Shown in pieces: positions 1-64,000 of a DNA stretch of 64,000 nucleotides (its first letter is position 1; the number at the start of each line of letters is the position of its first letter). The notes under the pieces were generated by a model. That model saw only the letters and a list, made by a program, of their open reading frames with translations. It was not told the DNA's origin and did no database searches. The translations under genes were made by a program, and so were the position numbers. The DNA comes from Moniliella sp. 'wahieum' (lineage: Eukaryota): positions 806,001-870,000 of the forward strand of contig RSEE01000010.1 of the NCBI GenBank assembly GCA_003971905.1, read 5' to 3'.

Positions 1-200
1 ATCCATAACCGGCGAGCATCACCCCGTAACAATGACCGATGAGATGTATGACGCTGCATGAAGCCAGTCACTTTTCGCGCCAACGATCAGCTTGATCCCT
101 CTGCCTGAGCACCAAGCACCAAGCAGCAAGGTAGTATAAGAAGGGCTGAGAGCCACGCTCGTCAACCCAAGTCTCGCCCCCGCCACCCCCTACTGCTCTC

Positions 201-986
201 ATCTCCAACGTTGTTTGCAAGCACTGCCTCGATCTCAAGGAGATTCCTGGAACGCCGACGGGAAAGTATGACACGGTGGCCGGAATCAAGAGTTACATCC
301 AACCCGGCAGCAAAAAGGGTACCGTCATCCTTGCCACGGACATTTTTGGACTTGGCATCCCCAACCCAGCGCTGTTGGCCGACAAGTACAATGCCGGGAC
401 AGGCTTCACGGTCGTTGTTCCCGACCTGTTCAACGGTGATCCCATGAGCCCTAGTGACTTCAACATGAAGAAACACTCTGGCGACACCGAGCCGCAACCA
501 ATGGACGAGGCGGTTGGTCGTTTCATGGTCTGGCTTGGCAACAACCATGGATTTGACAACACGCTTCCGTTGGTCGCTAAGTTAATTGAGCACTATGCCC
601 CCCAAGGCCCAGTGGCCATCACGGGTTACTGCTACGGGGCCAAGCTTGCTGTGCTGTCAGCCATTTCAGGGGGTGCCACGGGCCCGCTTAAGGGCATCGT
701 GCTCAACCACCCGTCCATGCTCCAGGCGGCAGAGGCCAAGCAAATCCAGGTCCCTACCCTGCTCAACATGGCTGAGACCGAACCGGTGTTCACCCCCGAA
801 ATCCGGGACGAGTGGATTAAGACGCTCGAGGCCAACAAACTGCTCGATGCGGCGTCGACGACCTACCCTGGCACAGTACACGGTTTCACTTGCCGCCCGG
901 ACCTCTCGAGGCCCGACTTGAAGCATGCGTTTGAGTCGGCGGCGGCGGAAAGCACCATTGCGTTTTTCAACAAGGTCTTGGCTTGA
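201..986 (+). CDS. Dienelactone hydrolase family protein (alpha/beta hydrolase)
   Basis: ORF 276-986 has the nucleophile motif GYCYG, 'DIFG', 'VVPDLFNGD', 'HPS' and 'YPGTVHGF'. The frame continues upstream as ...NVVCKHCLDLKEIPGTPTG, typical of a fungal DLH N-terminus. The start probably lies near 201, where the sequence reads ATC rather than ATG. Confidence 0.85.
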   Translation: MSNVVCKHCLDLKEIPGTPTGKYDTVAGIKSYIQPGSKKGTVILATDIFGLGIPNPALLADKYNAGTGFTVVVPDLFNGDPMSPSDFNMKKHSGDTEPQPMDEAVGRFMVWLGNNHGFDNTLPLVAKLIEHYAPQGPVAITGYCYGAKLAVLSAISGGATGPLKGIVLNHPSMLQAAEAKQIQVPTLLNMAETEPVFTPEIRDEWIKTLEANKLLDAASTTYPGTVHGFTCRPDLSRPDLKHAFESAAAESTIAFFNKVLA

Positions 987-1365
987 TCTGCGCCGTCATG
1001 CAGAACTGATCTACCCTGGAAGAGCGAGCGCCTTTTCGGAAGCAATTCGTTGCCTCTACAATATAGTGCCTGATGGACACTACTGGGTGCATGTTATGAT
1101 AGCCATCAACATGTACCCACAGCTATGTCATGATTTTACACGTGCGACAGGAGTGGCCGTAGTTATAGCTGTGAGGTGTCTCTTGCGCGTCCTTGCGCAT
1201 CAACTTGCCACTCACTCCCATCTCAGCCATGTCTGTTCTCAACCACAGTACTGACACATAACTTGATGATGTTGACCTCAACCATTGCACGAAATCGCCC
1301 ACCAAAAGGTCGCTCATAAAGGTCGCTCATCTGGCGTTGCCTGTAGCTCATTACGCACGCAAGCC

Positions 1366-1447
1366 GGTTCCATATTGTAGTTGGTTAGCAAGTAGGATTC
1401 TGATCTTTGAAATTCCTGAAACCTGGGTTCGAATCCCAGTGGGACCT
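1366..1447 (+). tRNA. tRNA-Gln (anticodon CTG) with a 9-nt intron
   Basis: Cloverleaf: acceptor GGTTCCA/TGGGACC, D-stem TTGT/GCAA, anticodon stem TAGGA/TCCTG with loop TT-CTG-A, intron 1404-1412, T-arm CTGGG-TTCGAAT-CCCAG. A T-run (Pol III terminator) follows at ~1449. Confidence 0.92.
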
Positions 1448-2947
1448 GTTTTTGCTATCTTGGCTTTTTTGTTACTTTAGGCGTCCGGGGGGGGCGGGGG
1501 GGGGGGTGGCGGCTACGGGCAACAGCAGCACAGATGAGTGAGCCTGGTGGGCGCAGCGTTTCTTTGTCCCGGCGTTAAGCTCTGTGAACGATATACATGC
1601 AACAGTAGGGTTGGATATGGAGATAAACGTGGTCAACGTATGAGCACAGGCAGAACCATCTCCAACGAGACTCTTCTCGGCTAGGCTGGCGCTGATGTTG
1701 GTTCCTCAATGCAATGTCTGTGCTGATGTGGCCAAAAAACAACTATAACATATCATTTCGCACGCAGTTTCCCTCTTAGCTGGCAAAGTAGTATTCTCTC
1801 ACGTCATTAACATGTTGCCATGTCAAAGAATATAACGGTTCTGGGGCACACCAGCTGCTGTATGCGGTCCTGCCGTTCTTATCAACACACGCACAAGTCC
1901 ACCTTTTGCATCATCATAATATGGACACGTGTGCATGGAGATGTTTATCGGTGTACTAAATACCTATTCACTTTCACAATGAATCCGCATGAGGATTGAC
2001 GGTCGGACCTCGTATGGAACTCCGTAGTGACCTTTTCGACCCGCGTACAACCCAAAGGCACTATCTATCTCCGCGATAGCACTTGAAGCTTGACACGAGA
2101 GAAAAACAGTAAAGAATCCAAGGCTGGGGGCCAGTATGAGAACTACTCCATATTAGGAACCCGGACCATATGCAAAGGTCGGGCAGGAACACCGCGGAGA
2201 GGTGTGTTTACATGAAGCTGAAAGGCACGTCATCCACGCAGAGCTGGAGAGATACCAGTACAATATAATGGAGATTTTGTTTGCCATATAGGATCAATGT
2301 TCTTGACGTATATGCCGTCGTTAGTACTTGTGGAGAGGATTGACATATGGACCAAGTTAAAGCCGACAATGAGAGACTCTCCGCCTGCTGGATGTGTTCC
2401 GTGTGGGGACGACGGACAGATTGTTTGATGGCAAAGTATGAAGCAACAGGGACATAACCTCGTTACAGAAGAGAGAGAGAGATAATATAACAGAGACTAA
2501 ATTCATATGGTACCTGAGTTATCCGCAGGGCAGTTGCCACTATACAGTGTGGCTGCTCGTGATATAGTCGGACTCAGTGGAGTTATCAAGCGTCAGGCCG
2601 TCAGCAGTGGAAAGAGACAAGAACATTCATACAGCAGAGCAGTCAATATATTGCCCTTTCTCAAATGTGGTGGCGTGCGCCGTTCACTACATTCACTCGA
2701 GATACTCGCACAAATGGTGTATGTATTAGTGTGTGTGATGCATGATACACAAATTAATGAGATGGTGTCATTGCCATATTTTCCTCGAATATCTGTTTGC
2801 AGTGGTCGGCCCCCCTTATTTTGGAGAAGAGGTCAAGATAATCGGAGTTAGGACAGGGCAGGGTATTATCATGCGCTTGTGGTCCCTAGTATAGTATCTA
2901 CTTCTATCCTCACAATCATCTCTATAAAAGCACAGATCCAGCCGACC

Positions 2948-4530
2948 ATGGCTACTGCACACACCGCCCACGCCCCACACCATTCTCCACCATCATGGCC
3001 CCACCAACCCTCACTGCGGACGCCCCGCCGCTCCCCACACGCTGGCATCCACCCCGGTTCAGCCGCTGGTTGCTCCCACCAAGAGTACACCCGCCACCGA
3101 GACCCAGGCCCCGAAAGAACAGCGAAGGAGGTTGCCCCCGTGATTGCGACCGAAGTCGCAGACGTCAAGGGTAAGGACCAGTCACAGGTTCCTATCTGGG
3201 CGCGCATCTACTCTGTTTCTCAGCCTCCTTTCGAGAAGGCCTCAAAGGGCCATCCTTTGGATGTGGTTCCCCCCACCGCGAGTGAGAAGAGCCCCGAACC
3301 ACAGCCTCGGCGGAGGAGGTGGCGCAACGCAAGAAGGAGGTTGATGAGCTCAATGCCCGCAACGCCACAGCTAAGGCATTGGACGAGGAGCACAACGAAG
3401 GGTATGCCTATAAATGGGCGCTCCTTGGTACGACCAGCGCTTCCAGAGCAAGTGGTACAAGCAGGAACACATCCCTCCCCACGAGCACCATGACCCCGCC
3501 CTGCGTGCACTTGCTCACCCAGACCCGGAGGCGTTCCTTCACAAGGATGGGATCCAGGTTGAATCTCTCTCCCTCGGTTGGCACCGCGGTCCGTGGACCT
3601 GGGATCAATTTGGCCCGGTGACGCCCGATGAACTCGACGAGCTAGCCCTCTTTGTGACCCAACGCGGCGTGGTCACGTTTGAAAACCAACAGGAGTTTAT
3701 CAACTCGGGCCCGGAGAAGCTGGTGGAGTTCGGAAAGCACTTCAGCCAAGTGCTGCACCACACCCCGTTGCCCTCAGAAGTCAAGGGCTTCCCCGAGCTC
3801 CTACCAATCTACCGCTCCGACACCTACAATGTGGTCAAGCCGGCGCTCAAGAGAAGCCACGGTACCAATGGTGAGTTGCCACATTTTCTTCCCCCTCTTT
3901 GCTTATTCCCGTTTCTGACCGTACACACTCGCTCAGGCTGGCACACGGACATTACATTTGAAGCCCAGCCTCCTGGCATCACCACCCTGCTACTCTTTGA
4001 CCCTCCCGAGAGTGGGGCGCGACACTGGCTTTGTGGATTCCGAGGAACTGTACCGTCGCTTGTCGCCCTACCTTCGCAAGGTTCTTACGGCCTTTCTGCT
4101 GAACACGACTTTTTCAGTCAGCCTGGCCTGGTGCGAGCCTTTGCTGAGCGCCCGCAGAAGCGCACTCCTGTTTCTCATGTCCATCCGCGTGCGCACCCAC
4201 CCGGTCACAGGGCGCCAGAGCTTGTTTGTGAATGAGAACTTTGTCACCCGCTTGGTCGAGCTCAAGGACGAAGAGTCGCAGGCCCTTCTTACGGTGCTTT
4301 CCAACTTGGCCTCGAAGGCGCACGATGCGCAAGTGCGCATCCGCTGGCGCCCCGGCTCGGTCACCTTGTGGGACAACCGCCGGACTCAGCATCGCATCAT
4401 CCATGATGTAGTCGAGGGCCGGCGCCACGGCGTTCGCCTTACGCCTCAGGCGGAGCGTCCCTTTTACGTTCGTACTTCGTACGACGAAGATCTGGAGAAG
4501 GAGGACAACGCTGGGACCACACCTGCGTGA
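2948..4530 (+). CDS. TauD/TfdA-family Fe(II)/2-oxoglutarate dioxygenase (sulfonate dioxygenase-like), frameshifted
   Basis: Motifs spread over several frames: 'LALFVTQRGVVTF', 'GWHTDITFEAQPPG' (HxD), 'VRTHPVTG', 'LWDNRRTQH'. Intron ~3871-3937 (GTGAGT..CAG). TATAAAA at ~2923. Confidence 0.88.
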
Positions 4531-4812
4531 AGAATGGGTATACTGTATACGAAGGACGTATATGCCGTGTTGTATGGTTAGCTCTGCAGCATTGAGTCCG
4601 TAGTACTTAAAGGACTTCAATAACTACTACACCTCGAACCCGACGAGCCCCTGCGAACCTCCACTTATTATTGTTGGAACGTCAGACAACGAGCCTGCTA
4701 GGCGACGTTTCCCGTGTCACTTTCCAAAAGCGAACAAGACACGGCCACCTCGTCTGGAAATGCTGCCATACGTCTTTGCGTCTGCCTATCATCAGGTCCA
4801 AGGCGGCCCTAC

Positions 4813-6936
4813 TTATGGTAAAAATACATGCCAATCGACCTTACGAAACGACTCGAGTCCATACGCACTCATTGTCCCGGCCAACGCAGCCCCAGGTCCG
4901 CGCCCGAGTCGGGTTCCGTGTCGTCCTGAAAAGCGGCCCACTGAGCAAGTGTTGGTGCGCCAAATCGTGGCACCAACGCGCGCGGATGTGGAAGTAAGGG
5001 TGCGGGGACACGGTGAGCTTCGAGTCGAGCCCAGTCCATCTTGGTGTCCTGGTGAGGAGCACTGGGGGGATCGGATTCCTGAGCTCGTCTGCAAACCAGG
5101 CATGGCGCATAACGTCCTCAATCCCGCCAGAGAGACTGCCCAAACGGCGGCGTGGGTCAGGCTCAAGGAGACCCGCGATGAGGGGAAGCTTGTCGCATGG
5201 GGAGTCCCTCCTCCCGAGGAAAGGCCCGCTGGAAGTAGGAAAGGCAGCCTGCACCGCCCCTTCAACGTCCACTTTTTCGATCCCACGGAGGATGTTGGTG
5301 TACACAGGGGATGAGGGCACTGGGTGTACAGGAGGCTCCCTGTTGGGGGCAGGGTCGGCGGGGTGGGGGGAAGGGGGTGGGACATGGCCCTGTTCGTCGG
5401 TGGAAGACGAGAGGCCAGATGGAGAGCAGGAGACATCCGACCTGGAGGAAGACCACGATACTTGGGATCCAGCCTTCCGTGGAGGACCTTGTACGGAAAA
5501 GGGGGTGAACCCAGCTAGCATCTCGAACACCAGCACACCCAGGGCCCAAAAGTCGACGGCTTGGTCGTGCGGGCGCCGAAGCACCATCTCAGGGGCCAAA
5601 TACTCCTCCGTGCCGCAAAGGGAAAACGTACGACCATGGACCATACGGGGGGCCGCCGGCTCCCTTTGATCAACATTGCTGCTCGAAGCTGATCCCAAAG
5701 AAGGGGATGCGGGCTGGACCATGTCCCTTGGTAAAACTCTTTTCGCCAATCCAAAGTCGCACAACTTGGGATACCCATCGGCCCCCAAGACAACATTCTC
5801 TGGCTTAAGATCGCGGAAGATGATGTGCTCATCGTGCAGATAGCGTAACGCGAGGAGGATGCAGGCGGTGAAAAACTGGGCTTCGTCTCCACGAAGGTGA
5901 CCTGTGGGCAAGTGGCGAAGCAAATGAAACAGATCGCCTCCTGGGATGTACTCGAGAACAAGGTAGCACCGTTTGGTATCTTGTCCAGACGCAAAGTACG
6001 ACACCACCGATGGGTGGTGTAAGGTCGACAGGAGACCCGTTCTCGTAATGTATTCTCCATCTGGTTGAGTTGGACGATCCGGCTCTTAGATGACCTTAAC
6101 CGCATACAGTTGGCTCTTGTTTCCATTTTGGGGGTGACTCGTGCCGGGGTCAACAGAAGGACGTGGCCAAAGGTTCCAACGCCAAGACTTTGAAGCACTG
6201 TAAGGCGACTCAGCTGAATTGGTCGGTTGTTGTGAAGACAGGAAGCTGCGGAGGGAGAAGACGTGGACGCTCGCGGGGCGGGAGGACAGGCCAAACCGAA
6301 TGCACCGCCGCGTCGCCATGCGCTTTTTTCATCCCTCTGTTCCAAGCGATGAGCTACTTGAACTATCGTGGGGGTTGGGAATGGCAGAGCATGCTGGACG
6401 TGCAGTGGTGGTGGTAAGCAAAGGTTGTGGAGTCGATCCTAATTGCTCCGAAAGAGCATCTCCCCGGGCATTGAGCTTGGTTGGAGTAGATTCCTGATGG
6501 GTCAGTGGAAGCGCGGCGAAGGAATTTGGAGGGGGGCAAAGAGGAGCCAAGGTGATCAGGGCGGCGTTTTCGGGAGCCAGAAAGGCAGGGGCAGAAGTGA
6601 GTGGGAAGAGAGGATGCCAGCGTCCTGGGCCCAGGCCAGGCACTCAGAGTTAAGCTGGGGTATGACCGAGGCCAGGCCCAGCTGGGCACGTACGCGATCA
6701 CGCAGGTGGAGGGGAATGTGCCTGGACGGTAAGGACCACAGAGGGATGTAGGGGGCGTTAGCGGCCATAGCGGCGGTCCGCTCCAGCAGGGCCTGGTCGG
6801 CCTGTTGGACGAGGCGGTGGAGACGCTGTTGCAAGGAAGGGGGCAGGGCAGGGGGCGAGGAACTGGTGGGCGCGATAGCAGGACTGGATGCGGAGGGGAC
6901 ATCGCCGGTGCCAGGTGCCAAGGCCACGGCCGACAT
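4813..6936 (-). CDS. AGC-family (PKA catalytic subunit-like) Ser/Thr kinase with a long low-complexity N-terminus, frameshifted
   Basis: 'LGVGTFGHV', 'YAVKV', 'LEYIPGGDLF', 'IFRDLKPEN', 'CDFGLAK', 'SLCGTEEYLAPE', 'DFWALGVLVFEMLAG', and an AGC-like tail 'DWARLEAHRVPAP' in a shifted frame. Both ends are uncertain. Confidence 0.85.
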
Positions 6937-7467
6937 CAGGTCGAGCCCGGCCCAACGGATGTCATGCCCGCCCCCAGGGATGGGATAAACAGTGAGGTGT
7001 TGCTGGCAAGCTCACGCTCTGCCGTACCAAAGCGTCTTGCGGCTGGGGCGGAGGGGGGACAAGGGGGGACGAGGGGCGAGGAGCGGGCGGCATGGCGGGC
7101 GGCTGGCGTGGAGAGGCCGGGGGGAAGAGGCTGGCTAGGCCCGGAAGCGGGCGTGCAGCACGCGAGCGGCAGGAGGGCACGAGGAGGAGGCAGCGGCGTT
7201 GATCCAGAGCGGCCATGCGCCTACGAAGAATGATTAAAGAGTACGACATGCTGGCTGCTGCGGTGTCCCAGTCGCCGCCACGCGCCTGCCGCCTCTGCAT
7301 CAGCCATTCCGCACCGCCAGCACCACGCCAGCCAACGCCCTGGCCGAGTGCAGCTTGGGGTGCTCCCTGCAGTCTGCTCCAAAGCGCCGCCGTGCCGAGT
7401 GCTCCTCGTGACTGTGACATGTGTCTGCGCCATGTGACACATGCATGATGCAGGTACTACGGACGCG

Positions 7468-7510
7468 CAGGCGCAGGCTGAAGCTCAGGCGCTGCTTCAG
7501 CCTGCGCCTG
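7468..7510. repeat. Perfect 17-bp inverted repeat with a 9-nt spacer
   Basis: CAGGCGCAGGCTGAAGC (7468-7484) and GCTTCAGCCTGCGCCTG (7494-7510). Confidence 0.9.
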
Positions 7511-7871
7511 ACTAATAGCTGACTGCCTCACCAGTGGCGGCCCTGAGGGGCCTGAGGCCGTCCTGAAGGTTTTGGCTGAGCACTTGTGGGGTGTACACAA
7601 AACGCCGAGCATCAACGCTATCCAAACGTCGAGCATTGCATTGGGTGCTGTGGACGATCGTGGACACTGCCAAGCTGGTGGCGCTGGCTACGTGCCCAAC
7701 CTGAGCCCATGCACGCATGGCGGATCCCGCTGCAGAGAACGTCTAGTATGATACGGCGCTTCAATAACATCAAATCGTTCCCAGTCCGTGACGCGTTAAT
7801 CAAGTGATTCGATACATACACAGCTGCCGATAACCATCAGCCATCAAGCTTCAAGCTTCCAGCTTCCAGCT

Positions 7872-9878
7872 TCAAGCACCGATGGGCCAAGTGAAGGGCA
7901 GCAGCAGCCAAGGCCAACCCGCCGGGCCAAGGCAGACGATGGTCGCCCCCCCTGTGGTGCATGATGCAGGATACAGGATCCGAAGCATATGCACTTCCCC
8001 CTTAGGCATCCAACTTGGCACCGGAGATTCGGCCGACGAAGGCGAGACAGGGTCCGAAAGGCCGTCCTTGTCGTCCGAGACAGGATAGTCCTCCCCAAGA
8101 GTGTCACGCGGCACCTCTTCCTCACCAAGGTCGACAGCGAGCGTCTGCTCCATGTTCAACTTGGCGTCGTCAGGAAGATGGTCGCCAGGATGGGCACCAC
8201 CGAGACAACGATCGCGATAATGAGCATAATGTGCCAGTAGTACTTGGCATACGCCCCAATGAGCGCAGAGCGATTGGGTGTACCCATGGCCCAACCCGGG
8301 TCCGAGATGACGTTAAAGGGGTTGCCCGCAGCGCAGCCACCTCGTGGGAGTCAGATTGGGTGCCAGCTTGGCGAGTTGAGCAGGCAGGACAGTCTTCTGG
8401 ACCGCACCTGCTACGGCCGAGCCAATCGCACCACCCACTTCCGTCATGAGCAAGGACGAAGGCGGTCACCATAGCCACATCGGCATGCGGGACCAAAACC
8501 TGCGCCGCCACTTGCAGTTGAACGCCCAAAATGCCACCGCCAAAGCCCTGGATGATCTGGGGAATGAAGCTGAGCGTAGTTGATCCTTCTCCGCGGTACC
8601 GGATCATCAAGCCAATGCCCACCATACGGACGCAGGCCCGGCGAACATTTGCCACTTGTAGCGCATGGTGTAGGCCGATAAGATACCGCCCATAATACCG
8701 AACACAGTCAAAGACAACGATTGGCAGTTGGAGAAGTAGTTTGCTTGCTGCGCGCTCCATCCTTTCACGACCATAGCCCACAGGTATCGTTGGTCCACGA
8801 ACAGTAGAATGCGAAGAAGTCGGTAACACCAATGATATGGGAACCATCACTGTATGGAGCAAAGACAGTCAGTAGCTGTCAAACGACAAACAGAATGAAA
8901 ACACGCACATCCTGTTAGTCACATATCGCTGACGGATCAATGGCTCCAATGCACAAAACTTCTCCCACAACACCAGAAGTCCCAGCACGCGGGCCCAACC
9001 AAAATCATCACGATCGAGTGGGCTTGGCGCCACGTTTTCTCGCTACCCCGCCAAATCGATGGCCAGGAGAATCAATAGCCATCCAGCCACGACAAGAAGG
9101 ATACCAGGGATATCGAGGGCGCGGAGAAAGGGGACCCATCCTACCCAGCGTTCCCGCAAGGAGGGTGTCAAGCCATTGCGCCGTGCGCTCCACTGCGACA
9201 TGATCAGAATAGAAAGGATTGGAATGGCCACAACAGGAACATGATGTCATCATTCCGGCCCCCAGCGCCATCCTCCTGTGGACGACTTGCTGCAGGTCAT
9301 GTTGGGCAGATGGCATTTACAATGCGAGGAACAGGAACACCGCAAGTTAATGACATATGGCAACGATACCAGACCGATCGCCATACCGCGGAAGCGGGTA
9401 GGCACCCAGTCGGCAATCACGATTTGCTGCATGATCTGAACGCCCGTGTTGCCTGTGGCGTGATGGCTGTGCCAGCCCAGATGGCGGCCATGTTTTGGCT
9501 GGCGCCACAATGATAAAGCCAACAGTGTAAAAGCCAACCGAGAGACAGTACGCTGGGCCGCCAAAGACGTCGGCCAACCGCGCAATCGGTAGCTTCATGA
9601 CACCAATCAAGACTTGCTGCACGACAGAGAGGGCCTGTAGGAGGACAGGTAGGCGCCAAAGTACGAGGTGGCAGCCGTGATCCAGGATAGTAGGACTGGT
9701 TGTCCATCCCGTTGACATAGCTCATGAGGCCAATGCCAATCCAGGCGCCATAGAGGAGGTATCGGTTGCGGTGCGCAAAGGCGCGGGCAGCCTCGGCCTT
9801 GGACACACCGCCATGAGCGATGGATACGAGTGCGGCAGCGTCCGAACCGGTCTGCTGCTTGTGGGGAGGAGAGAGCAT
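7872..9878 (-). CDS. Siderophore-iron transporter (MFS, ARN/SIT/MirB family), frameshifted
   Basis: Fragments 'GVSKAEAA', 'KLPIARLADVFG', 'QQIVIADW..TRFRG', 'LDIPGILL', 'FIPQIIQGFGGGI...QVAAQVLVPHADVAMVTA' are characteristic of fungal siderophore MFS transporters. Confidence 0.85.
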
Positions 9879-11879
9879 GGAAGCGGGCGGCTGAGTGGGA
9901 GTAAAGGGATGGCTTCCGGGTCGCCGCGTGTCGAAGGAAGAACGGCGGAGGCGGGGGGGTGGGACGGACCATTGAGCGGGGCCGGGGAGGCTCCTTTTAG
10001 GCAGTGGCGTGTGGCGGCGCGGCAAACGCGTCCAGGCCCCTGCGGTGGGATGGCCGCGTACAGCAGAATTTGGGGGGCAGGCATCAACCGTCAAGCTTCA
10101 GGCGCGTGGGCTCGAGGCTGGCCACGCCGGATGGCGTGAGCCATTTTGCATACTCCCGCCGAGCCGCCCGCGCGCCAAGGCACTGCTCTACAATTCATTG
10201 CTCACAGCCTCTATCTGATCGGACCGGTGCATCCGTCGCACTAAGCAACATTGAATTTTGCCCACCAAGTTCTATTTCTTCGCGTCCGCACCGAGCGAGC
10301 AGCGAGGACGCCCATGATGCATGATGCATGAGCGAGACGCGTGATGTCGCACACCATGCGACCTGTGACGCGTGAGTGTGATGCGCAGGCGCCCGAGCGG
10401 AGGCGCGGAGACGGAGACCCCAGTTGCGTGTGCCTGCTGTGCCTGGCTGGTCTGGTAGGTATGCTATGCCAGGCATCGACCGTCTGCGCTCCTCTTTTCT
10501 GCTGCCTGGAATGATCGATGCGATGATGCAGAGGATGCTAGGGTGAAATGCTCTCAAACTCACACCCTAGTAGTTATTGATGAGAAGACGCAAAAAAATA
10601 TTCTCCGCGTTTGACCCCTTGGGCCTAGGGCCGCTGTGTGGTCTCTCCGGCCTCGGCCCCCCACAGACCACAGACCTCGGGTCCCTCCTCCCCCAGGCTA
10701 CCCCTCCGCACAAGTCACTCAGGGACTCTCACCTCTCAGCCACAGCCTCGACACCTCCCGCATCGCGCGCCTCGCCTCTCACAAAGTCACACCAGTCACA
10801 GACGTATGGCAGGGCGTGCGTTCCAGGCCCTCTCTCGCCCAATCCAACTGTCGCCACAGTCCGTACTTTGATGAGAAGTGGGTTTTTACAGAAGCGTATT
10901 CTTATGGGCGCCCCTCTGCTATACTCTTTTTGGGATCACCTGTCACATGTCACAGCATACAACGACTGTTCTGTTGTAACATATGAAGCAGTTCATTTGC
11001 TTCGCTATAAACAGAACCTTTGGGACGCTGTGCACTATGCTACGGCGCGGTTCTTTGCGCGTTCCTTTGTATTTCTTTTCGCTATAGCTATAGTTAGTAC
11101 ACCCTACCCTATATATGGGGCTGTAATGCGACACGCACTCATGAAGCTTCAAAAGGTTCTACTTCAACCGTTGACCGTGTACACCAACAACGTTCAACCT
11201 CAGTCCTTAGGCCATCAATGTTGCCTCAGGCCCTTTTGGCAAAGCATCGTCCATCGCACAGCCCTCTCCTACTTTCCGGTAACCAGGATATAACCAGCAG
11301 GGGCATCGGAGAGATACAAATAATGTGAGACGCTTTCGTGACAGATGCGCCCTGGGGCCTGGACCTCCTTTTTGAGTATAGTGCCGCAGAAGCCTCAGGC
11401 TGAGGCCTCGTGTGACATGTGAGTGTGACACATGCATGAGGAATGGGTGCAATCTGATCTCGATCTCATGCATCATGCACCAGCATCAATATTCATATTC
11501 AACGTCAATGGTGGGGTATGAATGTAATGCACTTTTCAGCCAGTTGTTTTAGGCGTATGGCCTCCTGTGGCATGTGCGCATGAGCCCCCTGGGCGCAACG
11601 GCCCCAGTATTGCACAGTGCCTGAACGTTGAACGTCCTCAAGCTGAGGCCCTGAGGCCCTGAGGTGTTGAGCCGGGTGGCTTGTGCTTTGGCCTATGTCC
11701 CTTCAGTTCCACTTCAGGCCTAGGAGTTCCGTTGTTTTCTCTCTCCTGTTTTTTCCTTGTCCCGCAGCTTAGCCCCTGAGGCCTGATGGCGACTCGCTGC
11801 TTGGTGTTCCTCTGTAGGCTTTACTGGCTGCCACACCACCACCACCAGTGCGATTGCATCACTCTTGAGGACCACATCC

Positions 11880-12575
11880 GGACTACAGATCTCATCATGC
11901 ATCATGAATCATTAATCATGAGGCTTTAAGCTTTAAGCTTAAGTCCTTAACCCTTAGGCCTTAGGCCTTACGGCCGGGCCTTAGGCCGTAACGTCCGGAA
12001 CTTCTGAATCGATCGGAATACGTTCAGCTATACGTTGACATGGTGACAGCATCTCAACGCACAGGCCTCCGACCTCCGGGACTCAGGTACTGACTCAGGT
12101 ACTCAGGCCTGAGCGCGCCCTGAGCCTCAGTCCAGACTCCGGCCTCAAGTTGACCTCAGGTACTCAGAACTCAGTGCACGCAGTACAGACCATTAATCTA
12201 ATCGGTCGCATGTTAGCGGCTTCGCGTTAAGGCTTAGCGCTTAGCACTTATAAACTTAACCCCCTAATAGGTACTTCGCCAAGGCTCGTCACGCGTCACG
12301 CGTCACGCGTCCGCGTCACGTGTCACATGTCACATGTCACTAGTCACTAGTCACTGCGACCCTGCTCACCGGTCGCATGGCCACAGACCGCGGGTCACGT
12401 GGTCACTAGGATCACTGGTCATCGATCACCTCATCAATCAACCGGTCATCGATCGGTCATCGAACATCATGCATCACCGGTCAGCGTCAGGGCCAGCGTT
12501 TGGCCTGCGAGCGCGTTTCCTCGAGGATCGAGGATCGATGATCGATGGTGGAAGGCGATGACCGGTGACCGGTAC
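11880..12575. repeat. Cluster of tandem 7-mer odd palindromes (xyTNAy'x')
   Basis: CATCATG x2, CTTTAAG x2, CCTTAGG x2-3, GCTTAGC x2, CGTCACG x3-4, TGTCACA x2, AGTCACT x2, GGTGACC. Confidence 0.85.
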
Positions 12576-13173
12576 CTGGCTCTCAAACACAGTATGGCTT
12601 GGCAAAAAATGTTGTATGGTGGACCGCAGGCGGTGGCACAGAGGTTCACCTAGCTTACTTCTGGCAGCAGGTCTTTTGGTATCCACAGCTATGGTGTGTT
12701 CTGGAATCGGGAGGGTGGAGAGGCGCATTGCGCTCATTCATATGTCTGGGTCATTTACTTGGTTGTCCCGGATCTGCCCCCTGAGGTCTTAAGAATAACA
12801 ATAAGCTTTCAGTAATCGATAATCATTAATCATTACTCTTCTCTGGGCCGTTTTCGATGGAGCAAGGCAAGTATAGATCTCCCCTCTTAACGTGGATTTT
12901 CGAGTTTGGGGGGTCAAGTCATCAAAGCCTATGAACGCGTCGGTTCTGGAATTCCCCCAAGGCGCTATTTTCCACGCACGTTGAAGCAGATCGTGTATTG
13001 GCAATCAGATCACAGGCAAAAGAGATAAACGATGGTTATATACGCGATGTTCCTGGGGCAGGTAGGTGGGAATAGGCAATTATTGCACAGGGCGACAACA
13101 TCGCATGCAGTCAAGTGTGGAGCGGCGGTGCCTTGCGCACTTGAGCGCTGAGCATAGGAGGGAAACAGGTTGA

Positions 13174-15018
13174 TCACAGTTGGGGGCGGAGGGCTTGGGT
13201 GTGCTGTTGCAGCTCGGCTGGGTCGGCCGAGTCGTCAACCCAGAAGTTCCGCGCATTGTCAAGTTCCTCTCCGTCAATCCCGACGGACATGACGGCTGGG
13301 TGCTTGCTAGGCCGTCCATGGGGCAAGAGCGGGCGCCGATCCAACCGATCTTGAAGTTGGGCCAGCGTTGGCATCCGCCCGATCCGCATCAACTCGGCCG
13401 CCTTCATCACTACCGGGTCCCGACCCATACTGGCCACCGCAACAATCCGGCCTTGACGGTGGTAGTAGGCGACAAAGCGCAAGTCCTGCACCTGGCCATC
13501 CAGCAAATGCCATCAAAGCCCGGGCCCGTGCCGTCCGACGCGTACCGCAGCGCCGCGCCGAGCGCCGACCAGAAGATGGGAATGCGGTCAAACTTGGCCG
13601 TCGAGGGCAGCTTGCCTGCGATCCACTCGCCGACAAACCGGCCGTGGTTCGAAGCAACATTGTAGTGCTCTGTGCGGCCCAGTTTGGCGCCGTCGCGCGT
13701 GGGCGCCGTCGCAATGTCTCCAATGGCAAAAATTCGGTCCGTGTCAAGACCTTGCACTCGCATCGCTGCATCCACCACGACACTTCCGTCGCGTTGAAGC
13801 TCGGGGAATCCCGGGGTGGCACGGAGGTACTCGGTCGCAGGCACCACCCCCACCCCCACCACCACTTGCGCCGGCAGACGCACTTCGGCGCCTTGCTTAT
13901 CCTTGATGATGACGGCGCTTACGGTGCCCTTGTCATCGCCCTCAAAGCGCACCACACCCGCTTGCATGTAAAACTGAATCAGCGTCGTCTCCTCCAGGAC
14001 GGAACGGATGCCACCACCGACTTGGGGACCCAACACGCGCTCAAACGGCTCCGTCTCCATCCCCACCACCGACACTGACTTGGCGCGCTTTTGGGACGCA
14101 AGTGCCACCGCCGCCTCGCACCCAATGAACGACGATCCAATCACGACCACGTCCCGGTCCCCCTCATCGCCCAGTGCTTTGGTCAGCATGCTCACGTCCG
14201 AGATGCCGCGCATGGTGAGAATGTTGCCCAGCTGGCCCTCGCCCAGCTTGGCTCCAGGCAAGGGCAGCCGCCTCGGCGTACCGCCCGAGGCAAGGACCAG
14301 ATGATGGTAGGGCACCGTAGCCCCGATTCCAGCACCACTTGGTTCTGCTGTAGGTCGAGGCGCACGACCCGCGACTCGATGAGCAGTTTGACCTTGAGCA
14401 CACGCTCAAAATGGGCAGGAGAGCGCCACGTGACTGGGCCGCGCTGCCCACCAACGCTTTGCTCAGCCGTGGCCGATCCACAGGGGGGTTGGCCTCGGCG
14501 GTGATGATGGTGATGCTGCCTGTGTAACCGGCGGCGCGAGCCGCCTCAGCGACATTCAACGCGCCCGGTCCGCCGCCCACGACGACAATCCCGGGCGAAG
14601 GGGGGGCGTGGCGGCGGCAATGGCGGAACCTGGGGCGGCGGCCGGAGCGGGACCCTCAGCTTTGCCCCGCAGCAGCTCCGGATCAGCTTGGACGAACACT
14701 TGGTCGCCCTCAATGGTAAGCGGAAGCGATTGGAGCGGGTTGAGCGCCGGCGCATCTTCTATGTCGCCCGTTTGTACGCGGAAGCACGCGCCGTGCCAGG
14801 GACAGGTCAGTCGGCCGCTCTTGGTCAGCACGCCGCCAGTCAAGGGAGCGCCATAGTGCGTGCACTTGGCCGATGTCGTACAGCTTGCCGCCGGCCGGGT
14901 TGGAGATGAGCACCTGCACCGCATCCTTCTCCCCAGGCAGCTCGGCAAACGGCACGGCGACGGCATGGCCAAGCGGAATGTCGCTCACGCGGGCAACACA
15001 GCGCGTCTCGACGGGCAT
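13174..15018 (-). CDS. Apoptosis-inducing-factor-like oxidoreductase (Rieske 2Fe-2S domain plus FAD/NAD pyridine nucleotide-disulfide reductase), frameshifted
   Basis: Rieske motifs 'KCTHYGAPL' and 'TCPWHGACF'; 'GGGPGA'; 'DRPRLSKAL'; 'VIGSSFIGCE'; 'FAIGDIA'; 'EHYNVASNHGR'; 'PIFWSALG'. The 3' end is approximate. Confidence 0.88.
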
Positions 15019-16120
15019 GGTGGGTGCGCGGAGACAAGGAGGAGGTGGGGGTGGGGGACGATGGGGTGGCGATGGATGAGGGCTGTGGGGAAGACGCAGC
15101 TGGGCCGTGATAAAAGCAACGCAGGTCGCCAATCCGATCATCCGAAGCGCCGGGCCAGCGGGGATTGCCCCAGTCCTGAGGCCCAGGACTCAACTGAGTT
15201 TGAAAACGGATTATGGATTTCCGGACGGCAAGCGCGTTGCAACCCGGCGGCCCCGGCGCTGGTCGAGTAACGATTGGACATTGATATTGGGCGCTCGGCT
15301 GCCACCGGCTAGGACGCCTCCATTATCAGTACGCAGTACCCTCGGCAGAAAGGCCGCGGCAGCGCGCCTGCCAGCCATTGGCCAGGCCAACTCCGCTGAA
15401 CATTTCACACCGTCTGCTCAGTACTACGCCGTACTCGGCGGTCGATTAATAATCGATGGATGGCGGATGATCAATCGCTCGCCTCCACTGCTCCACTGCC
15501 CCTCCGGCTGAGGCCGCACCGGCCTCACCGCTCACCGCCTCGCCCGCACACGCCGGGCCCAAGGCGGCTCTCGACAATCGCAGGCAGAGAAGGAACTGGG
15601 TACTGGCTGCCCTCCAATAGCGCGCACCAGCACATGTACCGCATACCTCCTACAGCCAGCAGCCGTCTGTCTCTACCCTCAGTACTCCGTACTTACTTGT
15701 CGGCTTTGCGAACTGGGCGCACGTCAAAAAAACACCAAACGCCCTTCTCCGCCGGTAGGGCGTCGCTAACTGAGCCGACGTGGCGCGTGATGCGTGACGC
15801 CTGCCTTGTCGCGCTTTCCGCGCTTGTCATTTTCTCTCAGAAGGACATGTCATCGCACCATGCGTGCGGCTGGCAAATCTCCGAATCGCAGGCGCCCTGG
15901 CGCCGCACAAGCCAGCTGAGCCGGTACGTAAAAAGGATGAAATGCAAACACATGAAAACAACAGGGGGCAAAGTAAACCCAATGGACGCGCAGCGTGGCC
16001 GCGAGGAGGGGGAGGGAAGCAGGTAGTCGATAGAGAGGGAATGGGAATGGGAAATGGGAGGGGGAGGGAGAAAGGGTTCAAGTTCAACGTTACAACGTTC
16101 CAATGGTCCAACCATTCAAG

Positions 16121-19100
16121 TCAAGCAGGTTGGTACCCATCTTCCAACCGAGCTTGGCGTCGATCCAACTTACGTTGTTTCCGTTTCTTGTGCGACACGA
16201 CCGAGTGGGCCGTCTCGGCAACGCGGAAGGCGCGTCGCGCCTTGGTCTCCTCTTCCACCACCACGCGCCGTAGCAGCGTTGCCAGCGGCACGCCCCGCGT
16301 CCGACTCACCGACTCGGTGCGCAGGGCCGGCGCAGCTTCCCACTCGCCATCTCGCTCGCGCTCACGGTCGCGCTGCTCCGACAGACGGGGGAGGAAGAGC
16401 GAGCTACCGATCGCACTGGAGGAGGAGGAGAGCGGGTTGGGAGAGGCCTTGGGCAAAGGCCCTTCCCAGCGCAGGTCCAGCTGCCCTTGGCCCGGCGGAC
16501 CGTACCACGACGAGACAAAGGCCGGTCCGAGCCAGTCGAGGGTATGCGCCAGGTCGAGCCGCTGGGCCGGGTTGGACGGTAGCCACAGGTACCGGTCCAA
16601 GCGCGAACTGTGGGCCGGGGTCGAGTAGCGCGCCAAGTCGTCCGGACGGTCGTCCCAGATGATGGGCGGGTGGGGCCGGGCGAGGGATTTGGGTTGGGCA
16701 GAGGCAGGCGGCGAGATGACCAGTTTGGGAAGCATAAACGACGGTCGATGCTTCGGGTCAGTACGTCCTTCCTCCCCGGTTGGCGTCAAGGGGGAGATGG
16801 TGACCGGAACCAAGGTGGCTTCGGAAGGCGGTTGCTAATGGCAGACGCATGCGTCGACACGGACCAAGGTGGTGTGGCATGTGGCTTGACATCCCACTTT
16901 TCTTCGTCCCACGGATCGGCCTCCCACTCGCGTCCCCCTTCTTGTACGGGGAGAGGGAGCGGCTGGGGGCCGGTTGCGGAAAGTAGAAGATTGGTGGTAT
17001 CCTGTTCGCTCCCACGGATCGGGGGGCAGCTGCCCGCGTGCCTTCCGGCCACGAATGCCGAGACGCACATCGGATTCAGAAGCGGGATCCCACTCCATAT
17101 CGTCCGAGCCTTCCTCCTCATCGTATATCCTCCGTTCATGAAGAGAACGGGCACCCATGGCTGACGCAAATCGGTCGAGCTATGAAACTGCGGGCGCGGC
17201 TCGTCACGGTTCGTCTCGGCTGCTTTGGACTTGAAAAAGACGTGCCTGGCAGCCCAAGTGGCCACCACCGAACGAATCACCGCCGGCGCCTTGGTATCCA
17301 GCTGGATCTGACGCTCCTCCAACAAGTCCCGTCGAGGCGTCGAGTACAATAGAGAGACCCATCCAGGCGAATCAATGCCGTTGGCACAAAACAGGTCAAG
17401 CCACCGATGGAAACGAGCCCAGCGCGAAGGCTCCCTTGGCACCACTGGGATGCGCTGGGGGAACCGGCCGGCGGCCCGTGCGTCTTCAACTCCTTCTCGG
17501 GGGAGGAGGTCCTCGACGTTCATTTGAGGATGATACGCCTCCCTGAGTTGGACCCAGGAGGGAAGCGTGTCGATACCGCAGATGGCATTCGCTTCGTCGT
17601 CGTCCAAAGAACGGCATTGAGAGACCCATAGACGCGTTCCGACCAGCTTAATCACTGCTGTACAGGGGATCAGACCGATGGTGAAAATAAGATACACGGC
17701 ACGCTCCTTGGTCACGGCAAAAAAGATGGCCAGGACAACCTGAGCCACGATCAATCCGTCCAACGAAAAACGTAGCATGCGCTTCAGGTAGATCTGCCCT
17801 TGGTTTTCGTGGAAACGACTAAGGTAAACATAGGCCAGGTCTTTCTTGAATACGACTCTGTAGTTTTTTTAAAAAAAAGGCAAGGTCAGTACGTCCCCAC
17901 GAGGAAAAAAGTCAAAAAGGCACACGTACAAAGCGCACCAAAGGTATACCATGGCAAAGGGGATGACGAGTGGATTGAAGATGGCAAAAATGAATACGAT
18001 GGTCATGACGGTCAAATGGAGTGGGAGCCAAATCGCATGACCAAATTTGCGCGGCAGTACCTTTTCCGTGCGTTCGCGTGGCGAACGCGCGCCCACCGCT
18101 TGGGCCGCTTGCCACAGTCCAATCACAGCTTGGATCAATCGGCACCCGTTTGGGTGGCAATGTGAGCATCAGATAGGAGCAGAAAAAGGGTGCGGCGGAC
18201 GGAAAGGCAAATGCGATCGAGGTCAAGACGGATCCTTGGTGGCTACTGTCCACACGAACCAGAATCGTCTGCAGCGTGGTGGCCCCCACGGAAAACAGGA
18301 TGACGGTGTTACAGACAACAAACTTCCAGTAGCGACACAGACACTGGTCGTAAAGCTCGGTGCGAGTAAAGAACCGATGAGCCCGCAGGTGGATCTGGAA
18401 GATGAATTCGGGCACGAGCAACATCACCCCGATACGATCAGGGTAGGCAGAGTACCCGAGACAAAACGCAGCCAGGCCCTGTGGTCGGAAAATGCCGAAT
18501 CGTGATTGTAGGTATGGGTGATACCGCCAATGTTGTTGAGCACCGAAGCAGCCGCCTGGGTAGGAATCATCCAAAAGACGGTGAACAGCCAGAAAAAGGT
18601 GCTTACCCCGAGACTGCGTACAATCTTCCAGCCAGGGTCGTGTGCATGAGCCGGTCCCAGATGATGTCCCTGCGCTCGGGGGCGAGGACAATGCGGGGAG
18701 CAACTTGGTCGCTGAGCTCACGCCAAACAAGCCTTGCTTGGCGCGGGTCACGGAAGGTGACAAACGCGACCGGTGGCGGCCCACTGATTGGCCGGGAGAG
18801 CACGCGCCGCGTCCACCAACGCATTGAGCAACTTGAACTTGGTCACGAGCAAGTCAATTGTTGGCACCACATCCCCCTTGTAGGTACCCGCCGTGAGCCT
18901 TGTGACGGGCTGGTACCGGTCCAACAGAGGCCGAGGCAGGGACAACAGTTCATGCCAAAAAGAGCACTTGGCGTCGGGTGCGAGGGATGACGTGACGAAC
19001 CGAGCGAGCCGCTGGGCAAGGACCATGTCGGGACTCGTGTTCTTCTCGGGTGGTACGGCAGAAAAGGCAATAGCCCGAACCGAACGGAGCACGTTCTGGG

Positions 19101-20221
19101 CGAGCTCCATGTGGGCCAACTCGAGCTTCGCAAGCGCCGCATCCCGTCGGCTCACGAGCCCATCTAATTCCGCCATCTTGCGCACAAACACGACCGACTG
19201 GACGGGGGAGGGAAGGATGGTCCTGCCCGTAGTGGTAGGGGAGTAGGTGGCCCACCCGGCTGGGCCAGCGGGCACGCCCAAATGCCGCTCGATGAACGCT
19301 GTTAGTGCCTGCTCCTCCCGCATGGGCCGCGGCAGGTTGGAAAACATAAGAGTGCGCTGCCGCCATCCCGCCATTTCAGGGTTCCTTTGAGCCTCAGCGA
19401 CGCTGTAGAAGGATGGGCGGGATCATCGCACGGCCAGACTGGCGCGCCAACTCGTCGCACAGCATGCTCTATTGTTGGTGCAGCAGCACGGGCGAGCGGG
19501 TCGTCGGGCGGCGCACGGCATGTGGGCCCTGGAGAGTACGGTGGCGCAGGCGGAGGATGAGATGGCGACGGGTTCGCACACGACGCCGCGGGCAGTCCAA
19601 TAGAGAGCACATACCCAGGAGAGAGTGATCCAGTACATAATCAGCAGGTGCACCCACAGCCAGCGGCGGCCCTGGTGGTTTTCAGTACGGACACAATCGG
19701 GCGCGGACAGGTTGGAGCACTTGGAGCGGTCGACGGGGGTGGTGACGAGGTAGGCGAGCGAGGCGCAGGCCATGTCGGTGCGGGAGTCGCAGTCGCTGAA
19801 GCGCATGTGGATGGCAAGGAGGGCGGGGAGGGTGGTGAGGAGCTGGAGGAACATCCACCACGTGGCGGCGCGCATGAAGCGCACTAAGTCAAGGCGTCGA
19901 TACCGACGTGGGTGGCATACCACCAGTCGCTGCGCATGATGGCGGGCCAGATCCAGAGGAGAGGCCAGCGCGGCAGGGGAGGGGACGGCGCAATAGCGTG
20001 GTACTCGCGTGGGGTGTAGAGGTGGGCGAGCTCCCAGCGGTCGGGTTGTCTGGCACGGTGGGTGGCTCGGACGAGAGGCGCCAGCGCGGGAGGCGGCGCA
20101 GATGGCGCGACGTCTCGTACCAGCCCACACAGACGATGGCGGCGGCGCCGAGGATGTAGGCATTGGTGGTGAGGCCGGTGAAGTCGGAGGTGTAGAATTT
20201 GCGGTTCTCCAGGTCGGCCAT
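16121..20221 (-). CDS. OSCA/TMEM63/CSC1 (RSN1, DUF221) Ca2+-permeable stress-gated channel, frameshifted and spliced
   Basis: Start MADLENRKFY... followed by a TM segment; 'WLWVHLLIMYWITLSW'; 'RTLMFSNLP'; 'AFVTFRDPRQA'; 'LAPERRDIIW'; 'AAPFFCSY'; 'IFNPLVIPF'; 'RFSLDGL..AQV'; C-terminal 'WDD..LWLP'. Confidence 0.85.
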
Positions 20222-23200
20222 GGCGCCCGCGGGGAGGGGGGGGCGGGGGCGGGGGCGGGGGCGGGGCGATGGCGATGGCGGTGACGAGGGGGGGGCAGAG
20301 GCGAGGGGACGGGTGGCGGTGGGGGGGTGGCCTGGCTGGCGCCGGTGCGTGTGCGTGTGGGGGTGCGCTTGAGGGCTGTGGAGGTTGACGCTGAAGGCAG
20401 CGGGAGGTGCGTGTGGCGATGGATGATGGATGATCGCAGTGAATGCTGGGGGCAGCTGAGGCGCCCTGCTGGCGAGGGTGCATGCCCGGGCGGGGCGGGC
20501 TGGCGGGGCGATCGGGCAGCCAGCAGCACCGCAGGCACAGCGCCCCCGTGCGTGTGCTGGCCAACACCAAATTCCCCGCCCCGCCCCGGCCGCCCCTGCC
20601 GCGGGCAGGGCAGCCGGGCGCACCCCGCTGCGCAGAGCACACAGGCGCTGCACGCCACCCGCGTGCTGCGTCATGCATCATGCGTCACACTCATGCATCT
20701 GCTCGCCTCGAGCTGCCCCCCAGTCGTCACTGACAAAACATCGCTGTCCCCGTTGTCCCTCTGCCTGCCGCCCGTTCAGCGGGGGCTCGGGAGGGCTAAT
20801 CGCGCACATCACACTTGTGAGGTGCCATCCTCGCGGCATGCTTCGGTGCAAACCGCATGCGGCCAGTGGCCTGCACCGCCGGGCACCACACCGGAGCACG
20901 CCGGCACACACGCCCTGTGCCCGCCAGCCGCGCTGGGCACAAGCCACCGCAGCAGGCTGGCTGGGTGCTCCAGCCAGAAGAGCAAGCTGCTTCTCCCTGC
21001 CCCACACACCACACCCACCCGCCCCGCCCCACACCCACCACGCATCACGGGTGGGAGTGTATGGGCCTGCCTCGCCTATCCAAAACGCGCCTTTTGCCCT
21101 TCTTCCCGCATCACCGAGAGCGCCATGCGTCTTCAACCGCTAGCGTTTCCCCCCGATCCTAATTACCTTTGTTGGCTTCTCGAATGTGTATTTGTCGAAT
21201 GTACCAATCTCTCCAGGGGTTATAGCCACATCGTCACACAATCATCATCTCCTCGCCGACGTCGAATTGTGGCTCAGCTACTGTATGAAGTGTCCTCGCC
21301 GCTTCTGAACTCAGTATCGCATTCACACCACCCACAACGAAACCCACTTTGGCCCCTTCCACACAATTGGACAACCCCTGCAGTACCGGTTACCGTGGCA
21401 TCATCATTCGTCTGACTATGGGCGGTACGTGCCCTATATGCCACACGTATCCACCCGAAAATGCGCAGGGCTGAGACGGGAATTCAGGTCACTCTCCCAA
21501 ACACCATCTCCGACCCCGCCAACGCGGCCAACTGGCTCCCTAGGGAACTACGGTACCGCCTTTGGCTCCTGTGATTGTCAGCTCCACAACGCTCCTGCGC
21601 TTCCCCCCCCATCTTGTTCCTCCCTCCTACCTTCTATTTGGGTACGCTTCTCGACTTCGTCGTCGTGAAAGATCATAATGGGGCAGTGAGGACCAGGAAA
21701 TGTTACCCGCTCCTGCTCGTGGGCGGGGGAGCTGATGGGTACCGGTAGGGCGAAGGGCAACAACCCACATGAGGGAGGGGGCGAGAGGGGAGGATACTAG
21801 AGGTGCGGTGCAAAGAAGTTTGCTCTCATTTTTGCGCGCGCCTCGGAACGTGTGCCGCATGGCCATCTGTCTAGTGGATTGGGGTCGTCACCTCCGCTCG
21901 GTTGGGGCGAGGGGGGGGGGAGGCGTCTCTCCCATCTTGCTTGGTCAATTTGAGAAACCCACATAATACAGTGGGCCCATAATGCCATTTGGGCGGGTTG
22001 CACATATATACCGGTCGCTTCCAAATGGGACAGGGCGCTAATATTTGTGGACCAAAGGGCAGCTCTGCCTCTTCTTCCATCTTTTCCCAGATGATGAACA
22101 GGGCGAGATACCTAGCATCGGTAAGTATTGCGGTATAATCGGCCACCACTTCTTCTTACTAGTCGTACTCTCACTTATGTGATGCTTTCTCTCAAAAAGT
22201 AACACACACACATCTCCTCTCGCTCCATCCAGCTCGTACAGCGACCAAAGGGAACAAGTTCCATTTAAACATTGTAAGGTGCGCTCATGGTGCATAGTTG
22301 TTTTGAAGCAGACAAATCAACCCAGGCGAGGGAAAACACAAGGGGTGCTTGAGGATCTACGTTGGCTCGCCCGCCCCCCTTCGTCCGTTATATACACTCT
22401 GTAAATATACACCTGTTTACTCTTCAACAAAACAAGACGTGTCTGCACACTAAGGCTCCCTCTCTGCGCAAAGGACTACGTTGGCGTCTCAGCGCGTGCT
22501 CACCAAAGCGCATGCCTCACCTCAATCCACATTTAAGGAAAATTGGTAACCTCTTTTTCACTTTCGTCCCTTGTTGGACGTACCTCTGTTGCTCACCTCA
22601 TGATGCGCTGGGATCGACTCTGTTCCTGCAATGGGCCCTTCCTTCCTTCGTCCCTTATCTCGGGGTATCGGGCATGCCAACCAGGACTATTCGCTGGATG
22701 GGTTGCATGACGCCTCCCCTCCATTGCAGAGGACATCGGGGTGCAAGACAAAGGGAGGACTCTTCTCACTTATTGCATCCCTAATGCCTTTCCCTCGGTC
22801 ATCGGGGGTGCCGGGAAGATTGAAGGGAGATCGATGCGGTTCTGCTGACATCGTCTCAGCCAGTGCTCGCCCGTAACAGAAAGGTATAGGTATGCGAATC
22901 TGAAGCCTTCGTCGGCATCGTTCTCAACCTTCCATTCTACTCCGAGAACTGACGGATGGTGTGGTTCGCACTTTTCTTATCTTCGTCAACAGACCACTTC
23001 TCCCTATACGACACTGAGAAAAGCTTCGCACACAGCCTCTCGAAGCTGAGACAAGGTGCCCACTGTTGGTTGGACATTTTTCGCTTCGGCCCCCGACTCC
23101 AAAATAAGTCTTGCATAATAACTTGGATCAGCACGAGCGTTTCGAATATACACACGCTCGTGTTAGTGTTACATTTGCAGAATAGCTTCGCAAACACTGC

Positions 23201-23499
23201 CACGTGTTGGGTTGGAGCCACTCTTTTTTCGCGGGCCGCGGGGCTTCTCACCGCAGCAACTGTGTGCCTGAGACGCCGCTGTCCTATGTACGTCCGCCAG
23301 GCCCGCGTGTGGGGTACCAAAACGGTCAACGGGTCATGGTGACCGGTGAAAGCCTAAAAAGATCATCAAGATCATCGATCGACGAAGGCCCCACATCAAA
23401 AAGAGATGAAGAATCGATTGACGCGAGCTGGCGAGGCCTGCCCATCGGGAAAATGCGTTGAGTACGTTGCATACTACTGAGTAGTAGGGTGAATCAGGG

Positions 23500-24110
23500 C
23501 ATGCTGAGTAACTGAGTACTGATTAATGATTGTCGATTGGTGGCCATAGTGGCCGGTGAGTCGCGAGCTGAGCCTCAGCGATGACGATGATCGATGACCA
23601 GCGATCGGTGACCAGGGGTATGATCGGTGAAGAGAGGTCTGAGGTCCCTGAGGTCCCTGAGGCGCTCAGGCCTCAGGCTTGAGGCCTGCGAGGCATGTGA
23701 GGCTCAGGCGCTCGGGCTCAGCGCTGAGGAGTTGCACACGAAGAGCATGATGCATGATGAGATCGAGAGACGAGGACGCCTGCCAAGCGCCCCCCTAGCT
23801 CAACCATAAGTCGAAAACTCTGAGGCCTGAAGATTGGCAGCCTAAGGCCTAAGGCCTAACCTGTGGTCTCATTAACAGACCCCACCAGATCTAAGCCCGG
23901 CCGATACCATTGCATAACAATTGTGTGTGATGCCGAAAGCATGAGGATGCACATGCGGAACGAAGCTTACTGGCCTTACGTTGTGGGCCTTTGGGACCTT
24001 AGGCCTAACATTGGGCCTAGGCCAAGGATGCAGATGTGGGACGCAGGAAAACGGCCCTGGAAAGAGCCTGTGTGACATGTGACATGCGACATGTGACATG
24101 TGTACGACGG
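23500..24110. repeat. Cluster of tandem 7-mer odd palindromes
   Basis: CCTGAGG/CCTCAGG runs at 23636-23690, CATGATG x2 at ~23746, CCTAAGG x2 at 23841, TGTGACA-based run at ~24071-24100. Confidence 0.75.
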
Positions 24111-24939
24111 AGACAGATCGCCAGGGACCCGTTGCTGGGAGTGTATGGGACACAATCGATCCTTTGGGCTGACGCGCGCTGACGCGCCAATGCTTCCGAG
24201 TCGAGCAGACTGCGCTGCTGTGACACAGCGGATGTGGGGAAGGTGCAGACTTACACTGGCCCCACGCCTCATCTGGTGGTCAACACACACTTCCCCCCGC
24301 GGTGGTATGTGGCCTCATACAGGTCCTGGGGAGGGCAGTGTGCAAGTTTGGCCGCTCATTGTAAGGCATCGATGCTTCAATATTAATAACGCGGCGCGGT
24401 AACGTTTAACGTGTATCGGCTACCGTTTTAGACGTCGACAGTTGCTAGTTGCCGCCAAATGATGTGGTGCACCACATTCGTTAACCACCCATGCGGAAAC
24501 AGAACGTCCACGTTGGAGGCATATGGCTGTCCCATAACGTTCTTATTGCCGTGTGTGGCATCTTCTCACAAATCACACAACGTTGCCAAGCCAGCACTGT
24601 GGCCAGGTTAGAGGCATGCCAGCCACGCCGCCACTGGGCCTCGGCTGGGGGACACGGAGGAGCGCGACCTTGATGACAGAAACTGTTATCGAGACGACGA
24701 ACGTAACACCTTCACAGTCCTGTAACACCCAAAGAAGGAAACCGAACGGTGACTCGTACAGCCAACGAGGTCGTATATAAATCTCACTCAGTTCTGGTGC
24801 TCGTCGTTTCTCCTTTCCCCTCCACCACCCATCTTTCCATCTTCCCTCCCCCCCCCCTTCACCACTCTCTTTCCCCTACTCGGGCACACCTCCGTCGACG
24901 GATCACACTTTCTTTTACCATACGTTCTCTCTGCCGCCC

Positions 24940-26487
24940 ATGCGCGCTTTCCTCTCTCTCCCACTCCTGGCCGGGGCCGTTCTATCGGCCCTAGGCGCAG
25001 ATGCATCTTTTTCCAAGCGAGGGTGTCTCGAGCAAATCGTCACAATCTGTTTGGCAAACGGGATGACTACCCAGCGCCGTTGCAAGACCCTTTCTACCAT
25101 CGTCCTGATAATTTGAGCCATTACCGTCCCGGAGATGTTATCCGCTCCCGCAAGATCACCCCCACCATGAAAGGCCTTGAAGGCGCCGTCGGAGACACGT
25201 ACCAGATCTTCTACCGCACCACCAATGCCGAAGGCCATGCGTCTTCGACGGTCACCACTGTTATTCGACCCAAGCAGGGCGGGCCTCCCAAGATGCTCTC
25301 CTACCATCTCTGGGAAGATGCTGTCCAGCGTGACTGCTCTCCCTCCTACACCATCCTCAAGGGTAACGATTCGCCCAACGTGATGGTTGTCGGTATGTCT
25401 CCCTCTCATTTTCCTCTTGATCTCTCTCTGATCATGCTGACGTTGGCCCTGGTGCGTTTGTGCAGGGGATGATGTGCCCATTTGGTTCCAGTTTTTGCTC
25501 AACAATGGGATCTCGGTGGTTGTGCCCGACTACGAAGGCCCCAAATCCGCTCTATTTGCCGGATTTACAGCGGGCTATGCCATTCTTGACTCGGCCCGGG
25601 CTGTACGCAACTTCCTCAACTGGCCAGCCAATGCAGAGGTGGCCATGACGGGCTATTCAGAGGGCGCTCACGTCACTGCATGGGCCGCCAACTTGGCCCC
25701 CTCGTATGCTTCCGACGTGAACATTGTTGGTGTCACCCATGGCGGCACCCCGATTGACATGGAGTTGACCCTGCGCCACTTTGACAACACCTCCTTTCTG
25801 GTTTCACCATTGGTGGCCTTCACGGCATGATGGTTTCGTACAAGAAGTTCAAGAAGGCCATTCACCGTGTGGCTCAACCTGAAGTTCTTACCGATCTCGC
25901 CGCCATCATCAAGCCGCCCACCTGCCATTCCGTCCTCCGCGGTCCCCTTTACGCCAACAAACCTTACATGGAGATGCTCAACATCCCAGGCAACCAGTCG
26001 GTGTACGATTGGGGTCCCGTTCGCCACATTCTCGACCGCGAAACGCTGTGGAACAACAAGTCTTCGGTTGGTGTTGGCTACCCCACCTTCCCTCGCATGA
26101 TTTACCATGGTGACCACGATGATGTGATCAGCTTTGAGGCGGTCAAGGCCTATGTCGAACAGCAGTGTGCTCATGGAGCCAACATTCAATTTAACGTATA
26201 CGAGGCCAACGCCCACACTGCGCCCCAGCTTGTCATTGGCGGCGACCTAAACGCCATGCGCTTTGTCTTGGAGGTTTTCCAGATCAACGGCCACAAATTC
26301 CAAAAGGGCACCTGTGGCTTCCCCACCGTCTCTTCTCAACTATGGCACTTGGGCCATCACCGCCATCTTGGGAGGTGACATTAATGAGGCCTTCGACGAC
26401 ATTTCCGACCAAATCTCAGCTTTCCGTACCATTGGGTTTGGTCCCCATGTCAACCAGACCAACCATGTGTACGATTACGTCGAGTAG
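24940..26487 (+). CDS. Secreted lipase, LIP (PF03583, CalA-like) family, frameshifted
   Basis: Signal peptide MRAFLSLPLLAGAVLSALG and KR sites; 'DPFY', 'YQIFYRTT', 'DCSPSY', 'VVVPDYEGP', nucleophile 'GYSEG', 'YASDVNIVG..HGGTP', 'IYHGDHDDVI'. Intron ~25393-25465; TATATAAA at ~24775. Confidence 0.88.
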
Positions 26488-27273
26488 GGCAAACAAATTT
26501 CTCTGCCTGTTTCTCTTCTCTTTTGTTTTTCTCTCGATCACATCGAAAGAGAGAGCTCGTACTTGTTTTTGTTTTGCTCCCCGACTATCCCTTTTAATGT
26601 GGTTTATGTATGGAGCCCTGGTGGCTCTTAAACCTCCAGGATCCAATACCATAAAGTGTGACATGTGTTTTCCGTTTAGTATTGTGTACGGTTCTCCCCC
26701 TCTACTCTGTGCGCCCTTAGGAAAATATAGATGGGGGTTATTAGGCAATACGTGCACCAGTCGCGACAACGCTGTGACGATACCATCAGATTATACGCTC
26801 TGACCCATTCTCCCGGCGTTACCAACACTGTAGTGGAGCGGAGTACGCCCTTCATATTGATGCGTGGCGCGAGGGCTTCACTAGTCACTCCTCGTTTCCA
26901 TGAAGAGCTGTCGGACATCAAGAAGATGCGAAAACCTTTCTGTACTTATCGGCGGGATCGATCATGAAAAACCTTGGGGCGTCACGTTCCCTGGCCGCTT
27001 GATGAATCCCCGGGATCGCGTATGTGAGGCCTCTGCTCGTACACAAGTGGCAATGCGCTACCGGGGCTTGCACTCGCCGTGAACGTCCCGAGCGGTGAAC
27101 GGGGCCAGTACCATCGCGTGGCTATATTTTGTTCCAAATACCGGTAGTTTGAATAGACTCAAAAAGTGAAAGCAAGTGGCACGTGAACTTACGTACGCGG
27201 CCTATACTGCGTTGGGAGCGGAGCCACGAGCATCGCGTTGGCATTATGGGGGCAGCAACACCCAAAACACAAC

Positions 27274-28275
27274 CATGGTCGCAGGCGAGGCGCCATCGCC
27301 CATGGCTGGTGCCAGTCCCGCATCGCCCAAGGCATCGCCGGCAGCCCACGCGTCTCCGCACTTGCCCGCATCCGGACGAACACCCGCCACCGCTCCGACG
27401 CCCCCCGCCCTCGCCCCCCTGAACTCCACTAACACCCCTCCTCCTGCCGGCCCGGGCGCCCCTGGTGGAGGGTGGGACAGCAGATCTCGCCCCCACGGCC
27501 GCTGTTGCGGCCGCTTCTCTTCCCCCATATCCAACAGGGCTTCTGCCGCTGGCGCCAAATGCGCCGTCCGAAGGATTGAGCCAGGTGTTTCAGCTGGTGC
27601 TGCAGCAGCTTCTGCCCGCAGTTCAAGCCACCTCCAACTCGCTCTTTGACGCGCTTGCTGTACCGGCAGAGACAGAGTCTGAAGCGCTCATGGCTCCTAC
27701 CCCACCCCTCCCGGATGCAGCAGCGTCCAATGCAGTGCAACTGCACACCTTCCTCTCTTCGCTCTTACAGCTTCTGTTGGAACATGGTCTCGCTGGTTTG
27801 CCCACCGTTTCCTTTCCCCCCCCTCGGCCGATCCTGAGATCATGCAGATGACCCTCTGCCCTCTGCCTCGCTCCCTCAAGACCTTCCAAGCGCTACGCAA
27901 CAGTACGCCGCTCGAGCCAAGCGCGAATTTGACAAGACGCAACGGTTGCGGGATGCGAGCGAGATTGTACGGGACGTGTTGGTTGGAGCACGGCTCGCCA
28001 TGGCCGGGGCAGAGCGGGCGAAGAGTCAGGGGATTCGTCGGAACAGAACGCAGGGCTTCAGGCCGATCGAGAGGGCCCTGTTCCGAAACGACCACGAGGA
28101 AGTTCGCCCGCCCCCGACGCTGGTAACTCCGCCTCGGCCCGGGGCACGGCCGCCACGTCGACCCCGGCGTCAGGCGTTCAGATCACAAGGATGTCTCCTC
28201 CAACCTGAGAGCAAAATGAGGGCACTGCGTTCCTACGACATTGGCCGTCCATGCATCGTATCGTACATGATTTGA
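27274..28275 (+). CDS. Hypothetical Pro/Ala-rich protein, frameshifted
   Basis: Consecutive overlapping ORFs (27176-27649, 27465-27851, 27946-28275) join into a protein-like sequence with helical segments ('LSQVFQLVLQQLLP', 'LHTFLSSLLQLLLEHG'). No family recognised. Confidence 0.45.
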
Positions 28276-28350
28276 GCAAGATGCAATTGAAGTAAGAATG
28301 CAGGACACACAGATAAAACAGGCATTATGATGATGAAAATGCACGACAGC

Positions 28351-30430
28351 TTACACGCGTTCGATCTTCACTCCCGATGTGGCATACAGACGAGACATGA
28401 AACGACCCCACAGGTACGGTTCCAAGTCCTCTGGTGCCGTGGGAAGAGCAACTGCCTCGTTGTTCGCGACATCGTTCGAGGGCGGAGGTAGGTCGACCAA
28501 ATAGTTTTTACGGCTGTTGCGCAGCCGGATGGATAGATCAAGATAAGCATCGAGCGTCAGCGAGACATACTCCCAATCCGTCTTGGATCGTAAGGGTTTC
28601 GGGAGGATAAGACTTTTAGAGTTCTTATTGGGAATGACATGATAGCGCGCCAGCTCCGCATCGAGCAAGTGCTTGGGAACAGGGATGGGACCGCCAACCC
28701 CAGATGTGGCACCATTCGAAGCAGCGGAAAGATATTCTTGCCACAGCACCTCGGGGGATATGTGGCATACTCCAATTGAAACTCGGGGGGTGGAGGGTCG
28801 GATGGGTTGGCCTCATACGCGCCGTTGGCCTCATCCAGATTGAGATGCCACTCGGAATAACCCAATGGAGAGAGGAAACGGTTCGTACGAACGGGAGATG
28901 CAGGGTGACGGTAGTACGCCTTCTTGGGATCTTCTTCTTCCTGGTCCCGGCCGCATTGTCTCTCCAACCAAAGATGGTTTGACCCACAGATGGTAAAGCC
29001 AGATCCGCTTCCTCCTGATTCTGATCCTCGTCCTCAAGAGAAAAGTCTGATGCATAGTCCTTGGCGCGATAGCGCGTTTCCGAACTCGTATTGTACGTCC
29101 AAACGCGCATAGTGGGGTACCAGTTGGGCAATAGCGAAGGAGACAGTGATGCCACACTGTAACGGTCCAACACGCCCTCTGTCACGTTCTCTGGGACACG
29201 AAGGATATTGTCGATCATGAGGGCAACAATATCCTTTGCTTGCACATCATAAGGGGACATCGGACGAACCATGTTCGGCGGGCGGTGGAGCAGACTCTCA
29301 TACGTGTCCAGCATGGCATCGTCTTCCTCCATCAACAGTTGCGCCTCTTCTTCGGGAGCGGACGGGGGTGGAGGGATGCCCTCTGTATGGAAGGTGAAAA
29401 GATCATAGTTTTGATGCCCATAGTGCTGTCCGACAATGGTATCTTGATAGCGAAGCACCAAGTTACTGTACCGTTGATAGCAGTCCTCAAAGTACCACGC
29501 CTTGTTAGGCGGAACATGGCCGATTAGATGTGCCTGCATCCCACGATTTCTAGTCCGACCCAGCTGGGCCTCGAGCCAGTCCTGGGAAGATAGCATGTCA
29601 GTATAGGGCCTAATGATTCAGGGGGGAAGTACAAACCAATTCGAGTCCGCCCGGGTCGCCCCGGCGCGAGTCACAGCCATCAACCATCTTGTTGGACTTG
29701 AACCAGTAGATGGTGTTGAGACTGAACACCGTCAACGTTGCCGGAATCACATCGCGGGCAAAGTACCCGCCAATGGAGCACACATGCGCTTCCGACTCGG
29801 GCAGCAAGCCAAACTGGGTCCACATGCGAGCGTACATGAACGTCACATCGTTTGGGCCGGGCCACATGATGTTGTGCGGGTAGATATCATTGTTTCCAAT
29901 GGCCGGCACGATGGGAACGCCAGGGAACGCCATCTTGAGCTGTTGGATACACCATCGGTTAAACTCAAAGATTTCGTCCCGCGTTCGAGGGTGGACAGGA
30001 CCCGTGTCGTGACGAACATTGTCGCCCGTCCAGATGATAAAGTCGAGCCCATCCTGGGAGCCAAACGACTTGGCGGCCCAAGCCAGTGCCTTCTCAACTA
30101 GCCAGGGAGGGGAGTCGCACTCGGTCCGTGGTGTGCCCCAGTACCCAGCACGGATCTCCGCCTCGGGATCGTCTAGCTCGTCGGCCATTAGCTGGCACGA
30201 AGACTCGACCGTTGCATTGTACGTGTAGAATTGGTCCGGGTGCATGTCAGTCACATGGAGGAAGCGTCCATGCAGGGGACGGGGATGGGGCGTCGCTGCT
30301 GCGCGTGCATCGCTCGTTGCTGGCGGGGCCTCTCCCTCGAAGAGCAAGGGCGACGCGCGGATCGCCGGGCACCGCCCAAGGCAAGAATGAGCGTCGTCGC
30401 TACAGCCGAAGCGGCGGCAAGGGCACGCAT
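28351..30430 (-). CDS. PPN1: Endopolyphosphatase (calcineurin-like metallophosphoesterase)
   Basis: N-terminal hydrophobic segment MRALAAASAVATTLILALGG; 'FLHVTDMHPD', 'CDSP', 'IIWTGDNVRHD', 'IGNNDIYPHNIMWPGPN', 'GHVPP', 'GHQNYD', 'EFQLEYATY'. Two probable introns, at ~29586-29631 and ~28850-28910. Confidence 0.85.
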
Positions 30431-31480
30431 GCGTGCAAACTTGTGATGGCAAGGGTACAAAACCGAAGCAAATGGCAAGGTGGGATGGCGTCGTCGTCGT
30501 GGCAAGCGACGGAGAGATGGTGGTGGAGCCGCAGCAAGTGTTCTTGCCTCCAAAAATAGCGCACTGCAAGCTCGGCGGGCGGGCACGGGCTCCAGATCGG
30601 TCCGCAAGGGCAAATTAGGCTAAGTTCGATGACATCGATTGAGCGTCGAGGCTGAGCAGCGCTCAGGCTGAACGATGACGCGTGACGTTGATGTAAGGGG
30701 GGGGGTTCGGTGCAACACTATTTTGCAATTGCAAGCGGCGTGCTTAATCGTGTCTTATCTTTTCGCAGCACTAGTCGCATGCAGCGCCCCATCTCGCTGG
30801 AGAAGCTTCGAAGGGGCGTCGGCTCTGGTCGGCCTGACCTTATTCGCCCCCCAAGCACTCTTTTTATCTCCTCATCGACAAAACACCAAGGCCGCTGCGG
30901 TACATACAAGTCGTGTTTTGTTGCACGTTGATCAAGTTGATTAATGATTGAGCTCCTGATCGGCCTGATCGCGCGATAAAGTGTTTTGTGTGTGGTGCTA
31001 CCCCCTCCGAACCATCAGAAACGGAGACTCCTGAGGTCAGGCTTGAGGCCAGGCGTGAGATCGCTGCAATTCTTCACGCAATTAATATAGCGCGTTAGCT
31101 TCTGCGGGGTGGGCATGGCTTGGAGAAGTGGGCAACACAAACTGACGATCAGACCATTCAACTTGGGGTTTATTATATAGTGCGGGATCTGAGACCGCTC
31201 CTGCCCCCCTCTGTTAATTGCCCCTGGGCGCGCGTTGCCCCCCCCCCGCCCCATCGAAAGCGTGTGTGCATGTATATGCTTTGGGGAAGAAGAATACCCC
31301 ATCAACTCGAGTATACCTTCCAGGTGTCCACAGACGTCTCGATCGTTTGTAATAGTGGTAATTGATCCCTGGTGGCAATGTGCCAGGGGCATATAAGAGA
31401 GAGAGGCCAACTAAATACAATGAAGAAAAGATCACATCTAAGTGCACTCACCCACTTAGTGCTTTTACACCTCCATCGCC

Positions 31481-32341
31481 ATGGCCACCCTCGACTTTTG
31501 GAAGTACCGAAAGCCTGCCTCTGCCCCATCCGTTTTCCCTGGTGCCAAGGATCTGCGCATCGGGATTGTGCACGCCCGATGGAACGCTGAGGTCATTGAC
31601 GCGTTACTCAATTCGACACTGGAAACAATCACAAAAGCCGGGGTCAAACCGGAAAACGTTGTGATTGAGAGTGTCCCTGGCAGCTGGGAGCTGCCTTTCG
31701 GGGTAATGAGGTGAGCTTACTATTTCATCAGTTCAAAGCTCTCTTCTGTCATCGTTTACTAACTAATAACTTCACGCGTTTTGTCAGCATCATCTCAGCA
31801 GCTGAGATTGAGGCTTGCGGCCAGAATCCTAATTCATTGCAAGACAATGAGGACACGGAAAGGGGTGCTGGCTGTTCTAACAGCGAAGCTGAAGCTGAAG
31901 CGCAAGAGGACCAAAGTGGTGCGCCTTTGCCAGACGGTGGGAAAAAGACACCCCTGGACGCCGTGATTGGGATTGGCGTATTGATTAAAGGCCATACCAT
32001 GCACTTCGAGTACATTGCCGAATCATGTTCCAATGGACTAATGCGGATCAGTATTGACACGAAAACGCCCGTCATCCATGGATTGCTTTGCTGCCTGACC
32101 GAGGACCAGGCTCTGGAACGAGCCGGGATTGGAAGAGGCGAATTTCAAGGGCACAATCATGGAGTGGACTGGGCGAATGCAGCTCTCGAGTACGTTTGTC
32201 CTTCCGTGAGAGTGACCATCGCGCTTTTCTCCTGCTTTACAGGGGCCAGGAGGGCTAACTCGGTTGTTTGCATGCTCTTTTAGGCTCGGGCTCAAAAACA
32301 AGAATGGCTACCTCAAGGGCAAGTTCCGCGTGCTGGAGTAG
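31481..32341 (+). CDS. RIB4: 6,7-dimethyl-8-ribityllumazine synthase
   Basis: 'LRIGIVHARWN', 'VPGSWELP', 'DAVIGIGVLIKGHTMHFEYI', 'PVIHGLLCCLTEDQALERAG', 'HNHGVDW'. Introns ~31712-31788 and ~32190-32283; stop TAG at 32339-32341. Confidence 0.93.
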
Positions 32342-33112
32342 CGTTTCCCTTCGCTGGTTTTGGACTGCTAATGAGGGTAATGCGTATACACCAAAATGTA
32401 TTCGGATTGACCGATGCCCCAACATCATTCGCATTCTCCACAGTTCTTCTGGAATGATAACTGTTGAGGGGATGCATCATGCGTTCACATCCGCACTTGT
32501 ATACCGTGTTGACCAGGCAGATGTATGGTGTAACAAACCCCTTTTCTCATCTCGACCATGTGTATATATCAAAATTGAAAGCTGGCATATATCGTACCCT
32601 TTACACAGTAGGAGCGATGAGAGATGCGCGGCTCAACTCCCGGGATCACGGTCTCCACAACAGGGAACCAGAATGCCATTGTTATCGAGAGGAAATATGC
32701 GCTTACAGAGATCGGAGAGATACCTCGATGTTCATGTACAAGTGGTAAGCAAAACCAAGATGCATTAACAAGCTGATAACAAATGGGCTTCCTCATCCTG
32801 CCGCCAAATCATATGCATACCATTGCATATATATAGTTGGCGTTTGTGCAAAATAACACCTGTTCGAGATGCATCATGTGTCATTTGGAGACACTGGATG
32901 CGAGGGAATTTGAGATCGATGGTGGTGAGAGTGACGGGTCACAGACACATTTCCACCGGATGTGGGTATGGCCCTGTTCTACATCTTCCTTGGCCCCCTT
33001 CTGTGTCTCTTTCCCCTCATCGATCATCATGCATCACGCGTGGTTTACCGTGTGATTAATGATTGCTCCTCCTCCTCCTCTGGTATATAAGGCACCATTC
33101 CATGCAGCCTGA

Positions 33113-33421
33113 ATGAATACCATCGGCATCCAAAGCAATCCCCTTCCTACAGAGAGAGTCTCACCCAACTCTGACACTGATGATACACTCCCTGTCTGGC
33201 ACTTTTGTCTCCCCTGGACCCTCCCCTTCTGGATTCAAGAAGAGCCCCGTGCAGCCCCCGCCGTTCACGAAGTCTCGGTCCCCTACTCGCCCGGCATTTC
33301 TTTGAGTCCAGTTGAAAAGTTATTCACTTTCTCATCGGACGGCGAGGATTGCCTTGGAGGCGAGGGCGACGAGGTCGGCTTGGACCCCTTGAAGTTCTCG
33401 CCTCTCTGCAGGAGTGATTGA
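33113..33421 (+). CDS. Possible orphan small protein (102 aa)
   Basis: ATG-initiated uninterrupted ORF about 30 bp downstream of TATATAA (~33084). No recognisable domain. Confidence 0.3.
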   Translation: MNTIGIQSNPLPTERVSPNSDTDDTLPVWHFCLPWTLPFWIQEEPRAAPAVHEVSVPYSPGISLSPVEKLFTFSSDGEDCLGGEGDEVGLDPLKFSPLCRSD

Positions 33422-34116
33422 TTGTCCTGTTTGGTTATGCGGATCCGGCATATATATCATGGACGAACATTCCCCCCCTCAACATTCACGATTCACACGT
33501 TTTCATCGCCGCGAACAATTCTCTGCGGACTCTTACACCACTCTCAAAACCGCATTGTTTATCCCCCCCGGCTATATCCACACTCAGCACACGAAAATCA
33601 TCTCATACCCCCGGGCTGCTTAGAACTTCCGTATTCATAACCCGCCTCCGTTATGGAGTAGAGACTACTTGTGCCAATGAGTATATACCTTCTCCATCCA
33701 TTTTTATTGTCTCCTGGAGCTTCTCTCATCTGTGCCACCTGGTGGCACATGTCTCCCTTCCGATAGATAATCGGTAACCGACGGTAACGCTGCTAAACGT
33801 CCCTTGGACATCAGTCTCTCTGGCGTCCTCTGCGCTCTTCGTTGCAGCATAGAGAAACTTGAGACTGGCGGATGCTTTCAACTGGGTGTGACATGTGACG
33901 TGTGACGTGGAGGTGTGAGATCCTGAGAGCAAGTTGCGCCAGGTTGCGCCACGCCGGGCTGACGTCAGCCGCGCTCCCTTGCCGCCAGCTCTTCGAGGTT
34001 GGGCAGCACCCGAGGAAGAGCTCCAAGTACGCTCCACAAAACCATCCCCGTCGCGTGCCGACGATCGTCTGCCTGCGCTTGCCTCAGTTGCTCCCCTGTC
34101 CTGGGCACTGTCGGCC

Positions 34117-34896
34117 ATGAACATCTTCCGAATTGCCGCCGATCTTTCCCACCTGGCCAGCATTGCGCTGCTGCTCTATGCGATCCACACCCGCCACACC
34201 ACACGCGGACTCAGCTTCAAGTCCCAGCTGTTGTACTTTATCGTCTTTGTCACTCGCTACCTCGACCTCTTCAGCACGTCGCCCTTTGGCTGGACGTTCA
34301 CCATCTACCTCGTCTGCATGAAGCTCTTCTTTATCGGGTCGTCCGCTGGCATCCTCTACCTGATCCAGGTCAAGTACCGGTACGGGCTGTCTGTACTCTA
34401 GCATAGCCTTACTGACCTGACAACGTCTTTGGTTTTTGGCGTCCTCAGGCAAACCCACAACCCTTCTCTTGACAGCTTGCCACTATCATATCTCATTGGA
34501 CCTGCTGCCGTGCTGGCTCTGATCTTCCATCCGGAACTCACACCGACTTCGGTCCTTTGGTCCTTCTCAATCTTCCTCGAGGCTGTCGCCATCCTGCCCC
34601 AGCTCTTCTTGTTGCAGCGCACGGGCGAGGCCGAGACAATCACCACACACTACATCTTTGCTCTGGGTGCTTACAGGGCGCTGTACTTGCTCAACTGGCT
34701 TTACATTCTCATCTTCCATGGCACAGCCGACTTTAATACCTACGGCTTCATCGCCGGCCTGGTTCAGACTGCCCTCTACGCCGACTTTTCCACAGTATGT
34801 GTCCATCCCCTGCCCCCCTTGCCGGTCTCTGACTGTGTCTCGCTAGTCTACTTTACCAAGGTGCTGCAGGGCCAAAAGTTCGAGTTGCCTGCGTGA
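34117..34896 (+). CDS. ERD2: ER lumen protein-retaining (HDEL/KDEL) receptor
   Basis: 'MNIFRIAADLSHLAS', 'GLSFKSQ', 'TRYLDLF', 'WSFSIFLEAVAILPQLFLLQRTGEAETIT.HY', 'GAYRALY', 'VQTALYADF', 'KFELPA*'. Introns ~34380-34449 and ~34795-34845. Confidence 0.95.
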
Positions 34897-35684
34897 AGTG
34901 GACACGAACTCGTACCGGCACCCCGCCTGCCGTTCCGTATCGCAGTGCCAAGTGGCCCCGCCCTTACCAACATCTGCCTTGTGCGGCGAGGCTGTTCTCG
35001 TTGTGTATGGATTGTTCTGTTGCTTCATAACAAAAATGCCTTTATCCGCTCGTCCCAGCCCAGGTCCGCCTTGGGGCGCTACTGTTGCGGGGATTCGAGA
35101 CGCGCTTTCAGCGAGCCGAACTCCCCAATACTTGGTATTTCTGAGGGGGGCACGGGTAGTGTGGCTCCCAATGGCTCCCCGTGCTCCTTCGACAGCGTTT
35201 GCAGTGTAGCACCAGAGGCGGGCAAGTTAAAAGATCAATGGAGGCTAGGTCAACTAGGTCAAGCGGGCACCAAGCTTCCACGCTGCGCCCGACTCAACCC
35301 GGCTGGCTCGCAGAATCAACCAACGCTAAATCGTCCAGGAATAGGAGGCGTTTCTAACGCACCTTGAGCCGGGCTGTGGCCTGTGGCCCCCGCCGTGCGT
35401 GCGATGAAAACGTTTCAAGGAACAGGAGACTGGCGCCATGCCGGCTCCTGGGCACCAGCCACGCAGCCGTCTGACCTACACCGGCGCCGTGCCGCGAGCG
35501 GCGTCCCACATCGACGCTGCCGCGGCCCTCCCGAGGGGGAGCGCACTGCCCCCGTGCGGCACTTTGGAATCTCACACACGCCGTGGGCAGGTGCGGTGCT
35601 GCGTCCAGCGGGCGCTGGCGGGAGCGCACCTCGTCGCCGACCCAGCACCCCCCCACCACCTCTCCTCCTTCCGCTGCGCTCGCC

Positions 35685-36350
35685 ATGTCGTCGTTCCAGC
35701 TCCCCGCCCAGCTCCAGGGCCTGCGCAACGTCAATGTTCCTCCCCAGGTCAAGAGCGTGCACGCCAAGATCAACTACTACATTGCCCAGATCGACAAGGA
35801 GGTACGTGCTCCGTGCGCTGCAGCTGCAGCTCCCTCGGCCTCGTCCCCGCTGTGCCTGTCTCGATCTGCTTCTGACCCCGGCTCCGTCCCCAGTTGGCCC
35901 AGTACCCGCTCTCGTCAAGGCCGAGCAGCTGACCCATGTCCCCAAGGCAGGGGTACCATCGGTCTCTTTGTCATTGTGACCACCGCCATCTTCTTTAACA
36001 TTGCCGCCACCTTCCTGACCAACTTTGTTGGCGTGGCATGCCACCACCTCTCCCTCCGCGCCCTCGAGACGCCGGGCACTGACGACGACAAGCAGTGGTG
36101 CGTACTTGATCCCTTTATTGCTCATTGGTGCTCTAGCCACCATACTGACAGCGACGGGCAGGACCATGTACTGGGTCTCGTATGGCTTCCTCACCATCCT
36201 CGAGTCCTTCTCCCCCGTGTTGCTCTACTGGATCGTCCTACTATACCTTGAAGACTCTCTTCCTCCTCTGGCTGCAGCTGCCGCAGACGCAGGGTGCCAA
36301 GCTGCTCTACCTCAGGTCTACCCCCGTCTTTCTTCCTAAGAAGGTGGCGG
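35685..36350 (+). CDS. YOP1: ER-shaping protein, TB2/DP1/HVA22 (YOP1/REEP) family
   Basis: 'YYIAQIDKE', 'LRALETPGTDDDKQW', 'YWVSYGFLTILESF', 'WLQLPQTQGAKLLY'. Introns ~35802-35893 and ~36098-36161; frameshifts present, 3' end approximate. Confidence 0.85.
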
Positions 36351-37003
36351 CCTAAGTCCAAGCCTCTTTCTCCTCTCCTCCCTCCCCCCTCACCCTCGTA
36401 TCTATCTCCCCACGTCTCTCTTCCTCTCCTACTGTATCTCTTTTTTTACCCGCCGGGCCATGGCGCACGACAGGGTGCGCGTGCAGCCCAGGCTGCAATC
36501 CTACCACCACACCGATGGCCAGCAGCCTGAGGCAAGACTTGGACCCCATCTCAATTTCGATTCTGTGTCCAAGCCCCGCTTTTTCTCCCCCTTATTTTTC
36601 TCCCCCCGTGCCTTGCCATTTCATCTGTGCTGTTGATTTCGCACGTAACGTACTTGTTCCATTTCCCTTTACTTTTTTGGGGTTTCTATCAGTTTCTTCC
36701 CCCCTCCTCCACATAGGCTGCCCAGTCGACCAGCGTTCTTACTGCTGGACTTGCGTTCTACCTCGGGCGTTAGGACCGGTCTGTACATGTGCAACGAGTT
36801 CAATGGTTGCGATGTGATGCGGGGATGGATCAAGAACGGGGGTGCATAGGTGGAGACGGGTGTGTGGGTAGGCCTTGGAAAGAGGGGAGGCTTGGGTGGG
36901 TGACGCGAACCCGGGCGAGAAAGTGGTCAGTCAAGTGGCCAGCGCCAGCACAACAAAAAACCAAAAAAAAGCGCAAGCAACAGCCACCTCGGATTCTTTC
37001 ATC

Positions 37004-39251
37004 TTAGCTAACGAGTAACAGTGGGGCTGAAGCAGAGTGCGCGCGCGCTAGAGCACGCCAAACAGCTTTTTGCTCTGCCATATACCGTGTACGAAATCGA
37101 CACGGCCGGAATGACCTTGGCCAAGGTTGGCCCAGGCCGCCATAGAAGCCTCGGATTCCCTCGCGCACATACGTTTGGCGAAAGGCATCGACAAAGCCAT
37201 GGTAGATATAGGATGGGCTGGCTGCCACTCGCCTGGAGACGGTGCGGACCAAGTTGAGCGGGTACACCGTGATGGCCCCAGCCGAGCCACTAAAGGAGCC
37301 AATCATCAGCGTTGCGTACACGGGCATGTCGCTCCGCCCGGCCCCGCCTGCAGTAGGCCAGCTTGGCCCTTCAACGTCGGACATGTCGATCGCACTGTAA
37401 GGGAAAACGCCCACCAGCCCAGCAGGCAGGCCACGGTAGAAGCCCCGCACACCTCCTTTGGCGTAGATAGAGCGCACGGTCTGGACAACAGCCATGCTCT
37501 TTGACCTCCCGTCCCCACGGCCATTGTAGGAGGAACTCATCATCACCGTCTTGACGGTCTCGACGGGGTAGATGGCTAGGAGGCAATGCAATAAATCGGT
37601 CAGGTCAGTCCATGTGCGAAGCACGAAAAACCCCTGGCGCTCAAGAGGTCGGACGTTAAAGTTGGGCCGTGATCCCGGCCAGACCACCCGAGATGAAACG
37701 GGAGCGCGGGGAAATGTCAGTGGGTCCGAGACGTGATCAACCTGTTGAGCAAAGACGCGCTTGATCGATTCGTACGAGAAGAACTTGATTGCCGATTCGG
37801 GAAGATCTTGACGACGTTCAGGCCATTGCCGACCCAAAACGAACGCAAAACCACCGCCTTGACGTACAGCGTCCGAGCCCGCCTCCATCATTCGTCCCGC
37901 ATGGCCATTTTACCGCTGGGTACGGCGGTACTCTGGGTAATCAGGACACCTTGAGCCGATCAAAGGGGCCGTGGCAGTACGAGAATGCCACCGGCAATGC
38001 CACCAGCGAGAAGATACTTGATCGCCACCCCGCCCGGAGGATGCTGCCTTCCTCTTCCGCTGTTCCTCGTCCAGCGCCTCGTCGTCCCACAGCTCAGCAA
38101 CGGGCGTCTCGGTGGCGTCCGAGTCGTGATCGGGTCGTTTGGGCTTGAGCTTGCGCGTCGCATCGTCCAAGTGCCCGTAACATCCGAATCGCCATCGGAC
38201 GTGACACCGGCGCCTCCGCGTTCATGGGCGGTAAAGTGGTAGTAACTGTGCGCCCAGCTGCCCGAGGCCAAGTCACGAAAGATGCCACTCTCGGCGCCGG
38301 AACAGGCCATAGACCTTGCGCGCTTGGTAGAACCGCACAATCTGGGCACGCTCGCGTGCGCGGCAACAGCAGGCAGGTAGTCCCGGAATTCGGGCCAGGT
38401 CACATACGCCGCCGACCACGGCTGTCTCCCTCGCTGGGGGGCACCGCATCCCCCGTGAGGTGCGCGTGCCAGTTGCGACTGCTGCTGAGCGAGGCAATAA
38501 AGTCGCAGCTGGGTGTCGGAGAGGGTAATGTCGTGCGCGGCCAAGGCAGCTTCCACCTCGCGCAAGTCAGCCGGCCGTCGCGGTCCTGGTCCAAATGACG
38601 AAAAACGCTGTACAGCTCTCGCTCTTTCAGCGCCGCATAGCGCAGGAAGGCGTGCCACTCGAGCTGCCGTTGTCGCGTGCGGTCGTCGCGGGTCGACAGG
38701 GGCGGGGGCGAGGCGGTGGGAGCAGGCCAAACGTCGAGACCCGGGGTATCCATTCTCTGGTCGAGCGGGGGTAATGGTGGTGCTGTGCCTTCGGGCGCGG
38801 GCGGGGAGACCGGGGGAGGAGGAAGCAGAAGCTGCAGGCGATGGCTGGGGGTACATGTACGCCGCCACATCAGCCGCCGCATGCGACAGCGTCGATCCAG
38901 CCCGTACTCGCCTAGTCGTCCGTCCCCTCGGGATGGGATGGAAGACGGCGGCTCGGGCTGGCACTGGGCCAAGAGTTCGCGCGCATACTGGGGCCGCGCC
39001 TCGTCGGGCGCATGGGTCGGCGGCCCCGCACGGCCATCGGCCGCGGGGGCGTACCCGGGCAAAGGCGCCGGCAGCGTGCCGGCCTGGGCGCATCGCGGTG
39101 CGCGTCCAGGCATCCTTGGCGCGGCCAGCAGCAACGCCTCGTCGCGCGCGGCATCGGTCAACTTGTCGAAGAGACCGGCGAGGCGCAGGAGACGTGCCTG
39201 GGGCGCCTCCTGTGCGCGCACGGCGGTGAAGCCGTCGTCGTCCGGGGCCAT
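37004..39251 (-). CDS. SAL1: Ca2+-binding mitochondrial ATP-Mg/Pi carrier (SAL1/SCaMC-like), frameshifted
   Basis: EF-hand region 'FLRYAALKERELYSVFRHLDQDRDGRL', 'VTWPEFRDY'; carrier repeats 'YLLAGGIAG', 'PESAIKFFSYE', 'IYPVETVKT', 'GFYRGL..GLVGVFPYSAID', 'VYPLNLVRT'. Confidence 0.85.
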
Positions 39252-39955
39252 CTGGACGGGTGGGGAGTGGGGGGCCGCGGCCGGGCGCGGCGGGGGGAGA
39301 GAGGGGGAGGAGGGGGCCAGGAGGAGAAAGGGGGCGCAAGCAACACCAGCGTCCCACCCCACGCGACAGAAGCAGAGATGGGCTGGGCGGGCTAGGCGAG
39401 GAGGAGGAGCGGCGGCCTGGAACCAAAATCAATTGCAATGTTCAATCCGCCCGTCCCATCCCGCCTCGTGCCGACGTGGAGGCACGCACGCCCTTGTCGC
39501 CCGCCTCTGAAAAGACAAAATAGACACGGGTGCTTGCTCCGCTTGCTCCGCTTGCTCCGCCAAACATCCCTCGCCGGCTCTGCCCTCTGCCGCCCTCGCG
39601 CGGCCCCCGCCTGCTCCCGCCCCGCCTGGCCTGTCCAGCGTCTGCGCGTGGGAACCCCACCAGACGAATTAATAATGCCCCGATGCATATCCCACTCCCC
39701 ACGTGACCCCCCTTGCACTTGCCGTGCCCTGCCTCGCACGAGCCACTCTCTCGCAGATCTCACCAACTCAGTTCATCGTTGCGTCCACCAGCACCAACTG
39801 GCACTCCAGCCTCAGATGACTAGCAGCTCCTTGCTCTCTCCCCTACGGCCTAATGCATCCGCAACTGCCCGGCTCTCGCCCCCAATGTGAAAAAAGATGC
39901 GCTGGAAAATGCACAATGACTTACTTATTTTTTCACCCGGGCAAGCAGCAAGTGC

Positions 39956-41149
39956 TTACAACAGCTTCTCCAACTCTTCGTAGATCGCCTGGCCCATCTC
40001 CTTGGTCGACGTTTGGCCGCCCAAGTCGCGTGTGCGCAGGCCGCGCCCGCCAATCTCCGGAGCATCCAGCACCTTGCGCACCGCCGCCTCCACCTTCTCT
40101 GCCGCTGCCGGCTGGGCAAGCGACCAGCGGAGCAAGAGCGCAGCCGACAAGATGGTCCCAATGGGGTTGGCAATCCCTTGCCCGGCAATGTCGGGGGCCG
40201 AACCATGGATGGGTTCGTAGATGCCATTGCACCGGTTCTTGCCGTCGGGCAGGGCCGACAGCGAGCCAGAAGGCAGCAGCCCCAAGGAGCCGGGCAGGAC
40301 ACTGGATTCGTCCGAGAGAATGTCGCCAAACATGTTCTCGGTAAGGAGAATGCCATTGAGCTTGCGCGGGTTGCTCACCATCAGCATCGCCGCACTGTCA
40401 ACCAGGTGGTGGTCGAGGGGAATGTTCTTGTCCCCAAACTCCTTCTCGAGCGTGTCCGTGACGACCTTACGCCACAGCCGGCTGGTGGCCAGCACATTGG
40501 CCTTGTCAATCGAGTGAATGGGCAGCGGGGGTTGTGCTGGAGGGCTAAGTAGGCAGCCAGGCGCGTGATCCGTTCCACATCCGCCCGGTCGTACACCATC
40601 TGGTCCACCGCTTCCCCCTTGCTGCCCTCGGACAGGTCCGCCTCGGTACGCGAGCCAAAGTACAAGCCCTTGACCAGCTCCCGCACCACAATCACGTCCG
40701 TGCCACGAACAATCTCGGGGCGCAGCGGCGAGTGCTCCACAAGCGAGTCCGAGATGAAGGAGGCCGGACGAATGTTGGCGTAGAGGTCGAGTTCCTTGCG
40801 GATGGCTAGCAAGCCTTGCTCGGGGCGCACCTTGCCCACACCCCACTTGGGCCCGCCAACGGCACCTGGGTTCAGTGGGTTGTTAGGGAGAGGGAGGAGG
40901 AAGGATGGGCAACACGGGGGAAAGGCGTACCAAGCAGAATGGCGTCAGCAACCTTGCATGCCTCGCGCGTCTTGGTGGGGTAAGGGTCGCCGGACGAGTC
41001 GATGGCGGCGCCGCCAAAGTCGTAGGAGGTGAGCTTGAGGTCAAAGTCGCTCTTGACGCAACGAGCTCGAGGATGCGGCTGGCCTCGGCCACGATTTCGG
41101 GCCCGATGCCGTCGCCGGGAAGAACAGCAATGTTGAACGTCTTGGACAT
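39956..41149 (-). CDS. LEU2: 3-isopropylmalate dehydrogenase
   Basis: '[19 protein letters not shown]', '[22 protein letters not shown]', '[14 protein letters not shown]', '[11 protein letters not shown]', '[19 protein letters not shown]'. One intron within ~40866-40950. Confidence 0.95.
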
Positions 41150-41850
41150 GGCGGGAACAAACAAACAACAGGGGCAGGAGGGGGTGGGCCGTGGTTGGTG
41201 GTGGTGGAGCAGGGAGGGAGGGGCTGCTGCCGGCGGCAGCGGTGTGGTGGGCCAAGCAAGTCCGCTTGACTGGGGCGAAACGTGAGCCGGATGGCAGGCA
41301 CAGGGGCAGTCTGTGCCCATGTCCGCCCATCCGTTGCTTCCTCCGCAGCAGCAATTCTCCACGGCCCCCCACACTTCTCCGCGCATGGTGTGAACATTTG
41401 CACAGTGGCGCCCACCCGTCGGCGCGGACGAGCTGGATTGGGCCGGTGGGCCGGCATGCATGCCCCACTCCGTGCAGCTGGAAACGTAAGCACGGACACG
41501 TGGGCGGAACAGGCGGGGCGGAATGCGGGAGCGGTCGGAGGCGCCCGGGAGCGGGTGCAAGGGCGTGCGGCGGCGGGAGCGCGGCGAGAGGCAGTGTGCG
41601 GCGGGTGGTCACGGGCAATTAGTCAGGCGGACGCAAGCGCAGCGCTGCCGTCAGCACCCGCGTGCGCATCCACTGCACCCGGGGTGCGCCCAGACAGACC
41701 GGCGCCGTGCCCCGGGCGGCGCGGATGAGCGATCGATGACGTCGGGCGGCGGACTGGGTCTGTGCAGCGCTGGGCAACCTTCTGGCCAGCCAGCCACCTC
41801 CACCCCTGGCTCTGCCAACCACCGCTGCTCCCCTCCGCGTCGCCGCCACC

Positions 41851-43511
41851 ATGCTTGCGCCTCGCCTTCTCCGCCCCTCCGCTTCCCGCGTCCTTGCGGC
41901 GCGCCCCCCATCCTCCCCCGTGCCCGCGCCCCCCTGCCCGCCGTCCGTGCGCTGAGCCTGGCCGCTGCGCCTCGCGGTGCGCTCGCCCCCCCGCCGCTAC
42001 GCCCCTGGCCCTGCGCGGCCTCCACTCGTCTGCGTATGCGCTCGACTCGGTCAAGGTCCCCGAGCTCGCCGAGTCCATCACCGAGGGCACGCTCAAGCAG
42101 TGGCTCAAGCAGCCCGGCGAGTATGTCCAGGAGGGCGAGGAGATCGCCAGTGTCGAGACGGACAAGATTGACGTGAGCATCAATGCGCCCGTCAGCGGCA
42201 TTTTGACCAAGACGCTGGCCAACCCCGATGACAACATTGAAGTCGGCCACGAAATTGCCATTATCGAGCCCGGTCCTCCTCCTTCCGGCGGCGCTGCTGC
42301 CCCTGCCCCCCAGGCTGCCGAGCCGCCCGCTGCTTCGCCTGCTCCTGCTGCCCCGGCACCTTCGGGCTCAGCGAGGGCAAGGCCACGGGCCCTGTGCAGA
42401 CCGTCAACGTTCCCTCGCTCGCCGAGTCCATCACGGAAGGTACGCTGAAGCAGTGGCTCAAGCAGCCTGGGGAGTACGTCAAGGAGGGCGATGAGGTGGC
42501 CAGCATTGAGACGGACAAGATTGATGTGAGCGTCAATGCGCCTGTGAGTGGCTTTGTGCAAGAAACCCTGGCCAAGGAGGGCGACACGGTCGAGGTGGAA
42601 CACCCTGTTCAAGATCCAGCCTGCGGACGCGCCCGCTGGTGGGGCACCCGCTGCTGCCGCACCCGCGCCTGCCGCCAGCGCCCCTACCCTTCTGCTCCTG
42701 CCCCCTCCGCAGCCCCCACGCCTGCGCCTGCCGCGCCTTCCAAGCCGGCGGCCCCTGCCCAAGAAGGATGCTGCGGCTGCTCCTGTGGAGGAGAAGCCTG
42801 TGGCTGGCAGCCGCGCTGTGCACCGGGTCAAGATGAACCGGATGCGTTTGCGCATTGCGGAACGGTTGAAGCAGTCGCAAAACACCGCGGCCAGCTTGAC
42901 GACGTTCAATGAAATTGACATGAGCGGTCTGATGGCCTTCCGTGCGCGCCACAAGGACGCCGTGTTGAAGGCGACTGGCGTCAAGCTTGGCTTCATGAGT
43001 GCCTTCTCCAAGGCGTCGGCGCTAGCGCTCAAGGAGATCCCGGCTGCCAACGCGCAGATCGAGGGTCCTGGTCTGGGCGACACGATTGCGTACCACGATT
43101 ATGTTGACTTGGCCGTTGCCGTGTCGACGCCCAAGGGTCTCGTACCCCGGTCGTGCGCAACATTGAGTCCATGTCGCTGGTGGAGATTGAGGCGGCGATC
43201 GCTGCGCTGGGCACCAAGGCGCGCGACGGCAAGTTGTCCCTGGAGGACATGCAGGGCGGCACGTTTACCATCTCGAACGGGGGTGTGTTTGGGTCGCTGT
43301 TTGGCACCCCCATCCTCAACCTACCCGGCGCGGCCATCTTGGGCATGCACGGCATCAAGGAGAAACCCGTGGTGGTCAATGGCAAGGTGAAATTCGCCCA
43401 TCATGGTCGTCGCCCTGACGTACGACCACCGTATCCTCGACGGCCGTGAAGCGGTCACCTTCCTCGTCAAGCTCAAGAACTACCTGGAGGACTCCTTCGA
43501 TGCTGATCTAA
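41851..43511 (+). CDS. KGD2: 2-oxoglutarate dehydrogenase E2 (dihydrolipoamide succinyltransferase) with two lipoyl domains, frameshifted
   Basis: Arg-rich presequence from ATG 41851; two '[12 protein letters not shown]...ETDKIDV..NAP' domains; '[32 protein letters not shown]'; '[20 protein letters not shown]'; '[17 protein letters not shown]'. Confidence 0.93.
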
Positions 43512-44847
43512 CTGCCCCCGGCCTAGGGCCTAGCATGGAGGCTGCTGCCCAATAAGATGGAAGGCAAGGGCTGGCTCCCACATGTCACCCTGGCTTGCCC
43601 TGCATTGATCATCATGCTTCGACCGTTGACCCCTGACCCCCCTATCCCCCCTCTCGGTATACGCTTGACACGTTGTCGATCATCCCTTCCCCCCTTCCCT
43701 TCTCTTTCCCCCTCTTCTCTTCCCTCCCCTGCTCCCTTTCCCCCTCATCATTTCCTCTATCTCGCTTCAATCCACCGTTGGCCACCAAATTGATGCACAG
43801 TGTTGGTTAATGCGCATCATTCCCGCTGTTGACGACCTGTAGCACGCGTGACTCTTGTTCTTTCCTTTGCCCATCTTTTGACTCCATCTCTAACCCTGTG
43901 CATGCGCCTGCATCATGGATCCTGCACAACAAGGTCTTCTGCCATGACGCGTGACGGCTTAGCCCGCCGATTGTCTGGAACGCTCTGCCTTCAGTTTTAC
44001 AGACCTTTTGTGACCTGCTCGTTGTCGTCTGTTTCCTTTGTTTTTTCTTCGTTTCTCCTTTCTCCTTCCCCTGCCTCTTGTTTCCGACCTCGAACCTTGA
44101 AGCTTGAAGTTTGTTTGCCGCCCGCAAAATTGCCCCCGCCTTGGCGCCCTGCCTCCTGACCTTTGCCGATCCTATCTTGCCATGCTAGCACGACAACCTT
44201 ATCACGTACCCTAATGAGACCTTGGATGACAAGCTCACCCCCTCGTACATGTGTGGCCACCAAAACTATTAGCTAGAGCTAGCTCTATCTATACCCACAA
44301 TGATTTTAATGACTGGGCTCAACATGGCTTGCATCCCGCTGGTCTGCCCACACCCACAGCAGCCCACAGCATAACCTGCATAACCTTGCTCTCATCGGCT
44401 TGGTCGTTCTCTCGCCTTGATGGCACTGAGAACTGGGCTTCAGTCTTCAACTGAGCGATAAGCTTATCTCTCCTCTGCGCCCCCACAGGCCTGTCACAGG
44501 CTAACATATACTTCCGAGTACACCGGAGCCCCAACGGCCGAGGTACAAGATACCATGCCCGCCGATGAGTAGTATCAGGATTCCGGCTCAGCCGCTGAGC
44601 CGGAGTGGTTCTCAGCAGGGCTCAACTTGAGCGGTCAGCTGACTGCTAGCCGGTGCACTCAATCCGCTCAGTCGCATCGCTTTCGCCTCTCGGTTCCGTG
44701 GCCGGGCCCGTTGGGTCGGCTAGTCACATGCGTCACATGCCATGTCACATGTCACAGAGGAGAGGTGGGACTTGGAGAGGAGAGGAGCTCGTGCGGTGAA
44801 GTGACCGCGTCACAAGTCCCCGTGACTTGTGGGTGCGTCCCCCGTAG

Positions 44848-44913
44848 CCCCCAGTAAGCACAGTAAGCGCCAAGCGCTACCCCCCAGTAAGCACAGTAAG
44901 CGCCAAGCGCTAC
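44848..44913. repeat. Direct tandem duplication, 33 bp x2
   Basis: CCCCCAGTAAGCACAGTAAGCGCCAAGCGCTAC repeated head-to-tail. Confidence 0.85.
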
Positions 44914-45460
44914 GTTGTTCTATGGCCCAGAGGGGCAAGAGAGTAGATCGACCAAAGCTCCGAAAGGGGAAATTGGATTGAAGGCACAACAGAGAAGCGG
45001 GAGGGTTGCTACTTGCCTACGGTCAAGATGGCATTGAATGTCGTTGGTTCATGTTTGGTTTATGGTGCCAGGTGCACAATGGGAGTATTGAGTGCCTCTG
45101 TATGCAACTGGTGATAGGGTGGGGGTGGGGGGGGGGACTGGTGGGGGTCTCGCCTGGAAATGGGAACCCTGCCGCGCTCACGCGTCTCGCCGGAAACCCA
45201 TGTGGATCCGGCCCCATTAGCCGCATGGACCACGTGAACCGTTTGCACCGTTGGTGCCCAGCGCCCAGCACACACACATAAGCTTCCCGCCGGAGCGAAG
45301 CGGGGTGGAGGCTTCGAGATTTAGGGAGTGCAAGGGAGATTGTACTACGGGTGCTGGTGGTGTATGAAGAAGTGTGGTTGCTAATAAAATGGCCCACTCC
45401 CACGTCCAAAGCTTATTCATCGAGCAATATTCCTCTCTCAGATCTTAGATCGGCCTCGGA

Positions 45461-45550
45461 TGTCATATGTCACACATGCCACATGTCACACATGCCACAT
45501 GTCACACATGCCACATGTCACACATGCCACCTGCCCCATGTCACATGCCG
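45461..45550. repeat. 16-bp minisatellite (~4.5 copies) built on TGTCACA
   Basis: (ATGTCACACATGCCAC)n with degenerate flanking copies. Confidence 0.85.
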
Positions 45551-46000
45551 CACTTCCCTAGTCGTTACGCTATCTCAGCAGGTGCTGCAGGGCAGATGGG
45601 CAGTGTGCACGGCCAGGCACCAACAAAGCTCGGGGGCAGTATTGGGCATTCGGTGACCGGCACTGGAGAAGGGGTGACATGGTGACAAGCGATGCGTGAT
45701 GGGTGCGGCAAGGCAGCGCTGTGGCTGGGACGTGGGATGGGCATAGTTAAGCTTTAAGCTTTCTGTTTCAAGCCTTTTAAGCTAAGCCAGAAGCCAAATC
45801 ATTAATCACCGCCGCATGGTACGTAGCGGTGTTGTTTTCTACAGTACCTACCAGCACCCAGCCTGCCACTGCACCATCCTACGGCCCAACGCCCCAGATA
45901 CGCTACGCCTGGTTCCTCCCCCAGCCAGCAGCGCACGTCCACCCCCACCCTTTTTCTTTTCTTCCCTCTCTGGCACCAGCTCTTCGCGCCCTCTAACCCA

Positions 46001-47347
46001 ATGGCGCTTCCGCGAGAACGACGGCGGCAGGACAGCCTCGTCAGCGCCCTTAGCGCCGACTCATGGGATGCTGCTATCAGCGACATGGAAGCCATTGCCC
46101 ACCACATCCAACTCGGCATGCCACCCAAGTCTGCCGCACACGCCGTAGCCGTATCCGTCTCTGGCTCCTTCCACCCCACCGGCTACGAAAGCGACCCCAT
46201 CGAGACCGTCACTGTCACCGTGCCCCCACCCTCCTCCGCATCCTCGATTTCTCCTCGGGCCCGACGTGCATCTTCCCCCGGCCCGACACCGACATTGCCC
46301 CTGCCCCCCGTACCGCCCTTGCCTAGCGGCCTTCCTGCACTTGCTATCCCCATCTGGGACTCCAGTACAGCCGGAACAGAGGGGACAGCAAGTGCGGATA
46401 CGGCGGTAGCAGGGGATCAGCTTACCCCGCCGCTCGATCCCAGCCATCCAGCCCAATCGCCTGCTCCGCTCGGGACGAGCAGCACAAGCTCTCTACGCCT
46501 CTCACGCCCGTATCTAAATCACCGCAAGTGGCCCTGCAACGGCTCGAGGACGCTCTGCAAACCTTACGTCGCGAATCGAGCTTGTGTCTTCGCCCGTTAC
46601 TGGAAGAACCGAGTAGCCAGCCCCATTCGCCCCCCCCTTCTGTCTCCGCAGACCGCCCATCACTCGATGCGCGACCTCGCGTCCAGTTCGACGGGGAGAC
46701 GAGGACGCGGAGAAAGTCACGCGAGGAAAGCCGCGTGCCAGTCCAACGCCAGGCTGCTCACCATTTGTTCTTCGTCGCCCCGCCCAAGCGCGTGCATCTC
46801 AACCCTCTCCATCCCCAATTCTGCCGCGTCCCACATCCAGTCCTTCCCACTCACTGCGCCTCAAGAAGCGGAGGAGGAAGAGGACGAGAGTGAACCAGGA
46901 GGGCGCATGCGTCGGCAGAGTGACGAGCCAGCAGGAAAGGGGGACCGTGCGCCTCGCGCTCACTCGGTCCCGAGGCTGTCGCCTTGTACCTCGATGCACG
47001 TCCATGCGCCCATGACGGCGTCGCTTCAACTCGACCTGAACGCGATCCTAGATCGCGTCGCACAGGCCAATAAGATGCGGTTGGAAGACCAATGCGCGCT
47101 GCCGCTTCCCCTGCCACCAACGCCGCCGCGCTGGCACGCCTGGACGAACCATTGGCCCGGCCGGAACGGGCCGCACCACCTCCCTCCTTCCCCCCCCGCC
47201 TCGCCGCGGGTCAATTTGCTGCATGCCCTGCACCTCCCTTTGTTTCGCAAACGGAAGAATACCCTTCCACGGTCCGAATCGGTCGCCGAGCCAACGGATC
47301 CAGATCGGTCCGAGCGAAGGCGCAGCTTGATTCCACGGTTCCATTAA
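46001..47347 (+). CDS. Hypothetical Pro/Ser-rich protein (probably frameshifted internally)
   Basis: 448-codon ATG ORF in gene-sized space, protein-like at the N-terminus ('DSWDAAISDMEAIAHHIQLG') and at 'LDLNAILDRVAQANKMRLEDQ'. No family recognised. Confidence 0.5.
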   Translation: MALPRERRRQDSLVSALSADSWDAAISDMEAIAHHIQLGMPPKSAAHAVAVSVSGSFHPTGYESDPIETVTVTVPPPSSASSISPRARRASSPGPTPTLPLPPVPPLPSGLPALAIPIWDSSTAGTEGTASADTAVAGDQLTPPLDPSHPAQSPAPLGTSSTSSLRLSRPYLNHRKWPCNGSRTLCKPYVANRACVFARYWKNRVASPIRPPLLSPQTAHHSMRDLASSSTGRRGRGESHARKAACQSNARLLTICSSSPRPSACISTLSIPNSAASHIQSFPLTAPQEAEEEEDESEPGGRMRRQSDEPAGKGDRAPRAHSVPRLSPCTSMHVHAPMTASLQLDLNAILDRVAQANKMRLEDQCALPLPLPPTPPRWHAWTNHWPGRNGPHHLPPSPPASPRVNLLHALHLPLFRKRKNTLPRSESVAEPTDPDRSERRRSLIPRFH

Positions 47348-49885
47348 CTACACTTGCCTTTACCCCGTTGCCTCTCCCTTTGGTGGCTTAATACGCTCCT
47401 TGTACCTCCCCACTGTCATTATGACTCGTCCGCGTCATTAGTATTCATACCTGGCCGCGGTTTCATGCTGGCTGGGCCATACCACCCTCTCTCGTTTGTT
47501 ATCAAAAGGTCTTCAGCCTCCACACACCGGTGTTAGCACTCTGTCACCCTCCTCTCCCTCCCCCTGTAGGCATTACATTCATTATCCCTCTGCCTACCTA
47601 CCCCGATTGGCCTCATACCAAAATTCACACCCCCTCTCCTCTCGTGGGCATCCCTCTCTCCATTTGCTGATTACACTGTGTTGGTTCTCCTTGCGGATAC
47701 GCATGTCGGTGCATTCAACTGCGACTTGGCGTCCTTGCGCGCAAAGTGCCCCGCCTTGGCTTGTTGCCGCGCTGGAAGAAGAAAAGCGGAGATGCCAGCT
47801 GGACAGCACCTGCAGTATAGGCTTTGCTCAAGTTCGGCGCCTGGAAGCTTAACCGAATCGGCTGCGTTATGCAATCGCAGCGTTGCGCGTTGTGTTGACA
47901 GCATTTTCCCAGGTAGAGAGGCATCTGGCTTCAAGCTTCATGCAATATGATGGGCCGGACGAGTGAATGGATGATTGTTGCATCACCGAAAACGCTACCA
48001 GACCCTACCCGCTGTGGCGCCTCCCCGTGCGCTGTTTCGCAGAAGGGAAGCACCCTCGTCTCCGATTCCAGAGAGCTCCTTCTCTCAGATCTCTTCTCGT
48101 TTCCTACCACAAAAACACTCAAACACTGGCCACCACCTGCGGCGACCACTTGCCGTCCCCGGTGCCCCCTGTCCCCGGTATCGCCACTGTCCCCGCGGCC
48201 CGAAACGGCGGAAGGCTAACGCGCTAACGCACCCTGAGCGGTGCTCGTGTAGGCTCGGTCCCGTGGCCACCGCCACGCCGGGTGTCGGTTGTTTTTTTTG
48301 GTTTTGCTTGTGCCCCGCACGTCATTTTGCAGCCCCCCCCCCCCCCCCCAAAGCAATGGAAACGCACTGTACCAACAGCAGCCTTCCCACACGCGGATCG
48401 TTGCCACGCCACTGTCAAGTACACAGCGGACAGTGTTCACAGTGTTCTGCATCATGATGCAGGATCGACGATCTGGATGATTCCCATGTCCAAGACGCCC
48501 AAATCCCCGCATTTTTGCAGAAGAGAAACCATCATAGGCGCCTCGATGCTATCCTACAGCAGAAGTAGTTTTCAGTAGAACATTCAATTCGCCGAAAGGC
48601 CAACAGACACAATGCATGCAGACATGTGCTTGGCCTGGTAGGACCATGTGGTTACAACTGAACGTTACTTCGAACTCATCTCAATACTACTCGGGTACTT
48701 AGTACGCAGTGCTCAACGTGTTCTGCGTTCAAGACGTTTTCCACGTTTCCTTCCCCGCCACCCTCGTCTTCTCACACGCTGTTGGTCTTGCTCGCTCTCA
48801 CCACCACTTGCCGTTTTTTCCGCCCTCGTCACACTCGGACCCCAGCACCTCTCTGGCCTCAGTAACTCAGTTCTCAGACCTCAGTGAGTCACCCTACCAA
48901 CCATATGGGGCAAGTCCACGAGGCAGTCCACAGGCCTCCCTACCTCATCGATACCTTGGTACAATCGATACAATAGGTGGTTGCCAGGTAATGCATAATG
49001 GCTTACCATGTTACCCGTTCAACATTCCGTTCCTTTCCACGTTGTCTCCGCCCCTGCCTGCCTGGCAAAACGTGTGTGTGACAAGCAACACCACATCTTT
49101 GTGGCTCTCACTTGCAGCGATGAGCATCTACTCATATACACGTTAAGTAGGTCATGGGAGGTTGGTCAGGTTTCGATTCCTTTCCACGCTTTGCCCTCCA
49201 GATGCTGTGACAAGGGAAAATAACCAGGCACCGTTTGCGTCCGACTGCTTACGTGCACGGCAGAAACGGATGCGCCACTGTCGGCTGCCTGGGTAACCAA
49301 TAAGCCAGCGGGCTGGCAGTGATGACGGAGCGAGTCGATTGGGCGCCGCAGAGGGCCCCCCCGCAGGGAGCCTGGAACAGGCCGATCGGCTCAGGGGGAG
49401 GGGTATCATGGACAGTACGGAGCGGATGGGACGCATGGCACGCGAGAGGAGTTGAAGTGTATAGGCCAATAATAGGCAGAAAGAGGGAGGCAGGCGAGGG
49501 GCAATGCTATGGAAGAGGATCAGTGCGCACTGCTTTCAAGTGGGACGGACGAGGCCTATGCACGGCATGGAGAGAGGTTTGCATCCCCTGCCGCCAAGGT
49601 AGATTCAAAAGTAGTTGCCCAGAATGAGTATATTTGGAACAGGACGGTGGGTATGTAGAAACGGAACGATAAGATGAGAGAGGACAAATGGGGAGTGAGA
49701 ACATCTGGCTTCGCTCACCGTATATAGCAAACGGGGTGAGGCTGGCCAGGGCCAGGGCCGAGGTGCAGCGCCCGTTGGGCACGAAAAGGCGCAGGGACTT
49801 ACAATCAGATGAAGAGCCAGGGCAGTCGGTAGCAAGCAGGAAGGAGAAAACATGTGAAAGGAGGCTGCGGAGAATGCGGGAAGAA

Positions 49886-51730
<1,845 letters not shown>

Positions 51731-52206
51731 GGCGGGGGGCGGTGGCGAGGCAGCGAGGGAAGGGGGGGGTGGGCGCGCAGATGCGGAGGCGAGCAGCGCA
51801 ATCCAGGAGCTTATCTGGCCAGCGCTGCGAGAGAGGTGGTTAGTGTTGCCTTCACTCATGGAATACTCAGGAATACAGTGTTGCATTCCACTCAGGGAGG
51901 CAGGCGCACGTGTTGCGTCACGTGGCCACCCTTCCCTGCTCGCTCTCCCGCCAGGCGGAATTCGGCGGGCCAGTTTCAGATTTCAATTCGCACACCGGAT
52001 CAGTGGGCATGGCGCCAGTGTGCGGCTGGTCCGCCCGCCCGCCCCCCTGGTTTGCAGCCGAGCGCCTGCCGTTTCCCGCCGCCTGTCTTTCTCCACCACC
52101 TTGCCTCTGTGCCTGCCCAGCCCCTTCCGCGCGCAGCTTTCGATGTGCGTCCCCCCCCCCCGCGCCGCGCCCTCCGCTGACTCTTGTCCCCTGCGCCCAC
52201 AGAACC

Positions 52207-52711
52207 ATGCCTGCCACCGACTTCAACACGGAGCTTTGCCCCGTCTACGCGCCCTTCTTTGGCGCCATGGGCTGCGCGGCCGCCATTGTCTTCACCTGCT
52301 TTGGCGCCTCGTACGGCACGGCCAAGAGCGGCGTGGGTCTGAGTGCGATGGGTGTCCTGCGCCCCGACTTGCTCATCAAGTCTATCATCCCCGTCATTAT
52401 GGCCGGTATCGTGGCCATCTACGGCCTGGTCGTATCGTGCTCATCTCGTCTGGCATCAAGTCGCCCATGTCGCTCTACGCCGGCTTTGTCCAACTTGGCG
52501 CTGGTCTCTCGGTGGGTCTGGCTGGTCTGGCTGCTGGGTTTGCTATTGGTGTGTGGGCGATGCTGGTGTGCGCGGCACGGCCCAACAACCTCGCCTTTTC
52601 ATCGGTATGGTCCTCATCCTCATTTTCGCCGAGGTGCTCGGTCTGTACGGCCTTATTGTCGCCCTGATTATGAACACCCGTGTCCAGGACGACATTGGCT
52701 GCCAGCTCTAA
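52207..52711 (+). CDS. VMA3: V-ATPase 16-kDa proteolipid subunit c
   Basis: '[14 protein letters not shown]', '[12 protein letters not shown]', '[17 protein letters not shown]', '[28 protein letters not shown]'. Two 1-bp frameshifts. Confidence 0.95.
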
Positions 52712-53417
52712 GTGTTTCGCCTAGGCCTGCTCCTCGAATTCGGGCTTTGCTGCGCTGCTTTGGCTCTCCTTCCCTGGGTCACCTTGGTCCCATTGCCTTT
52801 CATTCCCCCGCATGGTACTCGCCTGAGCGTAAGGTGCGGGAGTGCTTAGACTACTTCGTTGTATCTACGTGTCTTGTGCGCACTCGTGGGGCTCCCTGCT
52901 GCGTAAAAGCGTGACGTGCAACATTCCTCCCTTCCTCTCGCCCTCTCCCGCCTCTGCTCCTTTCTGGCCCCACCGCTTGGCTCAAGCCAACGAAAACCGC
53001 ATCCAAATCCCCCCATCCTCCCAGGAGAATGCCAATCGGCTCAGTGTAGTTTCGCCTTCCTTGTAGTCGGATCTCCTTTGGTCCCGCCAGGGGAGGCCGT
53101 ACCAGAGGCGGAGTCCAGGAGCGTTTTAAGGTAGAGACGGGACTGGGAAAAAAGTCGTAGGGTTGGTCATTCATCTTAGGGTCGATCATCGAGATCATCG
53201 ATCACATCAGGGTTGGCGTCATGGACATCTCACACTGACGCTGTGCCAGGAACCAAACCCCAGGTCGCGCACGTCCCAGCGAGCTAAGCTGTACCCGCGG
53301 CTTCTTTGCACGATCGTCGACCTTGGTGACGAGCACCTTGGCCACGACCTCCGTTGCTCCCTTTGCCTTTTCGCCTCGCCGAGTCCCCATTGACCGACGT
53401 TTGACCTGTTCAGTACC

Positions 53418-53819
53418 ATGTAAGTGCAGCGCTTGGGCCCTGCTTTTCCCCGTTCGGCGGCCCCTACCGCGCCCCACACGACCCGACCAGCACGCATTAA
53501 CCTCTTCTCCCGCCTTGCCTAGGGCCCCCGCTCCTCCCCCTGCCCTGGCACCCCCGAGACGCGCCAGACGATTGCTACCTTTGTTGGCGCTACGGAAGGA
53601 TCCAAGCGTCCCGGTGGAGCCAAGTACAGTTTTGATGGCGTGAGGGGATCGGGGACGGCCAAGCTCTGCCGTTCCGCACCCGGTGCCCCCACGCAGTGCA
53701 TTGACGTGGCAGTGGAGGCGAAGGACTTGTTTGCTACCATGCAAGGGTTCGGATTCTTCTGTCTTCTCCCGCAAGACCCTAGCAAGACCAACATTGTCTG
53801 CGAACCCATCCCGCAATAA
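53418..53819 (+). CDS. Small hypothetical protein (~99 aa, 4 Cys); start codon split by an intron
   Basis: AT|GTAAGT intron 53420-53522 ..CTAG|G, then a clean frame ETRQTIATFVGATEGSKRPGGAKYSFDGVRGSGTAKLCRSAPGAPTQCIDVAVEAKDLFATMQGFGFFCLLPQDPSKTNIVCEPIPQ* after correcting one C-run deletion. Confidence 0.7.
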
Positions 53820-54442
53820 ATACGAACTTTCTGTCCCACTTATGGGGGGGGGGGGGGACGAGGGAGGTCTGCTTGGACGAAGTCTCGCTCGCCCCTTCTC
53901 CATGGCGCGAGGACTTTTGGCTGGCCCTCGCTTCCCCCGGAACAGGGAGATTGCTCACCCCCCTCCCTCCCCGCCTGACAAGACTTGTCGCTGGTTGACG
54001 CGTTGGTCTGTTTCCCGCCTGGGAAGATGCTCTCTGTATCGTGAACACACAAGTAGCCGGTCCGGCTCAGTGTCAAAAATGTGCAGCTGTGCCCGCACCG
54101 GTCCTGAAAGCGCAGGTGACAGGTGCTGTTATGACAGGTATTTTGAAGGGGTGGAGGCAGCAGGGTCCCTACCATTTCCCCCTTCATTTGCTTGGGAGGA
54201 GGGGTTGGGATCGTTTTTTAAATCCGAGAGTTCCGAGCAGATCCGAGCAGTGCGCCACCAGGCACACGCTCGTGCCGATGTGCCGAGAGAGAGGGGGCAA
54301 TAACAGTACGTTGAAGACGAGACATCACCTGTGTAGGATTGCGGCTGGAGTGCTAGTAGCACGCCATTGCTTACCTCCTCTTCCCTTTCCCCACCACCAC
54401 CACTCTGGGTTCCCCTCCCTACCCCCCCTCTTGTTTCCGGTC

Positions 54443-56639
54443 ATGCTCGCCTGGCTGACTCGGCCATTCCGGCGGGAACCAAGTACGCAGTACCGCCCAT
54501 CGCGTCCGCGGATGATGATCTGCCGCCCCGGCCAGCCTCGGTGCCCCCCTCTGAATCGGGGAGCAGCAGCGACCTGGAGGCTCGGAACGGGCCCTCTCCA
54601 TCTCCAGTGCCGAAGAGGAGGATCTGGACGTACCAGAGACGCCGTTACCCAAGACGGCGTTGACGATACTGCTGTTGATGCGCATGTCGGAGCCCATTGC
54701 CCAGCTGCAAATTTTCCCTTACATTGCTCAGTTTCTCCAGCACGTCCTTCCTACCATTCCGCACGAGGAGCTAGGGTACTATGCCGGTCTCATCGAAAGC
54801 GCCTTTGCCGCGGCCCAGGTCTGCGTCGTACTGTTCTGGGGCCGATTGAGCGACCAGTATGGCCGGAAACCCATTCTCCTCATCGGTCTCTCGGGCACGT
54901 TCGTCTCAGTCGTCTGTTTTGGTATGGGCACCTCCTTGCCATCGCTCATCGCGGCCCGACTGATTGCTGGATTTAGCAATGGAAACGTTGGTGTTCTCAA
55001 GGCCAGCATTGCTGAAATTACCGACTCGTACGTCTTCCTCTGTGCAGTGGGTTTGTGTGCTGACATGGTTTCGCCTCTAGCACCAACCAAGCCCGGGCAT
55101 TCGCCTTTGTCCCACTCTCGTATGCGATTGGCACGTTGATTGGTCCCTATTTGGGGGCCAATTTGGCTGACCCCTACAATGTATTGGACAAGGAGGGCAA
55201 CTACCTCCCAGGGAACGAGCACGACCCTCGCTTCTTTGCCCGGTACCCTTTCGCTCTCCCTTGCTTTGTCACTCGCTCTTTAACCTTGCCGCCATTCTTC
55301 TGGGGACCTTCTTCCTCCAGGAGACCCTGGGCACCGAGCCCCCTGGCTCGCAGCCCGACAAGCCATCCAACCCTTCGTCACGAACCCAATCCCAGGCCAG
55401 AACCAAGGACAGAGCTACGGCACAATGTCTCCCCCGGCTCCCCGTTCTTCTCTCCACCCGCATCTCGAAGGCATGCCAAGTAGCCTGGCATCCGAGGCGG
55501 AGGCGCAGCAGTGGAGGCGGAGCGTCCCCTCGGGGCGCACGTCCCCCTCGGACGCCAGCGCAGGATCAGTACGGAGCGCCGCCTTTCGAGCTTGTACCAG
55601 GATGGCGAGCAAAACGAGGGCTCGGCCTTGACTGTGGCCGCGCTGGCTCGGGCGGACCAGTCTCCGCAGTCAAGGAGACGAAGCAGCGCATGGGACTTGG
55701 TCGCTGGCACCCACCGCCAAGTGGGCTCGGACGATCGTGCATTGGCTCCGGCGCTGCATGTGCATAGCCCCGGTCATTACTTTCACCAGCACCGTTCTTC
55801 GAGCAATCTGTCCCACGCACCCTCGGCGCCCTCGGCCGGAACTGCCCACGGCGACGAGAAATTGAGCATGATCCACCCCATTTGACTCCTCCTCCTCTCC
55901 GCAGCTTGATGACCTTTGATATCTTGACTGTCATCTCCTCCTCCCAGGTATGTCTTTCTTCTCTTGTCTGCGTGCCCGAGTCGTACTAATCGATACTGCT
56001 ACTCGGTTGGGATTGCAAATGCCAGATGCTGCTCAACCTGCTCAACATCTCCTACATGGCCGTGCTGCCTCTGTTTTGCTACACTCGCGTTCAGCATGGG
56101 GGCATCGGCTTCAAGCGCTCTGACATTGGCAACATCCTGGGTGCAACGGGGGCGCTGAGCATCGTGGTCCAACTGGGTCTGCTGCCGAGCTTGATGCGGT
56201 ACTACCGCGGCGCGCTCGGGCTGATTCGCCGCGCCGTACCGCTGCAAGCGTTGGTGTGGGTTTGTTTCCCGCTGGCGCAGGTGGCTGCGCGTGTGGCGCA
56301 AAGCAAGCACCAGGGACCGCTCCTGCCCTGGCTTTGCATTGGGGCGATGGTGCTGCTCAAAGTGCTGACCAACACGTCGCTGGTGGCACGACGGTGCTGA
56401 TCAACCAACATGCGCCCTCGCGCGCTGCGTTAGGCGCCATCAACGGCCTCTCGTCTATGTGTGGCTCGTTTAGCCGCACCATTGGCCCCGCGGCCAGCAC
56501 TTCGTTGTTTGCCTATTCGGCAGCCCAGGACGCGTCGCTGCTGCGGCGCAACTCGGTGTGGCTCATCCAGATCCTCATCTCGCTCGTCTGCTTTGGCCTG
56601 ACGCTGCGCATCCGGCCCGTGGCGCGGCCCCCCGCCTGA
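54443..56639 (+). CDS. MFS transporter (TetA/ZIFL/YCR023C-like), spliced and frameshifted
   Basis: 'LLMRMSEPI...IFPYI', 'GYYAGLIESAF', motif A-like 'WGRLSDQYGRKPIL', 'NGNVGVLKASIAEITD', 'YPFALPC', 'LGAINGL...SRTIGPA'. Confidence 0.88.
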
Positions 56640-57090
56640 GGCGACGCGTCCTCCGGCCACCAGAGGGATGGACGCGTCTGCTGCTTCCCCCATGGATGGT
56701 GCTTGGCTAGGTACGGCTTGATCGCGGGTGGGTTAAGGAGGGTGTGTTGTTGTTGGCGGTAGGTAGTAATGGATGCGATGTGTGATCGATGGGTGGCGGC
56801 GTGGTGCATGATAGGGGAGGGGGCAGGGGGCAGTGCCGAGGGGAGCGAGCACCCGGAGGGGCGGTGCTAGGGTTGGGCTGCGTGCGTGAATGCGGGGCGA
56901 GTGTGATGAATGGCCGCAGAAACTGAAAACAGGAACTGAAAGCAGAACCGCTACACTGCCCCTGTGCCCGGCGCAGCAGCTGCCCAGCCAGTCTGCATGC
57001 CTGATTGCCGCACCAGGCCCCTCGCCAACACCACCTCCATCTCCTCCCGGGCGCCGCTGTGCTGTTCTCTGCGCGCCGTCGCCACCCCCC

Positions 57091-58498
57091 ATGTTCGTCG
57101 CCTCGACGCTCTACTCGCTGGGTATGTGCCTCCCCCCCCCGTATCCGCGCCCCCCTTCTGACCCCTTCCCAGCGCGCGGCGTGGCCACCAGCCCCGATGA
57201 TCGCGACGCCCGCGCCGACAATGTGCGTGTCAAGCGCAGTCAACGCAAGTCGGCCCCGCGCACCGCCACGGCCACCACCCCCGATGCCTACCTGGACCCC
57301 GAGCCAGGCTCCCCGCCACCGCCTTACGAGGACATCAACCTCACCGAGGCCGAGCGCGTCGCCCAGAACATCCGCCGCGCCAAGGTGGCGATGATTGATG
57401 ATCTTCTCCAGGAGGAGGATCTGTACAAGCTGCTTGGTGCAATCGCACCGCCAAGATCGAGGAGATCCGACGCGGGTTTCTCATGCGCAGCCGCGTCTGC
57501 CACCCCGAGTACGTTTGGCCCCTCGCTTTGTCCATTTTTCTACCACCCTAAGGCCTAACTAACCCATTTCCGTCTCGCCCGTGTCCAGCAAATTGCCCGA
57601 TTATCCTCCTACCACACTGCCTTTCAACGCATCTCGCTTGCGTACGAAACGCTATCCAAGCCAACCACTCGGCGCATGTACGATGTAAGTGGCCGGAGCG
57701 ACATCAGCACCATCCCGGCCGCCCTCGTTTGACGAGGGCATCAATGACGAGACGCTCAACGGTGTGCTGTACAATGTCTTTTCCGAGTTTATGGATGGGG
57801 ACTTTGAGATGATCCGGGTGATGATCAGTGCGCTCAACGAGGCCAACCCTGGTCTCGAATTGGGGAAGATGCAGTGCAAAACTTTGAAGGCATGTTCAAA
57901 CGCATTCGTGCCGTTGTTCTTGCTGGACAAAAGTATTTCCGCATCATCCGGTTCGAACTGATCCGCCTCTACGAGACGCAACATGCGCTACGCCAGTTGT
58001 CGTACTTTGACGTGTTTGGACGCTGCGTCTTACGTTGCAACTCGCCCGGGTCACGCTCAGCATCCCCATGGCCATTGATGCCGTGATGGTCAGCAACCCC
58101 GAGGAGAAGGGGGAGTCGCCAGAAACGGAGTCGAGTACCATCAAGGCAGACAACCCCGATCCTCTGCTGCGCCGGATACCGAGTCGAGCGAGGACGAGCA
58201 GCCGAGTCCGGAGATGGCATTTGGCTTGGCGGACGATGTACACGAAACAGCGCGGCGGCAGGAAAGAAAGGCGCGACATAGGGCAGCCAAAGCTGCCCGC
58301 GCAGCACGCAAGGAACAGCGCAAGAAACAAACCCCGCACGGTCACATTCCTCAAACCTCTGCACCCCATACCCCCGAGGCCTGGGGGCTGCTCGGCCCCG
58401 CTGGACGGGGCTTGCTGGGAGGTATCGTGGCGGCCCTCGAGACGTCCGAGAGCTGGGTCCCTGGATCCAGCGGGACAACGGCACCCGAGTACACCTAA
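57091..58498 (+). CDS. DnaJ (J-domain) protein
   Basis: 'DLYKLLG', 'EEIRRGFLMRSRVCHP' continuing across an intron (~57509-57588), 'AFQRISLAYETLSKPTTRRMYD', then 'LNGVLYNVFSEFMDGDFEMIR' and 'FELIRLYE...LRQLSYFDVFGR'. Confidence 0.8.
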
Positions 58499-59624
58499 TC
58501 CCCTAACACGCACGATGGTGGGAGTACGTCTGGTCAAGATGGCTCCCTCTTTCCTATCCTTGTTTACGTTCTATGCTACCCTCTTTCCCTCCGCCACGCC
58601 TGCACGTCCATTGTTTGGCGTCTGTGTTCGGATACGGCCGACACTTCCTCTTTTGAGGTTGGGTTTGGCCGGGATACTGTATACCCTTTATATGTTCCCC
58701 TGTTGCTTTGCCAATACCTTGCTGTTTCCGGCTCCACTATGGTTTTGTCATGGTGGCCCGCTTGTATTTATGACCCCGTCATTCGGCTGTGTTCTTGCTG
58801 CACTTAGTTTGTTTGCTTGCCGGTGCAGATGATTCCCACTGCGAGGGTTGTTGTGTACTTCTGTTTAAAGAGTGGCTGAGTGTGGTTCCTCCTCAACGAG
58901 GAAAGAAGTGGAAAAGGGGAAGATGCTATAGAGCTGGGTCTCGCCTTGGCAGTAAAGGCCAAAAGACAAAACGGTAACCGGCAACGGTGGGCCCGCCTTG
59001 TAGTATGATGTCACTGTGAAAGAGAGACCCCACGCATCATTCAACAGGCTTCAGCTTCAGGCCACCAGGCCCTAGAACAACTCGCATGTGGCCGGCCGCT
59101 CTGCGATGCGCTTCCTTATTTCGGCTTTGTCGCTTTTTGCCACACACCGGTACCTTTTTCCTGAGACTTGTGCATACCTCTTCTCTTCGCCGCGGCTCAC
59201 CTTACACGCCTATCCCCGTCCTATACCCTATCTTCTCTGTACAAGTGTGGCTGTATCAAAACGCCAGTACACACTCTGAAGTGAAACCGAGACCACAGCA
59301 GTATCTGCCCCCTTTCCATCAACAGACTCAGCGACGTTCAGGCACAGTCTGCCGAAGAGGGTGGTCGCAATCGGGGTGTGGTGAGTGCCTGCGCAGACGT
59401 TGAACCTCCGCTACAACTTGGCCTTGCTTATCCATTCAACGTTCAGCGTTCAACAGTTCCCTTGCACTTCGACAGAACGTGTGGTGCATCTACTTGCTGC
59501 TTTCTTCCTGTAGGCATTCTCTCGCGCTGCTTTCACACACACTTACTGGCCCTACCGGAACAATACAGACCGGAAACACGCACCAATGCCCACCTCGCCC
59601 ATCTTATAGTTGGGCCTCCAAGCT

Positions 59625-59700
59625 TGTCAAGCTTCAAGCTTCAAGCTTCAAGCTTCAAGCTTCAGCTTCAACGTTCAACGTTCAACGTTCAACGTTTAAC
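59625..59700. repeat. Tandem heptamer array CTTCAAG x4, then GTTCAAC x3, then GTTTAAC
   Basis: CTTCAAG x4 at 59632-59659, GTTCAAC x3 at 59673-59693, GTTTAAC at 59694-59700. Confidence 0.9.
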
Positions 59701-60767
59701 ACTTTTGCCCGTTCACCTTCTCTTTGAGAACGACAGAGAACGACAGGGAGTGGCAGGGAGCGGCTCGATAGAGACATTGATGGTGGCACCGTTTGGCGCC
59801 ACATCCGTCACGTTTGTCACATGTCACATGCGCCATGGTGCAAAGGCTGATTGTAATACCAAGGAGTTCTTGACCTGGGGGTGGCACAGCAGGCAAGCAG
59901 GCCACAGCAGGCCACGCCTGCTACAGCTTACAGCGATCATCGATCACTTGGAGCATGGGATGGGGCGGAGCCTGGCGGAGCACGCCAAGTGGCTAGATTA
60001 GAGAGCATGTGGATTCCCGCCATCACATTATGTCACAGACGTCCCGGCGGCAGCCACTCACTGCGACAAAGTGCCTCATAACTAGTAACTGACAGCGTGT
60101 TATGTGGGTGCCAGTCGTACGTCCGCGGGCGTAACGTACCGTAACCACTTCTATGTCAATCGCTGATCGCTTCCATCCCATGAGCACGTGGGCGCCTGAG
60201 TGCCTGAGCCTGAGTCGAAGGTATATGATGCAATGGATGACATAAGTACTAAGGCTAGAGTCTCAGCGGGAGCTTAGGGGCGCTCAGCCGCTCAAAGACT
60301 CAAATGTAAGCCGTTGTATAGTGGGTCTAGCGCCCAGTGCCCACCGGCCAAATCCCGTTCATCTGCAGTCTATGTGTCACGTCGAGAATCTGCACCTGTA
60401 CTACGTTTTTCCCGTCCGCAAGTGTTACTAACAGGTGCTCGGTTTGATAAGTTGGAGGGGCCTCACCATCTCAATGGGTGAGATCAATGAGTACTGGAAG
60501 CTAGCTTGAATCTCGAAGTCCTGCACTTGCACAACGGCTACGGGATGGGGGTCGCCGGTCGCCTGTCACCGTCGGTCACCTTACTATGCCCCCGTCACAT
60601 ATGTCAGCATTCTAGTTGAAGAGCTTGCCCGTGGGGTTGGGACGTGTGGGTGCGTGAGTGAGGAGAACGCGGCGCACCTTCCATGAGCTATAAAGCCCTC
60701 TCCTTTTGACGTTTGTCAGCACCTTTTTATCCCCGTTACCACCACTTTAGTCTTGACTTTCATCGCC

Positions 60768-61619
60768 ATGTCCATTCCCGACTACATGACCGATCCGGAT
60801 GCCGTCCTGAAGGACAATGTTACCTGGCGCCACAAGATGGCCCCCAGCTACAAGAAGACGCGCGAGTTTGCCAACGAGAGTATGTTGACGAGACGACCCA
60901 TTCTATCATTCACATTTGCATGCTTTCCCATCGCTCTCTTTCTGACCTTTTGGATTGTGTACACAGCCAAGACCACCAACTGGGAAGCTGGCTCGCTTCC
61001 TGACCTTGTTTCCAACCTTGTCAAGAACTGGGAAATCGAGGCTAGCTTTAAGCCCAACCTGGAGGACTGGCGTACGATCGATCAGAGCAACTACACGTTT
61101 AGTTTGAACGGAGGTCCACGAACAACGGGGCACGACATGCTCCGGGTGGGGACGTACAATGCTCTGCTGGGCAACAGCCAGTTCTACAGCCCCGAGCACA
61201 ACGACTTTGAAGCGTCGCACAAGACGTTCAAGCGGATGATGCCTACGTTTGCATGGGAAGTGCTGGAAGTCTACTCCGGCCCTCCCACTGTGGCGGCCAA
61301 GTGGAGGCATTGGGGTGTGATGAAGAACGACTATACCGGCCGCAACGACAAGGGGGAGATGGTGCGGGTCAAGGCGCACGGAGGCACGCTGAGCATTGAG
61401 GGCATCGTGGTGGCCAAGGTGAACGACAAGTTCCAGCTCGAGAGCATCGACATTTGGTACGACCCCATGGCCATCTTCCACGAGATCGCGCGCGAGGCAG
61501 GCGAGCGCGGGGTCGAGATTGAGCCTTTGCAGGGCGAGGCGGCGGCACAGGCGGCCATCAACCCTCATACGGGTGCTGCCTCGCAGACCGGCGGGGCGTG
61601 TCCGTTCGCTCACCAGTAA
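60768..61619 (+). CDS. 'Pathogen-related protein'-like (NTF2/SnoaL-like fold)
   Basis: 'PDYMTDPDAVLKD..WR..APSY', 'LVSNLVKNWEIEASFK', 'GTYNAL', 'SHKTFKRMMPTFAWEVLEVYSGPP.V..KWRHWG'. Intron ~60880-60966; TATAAA at ~60689. Confidence 0.8.
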   Translation: MSIPDYMTDPDAVLKDNVTWRHKMAPSYKKTREFANESMLTRRPILSFTFACFPIALFLTFWIVYTAKTTNWEAGSLPDLVSNLVKNWEIEASFKPNLEDWRTIDQSNYTFSLNGGPRTTGHDMLRVGTYNALLGNSQFYSPEHNDFEASHKTFKRMMPTFAWEVLEVYSGPPTVAAKWRHWGVMKNDYTGRNDKGEMVRVKAHGGTLSIEGIVVAKVNDKFQLESIDIWYDPMAIFHEIAREAGERGVEIEPLQGEAAAQAAINPHTGAASQTGGACPFAHQ

Positions 61620-62083
61620 GGCTGCAGCTGTTCCTTCGTAATTGTTTCCTTCCCTATATTAGTCTCAGTGAACATATTCGATCTGTCCTGGGCCGTGTCT
61701 CAACCCGTCCGCATTGATGGTCCGGACAAGCAAGCGCAATCTTCTCCAACGGGGTCGGACAGTTGTGTTAGCGGTGGAAGTGGGTGAACAGAGTATTCTA
61801 CTACCATCCATGTATCTGTTGGCGCTAACTAGCCCCTCCGCCCAATATATCTGTGCAGACATCGAAGACGAAGCGGCGGTTAGGCCTTTTTGTTTTTCGC
61901 CGCACGCGTCACGAGCGATGATCATCACTGGCAGCTTGAAGACATACCGGAAGAAACATTTTTTGGCTGCCTGAATTGATTTCAACGTTCAACCCTCGCC
62001 GGTGGATCCCTAGGTCGACCCTAGGACAGACCTTTGAAACGCTGTCCCCCCTCACCACCATCAACCTCCACATCGACGCCGCC

Positions 62084-63185
62084 ATGGCAGCACCAACATC
62101 GCTTGCCACGTGCTTCAGGTTACCAACGCTCAGGACCAGTGCCTTATTTTCGCCCGGGCGTCGCATGTTGGGCTCCAGCGCCCGCGTCTGCGCGCATGAC
62201 AACCCGCTCGGTCTTCCTCGCAACACTGATCCGCCTGCCTTCCCGCGCCGAAGAGGCCCCGAGAAGCGCCGCATTCCACACGCCGCTACGTCGTCGCTGT
62301 CTCCTCTGGAAAGGGGGGCGTGGGCAAATCCACTGTGGCGGCCAACTTGGCCGTGGCCTTATCCCTCTCCACCCCCAGTGGGCCAGCGCTTGGCCCCCTC
62401 CCCCTGCCGGGCAGCGGCCTCGAGTGGGACTGCTCGACTTGGACGTTTTGGTCCCTCGGTACCAAGACTACTGGGGCTCAAGGACGCACCAGAGCCGGAT
62501 TTGACACCGGCTGGGGCACTGGTGCCACTCAAGAGCCACGGGCTGAAGGCCATGTCGCTTGGGTTCTTGCTGCCTCCCTCCTCGGCGCTGCCGGGGATGG
62601 ACAGAGCGAGGGAAACGAAGATACGCCAGTGGTTTGGCGAGGGATGATGGTAATGAAGGCCGTGCAGCAACTGCTTTTTGACGTGGACTGGCGTGGACCC
62701 GAGTCGCTTTCTTTGCCCGCTGATGTTTCGGCACCAGGGGTGGACGTGTTGGTGATCGATATGCCACCTGGGACCGGGGATGTGGCCTTATCCCTGGTGC
62801 AGTTGGCCGAAATCGACGCCAGCGTTGTTGTCTCGACTCCGCAAGAGGTGGCTCTTGCTGACGCGCGCAAAGGCCTGGCCCTGTTCCGGAAAACAGGCGT
62901 GCCTGATCCGGGCCTGCTGCTCAACATGGCCCACCTCGTCCTGCCCGATGGCACCAAGAGTGAAATCTTTGGTTCGGCGACCAAGTTTGACGAGCTGGCT
63001 GCCCAGCTGGGTGCACCGTGCTCGGCCGAATCCCTATTGACCCCCAACTCAGTCCTGCAGCCGACCAAGGCCGGCCCGCTTCGTTGGACCTTCTGCATCC
63101 TACAACGGCGGGTGTGACGGCGCAAGCGTTTGCACATGTAGCACAGGATGTATGGCAGCTCCTGTTGAAGCCTAAGAAGGTGTGA
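62084..63185 (+). CDS. IND1: Mrp/NBP35-family P-loop ATPase, mitochondrial IND1/NUBPL-like (complex I Fe-S assembly), frameshifted
   Basis: Presequence, 'HDNPLGLP', 'SSGKGGVGKSTVAANLA', 'GLLDLD', 'MSLGFL', 'PVVWRGMMVMKAVQQLLFDVDW', 'DMPPGTGD', 'STPQEVALADA'. Confidence 0.85.
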
Positions 63186-63205
63186 GTGGCACTCTTCCAT
63201 CCTTT

Positions 63206-64000
63206 TCACGCCCACGCATCCAGATCAGCACCTCCAATGTCCTCCATCTTGCCCTTGCGGCGAAAGGAAGGGTTATAATCCCCCCATACGCCGCGTGCAA
63301 TGCGGGCAGTGACCAGTTCTGCAATCGCCAGGCTGGACGTCAATCCCGGACTCTCAATCCCCAAAAGACTCACCAATGCTCCTGCTCCGGCATGATTGTG
63401 GGCGGCTGCATCGCGGGCGGGGCTCGAAGTAGGCCCGGGCTGGGAGATGGGCAAGGTGAATTGCCACAGGGGCTGGTCCTGCAGTCCTCGGGCAGCATGG
63501 AACAAGGGAAGGAAATCGACAAAGCCTGCCTCGCCCTGGGCAGGAGCTGAAGGTGGACCAATCAGTTTGGGTCGGATCCCCCCATAGGCCGGTGCCAGCT
63601 CTTGGGTAGCCAATGCAGGCAAATACAGATGGACATCTTCGCCCATCTGCTTCAGCTGGTCGCTCCCTTCGGCGAGGGGAGCAAGGTGGTCGGTCCAGTA
63701 GTCTGCCGCGTCGTCCCCCTCGTTGGGAGGGGAAAGCCATTCGCTGTCAGGGCCAAATCGAATGTTGCCTTGCAAATCAAGTGTGAGGTGGGCTGCAGTG
63801 CGAGCGTCAGCAGTCTGGTTAAGCAAGCGCAGAGGGAACAGGGGATAGACGTACTGCCCAACGACTGGTGGGAATACTTAGCCGCTCCCTCGGCCGTGGA
63901 ACCTCCAAAGTTGGGCGTGGGGTAGATCAAGTGCTTGACTTGACCCACACCGCCTGCCGAACGAGGATAGGAAGCATAGTTTCCCTTGCAATGCCACGCG
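63206..64000 (-). CDS. L-2-hydroxyglutarate dehydrogenase-like FAD oxidoreductase (3' part; gene runs off the window)
   Basis: 'KGNYASY', 'HLIYPTP', 'HLTLDLQGNIRFGPD', 'YGGIRPKL', 'LLGIESPGLTSSLAIAE'. Probable intron ~63794-63851. Confidence 0.85.

What the first reader, a model, noticed from the sequence alone, without database searches (positions are those of the whole stretch)
11880..12575. Intergenic DNA built from many different 7-mer palindromes that share one rule, x-y-T-N-A-y'-x'
Seen: tandem heptamers CATCATG, CTTTAAG, CCTTAGG, GCTTAGC, CGTCACG, TGTCACA, AGTCACT and GGTGACC lie side by side. At 12287-12355 the unit changes CGTCACG > TGTCACA > AGTCACT in near-continuous 7-bp register. 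The sequences differ, but each is an odd palindrome with a central T-N-A, and the outer bases change in complementary pairs. Simple slippage amplifies one unit and does not by itself explain compensated changes between units. Inference: either a symmetry-generating mutational process (fold-back or template-switch repair at T-N-A) or selection for a structural or dyad-binding signal in promoters, origins or nucleosome-free regions. I do not know of a description of this rule. Short overrepresented intergenic repeats do occur in smut-related fungi, so novelty is unproven.
Basis: partly seen in the sequence, partly recalled or inferred. Interest (0 to 1): 0.8.

Follow-up and report, generated by a model that had tools for sequence, protein, structure and literature searches.

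The report
Self-symmetrising 7-base insertions at T-N-A
The non-coding DNA of this smut-related fungus is peppered with 7-base additions at T-N-A sites, each partly a direct and partly an inverted copy of its neighbour, and these build palindromic repeat arrays by a process I could not find described.

Summary
In the window, 27 of 46 exact 7-bp tandem arrays are 3+1+3 palindromes, and 26 of those have a T-N-A centre. A-N-T, G-N-C and C-N-G centres sit at expectation.

The new result is the elementary unit. It is a 12-mer, xyTNA·y'x'·xyTNA: five bases repeated directly, with a 2-base inverted copy between them. It occurs 86 times against 0.4 expected. It is strictly tied to T..A (86/110 against 46/798 for the other 15 classes) and to period 7.

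Most copies are one-sided (40 of 66 runs). The unmatched side shows only chance similarity, so they were born that way and are not decayed two-copy arrays. They avoid coding DNA (1 of 66). Heptamer arrays from 122 metagenome loci lack the rule.

Best reading: a mutational, symmetry-generating 7-nt insertion. The likeliest route is a 7-bp staggered break centred on N, repaired through hairpinned ends (transposon-footprint-like), then amplified. The enzyme is unknown. Ten literature searches found no description.

The parts
11893..11990 (.). Run of T-N-A units in 7-bp register: CATCATG x2, AATCATT, CTTTAAG x2.6, CCTTAGG x2.7, then degenerate copies
   Evidence: chain of 10 T-N-A in register from 11905 to 11970; folded as ssDNA, z -5.2
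12232..12245 (.). GCTTAGC x2, a perfect two-copy array matched on both flanks
12287..12355 (+). Composite array CGTCACG x4 (one copy lacks a base), TGTCACA x2, junction unit, AGTCACT x2. The centre base is C on the + strand throughout
   Evidence: ssDNA fold -15.8 kcal/mol, z -3.8
12335..12341 (+). Junction unit TGTCACT. It is one point change from TGTCACA and is the inferred target of the event that produced AGTCACT
   Evidence: sequence; inference from the event form
12400..12490 (+). Decayed chain of TCA spaced by 4 (occasionally other) bases. It includes TCA-TCGA-TCA and TCA-TGCA-TCA-CCGG-TCA
12521..12573 (.). TCGAGGA x2.6 (a mutated, non-palindromic derivative), GATGATC x2.1, GGTGACC x2.1
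10313..10331 (.). CATGATG x2.7, matched on the left flank only
11400..11664 (.). TGTGACA copies, CATCATG x2 (11466), GTTGAAC x2 (11622), and CCTGAGG repeated with a 1-base spacer (11643-11664)
12809..12835 (.). TAA-TCGA-TAA directly followed by AATCATT x2.3
23338..24102 (.). Second hot stretch with 11 T-N-A/4-base-palindrome/T-N-A runs, including CCTCAGG, CATGATG, CCTAAGG x2.9 and TGTGACA x2+2
59627..59698 (+). The longest arrays: CTTCAAG x5.4, then GTTCAAC x4.3
   Evidence: ssDNA fold -18.5 kcal/mol, z -8.7
2082..2093 (+). Example of an isolated one-sided elementary product, CTTGA·AG·CTTGA, outside any array
26878..26889 (+). Example of the mirror form, TCACT·AG·TCACT

Best explanation
The arrays are products of mutation, not selected sites. 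SHOWN (formal event): wherever the structure occurs, five bases xyTNA recur 7 bases further on, and the two bases between them are the reverse complement of xy. This gives xyTNA·y'x'·xyTNA, or its reverse complement TNAy'x'·xy·TNAy'x'. It creates one perfect odd palindrome, xyTNAy'x', out of an arbitrary xy. Only T..A, only period 7 and only a 2-base (or 3-base) inversion show the effect. INFERRED (direction): each instance is a 7-nt gain at a pre-existing xyTNA site. INFERRED (molecular route, my favoured one): a dimeric DDE-type enzyme makes cuts 7 bp apart, centred on N of nnTNAnn. This produces a 7-bp target duplication abTNAcd | abTNAcd, as transposon insertion does. Removal of the insert leaves hairpin-capped flanks. 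Opening each hairpin 2 nt from its tip gives two self-complementary 4-nt overhangs, cdd'c' and b'a'ab. If one overhang is kept and the other clipped, the joint is automatically 14 nt long and reads TNA-cdd'c'-TNA-cd or ab-TNA-b'a'ab-TNA. These are exactly the two one-sided forms seen. If the target is already palindromic, the two overhangs are complementary and ligate seamlessly, giving a perfect second copy. Palindromic units then multiply into arrays, helped by ordinary slippage. A single point change at an array edge followed by one more event produces a new, fully 'compensated' unit. I put about 0.8 on the formal event being a mutational 5-direct + 2-inverted insertion, and about 0.35-0.45 on the staggered-break and hairpin route.
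For: The perfect 12-mer occurs 86 times (both strands) against 0.4 expected. One-mismatch forms occur 86 times against 7.3. Among 5-nt direct repeats at lag 7, the spacer is the inverted first two bases in 86/110 for T..A, against 46/798 for the other 15 base pairs at those positions. In the 4-direct + 3-inverted count, z=T gives 104/381, A 2/351, C 3/436 and G 8/420. The geometry is fixed: k=2 (period 7) gives 86/110, k=1 4/24, k=3 0/13, k=4 0/2, k=5 0/1. No other period from 5 to 12 exceeds chance. Of 66 runs of T-N-A/4-base-palindrome/T-N-A, 21 match on the left only, 19 on the right only, 13 on both sides and 13 on neither. On the unmatched side complementarity is at chance: 6/40 and 9/40. 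Point-mutation decay of two-copy arrays would leave half-matches, so these forms were born one-sided. Inversion always comes from the xy side. Of the 24 T..A repeats lacking it, 0 carry the other possible inversion. That fits a symmetric 7-bp site and not a 5-bp duplication. The two T-N-A share the same centre base in 73 of 83 pairs, so the copy is direct. The reconstructed targets show a weak dyad: C 20/40 at -3 and G 16/40 at +3. Two-sided forms (13) exceed the roughly 1/16 expected from random targets, as the sticky-overhang step predicts. Runs avoid coding DNA: 1 of 66 lies in Pfam-supported ORFs, which hold 27% of the bases and 550 of 2468 T-N-A sites. Runs are clustered: per-kb mean 1.03, variance 4.59. 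Precedents from papers: hAT excision forms hairpins on the flanking strands and has symmetric target preferences (passages). Galileo makes 7-bp duplications with the odd-palindromic consensus GTANTAC, and that paper states that transposon target motifs are palindromes centred on the duplication (passages).
Against: No element is visible. There are no terminal-inverted-repeat pairs or dispersed repeats in 64 kb, and no transposase family among the 108 of 158 ORFs of at least 135 aa that I scanned. I know of no hairpin-forming superfamily with a 7-bp duplication: hAT has 8, Transib has 5 (recalled), and the 7-bp P-superfamily elements are not known to leave hairpins (recalled). About one run per kb is a very high footprint load for a repeat-poor genome. 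Other products the model allows are not seen: both overhangs kept (2 of 117 T-N-A pairs at that spacing), a 1-nt opening offset (127/524, at chance), and plain 7-bp duplications of non-palindromic T-N-A targets (24 of 110, about background). The route therefore needs a very uniform repair outcome. The direction of change (gain rather than conversion) is not polarised by any outgroup. Everything rests on one window.
Confidence: 0.45

Rival explanations
1. Nick-initiated fold-back copying without a double-strand break or a transposon. A site-specific nick falls 2 nt 5' of T-N-A. Strand-displacement synthesis re-makes xyTNA. The new 3' end pairs with the T-N-A of the displaced flap (T-N-A pairs with itself at two of three positions) and copies y'x' up to the flap's 5' end. 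The 7-nt loop-out is then ligated in, as in hairpin or flap models of repeat expansion.
For: It yields exactly xyTNA·y'x'·xyTNA and explains why the inverted part stops after 2 nt. It needs no element, which fits. The one-sided forms and the same centre base in both copies are predicted. A high density is easier to accept for a host process. The arrays fold well as single strands (z -3.8 to -8.7), which would help later expansion.
Against: Self-pairing would work as well or better for G-N-C, C-N-G and A-N-T, and none of these shows the effect. The fixed distance of 2 nt still requires a sequence-specific nickase that is not identified. A 2-bp stem with a 3-nt loop is thermodynamically negligible. 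The excess of two-sided forms over random targets is not predicted.
Confidence: 0.2
2. Hairpin-favoured slippage only. Palindromic heptamers that exist by chance are duplicated and expanded by replication slippage or unprocessed hairpin flaps, and no new symmetry is created.
For: Arrays of up to 5.4 copies exist and form stable ssDNA hairpins. Mutated, non-palindromic derivatives such as TCGAGGA, AGCTTCC and TGTGACG have also been copied, so some unit-blind amplification does occur. The number of single T-N-A palindromic heptamers outside arrays is close to expectation (236 clusters against 161-208 expected occurrences).
Against: It does not explain the one-sided 12-mers: 40 of 66 runs, with the unmatched side at chance. 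It does not explain T-N-A being favoured over the more stable G-N-C and C-N-G. It does not explain the fixed 5+2 structure. A general property of polymerases should appear elsewhere, yet 120 of 131 TCA-heptamer arrays in 122 metagenome loci have no palindromic 4-mer at all, and only 171 of 3352 T-N-A pairs there do.
Confidence: 0.1
3. Selected function: dyad-symmetric sites for a dimeric DNA-binding protein, or a structural signal for promoters, origins or nucleosome-free DNA, multiplied because more sites work better.
For: The sites are confined to non-coding DNA and clustered. Some lie just upstream of genes, for example 33886-33918 before the KDEL-receptor gene. T-N-A with C at -3 and G at +3 looks like a weak half-site consensus.
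Against: Eleven of 16 arm pairs are used. No protein reads 'any two bases and their complement'. Sites lie in 3' as well as 5' intergenic DNA: 11400-13300 is downstream of the gene at 13413-15189 on the minus strand. The one-sided 12-mer has no rationale as a binding site. Avoidance of coding DNA is equally expected for any 7-nt frameshifting insertion.
Confidence: 0.07
4. Footprints of a PIF/Harbinger-like element with a 3-bp T-N-A duplication. Each insertion-excision cycle leaves T-N-A plus two bases from each inverted terminus, which would always form a 4-base palindrome.
For: T-N-A (usually TTA/TAA) is the target duplication of that superfamily (recalled). 3+4 = 7. Inverted termini would make the 4-mer palindromic by construction.
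Against: The 4-mer would then be fixed by the element and unrelated to the flanks. In fact 53 of 66 runs have a flank matching half of their 4-mer, and 14 different 4-mers occur. The centre base follows the supply of sites: C+G in 30 of 40 events, against 1813 of 2468 sites. It is not biased to T/A.
Confidence: 0.03
5. Assembly or library artefact.
For: No independent reads could be examined.
Against: The arrays are 12-38 bp, far shorter than any read. An artefact would not avoid coding DNA (1 of 66 runs against about 15 expected from the share of T-N-A sites). It would not show a graded series of decayed copies either (86 perfect, 86 with one mismatch against 7.3 expected).
Confidence: 0.02

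Closest known systems
Excision footprints of hairpin-forming cut-and-paste transposons (hAT) and P nucleotides of V(D)J coding joints
   Same: A fixed-length direct duplication of the target, combined with a short inverted copy of the bases next to the break. The target preference is symmetric and mostly free of sequence (nTnnnnAn, nnnTAnnn; passages). The flanks are hairpinned at excision.
   Different: The duplication here is 7 bp, not 8. The inverted part is an even palindrome (y'x'xy), whereas hAT hairpins are recalled to carry one unpaired tip base. No element is present in 64 kb. The outcome is almost invariant, and the footprints themselves become preferred targets and grow into arrays. 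I did not find that in print.
7-bp target-site duplications of Galileo/1360 (P superfamily), consensus GTANTAC
   Same: A 7-bp duplication whose consensus is a 3+1+3 palindrome with a free centre base, inside a longer palindromic target motif (passages).
   Different: That consensus is one specific sequence with an A-N-T centre, and it flanks a resident element in Drosophila. Here only T-N-A is fixed, the arms vary and are made complementary by the event itself, and the organism is a basidiomycete fungus.
Microsatellites and heptanucleotide simple repeats
   Same: Head-to-tail copies and copy-number growth. Neighbouring arrays differ by point changes.
   Different: Ordinary heptamer arrays obey no palindrome rule: 120 of 131 arrays have no palindromic 4-mer, and locus L049 has 93 period-7 arrays with inverted spacers at chance (59/1305). 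Here the unit is constrained to xyTNAy'x', and 1.7-copy forms are as common as arrays.
Quasipalindrome correction, hairpin-flap duplication (FEN1-type) and in-vitro hairpin elongation of palindromic repeats (all recalled, none read here)
   Same: Templated changes that perfect an inverted repeat, and hairpins that promote duplication.
   Different: Those processes have no fixed 7-nt geometry and no T-N-A requirement.
Bacterial REP/BIME extragenic palindromes
   Same: Short palindromes that fill intergenic DNA, often in clusters. They are thought to be spread by a dedicated transposase-like enzyme (recalled; one title seen in the listing).
   Different: REPs are 20-40 nt family-specific sequences in bacteria. 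Here the units are 7 nt, of many sequences, in a eukaryote.

Membership tests
Simple tandem repeat (microsatellite) formed by slippage | Head-to-tail copies of one unit | tested here: met
   27 palindromic arrays of 2.0-5.4 exact copies; TRF rows
Simple tandem repeat (microsatellite) formed by slippage | No constraint on unit sequence, and growth only from an existing repeat | tested here: not met
   26 of 46 arrays obey xyTNAy'x'. 40 of 66 runs are one-sided 1.7-copy forms. Control arrays elsewhere lack the rule
Transposon target-site duplication plus hairpin-type excision footprint | Direct duplication of one fixed length | tested here: met
   Only period 7 shows the effect
Transposon target-site duplication plus hairpin-type excision footprint | Symmetric target motif centred on the duplication | tested here: met
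   T at -1 and A at +1 are obligatory. C 20/40 at -3 and G 16/40 at +3. Inversion arises only in the way a site centred on N allows
Transposon target-site duplication plus hairpin-type excision footprint | Short inverted (P-type) copy of the flank at the joint | tested here: met
   The 2-nt spacer is the reverse complement of the adjoining 2 nt in 86/110
Transposon target-site duplication plus hairpin-type excision footprint | An element with inverted termini and a transposase in the genome, with some copies still flanked by the duplication | tested here: not met
   None in the 64-kb window (108 of 158 ORFs of at least 135 aa scanned). The rest of the genome could not be searched, so this is open genome-wide
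hAT superfamily footprint | 8-bp duplication | tested here: not met
   Period 8 with a 2-nt inverted spacer: 12/140, at chance
Transib/RAG-like footprint | 5-bp duplication | tested here: not met
   Period-5 form 161/2718, at chance. A 5-bp reading of the 12-mer would need inversion from either side, but 0 of 24 show the other side
P superfamily (Galileo/1360) target site | 7-bp duplication with an odd-palindromic consensus | tested here: met
   Form met. Compared with the passages
P superfamily (Galileo/1360) target site | Consensus GTANTAC, flanking a resident element | tested here: not met
   The centre here is T-N-A, not A-N-T (A-N-T 0/25). No element was found
PIF/Harbinger 3-bp T-N-A duplication | 3-bp duplication, with any filler independent of the flanks | tested here: not met
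   53 of 66 runs have a flank matching half of the 4-mer
Dyad-symmetric transcription-factor site | One conserved half-site sequence | tested here: not met
   11 of 16 arm pairs occur among 26 arrays. 14 different 4-base palindromes lie between T-N-A pairs

The most novel reading that the evidence does not exclude
A lineage-specific, still undescribed enzyme cuts nnTNAnn with a 7-bp stagger. It could be a cut-and-paste transposase of a new kind or a domesticated one. Through hairpin-end repair it writes self-complementary heptamers into non-coding DNA at about one site per kb. Each product is a better substrate than its precursor, so the process seeds and grows palindromic microsatellites and builds intergenic DNA de novo. 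It would also be a natural record of how this fungus opens and joins hairpin ends.
Probability: 0.4. Interest if true: 0.85.

Novelty: new variant of a known kind. Interest (0 to 1): 0.72.

Why it matters
If confirmed genome-wide, this is a mutational signature with unusually sharp rules: one trinucleotide, one length, one inversion. It turns arbitrary sequence into perfect odd palindromes and then into repeat arrays. It would show one concrete way in which microsatellites and short palindromes are born, rather than merely expanded. It would point to an unknown nuclease or transposase with a 7-bp stagger, or to an unusual end-joining habit in Ustilaginomycotina. It also warns that palindromic motifs over-represented in these promoters need not be regulatory sites. 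The prediction is directly testable by comparing close strains, where events should appear as +7-nt presence/absence differences at xyTNA.

Tried and rejected
- Whole genome: none is held for this window.
- Sequencing runs: none was listed for 11400-13400, and no RNA holder was listed. No read-level check was possible and read laying was not used.
It gave no clear relative of this fungus and served as a negative control only. In L071 an ordinary GTCACTT microsatellite drifts into AGTCACT; this is not the same phenomenon.
- Search for the element: the inverted- and direct-repeat scans show nothing transposon-like. No transposase domain was found in 108 of the 158 ORFs of at least 135 aa. The other 50, mostly overlapping frames of the same genes, were not scanned.
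- A home-made codon-usage coding map was too noisy to use. I used Pfam-supported ORFs instead.
- Other products of the hairpin model: a 1-nt opening offset shows no signal. Both overhangs kept occurs in 2 of 117. T-N-A-T-N-A tandems number 52, with no suitable control, and were not pursued.
- Other k in K+TNA+rc(K)+K+TNA, and periods 5-12: no signal except period 7.
- Rfam and tRNA scans: nothing in the region, only tRNA-Gln at 1366-1447.
- Literature: ten full-text searches found no description of T-N-A-centred palindromic heptamer arrays or of the 5+2 insertion. The Tilletiaria anomala genome note, read in full, says only that less than 1% of that genome is repetitive. Subscription journals and supplements were not searched.
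Full report
WHAT THE WINDOW IS

The window is eukaryotic and fungal. An AIF-like flavoprotein ORF (13410-14405, minus strand) has its best named relatives in Tilletia (53-55% identity), followed by other Ustilaginomycotina. Unnamed proteins reach 59-62% (lineage of Tilletia). Pfam hits place genes at 150-983, 3414-4527, 4844-6085, 13413-15189 (minus), 16124-20670 (minus), 24753-26375, 29613-30614, 31669-32280, 33919-34893, 37007-37909, 39959-40882, 41729-43387, 51107-52911, 54555-55136 and 61940-63114. The finding lies in a gene-free stretch of about 3 kb (10250-13300), downstream of the minus-strand gene that ends near 13400. No Rfam family or tRNA lies in it.

Autocorrelation in 11880-12575 peaks at lag 7: 0.456 against 0.18-0.29 at neighbouring lags.

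The window has 48 exact period-7 arrays of at least 2 copies, against 6 of period 8, 4 of period 10 and 0 of period 11. I dropped two arrays whose unit is a single repeated base. Of the remaining 46, 27 are 3+1+3 palindromes, 26 of them centred on T-N-A.

T-N-A-centred palindromic heptamers number 293, against 161-208 expected under three Markov orders. The other three centre types are at expectation. Between two T-N-A seven bases apart, the four intervening bases are a palindrome in 83 of 195 cases. The background is 6.2%, and the other centres give 3/127, 24/462 and 29/386. Hexamer palindromes of the form A-N4-T are enriched even outside exact arrays: 237 against 182±10. Other 4-, 6- and 8-bp palindromes are not.

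IT IS NOT A GENERAL PROPERTY OF HEPTAMER REPEATS

A scan of a metagenome collection for six TCA in 7-bp register returned 122 loci holding 131 such arrays. Of these, 120 have no palindromic 4-mer, 8 have one, 2 have two and 1 has four. Over all those loci, 171 of 3352 T-N-A pairs (5.1%) enclose a palindromic 4-mer, against 43% in the window.

THE ELEMENTARY UNIT

I collected the 66 maximal runs of T-N-A/4-base-palindrome/T-N-A and asked whether the two bases outside each end complete the palindromic heptamer. The result was left only 21, right only 19, both 13, neither 13. About 7 of the 'neither' class are expected by chance (my estimate).

If these runs were decayed two-copy arrays, the failing side would usually keep one of its two bases. 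Instead, complementarity there is 6/40 and 9/40, which is chance level. A decay model also fails on numbers. The ratio of one-mismatch to perfect forms suggests about 7% divergence per site. That would leave some 75% of runs two-sided (my calculation), not 13 of 66.

The one-sided form is therefore the primary product: xyTNA·y'x'·xyTNA. The right-only form is its reverse complement. Read as an event, an xyTNA site gains 7 nt, made of 2 inverted and 5 direct. The first heptamer becomes a perfect odd palindrome whatever xy was.

HOW SPECIFIC IT IS

- The perfect 12-mer occurs 86 times (both strands) against 0.4 in shuffles. One-mismatch forms occur 86 times against 7.3, and two-mismatch forms 220 times against 98. 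The series suggests a process spread over time.
- Among 5-nt direct repeats at lag 7, the spacer is the inverted first dinucleotide in 86/110 when positions 3 and 5 are T and A. It is so in 46/798 for the other 15 combinations; T..G, at 9/47, is probably decayed T..A.
- In the 4-direct + 3-inverted count, only z=T is enriched: 104/381, against 2/351, 3/436 and 8/420.
- The arm length is fixed. K+TNA+rc(K)+K+TNA gives 4/24, 86/110, 0/13, 0/2 and 0/1 for k = 1 to 5.
- No period from 5 to 12 other than 7 exceeds chance.
- The centre base is copied directly: it is the same in 73 of 83 pairs. It follows the supply of sites: C+G in 30 of 40 events, against 1813 of 2468 T-N-A sites.
- Inversion comes only from the xy side. 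None of the 24 T..A repeats that lack it has the alternative inversion of the last two bases.

BIOLOGICAL REALITY

Only 1 of 66 runs touches Pfam-supported ORFs. Those ORFs hold 27% of the bases and 22% of the T-N-A sites, so about 15 runs would be expected there. This is what purifying selection against a 7-nt frameshift predicts, and it argues against an assembly or library artefact. The runs are strongly clustered (per-kb mean 1.03, variance 4.59). The hot stretches are at 10-13 kb (23 runs), 23-24 kb (11), 33 kb (4) and 59-60 kb (7).

HOW THE FINDING REGION READS UNDER THIS RULE

The stretch 12287-12355 is CGTCACG x4 (one copy lacks a base), TGTCACA x2, TGTCACT, AGTCACT x2.

TGTCACT differs from TGTCACA by one base. 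One event of the mirror form on it gives TGTCACT·AG·TCACT, which is the observed AGTCACT. Being palindromic, AGTCACT then doubles exactly.

The step from CGTCACG to TGTCACA needs a C-to-T change at the CpG between units, followed by one event. The 'compensated pairs' are thus one point change plus one symmetrising event.

Amplification that is blind to symmetry also happens. TCGAGGA, AGCTTCC and TGTGACG are mutated units that were copied. Slippage therefore contributes to growth, and the arrays fold well as single strands (z -3.8, -8.7, -5.2; one composite stretch only -1.4).

MECHANISM (INFERRED)

A fixed length, an obligatory T..A around a free centre and a weak C/G dyad at ±3 look like the target of a dimeric enzyme cutting 7 bp apart around N.

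A duplication combined with a short inverted copy is the classic mark of a target-site duplication followed by excision through hairpinned flanks. hAT elements do this, with 8-bp duplications and symmetric, nearly sequence-free targets (passages). A 7-bp duplication with a 3+1+3 palindromic consensus (GTANTAC) is documented for Galileo (passages).

Start with a 7-bp duplication abTNAcd | abTNAcd and open each hairpin 2 nt from its tip. The ends then carry the self-complementary overhangs cdd'c' and b'a'ab. Keeping one and clipping the other gives the two observed one-sided forms, automatically 14 nt long. A palindromic target gives complementary overhangs and a seamless second copy. That would explain why two-sided forms (13) exceed the roughly 1/16 expected from random targets, and why arrays feed on themselves.

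A 5-bp duplication with the same chemistry predicts period-5 products, which are absent (161/2718). It also predicts inversion from either side, which is not seen (0 of 24). The hAT length fails too (12/140). A 3-bp Harbinger-type duplication plus element-end remnants fails the flank test.

WEAKNESSES OF THIS ROUTE

- No element or transposase is seen in the window, and the rest of the genome could not be searched.
- I know of no hairpin-forming superfamily with a 7-bp duplication.
- The density, about one run per kb, is high for footprints.
- The repair outcome would have to be remarkably uniform. Plain duplications of T-N-A targets are at background (24/110), both overhangs kept occurs in 2/117, and a 1-nt offset is at chance.

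A nick-and-fold-back route gives the same product without an element. It does not explain why only T-N-A works, and it still needs a site-specific nickase.

I put about 0.8 on the formal event being a mutational insertion, 0.45 on the full favoured statement, 0.2 on the nick route, 0.1 on slippage alone, 0.07 on selection, 0.03 on Harbinger-type footprints and 0.02 on artefact.

NOVELTY

Ten full-text searches and the one genome note I read in full gave no description of the rule or of the 5+2 insertion. The library omits most subscription journals, so absence from print is not proven. I file it as a new variant of a known kind (target-duplication and hairpin footprints, or templated insertions). 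Its self-reinforcing, palindrome-writing behaviour has no counterpart that I could find.

LIMITS

The analysis rests on one 64-kb window. There is no outgroup to polarise gain against conversion, no reads, and no genome-wide search for the enzyme.

Noticed in passing
L049:1-5063: A metagenome contig (GC 0.62) whose non-coding DNA is almost wholly 7-bp tandem arrays of dozens of different, mostly non-palindromic units. It has 93 exact period-7 arrays covering 1658 of 5063 bases, and 23 of period 8. An array is often followed by the array of its reverse complement, e.g. CCCCTGA then TCAGGGG, or CCACAGA then TCTGTGG. Inverted spacers are at chance (59/1305). This is a separate 'everything in sevens' phenomenon of unknown origin. 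Pfam gave no family for its ORFs.
   Followed up: partly
window 11643-11664 and 23639-23662: The palindromic heptamer CCTGAGG repeated with a 1-base (period 8) or 2-base (period 9) spacer. xyTNA direct repeats are mildly raised at periods 8 and 9 (25 and 36, against 6-19 at periods 5, 6 and 10-13).
   Followed up: partly
window 45467-45530: A perfect 16-bp repeat x4 (ATGTCACACATGCCAC) built from TGTCACA-like pieces. Nearby, 44848-44913 is a perfect 33-bp duplication.
   Followed up: no
window, 19 non-palindromic period-7 arrays (e.g. 108-125, 10661-10676, 27852-27867, 35374-35388): Even without the palindromic class, exact period-7 arrays (19) outnumber those of period 8 (6), 10 (4) and 11 (0). 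Some general tendency to 7-bp duplication may exist in this genome too.
   Followed up: no
window 20229-20327 and 20574-20602: G-rich (GGGGGC)n-like runs and their C-rich complement, about 300 bp apart, form imperfect inverted repeats at the 5' end of the RSN1/PHM7-like gene. GC reaches 0.72 here.
   Followed up: no
window 33017-33062: Three T-N-A/palindrome/T-N-A decamers packed within 46 bp (TCATCGATCA, TCATGCATCA, TGATTAATGA), about 25 bp upstream of a TATATAA-like motif at 33086.
   Followed up: no
L071:880-1100 (reverse strand): An ordinary GTCACTT microsatellite that drifts by single changes into AGTCACT and AGTCAAT units. It shows that a palindromic heptamer array can also arise by plain drift in another organism.
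   Followed up: partly
window 1366-1447: tRNA-Gln (CTG), the only structured RNA gene found in the window.
   Followed up: yes
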